DNA of 64,000 nt. Origin: Lophium mytilinum (lineage: Eukaryota). The stretch lies in the NCBI GenBank assembly GCA_010093605.1, contig MU004182.1, positions 62,001-126,000 on the forward strand, read 5' to 3'. The notes below the pieces were generated by a model. That model was not told where the DNA came from. It saw only the letters and a list, made by a program, of their open reading frames with translations, and did not search any database. Every line of letters starts with the position of its first letter. Position 1 is the first letter of the stretch. Below, one piece after another: positions 1 to 64,000 of the stretch. Made by a program: the position numbers and the translations under genes.

Positions 1-2
1 TA

Positions 3-830
3 TACCACTCCGGAGCGACCATCTACCTCGCCGGCCGGTCCGTAGAGCGCCTCAACGAGGCCATCGAAATCATCACCTCGATTTCCCCGGCGCCAGAAAT
101 ACCTGCAGTGCTCAAACCCCTTCTTCTGGATCTCAACGACCTCGCAGCTGTAAAGACATCCGCTACTGCATTCGCGGCTCAGGAATCGAGGCTAGACGTC
201 CTATGGAACAACGCGGGGATCGGGGGCGCGCCGATAGGCACAACGACAAAGCAAGGGATCGAGGGACATATTGGGGTGAACTGCGTAGGACCACTTCTCT
301 TCACGCAATTGCTCTACCCACTCCTCCAGGCCGCCGCAAAATCTTCCGCCAAGGGTAGCGTGCGGGTCGTTTGGACCAGTTCACCAATCGTCGATATGGG
401 CGCGCCGAAAGGCGGGATTGACTTCAAATCGATTGACTCGGGCAAGACGATGAATTCAAACCGCGACTACTCATGCTCAAAGGTCGGGAATTGGTTCCTC
501 GCCGACGAGGGTGCGAAGCGATGGGGCAAAGACGGCATAGTGAGCGTGGTCGAGAACCCAGGGAATTTGAACACGAGCGCGTACAGGTATCAGTCGGGGT
601 TCATGATGTTTTTTGTGAAGCCCATACTGTCTGAGCCGAAGTTTGGGGGGTATACGATGCTTTATGCGGGGTTTACGGGGGATGTAGGGCTAGAAAGTAA
701 TGGGGCGTATATATGGCCCTTTGGGAGGAAGATTCGGAATGTGAGGGAGGACATTTACCAGGCGATTGAAGAAGGGAAGGCAAGCGAGTTTTGGGACTGG
801 TGTGAGAAGAAGTTCGAGGCGTATGTGTAA
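3..830 (+). CDS. Short-chain dehydrogenase/reductase (retinol-DH/WWOX-like), 5'-partial
   Basis: Frame is open from base 3 (YHSGATIYLAGRS...). Motifs LDLNDL, LDVLWNNAG, VRVVWTSS, catalytic YxxxK (YSCSK) and NPGNL. The Gly-rich N-terminus lies outside the window. Confidence 0.9.
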   Translation, partial: YHSGATIYLAGRSVERLNEAIEIITSISPAPEIPAVLKPLLLDLNDLAAVKTSATAFAAQESRLDVLWNNAGIGGAPIGTTTKQGIEGHIGVNCVGPLLFTQLLYPLLQAAAKSSAKGSVRVVWTSSPIVDMGAPKGGIDFKSIDSGKTMNSNRDYSCSKVGNWFLADEGAKRWGKDGIVSVVENPGNLNTSAYRYQSGFMMFFVKPILSEPKFGGYTMLYAGFTGDVGLESNGAYIWPFGRKIRNVREDIYQAIEEGKASEFWDWCEKKFEAYV

Positions 831-1029
831 TGCTAGGGAGCGCCTATTAGAGGAGGGGTGAAAAGTGGAAGGATTGTGAGCAGCGTCAAGTTCAGGTACT
901 AGTGATGAACTGTAGGCTTAGGAGCATTGAAACAACGTAGCCTACCGACATATTTAGACTAGCCTCTCAACCTAGAAGCCGCCCCACCATCAACATCATT
1001 CTTAACTTGAAGCCCAGCAGCCACCCGTC

Positions 1030-2238
1030 ATGGTTACCAAAGATTTCTTGTATGGTTCTGCTATTGATCGCGTACGGAGATGGTGGGATGGACGTGAACC
1101 TATGAGAGGCTTCCTACTCCATCACCAAGAGCCGGTCACGCAAATCCACAATATGTTGGTCTAACATGATACCCGCCAGGCTTACTTCTTCACCGTGTCT
1201 CTCTCGAGTTTCCTAGACCTGCTCGATAACCTCCCTCGGTTAGCGTCTCGAAAGCAATACAGCAATTACCTTGCTGAACGTGTTCTCGAAAATATATTGC
1301 CAGCAGAGCTACGTGTAGTAGTCGCAGATTTGCTCCAGCAGCAAGACACCGATGCTATCCTCGATGAGCAAAATGATGAATCAAAACATCCTGCCGGGTA
1401 CGCCAAGCTTTTCGACCTAATTCGTGGTTGGCGTTGGCCAGATAGAACTGCGTTTTGGAAATACAGTATCCCGGAGATAATGACCCTTAGGGGGGAGATC
1501 GCCGTAAGTCTCATATCTCCTCATCTTGTCGCTTCTTTAGTACCAAAAAAGGCCCATACTAGCACCTCTGTGTTCGCAATTGACTTGACTCGGTACTGTC
1601 GATAGAAATGAAGGGTTGTCTCGGCATTCGCTCGCTGGCATAGAACAAGAGAAAGGGCCCATTGCTGAATTATACCCTAAACAATGGTTTCGGAAAGATG
1701 TCGTATTCGTTGAGCTGTTGGTCCCGCGCAATGATCTTCTGGCACCAACTTCCTATATCGGCTGCTTCAGCAAGGTTTTGATTTCTGGTACTGGTTCCAT
1801 GCTCTTCTCCCTACAGTCTTGGACCCCGACGTAATTCCTGCCGAGAAACCTTGCGAATGTTCCCTATGCAAGAACGACTCCGCGGAAGAGTGGACGCGGC
1901 AGTTGAGCGACATTTCCAGTCCGCAGGACCCTGGGCTTGCTCCACTGCCGTACGCGCATCCAAACAGCATGGTACAGCAGCTCCATACGCTCCTGCGAAG
2001 TGTCGATGATGGCAGTCCGGCGGCCCATAAGTTTAGGAAGGTCATCCCAAAGCTGGAAGCACTTGGACTACATCTGGTCGCACAGAAGGACTTCGATCTG
2101 GACAAGCCATGGATCATTGAGATATGCACAGTCTTCCAATACTCGCCAACAAAAGAGTTCATAGGCCTCAAGACATGGGATGATGACTACTGGACACCAC
2201 GTTGCACAGAGATCTTCGATGAAACGATGATGGCTTGA
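1030..2238 (+). pseudogene. Hypothetical protein gene, apparently frameshifted/degenerate
   Basis: ATG at 1030; a GT..CTAAC..CAG intron at 1135-1179 joins in frame to ORF 1195-1605. Coding-like ORFs 1616-1834 and 1819-2238 follow in other frames, and I could not join them with convincing introns. Confidence 0.35.
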
Positions 2239-2371
2239 ATCAACAACGAGTCCACTGAGTAGCGCGTAATAGTGCTACACCTACACCGACTGGCTGTAGT
2301 CTCGGTCTCCGCTCCTCTGCTTGTCCAAGTTCTGTTTTCAGAAAGTCTCTCGACGGTGTACTAGATATATG

Positions 2372-5222
2372 TTAGGCATCCAAATTGATAACCAAAGTTG
2401 ACATCTTCGTACAATGTTTGCAAATTTTCCTCGACATAATTCCGTTCCGAGGGCGCAGTCCGAAGATAGAGCTCTCAACTTCTTGCTCTTCATCCCAGTG
2501 AGGGTCTTCAATTGGTCTCAACTGACACTGCGATTGTTGCTCGTCTTCGTCGTCTTCGTGCCGAGGTATCAGAATCGGTTTCTGGCAACGTCTTCGCCGA
2601 AGGATAAAGCGGTGAAAAAACCATCGCAGTTCTTTTAAGCCGTGCATAGCGTGCTTTGCAACCGATATACGGAATACATCGTCGAGCTGTTCGAGCGTGA
2701 GGTTTTTAGTTTCTGGTACAAGCTTGTCAAGAGATCAGTACGTATTCATTGGTAGATAGCAATATCCACGGAGGCGAGAAGAAACCATTGTTATAAAGGA
2801 AGAGACTCACGAGCAAGATCATCCACCAACCGATTATGCACCAAGCTGCATACCATGCAAAAGCTCCACTCGGATGGAAAGCAGTCTCAAAGCTTGGCCA
2901 GGTAATGCCAAGAAGAAAGTTGAAGAACCAGTTCACAGAAGTTACTATACCCATACCTGGCAAAATTTGTTAGTGAGAAACCATTGACCACCTTAAAACT
3001 GTCTGGCATACCAAAGTCGCGATTGTATAATGGCATACTCTCAGCAGAGTAAACCTAAATCTTGTCAACCAAAATACACATGCACATGAGACGAATCGGG
3101 CATCATACAAACGGCACAGGGCCCTCCCCAGGAGAATACGCCACCGAGAAAAGATACATCCCAGTCAATGTCAAGACCGTCCGAGCAGTGCCCTTGAATA
3201 AGAACCCGACGGCGATGAACACCTGGAATAGCGCCATGAACGGGAACGTGGCTAGTAGAAGACTCCGCCGTCCAAAGCTATCAATAGTCCACACAGCCGG
3301 TAATGCAAAGACAAAGTTTATGACTCCAAACCCCATAGACGCCTAAGTTATTGTCAATTTTCCCTGATATTGTCCGATATTAGAGAAGGACCAACCAAGA
3401 GGGCATTCTGAGCGCTAAATCCTGCAGTCAAGAGTACGGAGCTGGAGTAGAAAGCCATCACGTTCACGCCGCATTGCTGGAACAATTAGCTCACATTCCC
3501 CTGAAGTAGACAAGCCAGTAGATCGCGAGGCACAGTTCTGGCGTACCTGTTGAAGAAACATTGTGATCACACTAGCTGTCAGTGCTCTTCTATTTCTACC
3601 GATGGTGAAGAGTTCGCGGAACGGACTCCGCCGTTTCCCTGCCCTCGACTTGTTTGTAATCTCGGCTTGACGGAGGAGAAGGTGATGGATGGCGAAGAGA
3701 TCCCTTGCAGCTTGCAATTTGGTGTGTCGGAGTTTGCATAATGCAAGAAAAGCTTCCTCGTATTTCTTCTTGTTTCCATTATGCGCCTTTTGAATCAGCC
3801 ATCGCGGAGACTCTGGGACAGTATAGATATACTGCGCCACTAGCAGAGGCAGTATCATCTGTGAAAGTAAGCAGAGAACGGCCAATGATCTTGGGGTATG
3901 CTCCGAATGCTCGGCTTACTGGACTGGAAAGCATCATTCTCCAAGAGAGGCTCTGTATCGTATGGATATAGTTAGTATAGGTAGACAAGCTTGTGATTGT
4001 ACCCTTCGGCACCGCCACTGCTGCGCGAGGTATCACCGCAAAAAAATTTGCGTTCAGATTTCCCGCACAGATTATCGGAGGTGAACTTACGCATCTTGCG
4101 CTTAACAGCGTCTGCTGCGTATCTGCCAACGAAGAAGAGTCCCGAAGATGTGCGAAAGAGCAAGACTCATTATTTGAATCCCGCATGTATTGGAGGATGA
4201 CACTGGCGGCGTAACCACACATGAGGCCTGACACTCGGAGATCAGCATTGACTCCGACTCATGAATGTTACACTCACCAAATGCAGTCCACATTTGCCAC
4301 ATCATTACAAGAGCGCCTCTGACATTAGCGGGCGCGCACTCAGCCGCATATATGGGAATAGTGGCACTGTGACTATCAGTTTCGAGGTTCGAAATAGCTT
4401 GTGTGGGGTTCACGGAAGCGCAAACCTTTTTGGGCCGATTGCTAGCCCTAGGAGAAGTCTTGCCACGAACAATTGCTGCCAAGTTTGAGGGAACGCTTGC
4501 CCCAAACAAGCAATGACGGATATCAGGCAGGTCAATGCAATGACACCTCGCCTAGCAAGAAAGCGATTCAGTGGGTAATTGAGCCTAGATAACGTAAGCA
4601 TAGGCTCTGAGTTTCCACTCAACAGGAAATTTAGTGAGCGTAACATGATTTTTGATTCTTGGGCACGTTGCAAATATAAAAGAAAGCGTTGAGAGATTTG
4701 TAGAAAAGACCAAATGCTGGAAATAAACCACGTAGAGTCTTACCAACATGAGAGAGTACAGCAAAGATAGGGCGCGCTATTTGTTAGGCCTCTGTAACCA
4801 TTGTTTTGCGCACCGTCGATTCCGTAGGCATACTGATACTGGATTTGAGCTCCATTCACAGCCGTCTCATCCCAGCCCTGGACTGCAGCACCGAGCGAGC
4901 AAAGTATGACGACTGCCCAAAGCCTGAAAGGCTGCTTGAATTTGTCAATCCGTCTCGGACTTTGTTCGAGCTCCAGTCGAGCTCTTTCATCCGGGGTCAA
5001 AGTCAATCCATCGTGGCGAGGCTTGTCTTTGGGGAACGCATTTCGGTCTTGGGCGAGAAAAGACCCTCGGCGAATATGGCTAGCATAGTCTGCTAATCCA
5101 GAGAGCTTGATGAATTCGTTGGCTTCCAGGTTCATCTTGTTTTGATCCCATCCAAAGAACGGCACGGACATGTACTGATCGGCTGGGCCATCCCTAGAGT
5201 TGGCAACTTTAGGCTCGGCCAT
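2372..5222 (-). CDS. MFS sugar porter (myo-inositol transporter-like), multi-exon
   Basis: Exons give [76 protein letters not shown] and VNWFFNF, separated by canonical GT-AG introns. The 3' end is approximate. Confidence 0.9.
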
Positions 5223-5780
5223 GGTGGCGTAGGAATCAAATAAAAGGAAGTGAGATATAACCATCTGTCTCGTACACGAGACAGAGCCGATCGATGACTT
5301 AATATTGAGCCAGAGGAAGGGAGGATGTCTGCAAGAAACGTAGGAGGCTTAATAGACCGGACATTGTACGCTGGTAATTGACGTACGAGATGCAATAGGC
5401 AAACCCCATCTATCCAATTAATGGCCTTGTATAGAAACCGGTGAGGCAGTGCAAGCGATGAGGGAACACGGCTGAGCTAAAGAAGGCTCTCAGGCAGAAA
5501 CGGCCCCCGCACTTCGCAGATTGAGCGTTCCGCAGTGCAGTAGCGTTGCATAAGAGGCAGAAGGATCGGCGCGATAGGGTGGCTCAGTCGCATGAAGGCT
5601 GCTTGTGCCGTCGACGACGACATGGCCATACATCATCGCGCGTTCGGGGAGCTGTATGAGCTTTCTTGAGCAGGCAGGACAGCCAGGTGCCCCATTTCTG
5701 GTGTGCAAAACTCCAACTTTCATTACAAGTCTTCTCTTGATCCGGGTTCGATGATAGAATGATGTGAATTAGTGTCTGTG

Positions 5781-8700
5781 ATGGCGAAGAGTCGTGAAGA
5801 AGCAGAGATGGCGCCGAGTGGCGGGGACCAAGTGGAATCTCGCCTCAACGAACTAATCGTGCCAGAGCAAACCATCGACAACGCTGGCTTCGATCAAATC
5901 AACACACTTCTCAATGCATCTCCACAGCTCTCAAAATGGCACGGCTGCCCGAGGGTCTTTTCGCTGCTACGAATGGCGGGATGCGCTCAGGACGACAACA
6001 TTGCCGCAGCCTTCATCTCAGAAGGTGTCAATGACCAGTGCATTCCATTATCCGAGAAATACCTTCCTATAGCCATCAAAACGGACCCAGAGCTGGTTGA
6101 CCGCGTGCTGAAGTACCAGCCATTTGTTCTTACGAGGCTTGGGACTGCTGATTCTTTCCACGGCTCCAGCTTTGTCCTCGGAGAAAGCACTGGCCATAGG
6201 CACATTGAGGATGGCCGACTGTTCTTCGATCAACTGAAGCTCCTTGGGAATGGTGCATCGGCGCAGGTCCATCGTGTTGAGCACAAAGACTCCAAAGTCC
6301 ACTTTGCTAGAAAGAGGATTGAAAGAGGAGGTAACTTGAAAGAGCAACGATCGCAGCTCAAAGAGTTTGAACAGGAATTAGATACGCTTCGAAGACTACA
6401 TCACCGACATCTCGTCCGTTGCTACGGTAGCTACACCGATAGAGCTAGCTTCGCTCTACTGATATGGCCTATTGCCGATCATGATGCTCAGAAACCACTA
6501 CACGAGCAGGTTCCTGCTCAGCTCACAGTTACAGACCGGGACAACCTACGCCGCGCTTTTGGATGTCTGACGAGCGGCGTAGTATACGTACACAAGAACA
6601 ATACGCGTCACAAAGATATAAAGCCCGGCAATATCCTTGTCAGCAACAACTCGGTGTTTTTGTGCGATTTCGGAGTTTCTATGGCTTGGTCTACAGAAGG
6701 CCATAGCACGACCGAGGATAAAGTTTTCAAACACACAGAGAAATACAGCCCTCGCGAAGTTGCGGATGCAGAGCCACGGAATACCGCTGCTGACATATGG
6801 TCTCTTGGATGCGTTTTCTTGGAGATGATCACTGTTATCAAGGGCATTTCTGTGAAAGACATGGAGGCCTTTCTTCTTCAGCGCTGTGATCACTTCAAAA
6901 CTTACTGGCATGTGACAGACGACATACCCGCCTGGCTAGACTATCTGGAGTCTATGACCAATACCTATGCCGACCACGATGAAAACGATGATGCCCCTCT
7001 GGAGTGGGTAAGACTCATGGTAAGTTGATTGCACTTACATTCACATTTGTAGGGAGTGTGCGCAACCATCGCTCGTCAGCTTCCTATTATACCACCACTG
7101 CAATGCGTTAAACGGCAGATCTAATGAACCTTCTTTTAGCTCCTAGATGATCCCAAGAAACGTATCAAAGCTGAGGAGCTTCTCCGACGCATCTCAGATG
7201 CATCTAAAAGATCACCAGATTCTACTCGTTATATCGGCGATCGGTGCAAAACTGAGCTGGAAACTTCAAGAACAGAAGCCAATCAACCTGTAGAGGAGGC
7301 GAGATCAAGACCACAGCATCAAGAACTAGTTCACTTAACCATCCAAAGGGTATACTTGTCTCCAAATCAGCTTTGACATGTCTCTAATCTTTAGCTAGAG
7401 ACAGCGTCCGCCAACCTCTTTACCGGCCTCTCGCAGTAGGTATAGAAGCCCAAGTCCACTGCAGAACCAATATCGACCGGAAGACTCGTCCCCCGCTTCT
7501 TTGGACAGTGCTCAGGACCAACCGCCGACCCTAAAAGCGGACAATGAAGCCATCCCAGCTACCCGCACTGACAGCCAGGGCGAGAGCGTTTTATCGCTTC
7601 CTATCAGCCGCGACGCGAAAGACGCCAGTGTCCTATCTACGACGAGCAAATTGGACAACGCCGAAACGTCCTCCGAAAACCCACACGAAGGCGAAACATG
7701 CGTATTTTCCGCTGAGCACTCCACCTTCGAAGTAGTCACAAGAGGCCAATCCATCTCCACTCAACGTGTCCGAAGCGAAAACAACAAGCTAGTAGAACTC
7801 TACCATACCAGTCCAGAGAACTTCTGGGAAACCACGCGAAAGCTGATCGTAACGGAGCCAGACACTGACGCCCACCACTGCCGCCAAAGCTCGTTCTGGC
7901 TCCCACTGGCCAACATCCGTTTCTTTGATGAGCAAGACCGCATCACTCTGTGCTGGTCTGACTGCAACTGGGTCCAGAGAAAGAATGGCGGAGATTGGGG
8001 CGACGCTTACGATCGCGGCTACGACCCTACGCAAGTGAACAACGAGATAGCGATTCGTTTTATGACTACCGCTGATGCGAGTTCCTTTGCCGGTTACTTT
8101 AAAACCCTCGTGGAGGATCACCACGTACGACCTCGAGGGTCTCCCGTGCTGGTTGCACCGTCCCAGCAGGCGCTCATCTACGACATATTCAACCAGAACG
8201 GCGGTACTGTGGAGTATAGGGCCATCCTCACCATAGCGCAGTCCCCAACCGGCCTTTGCTCTACAAAAATATACTTTGCCTGGCGGGACGTAGATCTCCG
8301 GCTATCATCAGAGCAAAACCACACCGCACTCCTCCTCTCAGAGCTCCGCTCTCCATTCTACAAATCAGACACACTAGGCCGCCGCGTCAAGGAAGAAGAC
8401 CTCCCCGAAGGCTCGTGCGATAAATGCATCCTCCGAGAGTCTCGCGCTCAGCTCGACTTTGCGCCGGAATCATCTCAAGCCCCCTTCGCATCTATGACTA
8501 CATTTCTGACTGCGCTCACGGGGTGGAGACTCCTATCCATCGCAGCCGCATCTGTGATAAAAGCAAAGAAATACGGCCGGATGAAGAGGTACGGCAGCGC
8601 CGATGTGCTGGTGTGGGCAAAGACAGATAACCACCAGGTCGTTGGCCGGATCACGATCCGGCTTAGAGACGAGCAACGGCGGCACTGGCTTACGGGCTCA

Positions 8701-9146
8701 CGTAGGTTCCCTTACCCGCAGTGAAGACGTCAGCACACTAATGGGACAAACCGATGGTTTACAGTACCTCAAACCTGTACCACCAGCCACCCATCGCCCA
8801 GAAGCCTCCTCACCACCATCACCGCCAAGAGTCGAGGCGATCTCCTCGACATCAGCGAGATGAGCGCTACAGACCCGGTGCCTGTCAACAAATCGACGCG
8901 GCAGCGCAGCCATGGGAAACCGCCGAATCTCCTGTCGGGGAGAAACTCTAAGCTTCTCAAATTGCGCTTTTCGTCGAGTGGAGGTGAGTTGTTCCTGTCC
9001 AATACCTTCGCGACTTTTCTTCATTTTCAGTGGACGGATTGCTCATAGTCATAGAACGAGACGCAATCTCCGACTCTATCCAAACCTACCTAGACGAACG
9101 CAAGGAGGAGGAAGCGACAGCGGGTCTTCGTCCGCCCGTAGATTAG
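5781..9146 (+). CDS. Ser/Thr protein kinase with long C-terminal extension of unknown function, multi-exon
   Basis: LGNGASAQV glycine loop, FARK lysine, HKDIKPGN catalytic loop, DFG and DIWSLGC. Intron 7020-7139 restores ML..DPKKR. Further introns at ~7350-7395, 8702-8765 and ~8983-9053 join ORF 7501-8724 to a stop at 9146. Confidence 0.85.
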
Positions 9147-9458
9147 GAGTCGATGATCGGAAATGAAGCACGATTGAACGACAAATCATGAATTTGGGAC
9201 TTCCGATTATTAGCCAGGCGTCACGAGCGAGTGCGAAAAATTGAAGAGCGGAATAAGTGTTCAAAGATCATATCCACATGTCAGCGTGCCATCGTATCTA
9301 CATCCATCCATTCCATCCATCAATCCGATCCAGTCCGATTACGATATCGCCATTCCTTCCCAAACATCCCCCAAAGGCAAAAAATGCGGGCCTGAGCCAG
9401 AACCTCTGTGTAAATGCCGGCGCTATGCAAGTATGCAAGCCTCAAAAAGCCGTCCCAA

Positions 9459-9480
9459 TGATATGATATGATATGATGAT
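9459..9480 (+). repeat. Short (GATAT)n microsatellite between convergent genes
   Basis: tgatatgatatgatatgatgat read directly. Confidence 0.6.
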
Positions 9481-9722
9481 AAAGCCAGCTTCCACAAGAA
9501 GAAGCGGCCGTGAGAGACATATATGCGTGAAAACGAAAGGATATAGTGATCGCTAAAACGCAGCAGAAAACGAAAGTTCGCTAATCGCCGATGAAAAAAA
9601 CCGATACCCAAAGACCAATATGCAAATGGTGGTGAGTCCCGCTCGAGAAGCGAAACATGTAATATACCTCCTCTTCCTCTTTCTTCTTCATTAATAGGCG
9701 GGAGTGGTGAGCGTCATCATCA

Positions 9723-12700
9723 TCACACACTGACAGTTCGTCGAACCCCAACGACAGGCTTCTGCGCATACCCAATCAGCAGCCTAAAGCTCGTCCCGCG
9801 CTTCTCACACTCCCGGATCAGCGCCTCGTCGGTCCAGATACTGCTCTCCAACGCCTTTGCTGGCTCGGCATCGGTCGGCAACACGGCAGCCTCGTAGCAG
9901 CGGCTATACCACCACCTGCCCACCCTCGCAACCATCTCCGCGATGCCATCATCCACCGAAGACGCCTTGGCAGGATCAGAAGGCGACGGCGAATTGAGGA
10001 GGTCAGAAAACGACAGTTTCTGCGCCGCAGTCTTGTCAGAATCCGTAGCAGTGCTGGTGCTGCCATCGCTGTTGAGAGTCGCGTTCGCGGTAGGCAAGTG
10101 GCCCGCGACAGGAACGCCGACGAAGCATCTCGTTACTCCGCTGAATCCGCGGCGGCCCAATAGGCCCATGACCTCATCGCTCACGTTGCGCAGGCTGATG
10201 TTCTCCTCGGTGGCTTGCAGGCGGACTTTCAATCCCCGCACGGCCCGGCGGGCTCGGTTGCCCATGTTCACGAGGTCGAGGTCAAGGACCGAGATCTCGA
10301 GATATCCGCCAGGGCGGAGCACGCGCTTGCACTCGGAGACAATGGAGCGGTGGACTGAGGATGGCAAGGCGGCGGGGAAGCGCAGGACAACCGTTGCGAA
10401 GAAGCCTCTTGGGAAAGGGAACGGGTGGACAAGCGAGGGATGGGCAATGTGGCGGTGGTTGGGGAGAGTAGACCAGGGTTCGCCTGTGGAGGTGTTGGCG
10501 TTCGTGCTAGACACGCCCGGGCCAAGGTTGTAGACTGTGGCTTCGGGGTATGTGAGAGCGCAGTAGTAGGACCAATCCTTCCCAAGGCCATCGATTACCA
10601 ACACGCGGTCTTCTGCTGGATCTTTGAGTTCGAAATGAGCAGGGCTGAATAAAACGCGCCCGAAACTGAGCCATTTGCTTGTCATCAGGGCGCCAAACCT
10701 GAGGTTCGCCATCGAAACAAGTCCGTCGTTCTGAGCTTCCGCCATCTCGATCAGCCGAGTGTCTCTGTACCTGTTAACCGCGCTAGAGTTGCTATTGCGG
10801 CTCTTGTCAGAAGTCGACGCCAGCGTAGCCTTGGACTGGCGTGCACTGAGGCTGAGTGACGCAGGGAGACTCGAGCGAGTGGAGCTAGGGCGGTTCTGGG
10901 GGCCGGATCCAGACGACATGCGGGCACTGGAGAGGCTGAGGCGGCCGGTCACAGGGTCAATGACGCTTAGGTTGCGTTCACCGTAGCCGGCGAAGAATTC
11001 AGACATAGAGAGAGGCGTAGTAGGCGTTTGGGCAGAGTGGAGAACAGCTAGAAGGCGAGAGCGGCGAAGATGTAGCGAGGTCGTTGCGGGACCTGTGGAC
11101 GAGCCACCAGAGTTAGAAGTACCGTGTGTCCGCTTTGGCTTGGTGCTTAGGGTCAGTGGACCTGGAGGTGGCTGACGATTCGACCTTCCCTCGTTTGCTG
11201 CGAGGCCGTTGGACTGATACGATGTGGCTTTCTTTGAGTCCGTTGGAGAGAGAACTTGATCAATGAGGTCATCATACTCATTCCATAGCTCGTCCTCGGA
11301 GAGCGGCGCAGTTGGATCAGGAATAACAGCAGTTCCAGTAGTTGGCGGGAAGCTCCAGATACCCGAGCTGCTGGAGTACGACAGCTCCGAATCTTTTCGA
11401 GGTGGAAACTTGAAAAACTCGCTAACATTGGAGTCGTGGCGATCAGGGCTGATCCCAGCAATTGCAGATCCATGGTTGAGGGCATTGAGTCCCTGGAGGA
11501 CAGGGAACGACTCTATTGGTCCAGAGGTAGCGAGTACAGAGTTTGTGGAATCAATCGAAGTCCGAACGGGAATAGAGGGATGAGGCTGATCAGGAACAAA
11601 CGGCCTCGAAAAGGAAACCGACGGCGGCTTTCGATCTCGGTCTCTTCTTGACACAACTTGTGGAATACGTCCAACTTGAGCAAGCCGACTCGGCCTCGGA
11701 GGAGGAAACGATGGTGGGGGTGCCGGCGGAGAATAGGCCTGTGGAGCAAAACACTTTGGTGGGACTAAAGTCTCCGGTGGAGACAAAGGTCGTGGTATTT
11801 CCCTTTCTGGAAGCTGCTCCTGGGGAGGTGAAATGGGTAGGTTGGGAATATGGTTGAAGAAATTATTATTAGGCGACGCGTGATGCTCGGCATGCTGTTC
11901 TCGTCGCAATGTAACTTGGGGTGAGGCAGGTCTAGTTGGTCGTGCAAACTCGGAAGGGAATGCGGGCGGCGAAGGGAGCAGCATTGACTCAACATGTCCC
12001 TTGCCAGGACGCTGTTGAGATTGCTGAGCGGGCTTTTGATCCTCAAAAGTGGACTGCTCCTCTGGAGTACTGTCAGCCTCTTGCATAATCTGCTCCAAAT
12101 CTTCCAGGTGCATCCCGTTGGGGGGGTCCATGAGCGCGTAGTGAGCGACGGAGCGCGATGTGGTAGGTCTAGGCACAGGAGCGCTTTCTACGACGGGCGA
12201 ATCGGCCTTAGGTGCAGCGTGAGCTCTCTGGAAGAAGTTCCATTTCCTGGTCGGCTTCGCTGCGGGGGCAGCCTTCTTCGACTTGAGCCAGTTGCCCTCC
12301 TTGCCTTCGGAAACATCGTCCACTCCGGCACGGGACTTGTTGGAGGCAATGGACTGCTTCCCAGATACTGCACTATCAAGACCCTTCATAGACTTGTTAT
12401 CTGAAGTATTGACTGGGGAAGGGACTTTGGCAAGTGCTCCTCCTTCCATAAATTGTGATCTCCGCGACGTGCGACGAGCAGCAAGAGATGGAAGGAAAGA
12501 ACGCTTCGATTCATCGTCGCTTGCCGAAGACCTGCGCGAGGTCATCGGTGGTCTCTTCATTGGCGACCCGGTGCGAACTGGATCAGACATGGCTGAAGGA
12601 AGCAATGTCGGCTTGCTAGCTTCGACACCGTTTCGTGTAGACGAGACTGGCTTTTGAGTATTGGGGCCAATTCTCATCTCGATGCTTGGTCGATCGGTCT

Positions 12701-14657
12701 CAATGCTGCTCACGCTGCGCATTGGTTCTGGGCTTCGAGAGAGCTCTGAACTGCCAGCTCCCCGGATGACCACAGGTGCGAGTCTTTCCAAGAAGAAATC
12801 ATCCATCTCAGCGCTGGTGGTGCTGGTCATGCTGCTCTTACGGCTTGATGGTGTCCTGTTCAAGCTCTCCGTGGTTGTGCCAGCACTAGCGGTTCCGCCG
12901 ACGCTGTTAGCGCTCGCAGAGCTTCCACTGCGACCCCTGACATTGTATTTGCTGTAGCCTTCATGGCCAGTGCCAGCCATCGGACCCTTTCGCTGCAATT
13001 TCTTTTCCGACTTAGAGGATGTCGCGGTCGGATCTGTCTTAGTCCGTCGACCGAAGAAACCAAATCGCGACGTTTTGCTCGGGCTTGGGACGGGCGCAGG
13101 AGATGGCACCGTCTTTGCGCGCCTCTTTTCTGCGTCGCTCTGAGCATCCGGAGTTGTGCCTCGGGTTGGCACGCGAGACATTGGAGCAAAGCCGGAGGGA
13201 AGACTGGGATTAGGCGATGGGTTGCGCGAAGGCGGCTTCGAAGGAGCACCAAACCGAGCCTTGCCGTTAGAGAATGGAGGTGGAACGCCTGTTTTTGAGT
13301 CCGACGAGCTTGTACGCTTGTGAGGTGATGGGAAACTCGACATATTGCTCTGAATGATAGGCGAAGGTTCCCGTAATCCGACAATATCGGAGGTACCATC
13401 CCGGCTAGGTCTAGCTGGTCTCCGAGTCGATGGCCTTCGTAGCTGTGCTTGGTCTGCTAGATGGGCGAGTTCCGGTGGAATTTGGGTTTGCTTTGGGACT
13501 GTCGAAGGTCGTGGCGACAGCTGGAGCTCGAGAGACTTGCCAGGTTGAGAGACATCAGTCTGGGATACGGTGAAGTACATGGATGATATCTGAACAGGAG
13601 GGCTTGGGGGCGGTGCGTCCAGACGGTTGTTTTGGTTCCTCTCCCTTTCTTTCTGTCTTACAGAGTCCTGACGAACTGTCGACGATGACGACGTTGAGAT
13701 GGTCGATTCTCTGACGGACGAGAGACCATGTTGCTGGCGCAGGTTGGAGGAAGCTTCAGGTGTTCGCCGTGTGACAGGCGGCCTACTTTGCATAGGGCTA
13801 GCCTGCCTCATTCGTGTGGGCTTTGTCGTCATCACAACACCAGGTGAGTAGGAGGACATTGACGTCGGGGTCGATGTGACGCTGAAGGGTCCAGGGGATT
13901 CCGAGTACCGGGTTGAAGGGGTGGTGGAGAGAGCATAGGTAGGCGCTGGAGGTGGCAAATCGTCGGTGGCTAATTGATATGCCATGTTGTACCCATAGTC
14001 TGGCCTTTCGGGAGGAAACAGTTCCGGCTCAGCTCGAGCCAGGATTGAGGAGGTCGGCGGTAACGAGATTCCCAAGACTGTCTCCGAAAATGGATCCTTG
14101 TAACCACCCGGAATTGCCCTCCTTGCCTGTCCATCTTCTTGAGAGGACATGGAGTCCGATCTCGTGCGCGACGTTTGCCTTGCATTCCCAACTCCAATAG
14201 ACGATTGTTTCCGCCTCAGTATATTCGACCTCGGACTATCGATGGTTGACGCCGACGATCCAGAAACCAGGGAGGGCGTACGAGCAGCCGGGGCAGGCTC
14301 GAATCGAGGGAGGCGAGAAGACGAAGGTTGCGGGATAGAACGGGGTATTGACATGGCCGGAGGCCCATGTAGTATAGATGAGGTGGGCTTCGACGTGCCT
14401 CGGCGACTCCCATCCGTTACTAAAGATTTCGACGCGGCCATGCGCTGATTGTCTACCAGCCCGCCGCGTTGGTTCTGCTCATCTCTCGTGTATTTTTTCT
14501 TCTGTAGCTTTGACGGGTTCGGAGTGGGGATTTGTGACTGTGCGGAAGTAGGTGTGACAGAGCGCGAGGGTAGACGAGTGGACGGTGCGCGCTGGGCGTA
14601 CGGCGCCTGGAGGTCCGATCTCCTTGGAGGGTTGAATTGTGATTTATAGGATGCCAT
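9723..14657 (-). CDS. 1644-aa protein: long S/P/R-rich disordered region plus C-terminal SAM-methyltransferase-like domain
   Basis: Uninterrupted ORF. The C-terminus has LRFGALMTSKWLSFGRVLFSP, RVLVIDGLG, FPFPRGFF and ECKRVLRPGGYLE, typical of a conserved fungal Methyltransf_11-like family. Confidence 0.85.
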   Translation of the reverse strand: MASYKSQFNPPRRSDLQAPYAQRAPSTRLPSRSVTPTSAQSQIPTPNPSKLQKKKYTRDEQNQRGGLVDNQRMAASKSLVTDGSRRGTSKPTSSILHGPPAMSIPRSIPQPSSSRLPRFEPAPAARTPSLVSGSSASTIDSPRSNILRRKQSSIGVGNARQTSRTRSDSMSSQEDGQARRAIPGGYKDPFSETVLGISLPPTSSILARAEPELFPPERPDYGYNMAYQLATDDLPPPAPTYALSTTPSTRYSESPGPFSVTSTPTSMSSYSPGVVMTTKPTRMRQASPMQSRPPVTRRTPEASSNLRQQHGLSSVRESTISTSSSSTVRQDSVRQKERERNQNNRLDAPPPSPPVQISSMYFTVSQTDVSQPGKSLELQLSPRPSTVPKQTQIPPELAHLADQAQLRRPSTRRPARPSRDGTSDIVGLREPSPIIQSNMSSFPSPHKRTSSSDSKTGVPPPFSNGKARFGAPSKPPSRNPSPNPSLPSGFAPMSRVPTRGTTPDAQSDAEKRRAKTVPSPAPVPSPSKTSRFGFFGRRTKTDPTATSSKSEKKLQRKGPMAGTGHEGYSKYNVRGRSGSSASANSVGGTASAGTTTESLNRTPSSRKSSMTSTTSAEMDDFFLERLAPVVIRGAGSSELSRSPEPMRSVSSIETDRPSIEMRIGPNTQKPVSSTRNGVEASKPTLLPSAMSDPVRTGSPMKRPPMTSRRSSASDDESKRSFLPSLAARRTSRRSQFMEGGALAKVPSPVNTSDNKSMKGLDSAVSGKQSIASNKSRAGVDDVSEGKEGNWLKSKKAAPAAKPTRKWNFFQRAHAAPKADSPVVESAPVPRPTTSRSVAHYALMDPPNGMHLEDLEQIMQEADSTPEEQSTFEDQKPAQQSQQRPGKGHVESMLLPSPPAFPSEFARPTRPASPQVTLRREQHAEHHASPNNNFFNHIPNLPISPPQEQLPEREIPRPLSPPETLVPPKCFAPQAYSPPAPPPSFPPPRPSRLAQVGRIPQVVSRRDRDRKPPSVSFSRPFVPDQPHPSIPVRTSIDSTNSVLATSGPIESFPVLQGLNALNHGSAIAGISPDRHDSNVSEFFKFPPRKDSELSYSSSSGIWSFPPTTGTAVIPDPTAPLSEDELWNEYDDLIDQVLSPTDSKKATSYQSNGLAANEGRSNRQPPPGPLTLSTKPKRTHGTSNSGGSSTGPATTSLHLRRSRLLAVLHSAQTPTTPLSMSEFFAGYGERNLSVIDPVTGRLSLSSARMSSGSGPQNRPSSTRSSLPASLSLSARQSKATLASTSDKSRNSNSSAVNRYRDTRLIEMAEAQNDGLVSMANLRFGALMTSKWLSFGRVLFSPAHFELKDPAEDRVLVIDGLGKDWSYYCALTYPEATVYNLGPGVSSTNANTSTGEPWSTLPNHRHIAHPSLVHPFPFPRGFFATVVLRFPAALPSSVHRSIVSECKRVLRPGGYLEISVLDLDLVNMGNRARRAVRGLKVRLQATEENISLRNVSDEVMGLLGRRGFSGVTRCFVGVPVAGHLPTANATLNSDGSTSTATDSDKTAAQKLSFSDLLNSPSPSDPAKASSVDDGIAEMVARVGRWWYSRCYEAAVLPTDAEPAKALESSIWTDEALIRECEKRGTSFRLLIGYAQKPVVGVRRTVSV

Positions 14658-16794
14658 GTCGAGGAACCGCGGCGTGCGACCCTGCTGGGAACCACGGGAA
14701 GCGGCTGACTGGGTCCTGTACTACAACTTCTCGTGCGCGCCAAGTTCTTCATGAAGGCATATGGTCAAATGTAGTACTACCCGTTCCAACGCATGTCAGC
14801 TCGAGCAACCACCAAAAAGCAACAGGTCGCGGGCAGAACGTACCCAGACGCGGTCAGCAATGGTCAGCCAAGGCAGAATGCGTAAGCCTTCTGGAGGACG
14901 AGGTCCCAAGGTCGTGGGGTTATGAGGCGTTCGGGGGTGGCGACTCCGGCAGGCGGGACGAGGCAGTAATATAAACGGCTGCATGGTCTGTTAGTTGGGC
15001 GGGCCGAGTACTTGGAGTGGAGGCTTTTGGGAAGACGTGCCTGTCGTGCGAAAGTTGCGCCACTGGCTCGGATGCGCCGAGAGCGAATCGGCGGGGCAGT
15101 GTGGCTCAGCGGCGACTGGTCCCTGCGGGTTTCTGAGACGCCTGCAGACGTTTGACAACGCAGAGCAGAGGCCAAAAAAGAGCAGGAAACAATGAGGCTA
15201 TGAAAAATAGCGGACACTTAGTTTAAAGGTCTCGTTCAGCGGGGGGTGGCGTGGGGTCGTAGAAAGTCGAGGCGCAGACTGAAGCCGCGAGTTGCCGTAT
15301 GGGGACGATGCAGTGAGCACTGAGCAGCCGGGCTCTTCGAGAATTAGGGGGCCTAGGGAATGGTTGGACAGTATTGCTGATGAGGCTCCTGGTGCTGACT
15401 TCTTCGGAAGGTGTGGAGAAGGGCACGCAACTCGATATGTATACAGGCCTGACCCAGCCGCGCGACCGCGATGCGTAAGAAGCGATCAACGCGCCGTCCG
15501 GGACGCCAGAGCTGCCAGGAGCTGGGCCGCATCGCCAGGAGGCTTCCGCCATAACGGCGCTTGCGCCCGAGTGGGCCGCGCTGGGGGCTGCGAGGGAAAA
15601 GCACAGAAGCCGGCAGCACGACGCTGAAGGGACCCCAGGACCACTCGCGGGCGGGCGTTGGGCGGGCCCAAGGCGATTCGCAGACACCAGCCCAGTGGAG
15701 CCGGCGAGAGCAGTCCATGCACGAGGGCGCTCCCGTTATTCGTGGAGGGCTGCAGGTGGGATGCAGGAGGGCATGATCAGACGAGAGCCCCGTTGGCTGT
15801 CGCCGCGTCGTCTCGCCATGGCCCTGCCTATTGCGCGCAGCAAATTCATGCTCGTCTTCTGATGATCGACCCCAGAGGAACCTCGCAGCTGCGCTCTAGA
15901 CGGATTTCAGAGACGAATCGCACGGCCGTAGGAGGAAATTCGCCACGTAAATCGGTGTGATGAGGCTTGAGCTACTGCAGGCCCCTAGTTAGCTCGGTAT
16001 TCACAAATTTTCACAAAATGCCCACTAGTAGGGGGCCCCCTAGTTAGCGGCATACCTAGCGTAAGGCCTGCATGCCCGGAGACCTTAGATAAGGTCTCTA
16101 ATTAAGGCAGCTCGTGCAGGCCGTATATAGTAAGGCGCCGCCAAGATAAGGCTACTGGCCCGTTCTATCTTATTATAGCCCTAACAATCTATAGATCCTT
16201 CTAAGAATCCTTAACTTCCTTATATTATAATCGCCTGCACTATAATTAAGGCCTAAGGCTATATATAAGGCTGTAAAGGAGGCCTAAGGCTATATAGAAG
16301 GTTAAATATATAATAAGATTTATATTTTTAATGCTATTTTTAATAAAAACGGCCGGCCGATAATATAGAGAGAGGAGAGGAAGTAGAAGGCGTAGAAATA
16401 TTATAGAAAGCCCTTAACTAAATATTTAAGAGGAGGAAGATCTATACGCTATTTTATTAGTAGTAGAATTACCCTATTATAATCTATTATTAGCTTCTAC
16501 CTTAAATTCTTATAATCTCTATATAAACCTTAATTTTTATTATATTATAATATCCTCTCGCCAGCCTAATATTTCCTCTCTTCTTAATGCCGCGCCTGGA
16601 GTTCCGCAGCTGTATAGAGTTCCGTAGCTATACGCAGTTCTATAATATGCGCTGCTACCCTTCTATCTAATTATTTCTTGCCCTAAGCCTTTAGTAATAC
16701 CTCTATAGCCTCTATAGGCTCCTCTATAGGCCCTAGGGCCTTACCGCGCGCTCTATAAGATTAACGCGAATAAATAGCCGGAGCTTATTAAGCT

Positions 16795-17611
16795 GGATAA
16801 TAATATAGATAATATTCTGTAGACTTAAGAGTACTCTAAGGTAGAGGATAAGAACGCCTTAATAGTCCTTCTACCCTTCTATAACGTTATTTCTCTAGAG
16901 ATATATAAGTAATTAAGGCCGGCTAAGCAGCTCTACTTTATTAAGCTGCTAAACTAGTACTGCTACTAGGCCTATAAGCGTTAGCTTAAGGCGTATATAG
17001 AGAGGATAGTAGTAATAATAAATAAGCTTATAGGCTGTATGGAGCGCGGCTATAACTTCTATAATAAATATAATTAGTTAAAGAATAAAATTAATAAGAG
17101 AATTACTATCTAAAAGGGTAAAAGAGAGAAGACTAGAATAGTATAGAGAGATAATAAGTACCTATAGCAGCTTAACGTCTTTATTATAAAGGCGGCGGAT
17201 ATAAATAAGGTAATTAAAAAGAAGCTTTAAGGCCTACCTAAGGTATAAACCTATAATAGCTAGCAGTAGGCTGTTATTATTAATCTTACGCGCTTAATTA
17301 GTATAAAGAGAGGAATTAATAATATTAATGCACTAGAGGAGGCGCCGCGGCCTTAGCGGAGGCCTAGTAGAGGATCTTTACGCCGCGGAGGGTTTACGGC
17401 TGTATACCGCATGCATTAAGAGGTTAAGGAGCGTTAAATTGCTTATATAGATAAGAGAGAGAGGCGCCGTGCGGCTAAGGCTAAGGCTTAAATTAAGAGG
17501 ATAATGGCGGGATAGAGAGAGTTATTTAAGGCCTTTACACGGGGCCTAGTAATTTCTATCTAGGCTATAATAGATTCTACTTAAATAGTAAGTAACTATA
17601 AGAAGCTGTAG
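16795..17611 (+). pseudogene. RIP-mutated second ORF of the Harbinger element (putative Myb/SANT-like partner)
   Basis: One continuous charged, helical-looking frame whose stops are all TAA/TAG revertible to CAA/CAG/TGG. Partner identity is inferred from Harbinger two-ORF architecture, not from a clear motif. The 5' end is uncertain. Confidence 0.5.
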
Positions 17612-18283
17612 GCGTCCTACTATACTACTAATTAACTATACTATAAGAGGGTAATTACTAATATAGAAAAAATATAGAGAGACTCTAAGCGGCCGTCTTG
17701 CGTTTAAACTAAGGCAACTAAGGGCGCTAAGTATAGTAGGACTCTTGGCGAGGTTGCTGGTAATATAGAACGTGCAATTAATAATAATAGAGAAAGAAAG
17801 AAGAGTGTTATTAATAGAGGAGAGAATAAGAGGGCGTTATTAGCGGAGGAATATAGCCCTATAAAGGTGGCTAGCCTAGCTAGCCTTAATTTAGGGCCTA
17901 ATACCTCTAGAGACTTATATTTTTTTAGTTCCGCTTTTTATAACTAATGTATTTTAGACGCTATTACTTATAGGTGGAAAGTAAGTAGTGTAAATTATAG
18001 CGGCGACTATTAGCTATATTTTCTAGTTATTTTTAAATAAATTAATAGACTTTTAGTGTTAGTTTTATATATATAAAGTAGGTAGATGTAAAATTAATAT
18101 TATCTATAGAGTTTTAATTTTCCTCGCTTATTTTGCGAACTAACGGGAGCTAACCTAAATAAACGCGTCTAATTAGCCAATTTCTTGCGTAATAGGCAGC
18201 AGTAACGTTAGTTTACACGCTAGTAATAAAATAGAAAGGCTGTATAAAATAGAAAGGCTATATAAGTATAGTAATACTATAAT

Positions 18284-19545
18284 TTAGCCTACTATAACCT
18301 TAATTCTATACTCCTATACGCCCTTCTTAACGCCTAGGTACTTCTTAATATTAGGCGTGCCTATATTATACACGTCCGCCATCTAATTACCCCGGAAATA
18401 GCTTAAATAATTTGTTAGTAGCACGGTAATAATATAATAGCTTCCTACGGGCAATAATTCTATTCTTATTACTAACCTAAATAAACTAAAACTCTAGTAT
18501 TTTAATACTAAACTAAAGCCGTGCTTAATAGCTATATATAGGCTTACCATCTCTCTATTATACTAATATTAATTAGGGCGCCAAGCTATATATTTCTCTA
18601 GCCTCCCTTTAAAGGTACTAATTATGCCCTATCTATTAATATATGCGGAATTGCTATAAAGATACTAAACTTTCTCTAGTAGAAGGTTACTATATAGCTC
18701 TACTAGCTTTATAGATAGCCCGGACTCCTCTATTATTATAAAGTCGCTAGTACTACCTAGAAATAGCCTAGTAAGAGACTAGATTATACTGTTAGAAGTA
18801 ATAATAGACTAGAACTTAAGGTAGCAGTACTTTTTATACCCGGAGTATATTATCCGCTAGATCCGGGGGTTCTTTAGCTATATAATTAGGCGAGTAGTTC
18901 TATCTATATAGCCCTAGACTTTACTAATACCTAGATAAGGTTCTATAGCTATTATATACTTCTCTAGCTTCTTGCGTATAAGCTACCGCCTATTCTAGTA
19001 TAGCCGCTACTACTACTAATCTATAAGAAAGATAATAGTGTTTCTAAATATAGTATAAAGCTATAAGCGGCTATATCTAAATACTACTAGTATGTTACTA
19101 AAGCGGCGTGGTGTTAAGAGGCGCTAAAGAAGTACGTAGAGTGAGAGAATTAGATAAGAATAACGCCCGTAAGTATACTTAATCTTATTAAGCTAGAGAA
19201 GCACGGCTAACTATTTAATTTCCTTATAGTTAAAGCGCATCTTAAAGCGCGCGCGCTTATTAGTAAGCTTATTATTAAACTAGCGCATAAAGTTAACCTA
19301 ATTATACAGCAGTAAATTACGTAGTTAAGAAATAAAGCTATCTAGAACCTTATTAACTTCCTCTTTAGCCTCTATCTTATCTATCTTAGCGGCCTTATTA
19401 TTAGTAAGGGTATATTCTTCCTTATCTAATAGCTCCGTAAGCTTACTAACGTTAATAGTAGCGGCCGCGGTAGCTGTAATACTACCTAGAAGGGCTATAA
19501 GGGTAGTAATACAAGAATTATAATAATTTTCTATATTTTAATATG
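18284..19545 (-). pseudogene. RIP-mutated PIF/Harbinger DDE transposase (DDE_Tnp_4)
   Basis: Minus frame reads V*GYIDRT (VWGYIDGT; DRT at 18896-18904), YSGYKK..LKF*SIITSNSII (YSGHK..LKFQ..TPDGII), ESGL, YLYSNSAY (YLYGDSAY, 18641-18664), NREM..IAIKHGFS (IEHGFG, 18512-18529) and LLTN..S.FRGN*. Confidence 0.85.
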
Positions 19546-22421
19546 TTTAAATAATTAAAATTAAATAAGATACAGGTGCTAATAGCTAGCAGACAAAATC
19601 CTTACCTTATTATACTAAAACAACGTCTAATCTATATTGTTAGAGGCTCTGCGCTAATCGCCTGTAACCTTATAATCTATAACACCAAGCCGGGCAGCCT
19701 AAGCCGTATACGGAGGCCTTAAACGGGTGGAAATTGAAATCCGATTTTTATGAAAATCACGCGTCAATGGCGGCCAGGGTAGCCCCCTGTGCTAATTTGT
19801 TAGTGTCACCACCAAAATCGGCACACCTCTTACCCCTCCGAGCCTAGCTGACCGCCGTGCAGATACTAGCGTAATTCCGTTGAAATCCGTCTTCTCCCGC
19901 CGCCAGTTCCGATAGATCTGCTGGGGCTGCCTCTCGACAGCTGACGTTGCGAACAGACGAGTCAACACCAACGAAAGCTCTCACCGCAAGACACACCGCT
20001 GCTGAAAGAGCGCCTTTGCTTCTACCGGCTGGCGCAAGCTAAATCGAGCAGTGAGGACGATGAAAAGGACCTAGCGACCAACATCAGACCGCATCCTTCC
20101 GAGCTGGGTCCGAAACCAGACCATGGACATGATAGGCTGTATGCGCCTCTCTCCAAACGGCAGCAGGTGGTGTTGACGCCTCACTGTGCGGCCGTACTCG
20201 GCCTGGAGAAGCAAAAGACGCGCAAGTGCAGTCCAATCCTGCCATGGACAACGGCCTGCCTTGAATCGCCGCACTCGCATGCACGACAAGACCCAGTGAC
20301 CGCTCCTCTGCAGTGCTATTCTGAGACCCTCGTGATCGGTGCTCGTGCGAGAACCGTCATGGAATCTTGGTACGCGAAGGAGCCACAGCCGTCGAACCGG
20401 AACGGCCGTCCCAGGGAAGCTGAGAAGTGGCTAGGTGCGTCCCTAGCTGCATACAAGTGAGGCTGTGCTAGGATCGCCAACGCCACTCTGCCAGCGCATC
20501 AAAACTGACGCTGTAGCCTGCGCGGCCTCCGAGAGCTTTGGTTTCGAGAATAGAAAGCGAAAGATGTTGGGTGTGAAGCAGTTCCAACATGCTCAACGCT
20601 CGCGGCCCACCTCGCGGGGGGAAGAGGGACTTTTCCCAGCACCCAGGAGTGTCTCAAGCCACCACCACAGCTAATCCCTGTCTTGGCGCCTTGATTGGCT
20701 CCGATCAGTGTGCGAGCACTGGCCCTGGTCGCATGGTGTTTAGATCATGTGACTGTTCTATGCTCGAGATGGTGTGGTCATTTCTCGAAGTGGTGTGCTG
20801 AAATAAATTGCTGTCCAATCAGCTGCTGAAGATGCACTTTGACGATTTTACTCGCTCACGCGGAAACAAGGGACGGTTCGACTTCCCATCCGTCCGCCTC
20901 ATATCCGTCCGCTTCTCGCAAGGTTTGACCCTCGAGTCTCCTGAGACATCTTTCTCTCCGTTCAACGGCGGCGGTGGGCCCCGGGGCAGACGGGGAGACC
21001 TGCCTCGAATTCTGACTCGTCGCAATCGCAACTGCGGCGCCTATCGACACGGACAGACATTGAATCATCTAACATGTATTCCGCTCTCTGGCAACCATTC
21101 TAGCCACCTCTGACTTCGATGCCCGCTATCGGCATGTCGTGATATCAGGTGACGCTCCAATTTCTTTCATCCGGTGATTCGAGGTAGGCGAGTCCCTACA
21201 AGTCCAGCTTGGTTTTTGTTTTGGACTTGGATAGTCAGAATTGTTTCTTCTATCCTAGTGAGTGGTTGTACTACTTCCTTGATCATAGGATGAATGTTTG
21301 TGCTCGGCGAGGATTCATCGGCCTCGATTATGGAGTGGATGATGACTCGTGCTTGTGCCGTGCCGCAAGCCCTTGGACCGATCTTGAAGGGCCTAGCACC
21401 AAGGTTCGAGACCATGAAGCCGAGCTAAGGGCTTAGAGTTTGACGGGAAGTTCGGCTCGCCTTGCAGCCTTGCGGGTGGGGAGAAAAGCATGACGGCACG
21501 GCACGGGTTGCTCCCTCTGTGGCTGCGAATCATCACGAAGAATGCTCCGAAATGAAGTGCGGGAGTGCTCAGGCCCTCCGTGGGTGCCGTGCGGGCCGTA
21601 ACTCGACCAGGTCGCGAAATGAAACATGATGAATTGAGGAGATTGGCTATATACACACGGCTGTGACGCTGAGATGAGATGGTGTTGAGGCCCGTGAGGA
21701 CATGATCAAAGCTCGGATCGAAGGATCGCTGCTGCTTGCACTCGTCATCCACATCTCGAGTATCTGTAAACATCTGTCGGGGGGAAGTCCGCTTCCGGAA
21801 AGCTTTGCATGATGAATGTGATGAGCGCTTAGAGAGATGCGCAAATGTGACCGAGACCGTGCCGGCACATAGTGAAACGGATACCGTTGAAGATAGCCTG
21901 AATCTTTGTTAGTCACAGAAACAAATGGGCTGACGGGTTGAGCGAGACGATCAAAGCAGTCCCTACATGCTCGATGATGTTTCTGCTAGGATGTGATACC
22001 CAGGTGTGAGGTTGAAGTAAGGTGGTCGGAGAATACGCTAACCTGTTTTGGCGACTAGCGGCTCCACTCAAACACACCTCCAACAGACGACGCAACGTCC
22101 TGTCACAACTCCCATCATCACTCCCGATCTTTTGAAAGACTAGCACTCCATGGAATACTGCTAGGAAGAGTGCCTGAATACAAAGTCGCCGAACATCAAC
22201 TTTACCACCTGTGCAACCGTCAAGAACGCACGTGTGCAAGCTCCCATCAATCCACGGCCGTGATATTGCGCACCACTCATCTCTCTTGCGCAGTTTAGAC
22301 CAAACCACAACGACCGTAGACCCAATATCACCACGTTAAACACAAGAAACGAGGAGCAGCCCCATACTACCTCCCCAGCTTCGCCCACCGAAAACCCTAC
22401 AGGAAGCTAGCAACACCCACA

Positions 22422-22940
22422 ATGTCTTCTCCAACCTCAACCTCTGGCGCCGCCATCCCGCACCCTGTCCCCCTCGTCTATCGCCTCTTCCACCTCTACC
22501 TGGAGCCCTTTTCCGCCATCGTCGGTGCCGCGCAATCCCTCTTCACGACTCCCACCTACCTCTCCATTATCACCCAGCCCAATGTCTACGTGTCCGGCGC
22601 TCCCCTCACTTCTCTCAACCACCTCCTCCTTGCGCAAGTGGCGTCGCTGTACGTCCTCCTCGGTGTGTTTGAGCTGACCGTACTGCGCCCGTCAAGGGAC
22701 CTGAAAATCTGGAGAGGTGCGATTGTGGCAATCTCGTGCTCAGATGTAGGCCATCTTTACGCGGCGTGGGTGGGCCAGGGTGGCTTGGAGGGCACGAGCG
22801 GTGCGTTCTGGGACCCGAGGCTTTGGAGGGGTGAGGAGTGGATCAATCTGGGTCTGACGTGGTTCGGCTTTTTCTTGAGGTTGGCATTTCTGGCCGGAGT
22901 GGGTATGGGTGGGGTAAAGGGCGCGAGAAAGCGTGAGTGA
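22422..22940 (+). CDS. Small 4-TM fungal membrane protein of unknown function
   Basis: 172-aa intronless ORF with coding-like codon bias, four hydrophobic segments and YRLFHLYLEP / SDVGHL motifs. Confidence 0.75.
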   Translation: MSSPTSTSGAAIPHPVPLVYRLFHLYLEPFSAIVGAAQSLFTTPTYLSIITQPNVYVSGAPLTSLNHLLLAQVASLYVLLGVFELTVLRPSRDLKIWRGAIVAISCSDVGHLYAAWVGQGGLEGTSGAFWDPRLWRGEEWINLGLTWFGFFLRLAFLAGVGMGGVKGARKRE

Positions 22941-23594
22941 TGCTTCGTCCGTCGAGAAAGGACACAATCACCGATTCTATTATGTTGTGTTGGTCTCGCT
23001 GTGGTACAAGTGAGCGGTGGTTTCTCTTTTTCCAGATGCTCCCAAGGTGGTATGCGCAGATGGACATTTGGCCTTCAGGGCTATCGGGGAAGAGGTAGCA
23101 CCTAGGTAAAACTGACATTGGGGGCCAAACAGGGAATCAAGGCCAGCTGAATTACCCAGATATTCCAGCATCCTAAGATATGGTATAGCAACAAGGTTCT
23201 AATTTCATCCTTCCTCTACCACCCAGTCTCATAATTCTTGCAAAGTTCAACGAAAAAAATGTCGATTACCACCCGTTCGCTGAAGAGTTCAAGTGACTTC
23301 AATTACCTTCCAAGCATGGCTCCGCGGTGTTCGCCTTTAGGGCCCCCAGCCCCTCTCGAAGGATCGGTCGATCCTCGCCACTCTAGCCAATTGATGCATG
23401 GTAAGCGCCTCCGACACATCAGCACATGCGAAGCATGCTACACATGATGTCATGGGGCTGCTCAACCTCATATAGCCAGGCAGAAACACATTTTGGGTTT
23501 CGGCCCCCATGGAGGTGAGAAGAACAGTTGGAATTTATATACTGCGCAGTGGGATATTTACACATTTCCGACTTCCATCGTGAAGACACTCACC

Positions 23595-25387
23595 ATGTTC
23601 TGCAGAACACAGCCAAACTGTACAAATTACCCACACCACTGCCCCCCGCCAAACCCAAACGGCGATGGCCTTCCTGATGTCGCCGGAATCGGGGTATGTT
23701 TCTCGGTCAAATCAGCTCCTCCATACCCAAACACGCGGGGCATGAAAAAGGAGGTACACTTAGCAGGCATTTTGCCTTCTCTACACCTGTTTGCCGCTGC
23801 TTGTGGTGCTTCAACGCATTTCCAGAACTGTAGGAAAGGTAGAAGCTCTTAGCTTTGAGCTATGTGGAAAATTGTTTAAGCACTCCAAGCAGTGGCAGAG
23901 AAGTGCACACACAACCGCAGAGGACAGAGTGCTTCTGAGTGTGCCAGTCTCTTCATACCCAGCGTGCCAAATCAGATTCGATCCATAGCTAAAACTCCCC
24001 CCCAGGTCGTCTGGTCCTTCGGCATAACAGCCATCCTAACCGTCCTGTTCGCCATGCCCATCACCCTCCTCTCCCTGCTCGACATCCTCCTCTGTCTCCG
24101 CCGCGCCCTCCACCTCACCACAGACGACGAAATTACGCGCTTCAAAACCCGCCTCCACGCCCTCGTCGAGCACATCACCCTCGGCCTCTCCGACCAACAA
24201 CTCATCACCGGCCTCACCATCCTCACCATCGGCTGGACACGCCACTGCACCATCTCCTCGCGTCACTTCTGGATCGTCTTCGACCTCTCCTTCTTCAGCG
24301 CCGTCACCCACCTCGCCTCCCTCCTCGCACTTCGTTCCTACTTCTCGCAGCACCGCCGCCTGCGCGACTTCCGCGTGTTCCTCATGCTGTGCAACTACGT
24401 GATGCTGCTCGTGGCCGCGATCCTCTCGTTCCGCGACTACGACGAGTCGACGCGGGACTGCCCGATCCAGTGCGCGTTTGATCGCATACGCAGCCGGCAG
24501 CTGGGGGTTAGTGCGATGTATACGGTGCAAATGGTGCTGCTGAGTGTGGTGTTTTTCTGGCAGCTAGGGATGATGTATGTGAAGGAGGATGCGTGGGGGA
24601 TGCGGCATGATATGATCTTGCGTGCAGTGAAGGCGCGGGGACAGATGGAGGGTGGGGAGCAGCCTGCGAGGACGTATCGGGGTTTGCTGAGGGCAAGGAA
24701 GGAGAGATTGGAGGCGCTGACGGCACGGCCGGCGGGGGTGGAGAGGGTGACGAATGTGCTGAAGATAAGGTGGGTGCGGAAGCGGGTGTATACGTGGCTG
24801 TGGCGGGTTGAGGAGAGGTTTGGTGCTCGTGATGGACGGCCGGGACGGAAGAGCTACGAGGTCGCGCAGTGGACTGTTTTGATGATGGTTGCGCCGCCGG
24901 CTGCGGTGGTGTGGCTCGTTATCCTCACTCTGTTGGCTATGGGCGTGGGACGATTGGTGCTGGACAGGCGTTGGGCGGTTGGAGCAGAGAACAAATGGAC
25001 TTTCGGCCAGGTTCTACCGATGCTGATCGTGGTGCTGCCGTTCTTCACGTTGACGGAAGAGCTACGAGGTGTGTACTCTAAACTACAGAGACAGCACATA
25101 CGGTGCAATTATGTCGAGTTGGCGCTAACGTGAGTGTGCAGAGAGACCTGAGCCACCTGCGAAGTCCGTGAAGCCATCGGTCGAGAGCAAGCCTACTCTT
25201 GAAGAGCGACGGTCGGTCTCCCAAAATACCCTCAACGGCCAGGACCAAGAGCCCAAATCACCTTCAGAGACGGTCTGATTTTGCTATTCAAGAGTACTGC
25301 TTCCTGTCCAGAGTTATCCCGAACCTGTCCTGGAGAAGCTCCAGCAGTGACGAGTGGTATGAGGTTGATCACTTCCGCAGAGGCTGA
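23595..25387 (+). CDS. Multi-pass membrane protein of the fungal 'PDxxGIG...WTFGQ' type
   Basis: Exon 1 23595-23693 (PDVAGIG), intron 23694-24005 in frame, exon 2 with LSDQQLITG, HLASL and ENKWTFGQVLP, intron ~25069-25141, tail to TGA 25387. Confidence 0.8.
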
Positions 25388-25456
25388 TCTTGTCGTAGAG
25401 ATAAAGTGCTTGAAGATTGGGATTCATTCTATCGTCTCATTTGTCTAGCCATGCGC

Positions 25457-26422
25457 TCAGATGCGGGCAGGAAGGGTTGAGGCGCGACCAGGATTTGCCC
25501 TATTCACGGCCGACGAAATTGTGGTAATCTCGGGAGCGTCATTTTGTGGAACTGGAGTATTCTTATCCACTTTCTTCTCGTTGGCAATTGCAGTGGGACT
25601 GCGGCCAGGTGCGCGCTTCTTTGTACAGCTCAGTGCTTTCGGCCATCGCCTTTCTAGGGAGTCAGAATTGGTTCGCTACGACGGTTTTGAGACTAGGCAT
25701 AGGGAAGCAAGTACGTACCACCAAAGGAGCAGAGCAATCACGCTCGCTGAGCCGACAACTACGCCAGCGATGCCCCCCTTTGAGAAATCTGGTACACACT
25801 TTGTTACTATGCGCACAAAGGCACGACAGTGGGGTGAGTACGGACCTGTAGGGAACGCGTGACCTCCTGTTGGAGTTGTAGTGGTGCTCGGATTCGGGGA
25901 CCCAGTCAACGTGATCACCTGAGTTGTTGAGTGTGCCACTGACGTTCGCCGTGTGATAATAACTCCAGAGTCGCTAGCATTTGTCAAAATGCTGCTTTCC
26001 CCGTTATAGGTTCGAGAAATTGAGCTGGTGAAAGCGGATGCAGCACAGCCATGCTCAGTCATCTCTGTCCCTGCGTTATATACGTAGAGCAGCTCATAAC
26101 AATCCGGTGAGGCTGGATCCGTACATGTTGCCACGTATGGATCAGAAATACAGCTCTTCGTACAGAGGTTCAGAGAAGCCTTGGGAATGCAGGAAGTTGC
26201 TAGGAAGCAGTCGGAAAGAGAGCTAGGGTTGCAACAGCCGTGTATACTGTAATAGCTATTGGTAGCACACACGTAGTCTGGATTGAGACACGTGATAGAC
26301 GATGTGAAAATGCCATTCGCATATCCACAGGTATTTTCTCCAGAGTTCCGCTTTCGGAGGAGCTCCAGACTTCCCAGTTGTCGATTCTCGGGACTGTCTG
26401 TGGTTCTGGGCGACGGATACAC
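25457..26422 (-). CDS. Cys-rich/Ser-Thr-rich single-pass cell-surface protein (Mid2-like architecture); start codon not found
   Basis: TCGY..C..C..HGCC Cys-rich block, S/T-rich stalk, GGIAGVVVG transmembrane helix and a spliced cytosolic tail. No in-frame ATG or signal peptide before the upstream stop, so it may be truncated or have an unseen exon. Confidence 0.6.
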
Positions 26423-26892
26423 GCCATCAAACTCTGCGCCCTTCGTCGGGCGACTGGTCTTTAGTCCGTCTCCTGGAATAGCGCGATATTGTGGTAGAGT
26501 TTCGCGCGACTTTACACTGGGAGAAGCTGTCGAAAAGAACTCCGCGGGCTCACCAGCCTATCAGATGCCAGCAGCCTCAGCCTCGTCGTTCAAATGTTCG
26601 AGGGAGTTATCAGAAGCTTACCGGGCGGGCCTTAACACATCTTAGCACAAGAAATAGAAATCGAATTAACATATTGATATGGAATGCAGAGTATGACGAT
26701 TCTCTGTGTGTATGTAAGAGGGAGGCCGTTGGTCTTATCGTAGGTAAGGGTGGATCTTGGCTGCATGGTAGAACCCCTCACTTGCGCTCAGCCACACCAG
26801 ACTGTAGGAGTTTTCCCAGCTTGCTCGCAGCCGGAGGATGTGACTTTCGTGATCAGGCCAGCTTCTCCATACGCCCTACTTTCTCAAATATA

Positions 26893-28225
26893 ATGCCGAG
26901 TACTTCCCCGATTGATTGCTCCACCCTGTCATCCAGGAAAGACTTCGCAGACTATATTAAGTTAATCAGCGACAATGACGGTATAGATCTTAGCCTTGTT
27001 GAGAGATGCAAATCTCAAGTATGCGAGGCTCTGTGGGGTTCCGGAAATCCGGATATTTCTGGCGAGTTTCTCAGAGTACACGCTTGAATGTGTGTTAACA
27101 GCCCTTTAGGCATTGGAATGTCTATTGGCTATGTGCTTGAGACAGCCATCAGCGTGGCTCTAATCGTTGTGTTCATCCTTTTAAGTTATAGGAAAACAAA
27201 TCGTCAAAGTCGGTGGATACGATTGCTTTTGGCGAATTCCACCAAGGCTTTCTATGAAAATGCGATCTTCTTTTCGTCTGGAATCCAAATAGCGAGTATC
27301 GTGGTACTGGCTAAAGTCAACTTTGGAATCAACGCGAATGGACAGGGTGCAATTACCATGAAGATAACCTGGTCGATCTCACTCTTAACTTTACTTCCCT
27401 TGTTACCGTTGAGTCTGGGCAATTTTATGTTTCGAGAATCAAATAAGGAACAAGAAGAATCTGCCGAAATCATCCAGACTTCTTCGGCCGAGAACGGAGA
27501 CAAAATTAGAGAGACTTCGGGTCGTGTCGCACTCACACACAAGGATGAAGAGGACGCGCAAGACCGTCGACGCTTCTTTCTATTCGTTCTATGCTGGATG
27601 CTGTCAGTCTTCCCGTTTTTGTCGCGAATGGTTGGAACATTTGGTAAGTCTGACTCTTGCTTCCAATGCTTGTCGGGAACCGCAGGCTAATACTTGTGAA
27701 GGCCAAAGTCAAATAGGATCGGGGTCAGGCGCGGTGGTTTCAACAAATGACTGGGCTTTAATTGAACAGGAATGTTTCAAGGGTGTTAACGACCTGCAGT
27801 CGTCACAAGAAACGGCTATGTCTGCCTTTGGTATCGGTAGCTGGCTTTTCCTGTCTTTGATCGTAATATGGAAGATCTTCCTATCCGGTATCCAACGACA
27901 GCATCCGAATTCGAAGCTTGCGAGTCGATTTGAAGACAAAAGTGTGTTCCTCGATACTTACCGGCCGTCAGAGTCTTGGCTGTGGATGTGTGTGTGCATC
28001 GTTACACCCTTGCTGTCCATCTTCCAGATGTGGACATTCTTCCGCCTCCAGAGACTGCAAACGCAGATGACGAAGGCTTCCGGAGGCGACGATCCAGATA
28101 CCGACTGGACATTTGGACAAATTGTTGCTGTGATTATCTTTACGCCGGTTCTGGTGGAAGTCGGCTTCGTGATTAGGAACAGGAAGATGTTTGACAAGGT
28201 CATCTGTGAAGAAGATACGGAATAA
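26893..28225 (+). CDS. Multi-pass membrane protein of the fungal 'GNPDISGIG...WTFGQ' type
   Basis: ATG 26893, LWGSGNPDISG|IG across a GC-AG intron 27062-27109, second intron 27644-27701, DTDWTFGQIVAV near the C-terminus. Confidence 0.8.
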
Positions 28226-28489
28226 ATTACAATTCACAGTGAGCGGCGGCACATATATGCGCACACACTGTGATGTAAAGATCTTGATAGCCTCCGTGAA
28301 GTGGCATACGTATAATTGAGCTGGAATAAAAAAGTAATTGATGAGTTATTAAATTGTTTTGGGTAATCGAACCATAGCTGGAAGAGACGGAAGGGGAAAG
28401 AAGGTCTGCAGTGGCCTGTCTTCATGTTATCCTTAACTTTCCAGGATAAACCCCCTTTCCCATGCTTCTACTGACACCGATCTCATCAG

Positions 28490-29662
28490 CTACATAACAC
28501 AGCACGACCTACCTTGCGCGCCCGCTCTCCTGTCTTCCTCACTCATCTCCTCAGTGATAGCCGAAAGCTGCAGGTCTAGACCTCGGGATGGCGACACCTT
28601 CGCCCGCAACTTTTCGAGCTCCAACCTGCCCCATTTCGCAACACGGACGTAATTCGCATTTGGAAGATCTGTCTCATAATCTTTGAGCACCACCTCAATT
28701 TCGGCCTGCCGCGCTGAATCTTCTGTCGCCGCCCACGCGGCACAAAGCGCTTGAACGATGAAACTAGCCCCAAGCGGCCGGAACGGTGCTGTTTTCCGAG
28801 CGAGACTTACGAGTTCATCGGCAAAGAAGAGCGATGTTTCATGGAGTTCGTTCAATTGGGCGTTTGGTGGGTTAAACGCACGGAGTATGTAGCTAAGGAT
28901 GGTGGCGAACTGGATCATCATGCCATAGGCAACCTGATAGCGGAATAGCATCTTCAAGTAGTCTAGTGATAGTAAATTCTGTGGAACTTCCTCGGGAGAA
29001 TCAAGAGATTCTATTTCAGCTAGGCGCTGTTTTATCCGCGGTATGTCGATTCGTATATCTCGATATGCGACATCGATGCCGAAACGATTTGGTCTGGGGT
29101 TTCGAATGTAGTCTGCAATTTTAGCCAGAGAGTGTGGCTTCAAGGTTTGAGACATTGAGACGACATCGGACGTGCTCAATCGAGCCGGTCCGTGTGGCTC
29201 TGCGAACCTTTGGAACCATGGACCGAGTCTGGCCTTAGGGTTTGTGATACTGTCGGTTATCTGAGGATATGCGTGAGTCTTGTGGTTTGTCACCGTTTTT
29301 CGGCTGGAAAACCATACTACAATCACACTTCAAATGAGAATCAAAGCGACATCAAAGGGTTCAGACCAATCTTGCTTTGATGCCACGGCATTTAAGATGT
29401 GAGACAACCCTTCGTAGTGGTCGCCGTGTTAGAACTGATGTTGGCCTATCCATTGCTTTGATCAACCCAATTAGTCTTGTGCTATTGATGATGACATGAT
29501 AGTCTTGCATACCTGACAAAATATCAAGAGCCACACAGCACACAAAGTGTCCGACGTTACCTGTTTTGTCAGGTCCTGCAAATGTAATATCAATGCCTTC
29601 ATTGCCTTGCCATACTGGGCTTGAGCTTCAAGTTGTTTCTGTCGTGTACGCATCAAAGAGAA
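28490..29662 (-). pseudogene. 5'-truncated fungal Zn2Cys6-type transcription-factor middle/C-terminal region
   Basis: YGKAMKAL..TLCAVWLLIFCQ|QWIG..HYEGL and FRPLGAS motifs. In-frame stops at 29429-29431 and 29330-29332. No zinc-cluster N-terminus present. Confidence 0.7.
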
Positions 29663-30354
29663 TCTGGTGTCGATCCTTCGAAAGACATCCTCTGCACCGA
29701 TTCCGTTAAGGCCACGAACAAGAACTACATTACGCTATATTACAAACCACTCCTTTCCACCATGTTTCAGCAAAACCTCACAAAGCCTATCTTCGCTTTC
29801 GCAATGAGTCGAAGCAAGGAAATTGGAGGTGTCATGACTCTGGGTGGCATACCGGATCCAAACGATGCGCAGATCGACGCGACAAGGGGCCCCGAAGCCA
29901 CAGTTCCGATCGAGAGAGTAGAGGGCAGTACCAAGTATTCTTATTACTTGATCACGATGGACGGGCTCAATTTCACCGGTGCCGCAACTGGCGCCGGAAA
30001 GGGCAGTACATAGTCGACACTGGTACCGTACCCAGCATTACCCCGCAAGAGCAAGCAGATGAAATCAACGCGCTATTCGACCCGCCAGCCGTTTTCAACA
30101 AGACCAAAGGCTATGTTGTCCAATGTAACGCCACGGCTCCTGATTTGAGCGCTGAAATTGGCGGCCAGCTGTTTGGTATCAACGGAAAAGAATTGATTCT
30201 AAGTTGGGACGCTAATGAGACCGGCTGTTACAGCGGTATTCAGAACGGAACTGCTACTGTAGGTATATTAGGTAGTATCTTTATGAAAAATGTGCTTGCT
30301 GTATTTGATGTTGGGAGGATGGAGATGATGTTTTCGAGTCGGATGGATTCTTAA
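29663..30354 (+). pseudogene. 5'-truncated pepsin-like aspartic protease (C-lobe only), frameshifted
   Basis: FAFAMSR, GGVMTLGG, YYLITMDG, then a frameshift at ~30001-30003 to QYIVDTGT, followed by CYSGIQ and ILGSIFMKNVLAVFD. No signal peptide or first DTG. Confidence 0.8.
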
Positions 30355-30629
30355 CTTCTCGGAAAGTGCATCTGTTTTGATGAAATATGCAGCCTATGAT
30401 TGTTCCTAAGAGAGTGTAGAGGTATGATGGATTCAGGCAAACCCGAGTCGATCCCGTAGAAAGGCACTAGACTACTTTCAGTACGATTAGCGTCCTTGCT
30501 CTTCCGTCTCATCTCAGTCCACGGCATGAAGCTTCCATCATCTATTTTATCTTGAATCGAATCGAGCCCACATCAGTAACGCGTCTAATCTATCTATCAA
30601 ATCAAATTAACTGACCTTCGCGCTGGACT

Positions 30630-31508
30630 ATGCGACTCTACGCCATCGGAGACCTCCACCTAGGCCACAAAGAAAATCGCGACGCGCGTGCAGCTCTGCG
30701 ACCGCACCCCGAAGATGGCCTAATCCTGTGCGGAGACGTTGGAGAGACCTCCGAGCATCTATCCGTCGCGTTCGAGTCTGCCACAGCCTACTTTCGGACT
30801 GTTTTTTGGGTTCCTGGGAATCATGAACTTTACACAATGCCCGCGTCAGGGCAGCCCCGAGGTATCGCAAAATATCAAGAATGCGTCCAATTAGCACGAA
30901 GCTACGGAATCAAAACACCCGAAGATGAGTATATGACGTGGGACGGTGATGGTGGGCCTCATATCATCGCCCCGATCTTCACGCTTTACGACTATAGCTT
31001 CCGACCTTCTTATGTCTCGAAAGAGAATGCGTTGGCCTGGGCCGAAGAAGAGGATATCGTTGCTACCGATGAAGCTCTTCTTCACCCTGATCCCCATCCT
31101 TCAAGAGAAGCTTGGTGCGATCAGCTTGTAACTCGGACTGAGCAACGGCTTCAGGAAGCTGCCACAAAAGGCTTGCCACTGATCATTATCAACCACTGGC
31201 CTCTACGAGAAGATCTAGTTTACATTCCTCGAGTCCCACGGTTTTCCCTGTGGTGTGGAACCAAGAGGACGGAAGATTGGCACACGCGCTTCAACGCCAA
31301 GGTCGTTGTCAATGGCCACCTGCACGTTCCTCGAACAGACTGGAAAGATGGCGTTCGATTTGAAGAGTGCTCTCTAGGCTACCCGCGTCAATGGGCAGAT
31401 GCGAAAGAGACGGGTCTGAATATTAATGATCTACTGCGGGAGATCCTGCCTGGTCCACCACCACCAGAGTCTGGTTCGGCGACCACGAAATGGCGCCGCT
31501 TCGGATAG
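30630..31508 (+). CDS. Calcineurin-like metallophosphoesterase, PptH(Rv2795c)/SimX4-like, intronless
   Basis: All five metal motifs: GDLH, CGDV, PGNHE, NHWP, GHLH. Also LYDYSF, FSLWCGT..T.DWH and DGVRFEECSLGYPRQW. Confidence 0.9.
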   Translation: MRLYAIGDLHLGHKENRDARAALRPHPEDGLILCGDVGETSEHLSVAFESATAYFRTVFWVPGNHELYTMPASGQPRGIAKYQECVQLARSYGIKTPEDEYMTWDGDGGPHIIAPIFTLYDYSFRPSYVSKENALAWAEEEDIVATDEALLHPDPHPSREAWCDQLVTRTEQRLQEAATKGLPLIIINHWPLREDLVYIPRVPRFSLWCGTKRTEDWHTRFNAKVVVNGHLHVPRTDWKDGVRFEECSLGYPRQWADAKETGLNINDLLREILPGPPPPESGSATTKWRRFG

Positions 31509-31907
31509 CCTGTGCATGATTTCTCTTTGCCTCTCATGGTAGAAGACAATCCGTATCTCCGCAGATAGCGTTGAGAATAGCATCAAGAAAGCTTCCTAGC
31601 TTTTTTTTAGTATTTTAGCGTTCTCTGTCTTCAGCCTCCCGTATTTTTTTTAAAAGCATTGGCTTTAGGAGTCGAGACTCTATACCTATACACCCGCAAT
31701 TTCAGAACCTCAAGGAGATGTCGTGGTGTTTTGGCATGATTCATCACAGCAATATCCAGTATAGGTTGCAGGGGTGCTTCTCTAGCGTCACTGCCTTCCC
31801 TCTAGCACCAACGGAAGCAGGTCAGCCGACGGGTTTGCCGCGAGAAGCGAAAAGCGGGACACACTGCAGATCCACCACTCTCACGCACCCTCTTACTCAG
31901 TAAACCT

Positions 31908-32037
31908 GATAAGATAAGAACTGTCCTACCTGCCACTGTAGAACCCTCACCATGGGCGGTGTATGGGCACTACGACGCATCTGAGTCGACAAGCTATCTT
32001 CACCTGATGACACGCAGTTGCCTGACAAGCTATCTTC
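31908..32037 (+). promoter_or_regulatory. Clustered GATA sites and a 14-bp direct repeat upstream of the peptidase gene
   Basis: GATAAGATAAG at 31908-31918; GACAAGCTATCTTC at 31988-32001 and 32024-32037. Confidence 0.4.
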
Positions 32038-32146
32038 TTGGCGAGCCGTCTTCCCCAGACCTCACAAGTTTTCGCGACCACACCTTCAAGAACCTCGACA
32101 TTTCCTTCGACAGCCGCATTGCTGTAAAATTTGAACTGCGCTAGAG

Positions 32147-34480
32147 ATGCGGCCAGAAACGAAGAGCGAGCATGTCACTGAGAGACAACACCGTTCGCCG
32201 GTCATCAGAGGCAGTTTTTGGAAATGGCGTGTGACGGCTGCCACCATCTTCTTCTCTATATTCTTCATGTACCAGCTGCAAGATGTCAAATTCAACAGGT
32301 TTGGTGGCGATCGTATTTCCATTACTTCTCCGACTTCTTTCGAACCTAAGGTATTCTTCTGGAAAGATGTAAGCAAAAGGTATATGTTGTGCGAGTATTG
32401 CTAAACTCACCTCGACACAGATCGAACCCTCCTCGCAAATCGTATACCATAACTGCTATGATGGCCTCCAGTGCGCTCGCTTGGAAGTACCGATGGATTG
32501 GAATAGAACAGATGGTGCAGGTAACAAGGTTGCCATAGCCATCGTTCGAGTGCCTGCCAAAGTCCCCGTGACAGATCCTCGATATGGAGGACCCATCCTG
32601 ATCAACCCGGGTGAGTTGCTTATTTTCCTTCAGACTATCGTGGCTAAATCTGATTGCATTAGGTGGCCCGGGTGGTTCGGGGGTGGCACGGGTCCTTCGC
32701 GTTGGGAGACAGCTTCAAAAGGTCGTGGATTCCGGAGTGACACCGGAAGAAGCCTCGTATAATAGCTCTGATAAATACTTCGACATACTTGGCTTTGACC
32801 CTCGGGGCATCAATAACACAACACCCACCATCTCATGCTTCCCCAACTCGTTCTCCAGGCAAAGTTGGATCACGCAAGCAGACGCCGAGGGAATGCTCGG
32901 AAGCTCCGACGCTTCCTTTAATTGGAACTGGAGACGTGCAAGAGCCCTTGCAGAAGGTTGCTCCAAACAGCTTGCGAAACCATTGTATGGAAATGAGCCC
33001 CTTGGTGAGCATGTGAATACGGTATGTATTTCTTCAATCTTTCCAGTGCCTTGATCGCTTACTTTACGTAGGCTCCGGTGGCCCGGGACATGGTTGAAAT
33101 CATAGAGCGGCACGCCGAGTGGAAGGAGATAGAAGGGAAAAGGGCACAGCAGGTACTCGATCAAAGTACAGGCTTCGACCCAGATCACTCAATTATCGCG
33201 CGGACCACATGGAACCAAGGCATCGAAAAGCTTCAATACTGGGGCTTCTCCTATGGGACCCTTCTCGGGGCAACTTTTGCCGCTATGTACCCTGACAAGG
33301 TCCACCGTGTAGTTTTAGACGGCGTTGTCGATGCAGACTCCTACTACTACGGTTACTGGGACAGCAATCTTTGGGACTCCGACGAAATCTACACGAAGTT
33401 CTTCGAGTACTGCTTCGAAGCTGGCCCGGATCTATGCCCATTCCATGACCCTCGAGGCTCCGCGGCCATGCGAGTCATCTATGAGACAATGCTAACAAAT
33501 ATTTGGAACAATCCTTTAGCAATTCCCGGAAACGAAGAACGAGGGCCGGAGATCATTACCTGGACAGACATCAAGATCATCACAAAAACGGCACTTTATC
33601 AACCTCTGGAATACTTCTACATCTTAGCAGAATTACTGGCCGATTTGACCAAAGGGGACGGTTCCAAATTTGCCATATTCAAGCAGGGCGAGCGGACATG
33701 CAGTGGGTGTCCTTTGCAAGAATGTCAGGAGGCCGGACCGTACTCTCGCGAGTGTATGATCACCGGTTGGGATGGCGTTGATGCATCCTCAGCAGTTCTT
33801 TGCACTGATGGCGTCTATCTCGGGGATATCGACGAAGAAGGCTTCAAAGAGTACTGGCAGATGTTGAAAAATCAAAGTCATGCAATGGGTGATTACTGGG
33901 CTCGTACGCGACTAAGCTGCGTGGGATGGAATAATACGGCCAAGTGGAGATATCCTGGTAAGCGTGGACTACTACCTTTCGCTGGTATGAGCATCACTAA
34001 ACACTTTCGGATAGGTCCTTTCGCAGGGAATACTTCTCATCCGATTCTATGGATCAGTAATACCCTAGACACCGTGACACCTATCAGGAAGTATGATCAG
34101 TGTTCGATATTGCACTCTGAATTCTGTTAATGGTATGCAGCGGACGTAAAATGAGAGACATGTTCCCCGGTTCGGTCCTTCTGGAGCAAAATTGCCAAGG
34201 GGTAAGTCCCCTCCTCGGATTGTTTTACGTTGTCGTGGGAACAATTTGTCGCTAATCGTCATACTTTATATAGCACTGCTCATTCACAGCGCCATCCATA
34301 TGCACCGCTAAGGCAGTCCGGGCGTACTTCCAGACCGGAGTCCTCCCACCACCCAATACTCTTTGTGAAGCAGATGTGAAGCCATTCTTCAAAGATGCAT
34401 CGGCCTCCCGGACCCTGGAAAAGTCAGACATCGAACTATTAGACGCCCTAATAGTTGCTTCGAAGAACTCTATGGATTGA
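32147..34480 (+). CDS. TAP-like alpha/beta-hydrolase peptidase (S33 family), multi-exon
   Basis: [30 protein letters not shown], nucleophile WGFSYGT, VLDGVVD, LDTVTP and G|HCS, with canonical introns and stop TGA at 34480. Confidence 0.9.
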
Positions 34481-34842
34481 AATGGAAGCACTCGGAGTCG
34501 CAAAAGCCAGGACCCGGTAATTTCAGGCGAGTCTTCGATATCTAGCCATTGTTTCACTGTGAATGTCGTTCAAGTCGCTTTCTTTTAGTATTACATACAT
34601 ACACACTCTGAAATCTTCGTCGCGCATTTGACATTAGCATAACTTCGATTGTAGGATCTCCAAGCAAACGCATTAGCACTGATAGCTTCATGATTGGCTA
34701 CCTATGAGTCACAGTCTGAGAATGCGCCAAAGGTGCCGAAAGTTCTTAATTCCTAAACAATAGCCATATACACCTACATTAGGACCATATCTTGGTCCGC
34801 ACAGATCTATACTAATGACCTTTAGCTACAAGTCTAGATCGC

Positions 34843-36345
34843 TCACCGCAGAGTAGAGCGGTGTTGAGATGCGTCGTCATCGCCAGAAGAGTCAGATGAA
34901 CGTTCGTCCTCGAAATGGAACTTGTACCTCTTCAATACCCTCTTCGGCTGCTGCCTTTGTTCCTGGTGGCCTATCCTCCAGACGCACTTGCACTGGCTAC
35001 CCGGCCCATGATCGCAGGTATCTAGAGGATGGGTGATGAGCCAAATATCCCGATTGTCGCAAGGATAAGCGCAGTCGCACTTGGGTGGAAGATCTTCAAA
35101 CGGGATTAATTCGATAGCGGTCATCTCGTTCCTTAGGTCGATTTCGGTTCCGCTGTTCTGGCTATCGAATATTCCACGCCACTTAGCCTGGATGCTGTTC
35201 TTGACATATCCTTCCAGGTACACTTTCGGAATATGACCCACGTACTGCGTCGCGAATATCATAATCCAGTCGACTACCGTGTTATGGCAGCCCATGGGCA
35301 ACTCCCCCTCCGGGCCGCGGTAGTTCTTCTCACACCGGTCGATGCACCACGGATCCGTAAATTGACCATACATGGGTGATGGAAACTTGATCCCCAGGCG
35401 CTGGAGTGTCGGGACGTTGCAGAAGAACTCTTGTGCTGGTGGCGGTGACGTGATTCTGCCCTCGTCGAGCCAGGGTTGGACGCGGACGCCGAAGAAGTAG
35501 ATGTACTCCATCAACGAAAGGGACAACCCGATGTGGGTAAGAACATTAGGTATTGGCACCTCAGGTGCTTTGAGAAGCGGCAGGATGTCCGCGTGTCTCT
35601 GATCCGCGAACGAAACCCGACCGAGGAACGCCGCGTCCTTGCACTCCTCATACACCTGCTTGCTGACACGAAGCAGTGCGAAGTTCGGCGCATCAACGAT
35701 ATCCCCACGCCGCACCGTACCTTCCCATTCCTCAGGCGGCGTATACCCGTGTCCGAGACTCGCGACACAGGTCTCGTCGCTCTCTTCAGTCGCGCGGGAA
35801 TAGGTTTCTGGGAAGAGATCCATCCCAATCGCCTGCCCGAAAACCGCCAACCTCAACTCCTTAGGGAGTTCCATGACGCGAAACTGCTTCCCGTTACTCG
35901 CCCACCACTGGGCCTGCTTCCGGAACCCGACGTCTCCGACATACTGCTCTGCGTCTCGGTGGAGCGTTTGGACCCATTCCTGGAAGTTAATCCATACCCT
36001 CCGGATCTTGACTTCGAGACGGTTGCCGGCGACGAAGCAGTCGGGCAATTTGTTGAATCTCCGCTTGTACAAGCTGCCGTTTTCCCAGCGGATTGCGAGC
36101 GTGCGGGAGAGGAGCCCGGGTTGGGTGCTTTCGACTATGGTGTAGTACCCAGCATTCTCGCCGTCGTCTTTTCGTAGTGCGGGAAGCCGGCGGGACTCGT
36201 CTGGGGTGGTCTTCCGGATCTCAATGTGAGCTAGGAAAGCGGCTATCGAGTCTTGACGGAGCTTTTTGAGGACGGACTTTGCGGCGAGGAGAATGGTGTC
36301 GGTCTCCTTTGTACGTCGGGGTATTGGCAGTGTAGAGCTGCTCAT
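34843..36345 (-). CDS. F-box-like hypothetical protein, paralog 1 (intronless)
   Basis: Single ~500-aa ORF with WWASNG.FR.MELPKELRL, PNFALLRVSKQ, CH..VVDWI, HIPKVYLEGY and PPKCDC..C; TATAAA at ~36482-36487. Confidence 0.8.
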   Translation of the reverse strand: MSSSTLPIPRRTKETDTILLAAKSVLKKLRQDSIAAFLAHIEIRKTTPDESRRLPALRKDDGENAGYYTIVESTQPGLLSRTLAIRWENGSLYKRRFNKLPDCFVAGNRLEVKIRRVWINFQEWVQTLHRDAEQYVGDVGFRKQAQWWASNGKQFRVMELPKELRLAVFGQAIGMDLFPETYSRATEESDETCVASLGHGYTPPEEWEGTVRRGDIVDAPNFALLRVSKQVYEECKDAAFLGRVSFADQRHADILPLLKAPEVPIPNVLTHIGLSLSLMEYIYFFGVRVQPWLDEGRITSPPPAQEFFCNVPTLQRLGIKFPSPMYGQFTDPWCIDRCEKNYRGPEGELPMGCHNTVVDWIMIFATQYVGHIPKVYLEGYVKNSIQAKWRGIFDSQNSGTEIDLRNEMTAIELIPFEDLPPKCDCAYPCDNRDIWLITHPLDTCDHGPGSQCKCVWRIGHQEQRQQPKRVLKRYKFHFEDERSSDSSGDDDASQHRSTLR

Positions 36346-37062
36346 GGTGTCAGGCTGTGACTCCAAAGGGGGCTGGCTGTCGAAAGAGTGGTGGTGGGTT
36401 GAGGTGGTGGGTGTGTGTGGGTGTGTGGGTGTGGAAGATGGCTTTGGGAACGGAAGGAGAGAAAATTACACAATGTCCTTATTTATATGCAGCGTTAAAC
36501 TCTGCGCGAACGTCGCGCCAGGCTGTTCGCGAGTGAATTGAAGTTCACCAACATAGTCTGCCAACGCTACAATGACTCGTCATAGAAACCTGTGCGCTCT
36601 TTCACCACTGCTTGAGGGGGTCTTGAAGTGGTTTTTTTTGGCAATCCGAACAAGAGAGAATTACGGCATTTTGGTCTCCTAGTAAACTCGCGAGGGTACT
36701 CCAGACAGTCTCAATCCAGTGCACATAGGTTGAAGGTGTATTCGCTGCCCCATTTCTACGGTACGAGGGAGCCCCATATGTGATATTGGGGAAGTGTACG
36801 AATATCTAGAGCATTTCTTTTAAAGTTGTGACTACCAAAAAGGCTCTCGTTAGAGGTATACATGTACTCATTGAGTATCCAGAAGCCTCAAGAATCCACA
36901 CCTCACCAACCCCAAAGCTCTAGCCCGAGACTTACCCACACGTCCAGATCATCAATGCTTTCGCAAACTTAGATCCGCTCTTGGAACGTGGAGTCGTTCC
37001 TAGCCCGGATACCGTCTCCGCATAGCACACCAATCGCAAGTGCTATGCCTTGTCACTCAAGT

Positions 37063-38557
37063 CTAATCCTCGTAATCAAAGACGTGACGACCACAGCCGT
37101 TTCGGCGGCAGTTGGTGGTACAAACGCAAAACGGTGGTCTAAATTCCGACGTCAGTACCAAATCTACAAAAACGGATAGTGGCCAACTCACCTGTCGCTC
37201 ATTAACGCAGCGCGGATTGCCAAAAGCTCGTTGCTGAGGTCAACGTGGTTCCCGGTCTGTTGAGCCTTGAAGATCCCTTCCCACTTGTTCTTGACACTCG
37301 TCTTGATGTAGCCCTCTATGTACACCCTGGGAATATGCTCGACAAACTCCTTAGCGTGGGCGAGGATCCAGTCGGACATCACTTTCTGGCAGGCGTGAGG
37401 TCCCGAGTCGTCCCAATTCTGCCATGGTTCTATTCGCAGAGCTTCGTAGGGCCGGAGAAAGTTGAAGCCAAGACTCTTTAGGTTAGGGAGGTTGTTCTTC
37501 GAGAGGAGGGCACCAGCTGGTGCCGCGACCCTGGCATTGTGTTGCGTCTCGAGGCTAACCATCGAGAAGAAGTGCAAGTATTCAGACGCCTTGAATGATA
37601 GACAAACATGACTGAGTGTGTTGTACGACACTGTGTTCTGAATCCGCGGTAAGCAGCGATCAGCCAGGGAGAGTGACTTGAAGTTGAGGCGGCTGGATTC
37701 CCATGCGATCTGATGGGATTCTGCGAAGATTTGCTTGCACGACCGCATCAGTGCATAGTTAGGGCCCTCAACCACGTCTTTCTTGGAGTCTTTGATGTAG
37801 CCCTCCCAATCGGAAACGACGCATCCCGGACGAACTTGATCCCATGGCCTGAATTCGTTCCCTAGAGTAAGAGCATCGGGGTAGTCCTTGTCCGTCTCGA
37901 GACGATGAATGGTGGGATATATATCCGTACCATTCGCCTGCTCGTAGAAACACAAACGAAGCTCTTTTGGAAGCTCCATGAACCTGAAAGGTTTCTTGCC
38001 GTTGCTTGCCCACCATCGTAGTTGCTTTGTATAGCCGCGCTTCCCAGGAACTCCTCCTTCTGGAACGGCAACTCTGAGAGCCAGTCCACGAACCGCATCC
38101 ATTCACCGCGGATCTTGATCTCGATCCGAGTAGCTGTGATATATCGATCCCTTTCAACATTGAACCGGGCCTTGAACACGGTGCCGCTATCCCAGCGTAC
38201 TAGGTGGGTGCGAGTGAGAAAGCCCGGCTCGAGGCGCTCAGTGATGGTATACCAGCCGGCATTATCTCCATCCTCTATATCCAGTCAGGTATGAGGTAAG
38301 AAAGGTTAGAAAATAGACGAACCTTTGCGTTTCGTGGGAAGACGAGCCACTTCATCTTTGGCTACCTTTCGCACGTCGATCCCGGCTACGAAGGCTTGCA
38401 GAGATCGCCGACGCTCGCGCCCAAGAATGCCCTTCATCGCAAGGAAAAGATTGTCGGTTTCCTTTCCCTTCCCTTTCCTTTGATTCAGAGGTTTGGTGCT
38501 GCCCGAAGCCATGGTCTTTGATGCGGCCACGACTGATTGATCAAGGAGACTTGGCAT
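37063..38557 (-). pseudogene. F-box-like hypothetical protein, paralog 2 (two introns, one 1-nt frameshift)
   Basis: ATG 38557, introns 38275-38322 and 37139-37191. Frame switches at 38043-38045 (KEEFLG / KRGYTKQLRWWASNG). Ends PPFCVCTTNC..VFDYED*. May be an intact gene with an assembly indel. Confidence 0.7.
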
Positions 38558-39801
38558 TTTTCTTGACCCAACGTTGCGAGTGGGGGGAGGATGTGCAGAA
38601 GGGTTGGGGAAAGAAGGGCTGTAGAAACAGCGACGTCCTTTATAAGCCTGCTGCCGTTGATTGCAATGAAGATCTGCCACTCCACAAATCATCTTTTACG
38701 CCGAGCACGTGCTCATTCCGGTATAGCTTCAATGGTGATGCTACGTTTCTATAGCATATAGTGCAAAATATTTCGGCTGCTTGTAAGTAAGATCCATCAA
38801 GTACACACCCACGGGCATTTGACTCAGTGTAATCCGTGTGCTGATGGATCTTGCCTTTGGTTTTCTGATTTATCCCTTTAGTGGCCGGGGGATCGAATCC
38901 TGGGAATGACATTTCTCGTCATTTTCTTTTTTGAATCCATTAATGTTATCCCATCCCTTCTCTTCCGAAATGTCTGTAAACATCCCGACAACAAGAGCGC
39001 AGCGCAACGCTGAATGAAATCATACAATCGCGGGAAATTGGTGTATTATCTGAGTTTATTCGCAGGTGAATGAAAAGGAAGGGTCGATCAAACGGAACAC
39101 TTCGAATAAAGGGATTAATAAGTTGCCGGCTGGTCTTCTTCGAAGAGTGATTTCTTGCGTCATCGTTCTTGCTGTAATAGAAATGTATAAGAAAAATAGA
39201 CACATTGCTTCGTCAGGTAGCTCCACAACCAAATAGAGGTTGCATGTAAGTGTGGATAGGCTCTGCGAAGCGAAGCAGACCGATATCCTTCTTCGAACGC
39301 TTCGACTTCTTCAACTATGCATTGAACGAAGCCTGCAACGCCGTAATACGTATACCAGACTGCTGGGGACTGATTGAGTTGGAGTGTGATCCGAGGGTTC
39401 AAGAAGATATATGAGCAAGACAAACCTGAGCTCTCTTGAAGAGACTTGGTTGCGAACTAGCAAATAACAATCATAGAGCGAAATTGCAAACAGATAATGG
39501 CTCACCAGTATCTACGTCCACCATGTGCGACTTGGATAATAGTATGTGAGGCATTGCGCTAGAACGAAGATATGAAAGGTTCAGACTCATATTGAAGCCA
39601 AAAATAGGAGCAGCAAAGGCAAGGCTGTCCTTCAATCTCGATAATCGCTTGTGTACAGCCACGTCGCTTTTCGTCCAATCTTACAATTTCCCATCTCTTC
39701 CATGCATGTTCTCATATGATAGTTCTTTATATTCCCCTATCATGCCCTTCTGCACGCTAGTTCTGCCATATTCCGCAGCACCACAAACCGTCCTCAACAC
39801 C

Positions 39802-40321
39802 CTAACCCACCTCTTCAAACCCCATCCCAGCCAAACGCGCCCTCAAACATCGCGGGTATATACAACGCGCACCAAACCGCCCACCCAAACCCCACAAGTA
39901 TAATCAAACATCCCGCCCAGCGCGGCAACAACTCCTCCTCAGGTCTCGCGCGGAATCCCCGGCTGGCCAGCGGCAGGAGAGGCAGGCGGAGTCGCGATTC
40001 TACCTCCAGCAGAGACCCTTCGCTCGAGGAGGATTCGGGTTCATCGTCGAATAGCAGAGGTTCGTCGAAGCCGCTGTCTTGGTGTAGGGGTGGATCATGA
40101 CGCGGCTCGTGATTTTGCTAAAACATATGTCCCGTTAGCAGGGTCCACTATTCTATTTTTGCTTTGGGAACCTTGGAAAGGGGGTGTGGGTCTTACGGAA
40201 CCATCGTCCATTCCGCCATCTACTGCCTTTAGACCTCGCGGGAACTGGAATGTAGAGGCTTCAGAGGGCAGCTCTGGCTAGCGATCGCCTTTCGGACACT
40301 GGAACGGGTAGCTGAGGGCAT
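39802..40321 (-). CDS. Possible small protein with C-terminal TM helix (start unresolved)
   Basis: A GTAAGA..GCTAAC..TTAG intron near 40119-40196 joins to a frame ending WAGCLIILVGFGWAVWCALYIPAMF..*. The 5' part does not join cleanly. Confidence 0.3.
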
Positions 40322-40716
40322 TTCGTCAATTTGAGGTTGCACCCCGCTGCGCCTCAATATGCATGGGACGGGATGGAAGCGCTGTGATTGGCTGCAAAAT
40401 TAGTTTTTCATTCGACCAATCAGATTGCCGAGATTATGGAAGTTTGTAAGTTTTCAGTCTTGAGGGTCAATTCTCCGACACAATCAGTATCGAGCTTTCA
40501 GCGGGAGTACTTATGAGAGCAAATGAGCAAGGAATTCAAAATCTGCCCGGCTAATATCTCCAGACAAGCTACTCACTCTAGTTTTGTTCCTCCTCGCATC
40601 TACCTCCTAGGAGACCTCTACATTTGAAACCTTACTGCTCTCCTAACAGCTCTACAAAACGCTATCGCAGCTTGAGGCCCGATACAACCTAAGCTTCTCC
40701 GCCTTGCTTCGGCAGC

Positions 40717-42161
40717 TTAATCTCCGAAATCAAATTCCCATGGCCCAAGGCTATGCCGCTCGCACTGTGTGGTGCACTTGCAGCGCGGAGGCCTACGATT
40801 CACCATCAGCACTACTGTTTCACGAGGGAAGAGGTATCAGACTTACATGTCCTCTAACGTGAGAGACTGGATAGCGAGCAGATCGCTACTGATATCGCTG
40901 TATGTTCCGTTTCGCTGAGCCTTGAAGGTGGCGTTCCATTTCTCCTTTAGGCTCGTTTTGATGTATCCCTCTACGTAGACGAGGGGTATGTGTTCAACAG
41001 ATGCCTTGGCGTAAGCCATGATCCAGTCGACTGTCACTTTATGACAGACGACTGGCGCGTCGGTATCTGAAGTATACCAGCCCCAAAGAGGGTTAGGGAA
41101 GAAACTCGAGCTTCTGAACCACGGACTGTTGCTGGGATTTTCCGGGGACGCGAACTTGATGCCAAGTTCCTTCAGATTGGGGAGATTTGTCTTGGACAGC
41201 ACAGCCCGAGCTGATGTGTTGTGATTGAAGTATCCTGGGATCCCGCTCCAGGGCTGGACTTGCACCTCGAAGAATTGGATGTACTCTGACGTCTGGAAAC
41301 ACAGACTGATATGCGTCAGGACGCTAAACCGTGGCACGAGGTTCTTCAATCCAGGAATCACAAAAGCCATTGAGTTTTGCTGCGCGAAGCTCATTCGGCT
41401 CCCTTCCCAGGCTGTCTTGGTGGCTTCCTCAGATACTTGCTTGCTTACACGAAGCAAGGCGAGATTAGGGCCCTGCACCTCGTCCTTCCGTCTATAGTTC
41501 CATGGATACTCGTAGCCCTTTCCCAAGCTCACTAGGCCTTGCGGGCTTAGCTGCGGGTAGATATCGGTTCCCATAGCTTGCTCGTAGACGCAGAGGCGGA
41601 GCTCCTTTGGAAGATCCATTAGGCGGAAGCGCTGGCCATTGCTTGCCCACCACTGCTGCTGTCGGATGTAGCCAAGCTCTCCAACAAACTCCTTCTTCTG
41701 GCACGGAAGCTCCTCAATCCACTGCATAAAGAGCATCCACTGGCCATCAATCTTAACCTGAAGATGAAGCGGACGCACAAACTTGGCTAGATTGATGCTA
41801 TATCGCGGTACGCCGCCAGGCCGTTCGTTCCAGCGAATAAGAACGGTACGAGTGTGTTGACCGGGGTACATTCGTTCTGTGATGGAGTGGTATGCTGCGT
41901 TTTCTCCGTCGCCTGGCGGATTAGCTAAGGGTACTGACACTGTGAGCGTATTCACTTACTCTTGCGAGGTTTTGGGAGCTGAGAAGCCTCTTCCTTGGTG
42001 GTTCTCCTCGCGTTGATGTGAGCTACGGAGCCTGGAAGGGATTCGACGCGCTGTTGTTTGAGAAAACTCCTCGTGGCTAGTGAGATTTTGTGGATTTGCT
42101 TCTCCCGTTTTGAAGCTTGGTCGTCATCTGACTCCGCTGCGAAGGTCACTTTTGATGGCAT
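40717..42161 (-). CDS. F-box-like hypothetical protein, paralog 3 (two introns)
   Basis: ATG 42161, introns 41913-41959 and 40793-40846, same motif series as paralogs 1 and 2, ends PPRCKCTTQC..EFDFGD*; TATA at ~42293-42298. Confidence 0.8.
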
Positions 42162-42926
42162 GGTGTGTAGTAAAGAGCTGGATTGCAGGAGAGATGTTTT
42201 GTCTACAGCGTGCGAGATCCTGGCGGCCTGGGATTTGGGGGCGCGTTGAGGAAGAGATGAAGAGCAAGAAAAAAGACAAGGTGCCTCATTCTTATATAGG
42301 TCTCCTCCTGTAGAGTTTAGTGAATACCTGATTCCTAGCAGAGTACCGCGTGTAGCCGTACTACCTAAATTACAAAACTGGAGCTTTATATGTAACGTCG
42401 AACTTCAATTAGGGAGGAGGGTCTCGAAGGAGGCGCCGAAACGCGACAAGGTAGTAGACGATGAAGAAGATGACTGGCTATGTACGATAAAGAACTGACT
42501 ACGGCTCGTTGAACCTTGTATGATCTTAGAAGAAAGAGTTCAATTACTCCAGACCGATTGCTAGTCGCTTTTCTATAGACTGGCGAATATTCGCTTCCTC
42601 GTGTGCACGCTGTCGCTGCAGAGGAGAGCTTCCTTGCTCGTAAAAGAAATATAATACTATTACGATCCGATATACAGGCTTACCTTCTGACTAGAATGTA
42701 GCATTCTCGTAGATCCTGAAATATCCTTTTTTGGCATTGAGTCGGAGAACGTAGTTGAAACAAAAAACGTACACCATGTACACTATAATCGCTAAAAGTC
42801 ATCAAATTAGACCGTAAAAGACGACGGGAAAATGCCCTATACCCCCCATTTTCCTTGCGCCCATGCCGCCGGATATTTGTAGATGATGACCCGTGAAAAC
42901 CAAAGAAATATCCACTCAACCCAGGT

Positions 42927-44243
42927 TTACGCCCCCCACGCCTTCGAACTCGTCCCCAACCCCCTCTGCCGTTCAGCCTCCTGCGTCGTCCACTCGTTCC
43001 CCACAACCTGCGTACTTTGCACACTGACATCCTGGCTCTTGTAGATGCCCGGGTTGCCATTTCGTGTCGTCAGCTCGACTTGACTATCGCCGCCATCGCT
43101 AAGCCGCTCCATTCGATCCACGCCCTTTCCTCTCTGTGTGCGAGCATCGGTACGCGATGAGAGACCAGACTTCGATAACACGGAGTTGAAGACGCGAGTA
43201 ACGGGGTTCGACGACTTCGGGTCAGAGGAGGTGGAGAGCTCGCCGGCCTTGCGGAGGAGAGGGCGGAGGGCTGGCAGACAGGCTACAATGATGGAGGTGG
43301 CCATTTCAGCCATGGACATGACGTCTAGGGTCGGTTAGATAAGTTGTTCCGAGGTCTTAGTTTGTCCTCTACTTACAAACCGAGTTGAATTCATTAGAAT
43401 AGATGATCGTAGTAAATCGGGCCACATTGACGGCGATAGTGATGAGTCCGAGCCCGAAAGTAAATATGAGACCGTAGAGTTGGGTTTTCTTGAGTTTGAG
43501 GTGTCTGAGAAGGGGGAACGGGAGCGCAAAGACTGACATTCACGATATGGTAAGCTGCGTGTTCCCGGGCACTCATGCATATCGATGTTACTTACTGAAA
43601 ACGTCCGAGATGAAATTGAGGGCCCAGTCTAGGTGGAATAGAGGTAAGGAGTCAAAGGACGAACAAGCGCCTTCCTTCAAGGACCAGTTCGACGCTACGT
43701 TTGATCCACACCAGAACGTATCCGCAAAGCATGTGAGCACACAAGAGGCCGTGGTGAATCCGGTTACGACCCAAAAAGCCTGTCGGAGTCTTGGCATCGT
43801 GTTGGGAAACAGCCTCGTGTATAACGCAAGTATCGAGAATTTCGGGAAGTAAATGGCTGTGTCGTAAAAATAGTTTCCAGCGAACGCGATCTATAATGGT
43901 TGGTGGTTAGCGAACATAGAGGCGAGTAAGGAAGAATTGCTTACCTTTGCTAGTTTAACGATCTTTTTCGGGTCTTCGACTTCGGCATCACCCATGCCAC
44001 CAAGTTGATAGGTCATCGTGTCGGTAATAGCTAGGCCAAGAGCGAGTATCGAAGAAATCAAGAGAAACGCATCCGACACTACTAAGCTCTTTTGCTGCTG
44101 GAGAAGCCGGACAACCAAGCGTGTGCCGACGAAAATAAAAGATATTACCAGCAGTGCCCATTCTGTCGCCTGGAACTTGATCAGAATTGAAGAGACGAAA
44201 CAAAGGACCGGCTTACCATGACAGACGCCCCTGTAATCCCCAT
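42927..44243 (-). CDS. PTH11-like (rhodopsin-domain) integral membrane protein, multi-exon
   Basis: FVGTRLVVR, SDAFLL, YFPKFSILALY.RLFP, FWC..VASNW, DWALNFISD and EMATSIIVACLPALRPLL. Confidence 0.85.
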
Positions 44244-46923
44244 GGTGAACACAAAGCAAGGCAAAAATGGACGATCGCGGGGGTGAAAGGAAGGGAAAGG
44301 TGAAATGGGTCTGCTGTTCAGGGTATATACTATGCATGCAAACCGTGGGCCCGGGAGCCTTATGGTCATCCGGCTTTCGAGGTCTGGTATCCGCTAGATG
44401 ATAGCGGGCCCCCACATCAAGGGATCACTAAGAGGAACGAGATTCGAAATGGAACCAAGCACGCTCACCAATAGCATCCGTGTCACTCGGGAGCCAACAC
44501 AGTCCGCGTCCGAAGGCAAAGGGTGGACCTGGAAGGATTCGATTTAACTTTCGGGGGTAAAGTTCGAGCAGGGCTAGAAGCCGCAGAAAACCCAAGTAGT
44601 GCATTAAACCCACTATAATGCGATCATCTCAGGGGTGTTCGCGGTGGATCCATGTTGACGCTCTATTGCGCGTGCTAAGTGACAGGAGCGCTGTCACCCC
44701 CACTTAGTATTCAATCCACGCAATTCTCCGCGTCCAAACAGTCCGACACTGAGTTGAAGCCGTAAATACAGCTCTGCGTATTTGGATTTTCACAAGATGC
44801 TCTTGCTGTCGAGCTGTTGACGCTAACAGGATTGTTCTGGATAGATTTTCTGCGGGGGGTCGGGGGGTGGCAGCTCTGCCCGATACCCGCTGTGCCACTG
44901 GCGGGTGGTGAATTGCCACATAACGGCGCCACGCGACCGTCGGAGTGTTGTTATCGACAACTAAAGGCTCTGCTCGGCGTTAGGACTCCATGTCAGGGAT
45001 CGGGGAGCCATCCACAGCTGACGAGAGTGGCACAGTGGCTCTTCTTCGGCCTTCGAGCTTCGCAACTCATTTATCGTCCTCTTACACTGCTCTCCTCCCC
45101 CAATCAGGGAGAATAGAGGTCAGCTGGGCCGGCCTGCATATCTGGAAACCGGAAGCAGGCAAAGGTGGCCAGCATGTAGCGTGAGGCAAGGTGTACCTAG
45201 GCAAGTTTAGGGATGGAGTTCGAAGATGATACGATCCCCGCAGGGCCCCTGGATGGATGATGGACGCTGCATTCCCGGAGTGCCTGAAGCACAAACCCGG
45301 CTCTAGCTCCAACCTTATTCTAGCCACGCCTTTGACCTCTTCGACACTTGAACCACTGCCGCAGCTCCGATCCTCCAAACATCGCCATCGCCATCTCAGC
45401 CAATACCTTTGTATGCCATGGCCTCGATTGCATCAATTGCGCAACGGGGGCACTGGGCTCGGCGTTGAGAGACGGCTAGCAAACGGCAGAGCTTTAGCAG
45501 ACTTCGCCCCGGCGTAGCCAAACCTTGCCGAGTCAGGCGCGAGCGAGCGGCAGGCTTTTCTTTGACCTTTGCCACGACCCGGAATTCTCACGATGCGACA
45601 TTCTGTGATCTATCGAATCGCACGGGCGAAGCATTTGCCAAGAGTCCGAGGCTGCACGCACAGCACTCGAGAAGAGGCCATGAAGACTGCTCTCGTTTGC
45701 GGCGTAAGGAGATCATCAAGCCGCCTCAGATGACGAGCAAAAGCGTCAAGTCGAGGCGGGACTGACTCGAAGACTGATGGCCCCGAGCAATCCGGTCTTC
45801 AGGCTACGCGAAACTCTCGAGTCAACCAACGGCTCAGCAAGCCGCCATCTTTCGGGAGCCCGACGTGACACCGACGATAATCCACCAGTCTTGAAAGAAG
45901 TTTCACCTCGCACAGAGGTTGCGACGGATTAGGATGATTCTCTAAATCTGTTTCCAACGCCTCAAACTCCAGCATTTCATTTTCAGCTCGTCATCTTGTC
46001 CTATATGCAATGTCGCAGCTATTTTACTAGGTCTATGAACGAAACCGTCGAACCCACTTGCTGAGGACTAATGATGCTACCGGGGTCAGCCACTTGCTCG
46101 TAGCCTGTTTCCGAAGCCATGGTACCTGGGCAGGTACCAACGCTTCGGAAACAGGCTTCCAGGTGAATATTGGAAGTTAGGTGGGGAAGTATTGCGTAGT
46201 GCCAAACTACCACTAAAGCAAAAGTCCACTCCTGAAGCCCACCGACTCGTCACGGATTCTCACTCCATTCGTCGGCCGTCGGAAACTTCTGAAGGACCTG
46301 GTCTCCTATGACTCTGCTAGGACACTCTTTGATCCCCATGGCCTTGCAGCAATGAACTTGATCGAGACAGCGAACGTCAATACGAACTACTGCGCTACGA
46401 AATGCAGCAGCACCAGGCCAATAGAACGAAAGGTCCAGCAGGGTGGCTATCATCTCTCTCGCGTTTGCTGTCTCCATCGACTAAGTCAATGCCATTAAAG
46501 AACGAGACTATCGCAAGGATAGATAGCATATCGGCATCACACTCTCAACAGTCTACAACTTCACGAAAATACTACCTAGACAGACATCTTACGGACGGGG
46601 TCACCCCAGCATGAGACCTTGAAGCACGAGATACGTGGGTACTACCAAAGGAGTTTCTATTTAGTGACTGGACTCAGTCACTCTATCTTACCGAGCTCGC
46701 AATCTAGGAAATCAAAACACTAATCTGACAGTTGAGTACTTTTGTGGTGTTGCATTGCCAGTGTCCATGTCGGCTCGTTACCAGCCTACTACGAGCCCAG
46801 CACATGGTAGACGCGCCTAGGACTTGGTGGAAGGTATTCACCGTTAGTTCTAGGCTCTCTCACTCCTTACCTTTTCATGGCGATCGCCGCAGGGACTACC
46901 GTGGTCGGGGCTTCTACGCAAGG

Positions 46924-48297
46924 TCAACGAATGACCCTCTCGCCATCGAAACCCTCCGCGATGCCCTCCATCTCGTGGTATGCCTTATCCAGCTGATCTG
47001 ATCTGCCAAGTGTCAGAGACATTTCATTGGCAGCAAAGCTATCCTGGAAGACCGACAAACTACCCTGGAAGGTAGGGAAACTACTCTTCGAGCGCCAACC
47101 CTCACCTCCAGCAGAGTCGCGCTGGCCGCCCAGTCGCAGCGCCTGTCCATCTAAGCTCTCGCTGGCTGCAACTGCTGGAGGAGAAGTCGACGTCGATGCG
47201 GACGCGATACTTCGCTCAAGTCCCTTTGGCTCCTCTACTCCGCTAGCTAGGGTCTCTGTGAAGCCGGAATCTTCGAACGACTCATCTTGCATCTCTAGTT
47301 CGAGTTGGACGTACGGATCAAAGTCGTCCATAACAACTCCCTCGTCTTGCTGGTTGCGATGCCATTGCTGGAGGTCATTCTGATTACCAACCGGCAAGCT
47401 CTCCAGCGAAGCCTCGGTCGTTGATTGTAAACATTTGTCCGCATCGAGCAAGCTTTCATCACCATAATCGCTATCCTCGTCCATATCGGTATCGTCGTCG
47501 TCGTCATCATCGTCGAACAGACCTCTAAGTCTCATTCGGGCATCGGTAATAGCATCAGGGAACTTCTCCTTGCCGGAGTAGAAGTCGTCGAAGCTTAGCG
47601 AGAGTCCACTGGTATCCACTAGTGTGAACTTGGGAGAGGCTGCATGTCTACCAGGTGTGTAGAACTCGTTCTCCCTAAGGTACTCTTGTTGGACGCGATA
47701 GCCACTCATCTCTCGGAGATCAGGCGGCTGGCTGAACGAAACCTTGCGCTTAGTCTTCTTGATCATGTCGCGCTTGGTCATAGCTTCCTCCCGGCGAACG
47801 CGCTTGTCTTGTTCGCCATTAAGATCTGGAGACTCTGACCTCGCACGCTTGCGTCGAGTGGGCAGGCTCTGGATAGGTCTCGCTACCCCGGTAGCGCTCT
47901 TGACTGCGACACGCTGGGAAGCAGCAAGCTTATCCGTCTCTCCCAGGATATCCAAACGTGCGTTCGCGAGTAGAAGACGCATACGATCGTAGCGACGACA
48001 AACTGTGCGGAAGTTTGCCCACGTCTGCTTCTCGGCGGGACTCAGGGGAAACTGCAAGATCATCTTCCAGCGTCCCGCATAGTTTTCGCGGTTCACCTTA
48101 TCAAAGAGGACCGCCATGCGTATGACTTCCTCCTTTAAGTCTTCCACAGAGACTTCACAGTGTACACAAAAGTCTTTTGTATCTTGGAGGAGCAGCGCGT
48201 CGTCCCCGACGTCAGTTCTGATATACTGACCGCATCCGACTCTAGCGCATCGAACGACACGCGTCGCTCGACCATGCAGTCGCGCTATAGTTGCCAT
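46924..48297 (-). CDS. Hypothetical 457-aa protein: N-terminal CxxxxC..CxxC, basic NLS-like stretches, acidic C-terminal half
   Basis: Intronless ORF with CARVGC..FCVHC, RRKRAR, KKTKRKVSF and a poly-D run; AT-rich TATA-like site ~48428-48436. Confidence 0.65.
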   Translation of the reverse strand: MATIARLHGRATRVVRCARVGCGQYIRTDVGDDALLLQDTKDFCVHCEVSVEDLKEEVIRMAVLFDKVNRENYAGRWKMILQFPLSPAEKQTWANFRTVCRRYDRMRLLLANARLDILGETDKLAASQRVAVKSATGVARPIQSLPTRRKRARSESPDLNGEQDKRVRREEAMTKRDMIKKTKRKVSFSQPPDLREMSGYRVQQEYLRENEFYTPGRHAASPKFTLVDTSGLSLSFDDFYSGKEKFPDAITDARMRLRGLFDDDDDDDDTDMDEDSDYGDESLLDADKCLQSTTEASLESLPVGNQNDLQQWHRNQQDEGVVMDDFDPYVQLELEMQDESFEDSGFTETLASGVEEPKGLERSIASASTSTSPPAVAASESLDGQALRLGGQRDSAGGEGWRSKSSFPTFQGSLSVFQDSFAANEMSLTLGRSDQLDKAYHEMEGIAEGFDGERVIR

Positions 48298-50030
48298 GGC
48301 TACTTAGGGTGTAGTGAGTTGGTGTTGTCCTCGAGGATCTTACGCGATGAGGTGGTGGGCCTGGTAGGGTGGTGGTAGGAGGTGCTTGTTGTTGTTGGTG
48401 CCTGAGTCCTTGGTGTTTACAGGAAGATATTAAATAGAGCGCTCAATTCGGGGTCCAAAGCCTCGACTCCTTCCATTCACCAGAGGAGCTCTTTTAGCCT
48501 CCTGCTTGCACTATCGATAAGACCTTCACGATCAAGCGGCTGCCGAGCCCCCTCAAGGTCTTGTCCCTTCACTGCCGTACCTACCTCCTCCTTCAATTCC
48601 TTCTGCACCTTCACTGAAACGGATCTTCGAACCCCGAATCTCTCCTTGGCTTCTCAATCTGATCCTTGCTCCCTTCTACCTCGTCTGTTTCCATCCGCTC
48701 CTCCGCATCCATTTCTCCAGCCTGAGAAACCGTTCCAACCCGGGCCCAGCCCATCCCGCCAATCTCGTCCACGTAAAGTGCTCATATCAGCAACAATGTA
48801 CCTCCCACCGACCGGCCATTTCCTCCCCTCTGACCTCCTCGTCTCCCTCTGATCCCGCTAGATCCAGTACTCGATCTCCGGCGCCTGCCGGTAGTGATAG
48901 TTCACCTGCCCACGTCCGCGTTGAAGAAGCAGATTCATTGCAGCACCTCGCCCCTTGAACCTGCTTCGGAAGCGCGGAGACAGACTTATCAGTCTATGGC
49001 GTAATAGTCGGCTAGCCACGGTAAGATGGCGCTCGGCTCGAATATGGGGAGGCTTCGGCGGGGAATGGTCGCCCATGGCGGGGATGCGGCTGGTTGGGTT
49101 GGTACGAAGGACGTCGTGGGTCTTTGTAAGGAGATGGTCAGGGGATGACGAGTTCCAGTAGGGAAATTGAGATCTCCTAGCTCTTGGTGGTCGCGGCCGT
49201 GTGGAGACATCTTGGAGGTTTCCGGTGAGCGGAGATGGAAGTGAAGGGAGGTGGTTGGATTTAAGTTTGCGCGATATCGAAATAAGAGGGTTGTTGCATC
49301 ACGATGATAGGACGAATCAGAGTGTAGTGCGGTTTAGCCCTCTTCTATATTTGTTCCGTCGGCAATAGAATTATGGAAGCTAATAGGGCGATAGAGCGCT
49401 TGATTAGATCCACTATTACCAACCCTATCTTGTCGCAAGACATGAACAAAATAGAATACCATCTATAAGCAAGAAATTTAAGGATTCTATCTTATCTGCA
49501 TCTAGAAATAATAAATAGAATATCTCAGGAGCAAATCGCCACCCCGGAGAGGTTTCGCTAGATCTATCCGCAATTCTTCTTCACTGACCACTCCCAGCCT
49601 CATGCAACGTCTGACCACCGTCTCTTTACCAGGCCTTTGAGCCTCTCTCTGCGAACCAGGGCACCCTCCCAACCCAACTCACGAGGTAAATGCCTAGATC
49701 CGGCCTTAGCTTCATAAACGTTCTGGTCGATTACCAACTGAGCTGCTGGTCAATCAGTGGATGAGGTTTTAATCGTAATTGAAACGTCTAGGGAGGCTCC
49801 GGAGAAGTCACGCTCCATGGATCTCGAAAGGTTGCCATTTTAGTTACCTGAAAGTTATATGCACAGTGCAGCACTGCAACCCGCATCGTTGAAATCAACG
49901 AAAAGAAGATGATTTTGAAAGAAATGGTACAGACGCTTACGCGCAGCCATAGAAAGGAACCCCCTAGAGCCGTCAACCATCCCCATCCTCGAACCGCATA
50001 CCCAAGTAGCCACGACTCTATCCCATCCCC

Positions 50031-51246
50031 CTACCACGAAACCGCCATCCCCTGCGCCGCCTTCCCCACCCCCTCCACCCTAAAATTCTCCACCTCCCCA
50101 ATCTTCCCCCCACTCACAACATCAAACACCGTCACATGCGCCACATCGCCCGGCGCCAGCGCATACACAAAGCTTCCAACCGCAACCAGATCAATATACC
50201 CCCCATTCCCATTCCCGCTCTCAAACACCCTCCCCAACCTCCCCTCCCTCGTCACCTCCACCAACCGATTCACAAGCACATCCGTCACGAACCCGCTCCC
50301 CGACGCCTCCGACCACCCCGCCCAGCACGTCGCCATCTGGCCCTGGATCACCAGCTTCTCATCCCCAACCACGCTCGTCACGCCCGCCGCCGACGTCGTC
50401 GTAATCACAGCCCCAAACGCCGCGTCCGCGATCAACACGTCGTTCGTCCCCGGGATCTTCGCGACGCCGAACAGCACCGCGGTGCCGGCCGGCGAGGAGC
50501 GCGTATCCTTCATCCCGACCTTTCCCTGCGCGAACGGGAACGAGGATACGTAGCCTGTCGTGTTCAGCGGCGGCGCGCCTTTCACGGTCGTCAGCAGCTG
50601 GCTGCCATCCGCGCTGAAGAAGGTCTGCGAGACGGTGGCGAGCGGGCCGGCGGGGGGCGTGGTCTGCGCGAGGTCGAACTCGCGGAGGGTGTCGAAGGGG
50701 GTGAGGCCCTTGGGAGAGTAGGTCCCGCAGGCGATGCCCGCGCGTGCGCCGGTGGTAGCGACGCAGATGGTGTTGTGGTGGGGGTGGGCGGCGACGGAGA
50801 TGGGGAAGTCGCCGAGGGTGGAGACGGGGGCGCCGATGGGGGTGAGGTGGGTGGGGTCGTGGGGGGAGATGGCGAAGGCGGAGAGGGTGGAGGAGCCGGG
50901 GTTGACGGCGAAGAGGAACTAGGGGGGTGTTAGGTGTGGTGAGGGAGGGGAGAGGGAGGGGGGTGTTTACGTTTCCGGAGACGGTGAGTGCGCCTTGCGA
51001 GAAGAGGGCGTCGGGGCCGGCGGTCGTGTTGCCGTTGGTGCCGCTGCCGCCAGCGCCGCCGGTGAGGGTGGTGGAGCCTGGGCTGAGAGTGCCGTCGTGG
51101 TTGATCTTCAGGGCGACTACGGCGTTTGAGGGCTCGTTTGAGATGAAGTAGATGGCTTTTGATTTGGATGCTGGGCAGGAAGGTGCTGCATTGATGCAAG
51201 AGAGTAAGGTCGAGAAGACCGACAAGGTTACAATTGGTCGAATCAT
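50031..51246 (-). CDS. Secreted lactonase/3-carboxymuconate-cyclase-like beta-propeller protein
   Basis: Signal peptide, KAIYFISN..NAVVAL, TGGAG, DALFSQ, an intron at ~50920-50970, then FLFAVNPGS, GDFPISVA, VSQTFFSADG and IQGQMATCW. Confidence 0.85.
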
Positions 51247-52210
51247 TGCGATATAGCAACAGAGGGGTTGGACAACAGAGGGGGATACTTAAGAAGTACG
51301 AAGAGAGTGTCGATTGAGTGATGAGTGAGGGCAGTATTGCGAGGGTAGTCCTCCCCCTAAATACAACTTAGAAGACACAAGATTCCTCTATCCCAATTCC
51401 TGAATTGCGAATCAGCTCATTGCGGGATCTAGCCCGGTTCCTAGATGTAGAACACTACTAAGGTACTAAGTGGATATTCTCCAAATTGAAGGCATTCCCG
51501 AGAAGTATTTGGAATGTCTTTTCAGCGTTGCAGCGGGCTGAGAAACGAATAAACCTTGATCAATCGTGTTTCGACCTATGTGTTTGCAACCCTAGCTCGG
51601 CCGGCTATGAAGCTGGGGCCTGTAGTTTACTACATAGGGAGCGGGATTATGGAATCGGGCGTCGGGCCTTGACCTTTCGGGGATACGTGCAGTTCATCTC
51701 GCGTGCGCAGACTTCGATACGACCGGTCCGCAGGGTAATCCTTCATATTAGAACAAATCGTACGTATAGAGGGATTCGTAACTTGCTAGACGTTGGGAGG
51801 ATGCGGCTGATGTCCAAGACTGGAGATGGAGTGAGATTGTTTCCATAATCAGCTAAGCCTATTCGGGTAATTCTAATCAGCTAGGGCTCATCGAGTTAGA
51901 GGCCAGGCTCCACCTACCAGCTCCCAAATATAGATCATGCCTCTCAAGCCAAAGGTCGGATAAATACCTAAAGTTCTCCGATGCCTTTTGTGGTGTAACT
52001 GACAATGCTGCTTTGTCACTGTTCTGAGTACTTGATCGCATTTGCGAAGATCGCCACTGGATGGAAGTTCATCATGTCGGATAACGGGTAACTCGTCGAA
52101 CAGGGAAAAGGTAAAGCACCTTTGAATCTATTCGATAGAAATAATAGAAGGAAAGAGGTATCTCAAAAGCGTAATCCAACAAGACCAAAAGTCAGCCACC
52201 GATTCCTTGA

Positions 52211-53170
52211 TCAAGCCACTGCTATGGCCTCCCCCTCCTCCTTCATCCACATCTCCCTCTTCTTTGCAAACTCCTCCTGCGTGACCGGTAGCGGCGGTAG
52301 GGTCTCCGCAATATCCAGCAAGATCTCAGTCCTACTCGTCAGCACATCCGAATCCTCACTTGTCCGGCTCCCATCATCTGAGTCGCTTCCCACACTGCCG
52401 CGCCGGCTCTCCAGCGCGCCCTCGTGGTCCAAAAAGATCGATCCCCAAAGGCGCTCAACGTAGTGGCCATATTCTGGGTTAGGGTGGTTCGCATCGGTGA
52501 ATGCCTTGAGTAGCTTCTCGTAGAAGCTCTTCGGCCGTGCTTGGACGGTCTCGCGGGTGACGCCAAAGAACGCACCGCTTGCGAACCATACAGACTCTGG
52601 ATGCGGGCCGCCGATGTACTCGGTCCAGAACTCGGCAGGGGTCAGCTGTGCGCGCAGCATCGTCTTGCCGTTCTTATGGAACCACCACCGGAACTTGGGG
52701 TCGGATTCCCAGGGCAGCCCGGACCATTGGTCGAAGTTGGGCACGACGGGGGTGAAGCAAGTGAAGCCAGAAGTGGAGTTGCTCTTGATTGATCGCGACT
52801 TCATCTCAGGCACGGAGACGGTGCTATGCGGAGGGGTGCGGCCGTCTGGGTTGTAGGCATCGCCTTGCACAAAGAGAGTCACGTCGGCGATGGTGTCATA
52901 GTGGGTGACGAGGTGGTGTAGATAGGTGTGTGCTTCACGGCCGATGTTGGGTAGCGTGCGGACATCTTTCCAGCTGCCAGCGGCTGGTGTGTTGCCTGGT
53001 GCCACAAGCCAGTGTCAGCGTCGGTCTGGTCAGAGAGACTGCGATAAATTCTCACGTCTCCCACCTTTCGAGTAGATGATGGTGTCGGGAGCGAGCTCCT
53101 CGAGCCAGGACAGCTCTTCATTGTAGTGCGCAACTATGCACTCGAATTCTAGCCGGTTGTTCCGTGCCAT
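52211..53170 (-). CDS. DUF3431-family protein
   Basis: IVAHYNEELSWL, IYSK, LPNIGREAHTYLHH, VTLFVQG and GHYVERLW. Coding intron ~53017-53064 and a probable 5'-UTR intron 53171-53220. Confidence 0.85.
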
Positions 53171-54953
53171 CTGATGTATCCAGTCAGCTAATGTTCATCG
53201 CTTCTTTTCTTGTGGCTCACTTTTGCTTTGATGGAATGGTTGACTAAGTCGTGTTTATTGAGCAGAAGTAATAGTACGCAGGACAGCTGGGAGTTTGGGA
53301 CAAGGAGGGGGTATTGAAATGAGATTGAGAATACAGAACTAGTTGAAGTAGGCAGACGGTATCAGCCTCGTATTATATTGGTCAACCTCTCAGTCTCACC
53401 TCCTTCCCATGCCTACGTCACGCCCCTTCCTCCTCAAATTCAAGGCCGAATATCCATATCGCCCCTCAACAACCCTCCCGCAGCGCCTATCCAAGCCCTT
53501 TCAGCCCCCAGCGCCGCCAAGCAGCCTATCGCTATGGAGTTCTGCGGTCTGCGGTGAGACGGCAGAACAAGCGCACTGGGTGCGATAAAGACAGAGCGCC
53601 GCTTGCGTCTGGCTCTTGACTAAACACCGCCTAGCACTGGTGCTGGCGTCAGCCCTAAAAAAGGCGTCGTCGCAACCAATCGCAGAGCCAGGACCATCAC
53701 GAGCCAATCAGTGCATTGTCGGAGCGCACGCTGATACCTTTTCTGGTGGAAATGTGGGTATGCCGGTGACGTCAGCGTAGATTGCATCGTTCTTGGTGTT
53801 TCGGAATTCCATGTTCTATACGAAAAGCTTGATACTGAAAGAAGCTTGCAATTCGCCCGCGCGCTTCGTAATGCGACGAAACGCATGCACGCAGCTTATA
53901 TTGCGGGTCTGACCCCTGTGCTAGTACATCCGGTCGGGTTCATCCGCCCTCAATCCTCAATGGAGTTTGCTTGTCAGAGAAGAGGTTACACAGCTTGAAT
54001 TGGGAATGCTTGGGGTGCATGATTGTCTTATCGCCCCGCCGTCGTAGCTACAGACCGCCATTTTAAGATGAGCCTTCTGACTTCCTCAAGTTGCTTTCGC
54101 TGATGATCACTTCGTTTCTAGATTTTAGCATGGGCGCCACGAATGTAGTTCGCGAGCTTGTGTTTGAGTGCTTATACTAATGATCACGTGACTTTGTCGT
54201 TATCGACTTGGAGGCTCTAAAGACAGCAATTGTATGGCCTGCTGCTTGATTCGGTTGCTAGAGATGCTCCAATATGATAATGCAACGGTTCGATGAGACA
54301 GAAACAGGATTTGTCATAATCACGTAACCCTACCAGATTCTGGGATGAGATATATGAGTAGTCAGCTAAGTGTCTACTACCTTACCCGGTTCCTTCCTAG
54401 AGCTACCTCATCCAGTCTTAAACGGAATTGATCGTCAGAAGTAGTTGCATAACACTAATGACACCGTAGCGGATGTAAAGGTACGCTAGGCCGAGTCTAG
54501 ATTTACCACCCGCTATGCTACCCATGCGCCCCCTGCAGCATTGAGTGGCAGTCCATCAGTATGAGCTCAACTCTGTTCAACAACCTAATATTCCAAGGTA
54601 CCTAGCTTTGCTTATAGTGCCTTGGCAGAGGTCTCAGCACATTTGTTTTACCTCCCTCAGAGCTGCTTTTGTACATTTCAGAAGCTCTCATAGAATTAAA
54701 GTTACTAAGAGGTTAGAAAATCCTCGTAGAGCACGATTTAACAAAAGATGGATAACACATTACCGTAGAAAAGAACTGTGTTAGCCCATTCGGGTCGTTC
54801 ATGGTACCTACTGCTCCAGGAATTCAAACTTGTTGTGTGAGAGCTGGGCCGCATAGATGTTGAGGCTCACAAACCGTCCGATATCTATTATGATTGAGGC
54901 CCTAGACTACACTTGATGTATCTACATTAATGCACAGCGCCAAATATTCACTC

Positions 54954-56212
54954 TCAGAAACGGCTCTGTTCATCCAGGCGGTCAGCTACCGTACTCTGAA
55001 TGTACAAGGACCTGACGTTTCCGGGACGGTGATGCGACATAGTTGGGCTCTGATACGGAGCATTCTCAGATCCCAACAGGTGAACGAGCCAGGATTCGTC
55101 CACCGGGGGCTCTTCACACGTATAGTCGTGCCACGCTTGAAGTATCAATCTGCTGTCTTTGACCATAACGCAATAGTCCGTAGGGCAGTATCGGCACGAC
55201 CAAGTCTGCCGATTCACGCGATTCCCTGGCTCCTGGAAAGCTGACCGAACAGCAAGAACAAAGGTCATCAGTTGGCGGGCCGTGGAGAGACTCCGGGTTG
55301 CTGGCTAAGTGCGGGCAGGGTCTGGTTTCCGGAAACGATATTTCGGGGGCATGGCTTCTCGTCACTTCCGTGTATGTGAACTCCCAATTTGCGAAAAGCA
55401 GGAACCTGCCTTCGAAAATCTTCGGGCGAGCTGAGAAGATCGCGGCACACGGCCATAGATTGTCCTCCTAGCCTACGTAAAACCTCACGGATTCTAGTTC
55501 GATTGGTTCAAGAAACGTAGTGTGGTACGCCAATAGCCCTGCCAAGTGTTCTGGATCGGGATTTCCAAGACGGGTGTACTTGAGCGCGAGCTGCACGTGG
55601 TGATGTGCTAGCCAATAGTGGGGTCCGTAATTGATAGATTCCGCGTTGCCACAGCTTGTATATCTTGGACAGTCAGGACCAAGTTAGCAACCGGTCGGGC
55701 GTTGAGGAGTATCTGAACAATCGGCAATCTGTGTAGTGCAACAAGCTGAGCACATCATAGCATGCGGCAATCTGTGGGCAAACTTGACAGAGTTGTCGAA
55801 GAATTCTTGCGGGGAAAGCGCTCTTACGGAGCTCCGACACGTCGCCGCGAATAAATGTTCCATAGCTTGGCAAGTCCTGTGAAGGAAAAATTGGTCCACG
55901 AGAGGGAGTTCATCAATATCAGCCAAAGCACCTTGATGGGTAGTTGAAGGAAAGGAGACTGCTGTTTCATCGCAGCCGGTATTGGTAGATCCACGGGCAT
56001 TTGGCGGTAAGGAGGTGGTGGTGGGTTTGTTGCATCCGAGGTCGGCGCTTCAACGGGCAAGCCGTAGTAAGCAGGTGGTGGCGACTTCTTCGCAACTGAA
56101 TTTGGACGAGTGCTAAGTAGCTGGTTGTAGAAAGACGGTGGTTGACCAAGAGTTGAGATGGAGACGAGTGGTGGTCCTGAAGTTGAGGTCTGTGATGTCT
56201 AAGCGGAGGCAT
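54954..56212 (-). pseudogene. Decayed F-box protein gene
   Basis: F-box SPFLQLPIKVL / DELPLVDQFFLHRTC is split across frames. Family-like blocks CSACC, HHHVQLALKY and SCRYCPTDY..QAWHD lie in different frames with stops. Confidence 0.65.
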
Positions 56213-57487
56213 CGTTGCGACGATATTTCCCACAGATTCGGCCGACAGACTGGACCATAAGGTCGTGAAGACCCATATCGAAGAATCTGTGGGTGAGAGC
56301 ACTGGCTTCCGGACACAAGGGGTGAGGAGGGTCTTAAGATGTCGAGTGAAGGTCGAACAGTAAGTGCAGTCTGCCTGGAGTTTTTATACGTGGGTCTTTC
56401 GGCCGGCATTCAGGTACAATTATTCATAGCGCACTACAAGAAATCATGCGAGTTGTAGGTAACTATGGTTGATGGCGATTAAGTTCCGTGGGTCACTCAC
56501 ACGCGTGGATACACACCATCTTGGCATCCGAGACGGCCTTTATTGATTTTCGTCGTCACGTAGTATTGGCAACCGCGGAGCCAAAAAGTGCACGCAGAGT
56601 TAAAAAGTCGTCGGAGTGGCGCAGTACAAGTTGGAGGGAACTCCCGGTCCGGATCCAGAATGTCGATGTCCATGCCAGTGTGAGTGGAGGTGTCATCATC
56701 GCCATCGAGTCTTCGTATGTGTTTTAAGAACTATACAGGTGCGCAGGGGAAAGGGCGCTAGAGGTGAAATCCAGACTGACTTGATCCATCACTCCAATAG
56801 CGGCTAGGCATACGTGGCGACGCAAGCGATCCAGGAAGCGACTAGGGCAAGTGATGTTGAAGAAAAGGCGGAAGCTCGACGGAAGGAAGCAACTTATAAC
56901 GTCTCATGCTCATTTAGAAGGAAGCACTCTGTCGTGACTTGTGAAGGAGCAGCAGAAGGCAGTCCTTAGCGCCTCTTGTTGTTCTAGATATACCGAAGTA
57001 CTTCAGAGAGCGGTGAACCAGTATAAGGAGACGTCGTCATGGCAAGTGAGGCATGAAATAGGTGGCACTCTATTCTGGCTTTTGTACACCTGTCTAGCGA
57101 TGCTTGTGGTGCTTCAATGTACTTTTGAAATTATAAACGAGGAAGAAACTCTTACCCATAGGCTATAGTAAAACTTCTTAAAGCACTCTAAGCAGTGGTA
57201 GACAGGTGTCCCTACCTACTAGGTAGAATGGCCATGTGACAGCGTGGTAGATAAGTGGCTGTAGAAATTAGTAGTCCACGACTCCGTGAGGTATACAGAC
57301 GGTGTTGAACTGCTTGAGTGTGCTAGCCACTTTGTTCCTGCCCAGCGTGCACGGAAAGGAGTGAGTGGTCCAAGCGCGGTTTCTCTATTCTAGGTACCCT
57401 CCATCCGTCAACATCGACAATCATCTCCGCACCTCACATCAATCCATCCTGCGACGTTAACACCGGTATCAGACTACGCACAACATA

Positions 57488-58960
57488 ATGAGCTCAAAAA
57501 GTGATATAGGTGCGTGTGTTTAAGCCCAGCCCTTTCTCCCCTGCCTACTGATTATCCGCGTTAGAGCATGAGAGCCGTAAGGCAGAGAGTGAGGATCTCA
57601 TCTAGAGTTTGGCACCGGCGATGGGCTAACACTCCACCCTCAAGTCTCGCCTGCTAGCCAGAACAGCGCTGTCCCACTCTTGCAGCCATGGACCGCCCAG
57701 GATCTCCTACGAGCCGAAGGACTCAAAGCCCAAACTTCACGAGAGAAGTATCATCTTCATCTCGCGAAAGCCGTTGACGCAGGACTCCTTTCGCTGGACC
57801 AGGCAAAATGTGAATATCACCCAACGACTGAGGCCGAGATTGCGGCTGGCTTGGCGAGAACCAACGATACAGCGGAGGTGTACTTTGCTAGCCGAGACAC
57901 GGTTGTACATCGTCGACCACTTGAGGTTGAAGAGTTGTTGCAAGTCTTTGACAAAGGGTCTATTGGTGCATACGTTCTGCGTCTAGAGGCTGAAGTCCAC
58001 GGGGCGGAGAGATTCACATCGATGGCGAAAGAGGAGGTTATGATGGCTAAGGAAAAATGTATGAAGGCGATGGAAGAGGTTATGATGGCGAAGAAAGAGA
58101 TTGTGGTGGCAAGAGAGAAAGGGTGGGCAGAAGCTAAAGAGGAGGCGGAAGATGAGCGAAAGATGTTGATAAGAAAGCTGAAGGAGACAGAGCGTGAAGT
58201 CAAGGAACTAAGGCTTGCGCTTGGTGTAAAGCTCGAAATTCGCAGTGTCTATCTGGCTATGAGAGCTGAGGCATTCGAGGCTGGCCGTCAGGATATGAGG
58301 GATGAGATAGACGTCCACGAGAGAGTGGAGACGCCTTCCACTCAACGCGATGCGGAGAAACCTTCACCAGACGATTCCGAGGGGCCTGCTACATCTGACC
58401 AGAACTCTCGAAAAATACGTAAAGAGTCGCAGAACGAACAAGTTGATAACTTGAGCGAAGATATCGGAGTTCCGGGGTTAATCGCATTGGGAAGGCCACG
58501 GAGCAGAGTAACATCGCGATTAAAATCTTCAGGGGTACTCAAATCAATGTGGGTCGAGCAGGATCTTGCCAAAGCCGTCCTCGCTGCCGCAGGTAGCTCC
58601 GATATGGGCCAGCTTCAGCAATCGTTCCGGCAGGCCAAGCTGTACGGTTGGCGCTATTCCGCTCTTCACCACAAGCTGAAAAGCCTTCTTGGCCTTCGTG
58701 TTTTGGACATCGGCTGCGGCGATCAAAACATGCCTTGGTGTATCGAAGATTTCGTCGAGGAAGATTGCACACAGATTAAGTACTTTCTAGACGATGGTGA
58801 GACATGGATCTCCATCTTCGACTATTTCCAGCAGTACGGCAGAACTATGTTGACGCCCGGATTGCCGCTTGTCAAGATGAGCGAGGGAAGCCAGATCTAC
58901 TTTCCGATCGATGTTCTCCGTATTGCACCAGGCAACCCCTGGCCGCTGCCTGAGTTCTAG
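57488..58960 (+). CDS. Coiled-coil protein with C-terminal stand-alone PAZ-like domain
   Basis: ATG 57488; introns 57510-57564 and ~57576-57644 join ORF 57680-58960. Heptad repeats, and the C-terminal LKSLLGLRV..ISIFDYFQQY..L.PGLPLV..IYFPIDVLRIAPG matches the Argonaute PAZ consensus as I recall it. Confidence 0.7.
58022..58126 (+). repeat. Five degenerate 21-bp coding repeats (heptads)
   Basis: MAKEEVM/MAKEKCM/KAMEEVM/MAKKEIV/VAREKGW; gaggttatgatggc occurs twice. Confidence 0.75.
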
Positions 58961-59783
58961 ACCTCGGTGGTTTGACATTGAAGGCGAGTATGAAGGACTG
59001 TTAGGGGTCAGTACTGTATGGGATATATAAGATTATGACAACTTTGTAGTACTAGAAAGTACTGTTTTAACACACTTCCACCAAGTCTTATACCATCGTG
59101 TGAAGCCTTCACTGCCATGTCTTGATTGCTGATGACCTGTGAAAATTTGGAGCACGGGAATTGGACTCACATTTCGTAGAAACCGCTGGCAAATGGACAT
59201 CACTGTCTAGAGTCCTTCACCAGGCCACCCAAAATTCAAATAAGAAACAAATTCTTGGAACGTTCAAATCGGGTCTCTGACCTGGTGCTTTTTCACCGCG
59301 GCGTGAATGTTGGGGGCAGGTAGCGAACACTACTGTCTGAAGTCCTTCAATACCTTTCAGAACTCTGACTCAGGGTGCAAAATTCTGGAGGACGCAAATC
59401 AGGCCACTAGCATTATATCCATACACCACCGCTTGAAGTTCCCTAGAGTTTCCTGTAGTCAGGATGTGATGTAGAGTTCTGGAGCCTGCGCATCAAACCC
59501 TGAATTTCCACTGTTTACCAGGGCCTGAAGTTCTCCAATGCAGCATTATACACCCAAACGCAACGTGAATTCTTGCAGCACGCGAACCAGACCCACAGCT
59601 CCCATCATGTACCAACGCCAAACGTTCCCCAGCGCACCCCCGGAAATCCGAGCAGAACGCCAAAGCACCCAAACACGACCAACCACACATCTCAAAAAAT
59701 CATCACTATGTATATCATTACCATTACACTACCCTAACCCCACCCATCCACTTCTTCTCCTCCCCACCCCTCCCACTCCCACC

Positions 59784-61013
59784 CTAATACTTCGGCCGCA
59801 CAACCTCCCCATACGGCGGCGGCGCCGGCTCCGCATGCCCCAGCATCGGACTCACGGCCCCCTCAGCCATCGGACTCCCCGGCGTCGCATAACTCAACGC
59901 CGGACTCAGCATCTCGGGCTGCGGACTCACGGGGCCGTATCCACCGCGCACCGTGCCCGGGTGGCTCACCATGCCCATCCCGTATGTGCCCGCGTCCTGG
60001 TGGTGGTGTTGTTGTTGCTGCAGCGGGACGGATTCGGGGTGCGGCGAGGCGGGGTAGTCGTTGAGCGGGGGCGGGGGCATTGGGGGCGGGTTTTTGCCGT
60101 AGGGGTTGTATTTGTTGCGGCGGCGGCGGAGGAGGAAGAAGGCGAGGGCGCCGGCGAGGGCGAGGAGGAGGAGGGGGCCGAGGACCGCGCCGGCGATCCA
60201 GGCTTTGTTTGCGCTCTTGTGGTGGGAGGTGGAGGGTAGGGTGGTGGAGGGCTGGGTGCTGGTGGAGGCGGTGGAAGTGGATGGGTTTGGGGAGGCGGTA
60301 GAGGAGGCGGCGGCGGGGGATGCGGTGGTTGAGGCGGCGGCGGGGAGGGTTGTGGAAGCTAGATTTTGGTTAAGTCCGTAGATAATGGAATTGCAGACTT
60401 CGAGGGGGTTTGGATTGAGAATTGGAGGGCTGCGTACCTGCTGCTTCGCCGGGAGATGTCAAGAAGTAGACAATCTCTGTCTCAGTCGCGCAACCCACCC
60501 AGTACCAACCCGTGTTCTCTCCAGTCTTTACGAGGATGAAGTCCGTATTGCACGATGAGGGATGAGGGCTGCTGAATATTAGCTTTTCAAGGATCTCTTG
60601 AATCGATGATGTTTTAGGGGATTGCAGAAACACACCATTCGGTTTCAAACCCGCCACCAAAGACAGTATTTCCTTTGCAGCTCGTTGCAAGTATGCAATC
60701 CTCATCAGATGGACAGCAGCCAGCGTACTGATCGCCGAAGAACATGGTAGAACCATCATCGCAGTAGGCGGCATCATCTTCATACCTGTATTAGCATTGC
60801 CGGCAAATGGAAGTAACAACAGTAGTATGACCACGTATACGTACAAGTGCCTGAAGTGCTGAAGTACCCGATGAACGAGTCACCTCCAAAGTCGGTCGTG
60901 AAAAACTGCCTGGGCACAACAGGCGCAGGTGTCACAACGGGTTCCGGAACCGCATCTACCAACCCCACAAACAACCACGACAATGCGATAAAAGAAAATG
61001 CGAATGGCTTCAT
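59784..61013 (-). CDS. Secreted-signal, Cys-rich, S/T-stalk single-pass membrane protein (Mid2-like), multi-exon
   Basis: Signal peptide MKPFAFSFIALSWLFVGLVDA, Cys-rich exons, A/T/S stalk, KAWIAGAVLGPLLLLALAGALAFFLLRRRR transmembrane helix and a Pro-rich tail. Confidence 0.8.
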
Positions 61014-62094
61014 CGTCCCAGGTCAAGCATCGAAAAAGCGGGCCACCGCGCGAGGAGCAGCGGGGACGCGAGAATTAAAAGAGCTCGGCTTCAGCAAGGG
61101 CAGCGACGCGATAAGCAGGCGGCGTGCTCCAGACCGGGTCGCTTGCAGGGCCGAGCGGGGAGGCTGCCAATCGCATAAAGGAGGTTGCAGTAGTGCATCG
61201 CTGCGAAGGGGTTGGTGTGGTGAGGCTGAGTTCGGGCGTGCAAGGTTTGGGCTGGTGTTCCTGAATGGGGTTTGGCCTCCTTTGCTATATCGAAATACGG
61301 GTGATACTTTTAGGCCCCAGAGAAGAGGAGAAGAAGACGTCAGCAACATATAATTTCTACATGGATATCGGTATCGGTGCGATCATAGCTCAGTGCGTTG
61401 ATGCCTAGATGTAATTGAAAAAGAAGTCTCGAGTTCAGCTGGAAGACAAGCCTGATGGGCTGACTTGCAAAGACAGATTGTACCGATTACCTGGTAGGGG
61501 AAATACTTCGGTTATGACAAGCTTTGAAGAGGAAATGAAAAAGAGACCGAGTGCCTGTAAATTCATGCCCTGACTTGATACCAATTTATGTGCATCTGTC
61601 CGGCACTGCTCGAAGCACCTCGATCCATTCCTAATGCATAAACCCAACAAATACTTATTCCTTTGAGCAGCCGGGAAATCAGCTGGGTAGCCCTAGCTGG
61701 TCGCAAAAGAATAATTACGGACCGATGGCAGCACGCTTCGCGCGTTCCACATAGGTAAGTCTGAAATACTTCCTCTCAAGCTCAACATTGCATTAAGAGT
61801 TCCGAGAGTTCCGAGAGTGCGCTGGAGCACCACAAATACCAGCGAATGAATATAAACAGCGAAAGACAGATCATTGCAAATTATGATAGTACTTCTATAG
61901 AAAAACGTCGCGCTAAGCAGGCTATGGTTTAGCTAATCAAGTCTGACTATAATTCATCACGTGACCTTACATACAGAGGGCAGGATTCGTTTTGCAGAGC
62001 TCTAGTTACAACACACACCTTTTGACCTCTCCAAAGAATACGCAGACCGATAAATTGATTGCCTGTGTACATCCATGGATCCATATTCCATAGT

Positions 62095-64000
62095 TCATAT
62101 TATAGTAACAGTCTTCTCGACTGCGTTGGAAAGGAGATCATGTGCGGGGAGCACCGCGGTGTATCTCTGACCCACACAATAGACGCCGATTCTCTCAAAC
62201 AGTCCAGTACCTGAGCTAGTCTCCCGTATCAAGAGAGCCTCGCATCCGGTTGGAGACTCTACCCTTTCATTATCCCAAGTGCTCACAATCATGTAATACA
62301 ATCTCCGGTCAAGGCTGAATTCGCGCAGCTCCTCCATAACTTTATCTGAGACCAGAAATCTTTCCTCAGGCGTCGAGTGTACAGGTGATCGTTGTCCTCG
62401 AGAGAGGCCTAGCTTTGGCTTTTGGTATTCGTAGCGTATTTTTACTAGGCCCATATCATCGAGGTGCAAGTGCGCTTTCCCAAGTCCCGGTCCCGTGGAA
62501 TTGATCAAGGCCAGCGCTTCCGATTGGAATCGGGCTGCTACCAGCCACCCTCGAAGAACGATGTGCCCACTTTTCACCTCCCCGGTAGGGTCTAGTCCAA
62601 GCGACTCACACTGTACATCCACAACCTCGCACTGTAACTTATGATCTCGGTACGATGCGAAATAACATCCAAAATCGACAGCGCCATTGACGGATGCCCA
62701 TGACCAGCTAGGAGCTCGATACGAGTCGCTCCCTCGAGCTAGATCGGGTCTTCGTTTATTGGGTTGGTCGTCTCCGTGCCATAAGAGGCCTCTTGGCAAC
62801 TGTGACTCCCATATGCCAGCGAAATAGGCGCCAAATTCTTGTTGTCGGAAACGTTTCGCGAGTCCTGAGACCGCAGGAAGCTTGTCCGATATGTACGAGA
62901 GCTGGCAACGACTATATGCTTGAACAACTTTCTCCCAAGGTCCAAACGGCAATCGTATCACGTTAGCCCAGCCTGTATCTGCTGATGTATCCTCCGGATG
63001 GGGTATCTCATCAGTCTCCAACCGTAGGAACCGAAATTTGTCATGCTGCTCTTCGTCAATTCCTGCAGAAAAGGACCCGCATTCGCAGTGTGTGGCCACC
63101 CTACAGCGCCAATACACTTCGAAATGCCGATAATAGAGTGCACGAGGGGATAGATATCTTTCTTGAAACGCCCAGCCACGTTGGTAGAGTGGCAAGGGTG
63201 GCTCTTCCTGGACTTCTGCGCGATCTCCGTGAGCGATCGGCCTGCGGGTAAAAGCACACATTGAACCGCCACCGCTTTGCTCCACTTGAATAGGATGTAC
63301 GTGCTCATGAGGACTTCCTTCTTTTTTCTCGTATACGTAGTGACGGTCGTGAAAACATCCGTAGTCGGCGTTCGGGGCAAGAGCGGCAAATATGTTCAAA
63401 ACACCATGCTCATAGATGCTGGCCATCTTCGAAGACTCAATTTGCCAATCATCATTGCTGTCTTGCAGGATGCACAGGCTGTCAATCCAAAGATAGCGAT
63501 AACCTAACCTCCGCGTTATAATCACAGCATCTTGAAAGGTTTTTGGAACTAATTCCCAGGGAATGTTCTCTTTCCATCGATTGAGCGTCTTGCTATCAGA
63601 CTTGAGAAATTCTTTGCCTCCCCAACAGTATGACAAAGTAAAGTAGGGTGGGATCAGAGTGTGGACATCGCAAACTCTGATATTTTGATTGTCCGAGTCG
63701 GTGCCAATGTCAATCAAACGCGCTGGTCTGGGGTTTACGCCGCCATTTGATTGTGAACAGATGTCGTGTTTCTCAAGGCATTCGTGCAGCCACTTTGATG
63801 CTAATTGGAATGTAGAATTTGCAGATGAGTTTTGCGGAGGGGTTCGACCAAATCCAAACTGGTCGTGGCCGTCTTTGAAACGTAGGTCAGTATCGTAGTA
63901 CGACGGAATAGTCGACACAGAGCAGTATTGAAGATATCCCAGTGCCTGAAAGACCACGGACACATTCAAAACTATGTCTATCGTAGAGACGACATATGCG
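62095..64000 (-). CDS. Heterokaryon-incompatibility HET-domain protein (PF06985-type); 5' end probably outside the window
   Basis: WLHECLEKHDIC, PARLIDI, YFTLSYCWG, PKTFQDA, RYLWIDSLCILQD, W..ESSKMASIY, RGWAFQER.LSPR, DKLPAVSGLA and APSWSWAS. Confidence 0.92.
   Translation of the reverse strand, partial: AYVVSTIDIVLNVSVVFQALGYLQYCSVSTIPSYYDTDLRFKDGHDQFGFGRTPPQNSSANSTFQLASKWLHECLEKHDICSQSNGGVNPRPARLIDIGTDSDNQNIRVCDVHTLIPPYFTLSYCWGGKEFLKSDSKTLNRWKENIPWELVPKTFQDAVIITRRLGYRYLWIDSLCILQDSNDDWQIESSKMASIYEHGVLNIFAALAPNADYGCFHDRHYVYEKKEGSPHEHVHPIQVEQSGGGSMCAFTRRPIAHGDRAEVQEEPPLPLYQRGWAFQERYLSPRALYYRHFEVYWRCRVATHCECGSFSAGIDEEQHDKFRFLRLETDEIPHPEDTSADTGWANVIRLPFGPWEKVVQAYSRCQLSYISDKLPAVSGLAKRFRQQEFGAYFAGIWESQLPRGLLWHGDDQPNKRRPDLARGSDSYRAPSWSWASVNGAVDFGCYFASYRDHKLQCEVVDVQCESLGLDPTGEVKSGHIVLRGWLVAARFQSEALALINSTGPGLGKAHLHLDDMGLVKIRYEYQKPKLGLSRGQRSPVHSTPEERFLVSDKVMEELREFSLDRRLYYMIVSTWDNERVESPTGCEALLIRETSSGTGLFERIGVYCVGQRYTAVLPAHDLLSNAVEKTVTII

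Follow-up and report, generated by a model that had tools for sequence, protein, structure and literature searches.

What does a gene encode that seems to carry a PAZ domain and no other part of the proteins to which this domain belongs? Argonaute and Dicer are the proteins in which PAZ domains are known to occur. The question is raised by a stretch of 64,000 nucleotides of DNA from the ascomycete Lophium mytilinum (GenBank assembly GCA_010093605.1, contig MU004182.1), the whole of which we refer to as the window. A first-pass annotation, made from the letters alone, had described here an intact-looking spliced gene in which an Argonaute-type PAZ domain is joined to a coiled coil, and had proposed that the captured domain acts as a small-RNA-binding adaptor, as a decoy or as a suppressor of quelling or meiotic silencing. 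We asked whether the domain is what it seems, where it came from, what remains of its RNA-binding pocket and whether the gene is under constraint. Our results make it probable that L. mytilinum carries here a chimeric, lineage-specific gene that has retained the PAZ fold and rewritten its ligand site.

The gene occupies 57489-58960 on the plus strand of the window and corresponds to the 445-aa L. mytilinum protein BU16DRAFT_577234 (P0001). Its model consists of the following parts:

57489-57510, plus strand: exon 1, opening with ATG, 7 codons and 1 base, corresponding to P0001 residues 1-8
57511-57644, plus strand: predicted intron, with a GTGCGT donor, a GCTAAC branch at 57625-57630 and an AAG acceptor
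57645-58960, plus strand: exon 2 including the stop codon (58958-58960), an open frame with a 100% match to P0001

Joined, 57489-57510 and 57645-58960 translate into P0001 letter for letter, and removal of the predicted intron is required to yield that sequence. The stop-free plus-strand frame spanning exon 2 extends over 57593-58960 (455 codons). Because the earliest in-frame ATG within exon 2 is residue 134, the model rests on an unconfirmed exon of 22 nt. The gene has a DUF3431 gene upstream; downstream lie a gene for a Ser/Thr-rich membrane protein (59787-60458, minus strand) and a HET-domain gene (62098-63999).

The part of the protein that prompted the question is its C-terminal end:

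58544-58933, plus strand: Argonaute-derived PAZ-fold domain, residues 308-437, delimited with Pfam, phmmer, BLASTP, AlphaFold2/Foldseek, alignment and tree

This piece is a true homologue of fungal Argonaute PAZ domains. The homology runs from the Trp that closes linker L1 to the VLRI strand that closes PAZ, so that the ~95 aa (58670-58935) originally assigned to the domain prove too short. After PAZ there are 8 unrelated codons and then the stop, at the place where Argonautes go on into L2, in keeping with the initial remark that the frame ends where L2 would begin. In a phmmer search of 1.84 billion representative proteins, the last 156 aa returned 7 matches at E<=1e-3, namely P0001 itself, 5 Argonaute-type proteins (1.6e-9 to 4.9e-4) and 1 RTX-repeat protein, which we regard as a repeat-driven false positive. 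By BLASTP, the PAZ piece is identical to the Argonaute P0079 of Mytilinidion resinicola at 59 of 133 positions (44%, E 2e-31) and to P0078 of Lepidopterella palustris at 47 of 130 (36%); identity to Argonautes of the Pleosporales is about 28-35%. Altogether it matched 91 of 100 Argonautes at E<=1e-3. A search seeded with P0005 (Massarina eburnea), one of the 5 Argonaute-type proteins, had yielded from 187 candidates 96 proteins at E<=1e-5, every one with Argonaute-type Pfam domains and 95 of them with Piwi. The piece groups with the PAZ domains of Argonautes and not with those of Dicer.

In the 437-aa translation of exon 2, residues 345-429 match the Pfam PAZ family (PF02170) with an E-value of 5.3e-5, over profile positions 22-105 of 123, and the score of 23.6 bits falls below the gathering cut-off of 28.8; the expected match was thus found, at a strength that Pfam itself does not accept. 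A phmmer search of PDB sequences gave just 2 unrelated matches (E 0.71 and 1.2), because a search from one sequence does not reach as far as the human and plant Argonautes, and a profile search of the PDB, driven by its Argonaute rows, was used for residue mapping only.

Structure prediction agrees with the sequence searches. AlphaFold2, given the last 156 aa and a 6-row alignment, returned a model with a mean pLDDT of 76.4 and 55 residues at or above 90. Its best Foldseek match in the PDB is the PAZ domain of human AGO2 (6ra4_A, E 1e-7, TM 0.78 by target, rmsd 2.5 A), and there are 53 PDB matches at E<=1e-3, which among the matches listed are all Argonaute or Piwi PAZ domains. Since the input alignment held Argonautes only, the fold match is supportive and partly dependent on the homology. 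On sequence and predicted fold together, the first-pass identification of a C-terminal Argonaute-type PAZ domain stands.

No other part of an Argonaute or a Dicer accompanies it. Among 109 stop-to-stop ORFs of at least 50 aa in 52214-63999, Pfam found no Piwi, ArgoMid, ArgoL1, ArgoL2, ArgoN or RNase III domain (E<=0.1); 45 larger ORFs in the rest of the window contain ordinary families only, with no RNase III at E<=1e-4, and Pfam on the ORFs detected no other RNA-silencing gene in the window. Four Argonautes (P0003, P0005, P0078 and P0079) searched by tblastn against the whole window matched only 58544-58930, and this was again the sole match when settings were relaxed around the gene. The absence of MID/PIWI or RNase III remnants downstream, reported at first sight, is therefore upheld by these searches.

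The remainder of the protein is made up as follows:

57653-58390, plus strand: orphan N-half, residues 11-256, defined by BLASTP to M. resinicola P0002
57959-58327, plus strand: two long predicted helices (residues 113-166 and 169-235), coiled-coil-like, AlphaFold2 pLDDT about 70-84
58021-58110, plus strand: tandem repeat of 21 nt (a 7-aa heptad), 4.3 copies, within the first long helix (Tandem Repeats Finder and repeat search)
58328-58543, plus strand: disordered low-complexity linker, residues 236-307, with pLDDT below 50 over residues 232-310

The N-half shares 163 of 254 positions (64%, BLASTP E 6e-103) with P0002, a 245-aa protein of M. resinicola that ends before the position of PAZ; the heptad repeat accounts for a 21-residue gap in this alignment. 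Among 8000 scored candidates from a collection of 5.8 billion proteins we found no further homologue of the N-half; it matches no Pfam family, has no look-alike in the ESM Atlas (best feature score 0.86, TM at most 0.34) and, against 100 Argonautes, gives no match better than E 2.6. The full-length AlphaFold2 model has a mean pLDDT of 59.8, with short low-confidence helices preceding the two long ones. The description of the N-terminus as an unrelated coiled coil thus agrees with the two long predicted helices and with their lack of likeness to Argonautes. A homodimer prediction for residues 100-240 scored 0.30, with the mark at 0.32. We rejected the idea that the linker is a decayed L1, as 163 of 500 shuffled sequences align with the N/L1 region of P0079 at least as well by Smith-Waterman score.

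The architecture is a singleton: among billions of proteins no other has the same N-half together with PAZ. The search for orthologues of this design, suggested at the outset, accordingly came back empty, and P0002, the sole relative of the N-half, lacks PAZ. A search for longer relatives of residues 290-445 retained 0 of 764 candidates at E<=0.001, with a word filter that also missed known Argonautes.

To place the PAZ piece we built a FastTree tree (LG+gamma) of the PAZ region from 100 Argonaute-type proteins and the Lophium piece, none of which was dropped. The piece is sister to P0079 with a support of 0.92. Its terminal branch, at 1.446 substitutions per site, is the longest of the 101 (median 0.24, 95th percentile 0.84) and 9.3 times that of P0079 (0.155 from the common node). 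The Lophium piece and P0079 have in common an extra Trp ahead of the I(S/T)IFDYF motif (ITIFDYF-type), and both share with P0078 a WCI..F...DC(T/S) stretch. Sister position and shared residues therefore suggest that the donor was the own Argonaute of the Mytilinidiales lineage and that the piece then diverged very fast. The M. resinicola contig recorded for P0002 and that recorded for P0079 have the same length, 2,943,684 bases; the two genes may be linked in that genome, in which case the chimera could have arisen from neighbouring genes through deletion and fusion. No L. mytilinum Argonaute is among the 96 matches of the P0005-seeded search, which is weak evidence that the full-length orthologue of P0079 is gone from this species.

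We next compared the piece with the pocket that holds the 3' end of a small RNA. In the passages of PMC2635679 that describe the human Ago1 PAZ domain, the side chains of Y309, Y314 and H269 hydrogen-bond the phosphodiester joining the last two nucleotides; Y277 stabilises a water that also holds the 3'-terminal phosphodiester; L337 and T335 form the surface against which the terminal sugar packs, and this sugar also bonds the backbone of Y336; and F292 is the stacking partner of the nucleotide. The account of PAZ contacts in PMC5896489 is, in its corresponding part, in agreement, and an excerpt of a further source places Lys and Tyr at the 313/314-type positions of AGO1, 3 and 4 (10.1101/2023.10.27.564437). 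Residues were mapped through a profile alignment to 4kxt_A and the 101-sequence alignment, and the counts refer to 100 fungal Argonautes:

58712-58714, plus strand: codon GGC, G364, equivalent of Ago1 H269 (His in 97/100, Tyr in 3/100)
58838-58840, plus strand: codon GGC, G406, equivalent of Ago1 Y314 (Tyr in 97/100, Phe in 3/100)
W372, equivalent of Ago1 Y277 (Trp in 62, Tyr in 24 and Phe in 12 of 100)
Y387, equivalent of Ago1 F292 (Phe in 93/100)
Y401, equivalent of Ago1 Y309 (Tyr in 99/100)
Y405, equivalent of Ago1 K313 (Lys in 81/100)
I425, equivalent of Ago1 T335
Y426, equivalent of Ago1 Y336
F427, equivalent of Ago1 L337

Two of the three side chains that directly contact the terminal phosphate are thus Gly in the Lophium protein, and a Lys present in 97 of 100 fungal Argonautes is Glu421. 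The change of His to Gly is a robust call, because LRVLDIGCG aligns without gaps to the H269 stretch of Ago1; the loop that contains G364 (residues 71-80 of the 156-aa piece) has a mean pLDDT of 64. The set of residues by which pocket membership was judged, the equivalents of H269, Y277, Y309 and Y314 together with F292 and L337, is incomplete here. Because G364 and G406 replace the His and the Tyr that hold the phosphate, it is doubtful, to judge from the residues present, that the PAZ piece binds small-RNA 3' ends in the canonical way; Tyr405, directly before G406, might partly substitute for the lost Y314. With a score under the Pfam threshold and an altered pocket, the protein is best described as a diverged PAZ-fold homologue and is by membership neither an Argonaute nor a Dicer.

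Within the domain, 19 alignment columns reach a conservation of at least 85% among the 100 Argonautes, and the Lophium piece keeps 14 of them (W310, L315, A318, S346, L352, V360, I374, D391, Y401, P415, V417, P428, L432 and I434); the 5 that changed are H to G364, F to Y387, Y to G406, T to S420 and K to E421. When 129 codons were allowed to accumulate unconstrained substitutions until amino acid identity had dropped to 44-53%, 2-3% of runs remained stop-free (1500 runs per setting, substitutions only, indels ignored). GC content by codon position in the PAZ part, 0.57/0.38/0.63, is coding-like. The conserved core, the stop-free frame and the coding-like GC together argue that fold and frame were kept by selection over much of the long branch. 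Had the piece diverged recently and rapidly, a stop-free frame might still be due to chance (2-3%).

Transcript evidence over the locus comes from sequencing run X3, which we presumed to be RNA (a guess, as no run is recorded as RNA) and whose gaps carry no meaning. One X3 contig of 551 nt (depth 5.1) covers 57539-58089; it begins inside the predicted intron and continues unspliced into exon 2. Another, of 2481 nt and a mean depth of 277.5, covers 58146-58997, skips the 173 nt of 58998-59170 and goes on from 59171 past 59800. It is at the tandem repeat, 58021-58110, that the contigs break. The second contig defines two further features:

58998-59170, minus strand: intron of a minus-strand transcript, GTGAGT...CTAACAG on the minus strand, with CT..AC ends on the plus strand
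58146-58997, minus strand: antisense stretch of the spliced 2481-nt contig, over the linker, PAZ and the stop codon

DNA run X1 is continuous across 58998-59170; this continuity and the minus-strand splice signals identify the skipped segment, which lies 38 nt beyond the stop of the PAZ gene, as an intron of a minus-strand transcript. Its source is probably the convergent membrane-protein gene, whose 3' part would run antisense over the PAZ coding region. The contigs carry neither strand nor local depth, and part of the cover over 58146-58997 could be sense mRNA; the sole spliced X3 contig over the PAZ region is nonetheless of the minus strand. The view of an intact-looking spliced gene therefore holds for the open frame and for the agreement of the model with P0001, and fails to find support in the presumed RNA, where a contig contains part of the intron 57511-57644.

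The account that we favour, and think probably correct, begins with an orphan, largely helical gene, known only from the Mytilinidiaceae, whose 3' end would have gained a disordered linker and the PAZ domain of the lineage's own Argonaute, either through deletion and fusion beside an Argonaute or through capture of a fragment. The captured piece would have been trimmed almost exactly to the domain borders. It would then have evolved about nine times faster than its sister, with its hydrophobic core and fold preserved but with other residues in place of the polar and aromatic ones by which the 3' end of a small RNA is gripped. What exists today would most likely be a translated helical scaffold bearing a PAZ-fold module that lacks canonical 3'-end binding; if it is active at all, for instance through a protein contact or through nucleic-acid binding that is weak or altered, that activity would be new or residual, and the protein probably has no core role in RNA silencing. 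The first-pass idea of a captured PAZ module on an unrelated N-half survives in this account, given the homology to Argonautes, the missing MID/PIWI and a helical N-half without Argonaute likeness. The role proposed for that module is not supported: the equivalents of H269 and Y314 are Gly, the architecture is a singleton and the spliced presumed-RNA contig is antisense.

Two other explanations have to be weighed against this chimera with a rewritten ligand site. The locus could be an inert relic, a degraded or duplicated Argonaute fragment lying in frame behind an orphan gene, with a 445-aa protein that is unmade or idle and transcripts that are the long spliced 3' part of a convergent minus-strand gene. 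The longest branch of 101 sequences, the loss of the two best-conserved RNA-contact residues and the solitary architecture would all fit such a relic, as would the minus-strand orientation of the only spliced contig over PAZ, the low depth and retained intron sequence of the contig over the 5' half, and a gene model that hinges on a 22-nt exon ahead of a first in-frame exon-2 ATG at residue 134. Several observations speak against a relic: although the PAZ branch has accumulated 1.45 substitutions per site, the 445-codon frame is intact, which neutral simulation reproduces in only 2-3% of runs for the PAZ part alone and without indels; all 14 of 14 conserved positions of the core that do not contact RNA are kept; the fold is predicted with confidence (55 residues with pLDDT at or above 90); the N-half is still 64% identical to P0002; and GC by codon position remains coding-like. 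On this balance we consider an inert relic rather unlikely. The other explanation is the one first put forward, a functional free-standing PAZ that binds small RNA from a coiled coil, whether as an adaptor, as a decoy or to suppress quelling or meiotic silencing. The predicted fold is that of a true PAZ domain, in an intact frame and cut almost exactly to the domain, and it keeps Y309 and Y336, has Trp for Y277, as most fungal Argonautes do, and retains an aromatic residue, Tyr, at F292, with a further Tyr one position ahead of the lost Y314. Against this stand G364 and G406, where His and Tyr are each found in 97 of 100 Argonautes, the replacement of K313 by Tyr and of the conserved Lys by Glu, the low confidence of the G364 loop in the model (mean pLDDT 64), an architecture conserved in no other genome and a window with no other RNA-silencing gene, and we regard this explanation as quite improbable.

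A bolder proposal is that selection maintains the protein as a free-standing PAZ fold, which would be the first to work outside Argonaute and Dicer, and that its pocket has been remodelled for a different ligand. Gly364, Tyr405-Gly406 and Glu421 would then recognise, for example, a protein partner from the silencing machinery or else a 3' end that is modified or phosphorylated, with the helical scaffold presenting the PAZ fold, and there may be a tie to the convergent antisense transcript. We hold this to be very unlikely. What we have is a chimera found in one species, predicted as a protein and with its RNA pocket degraded, and its value is mainly evolutionary, as a putative case of domain capture followed by fast divergence that spared the core and rewrote the ligand site. 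It would illustrate cleanly how a new gene can arise from a piece of a silencing gene, and it offers a naturally occurring test of what the PAZ fold can do by itself when set on an unrelated scaffold; if functional, the protein would be a new type of player in, or regulator of, fungal RNA silencing.

The first-pass annotation had ranked the locus as a candidate for an undescribed system. The protein is called 'hypothetical protein' in one source and already 'PAZ domain-containing protein' in another, so it is not unnamed; we found no literature on it, and a search for Lophium mytilinum or Mytilinidion resinicola together with Argonaute brought up no paper with the word Argonaute. Nor did we find a description of stand-alone PAZ proteins in a literature represented mostly by titles and the openings of abstracts.

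Among known systems, the APAZ partners of short prokaryotic Argonautes offer a parallel in architecture, as an N-lobe-type module that sits on a separate polypeptide, is fused to unrelated domains and works with a MID-PIWI partner encoded next door. The likeness is one of architecture by description; APAZ systems are prokaryotic, and Pfam on the ORFs found no MID-PIWI partner in the Lophium window. Dicer also carries PAZ outside an Argonaute, and in the part of PMC4839659 that concerns the Giardia enzyme it is combined with two RNase III domains, whereas the Lophium gene has none. The closest counterpart remains the PAZ domain of eukaryotic Argonautes (nearest in sequence P0079; in structure human AGO2 and AGO1, 6ra4, 8thq and 1si2), which has the same predicted fold and borders (TM 0.78-0.83 by target and rmsd 2.4-2.5 A to the Lophium model) and whose hydrophobic core and equivalents of Y309, Y277 and Y336 the Lophium piece keeps, although it lacks N, L1, L2, MID and PIWI. 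PAZ without Piwi is also seen in truncated Argonaute-type proteins, P0003 (N-L1-PAZ-L2, 444 aa) and P0006, P0007 and P0008 (243-371 aa). These four, which may be cut gene models, keep Argonaute linkers or domains and score 43.8-83.6 bits with Pfam PAZ, above the threshold; by contrast, the Lophium protein has PAZ only, on a heterologous N-half.

The PAZ gene BU16DRAFT_577234 (57489-58960, plus strand) carries an internal tandem repeat in the half that encodes its orphan helical region:

58021-58110, 21-nt tandem repeat of 4.3 copies, encoding MAKEEVM-type heptads

This repeat is expanded relative to the Mytilinidion resinicola orthologue, which has a 21-residue gap at this point; helix length in the N-terminal half is therefore changing through repeat slippage. 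In the PAZ half, a contig from the unrelated sequencing run X4 (214 nt, with 5 differences in 214 and a depth of only 2.6) carries T>C at 58896, a non-synonymous change of Ile425 to Thr at a pocket-lining residue, the position of T335 in human Ago1. Two M. resinicola proteins, P0002, the only relative of the N-terminal half, and P0079, the Argonaute nearest to the PAZ piece, are both assigned to a contig 2,943,684 bases long, and their genes may therefore be linked in that species.

The 3' end of the PAZ gene, together with much of its coding region, is overlapped in antisense by a spliced minus-strand transcript:

58146-58997, minus strand, stretch of the transcript lying antisense over the PAZ gene
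58998-59170, minus strand, intron of the transcript with textbook ends (GTGAGT...CTAACAG)

A convergent minus-strand gene for a Ser/Thr-rich membrane protein lies at 59787-60458, and the transcript probably represents its long, spliced 3' UTR. Double-stranded RNA could arise from such convergent overlap at the 3' end of the PAZ gene.

Approximately 200-400 nt upstream of the PAZ-gene start codon lies a repeat:

57050-57320, short inverted-repeat element, arms at 57086-57117 and 57178-57209

Because pieces of this element are matched, with loose ends, by several other contigs from both the DNA run X1 and X3, a run guessed to be RNA, and because depth across it reaches ~440 versus 158, it looks like a multi-copy, MITE-like repeat.

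Three further features of the window lie farther from the PAZ gene:

9726-14720, minus strand, very long orphan ORF (1665-aa open frame)
16000-20000, AT-rich block, GC 0.32-0.40 versus ~0.50 elsewhere
62098-63999, minus strand, HET (heterokaryon incompatibility) domain gene extending past the window end (Pfam E 5.1e-30)

The 1665-aa frame matches no Pfam family at E ≤ 1e-4. Between 15895 and 19945 there are no ORFs of at least 120 aa, and the AT-rich block may be a RIP-degraded repeat. The HET gene, taken together with the many family-less ORFs, suggests that this region is fast-evolving.
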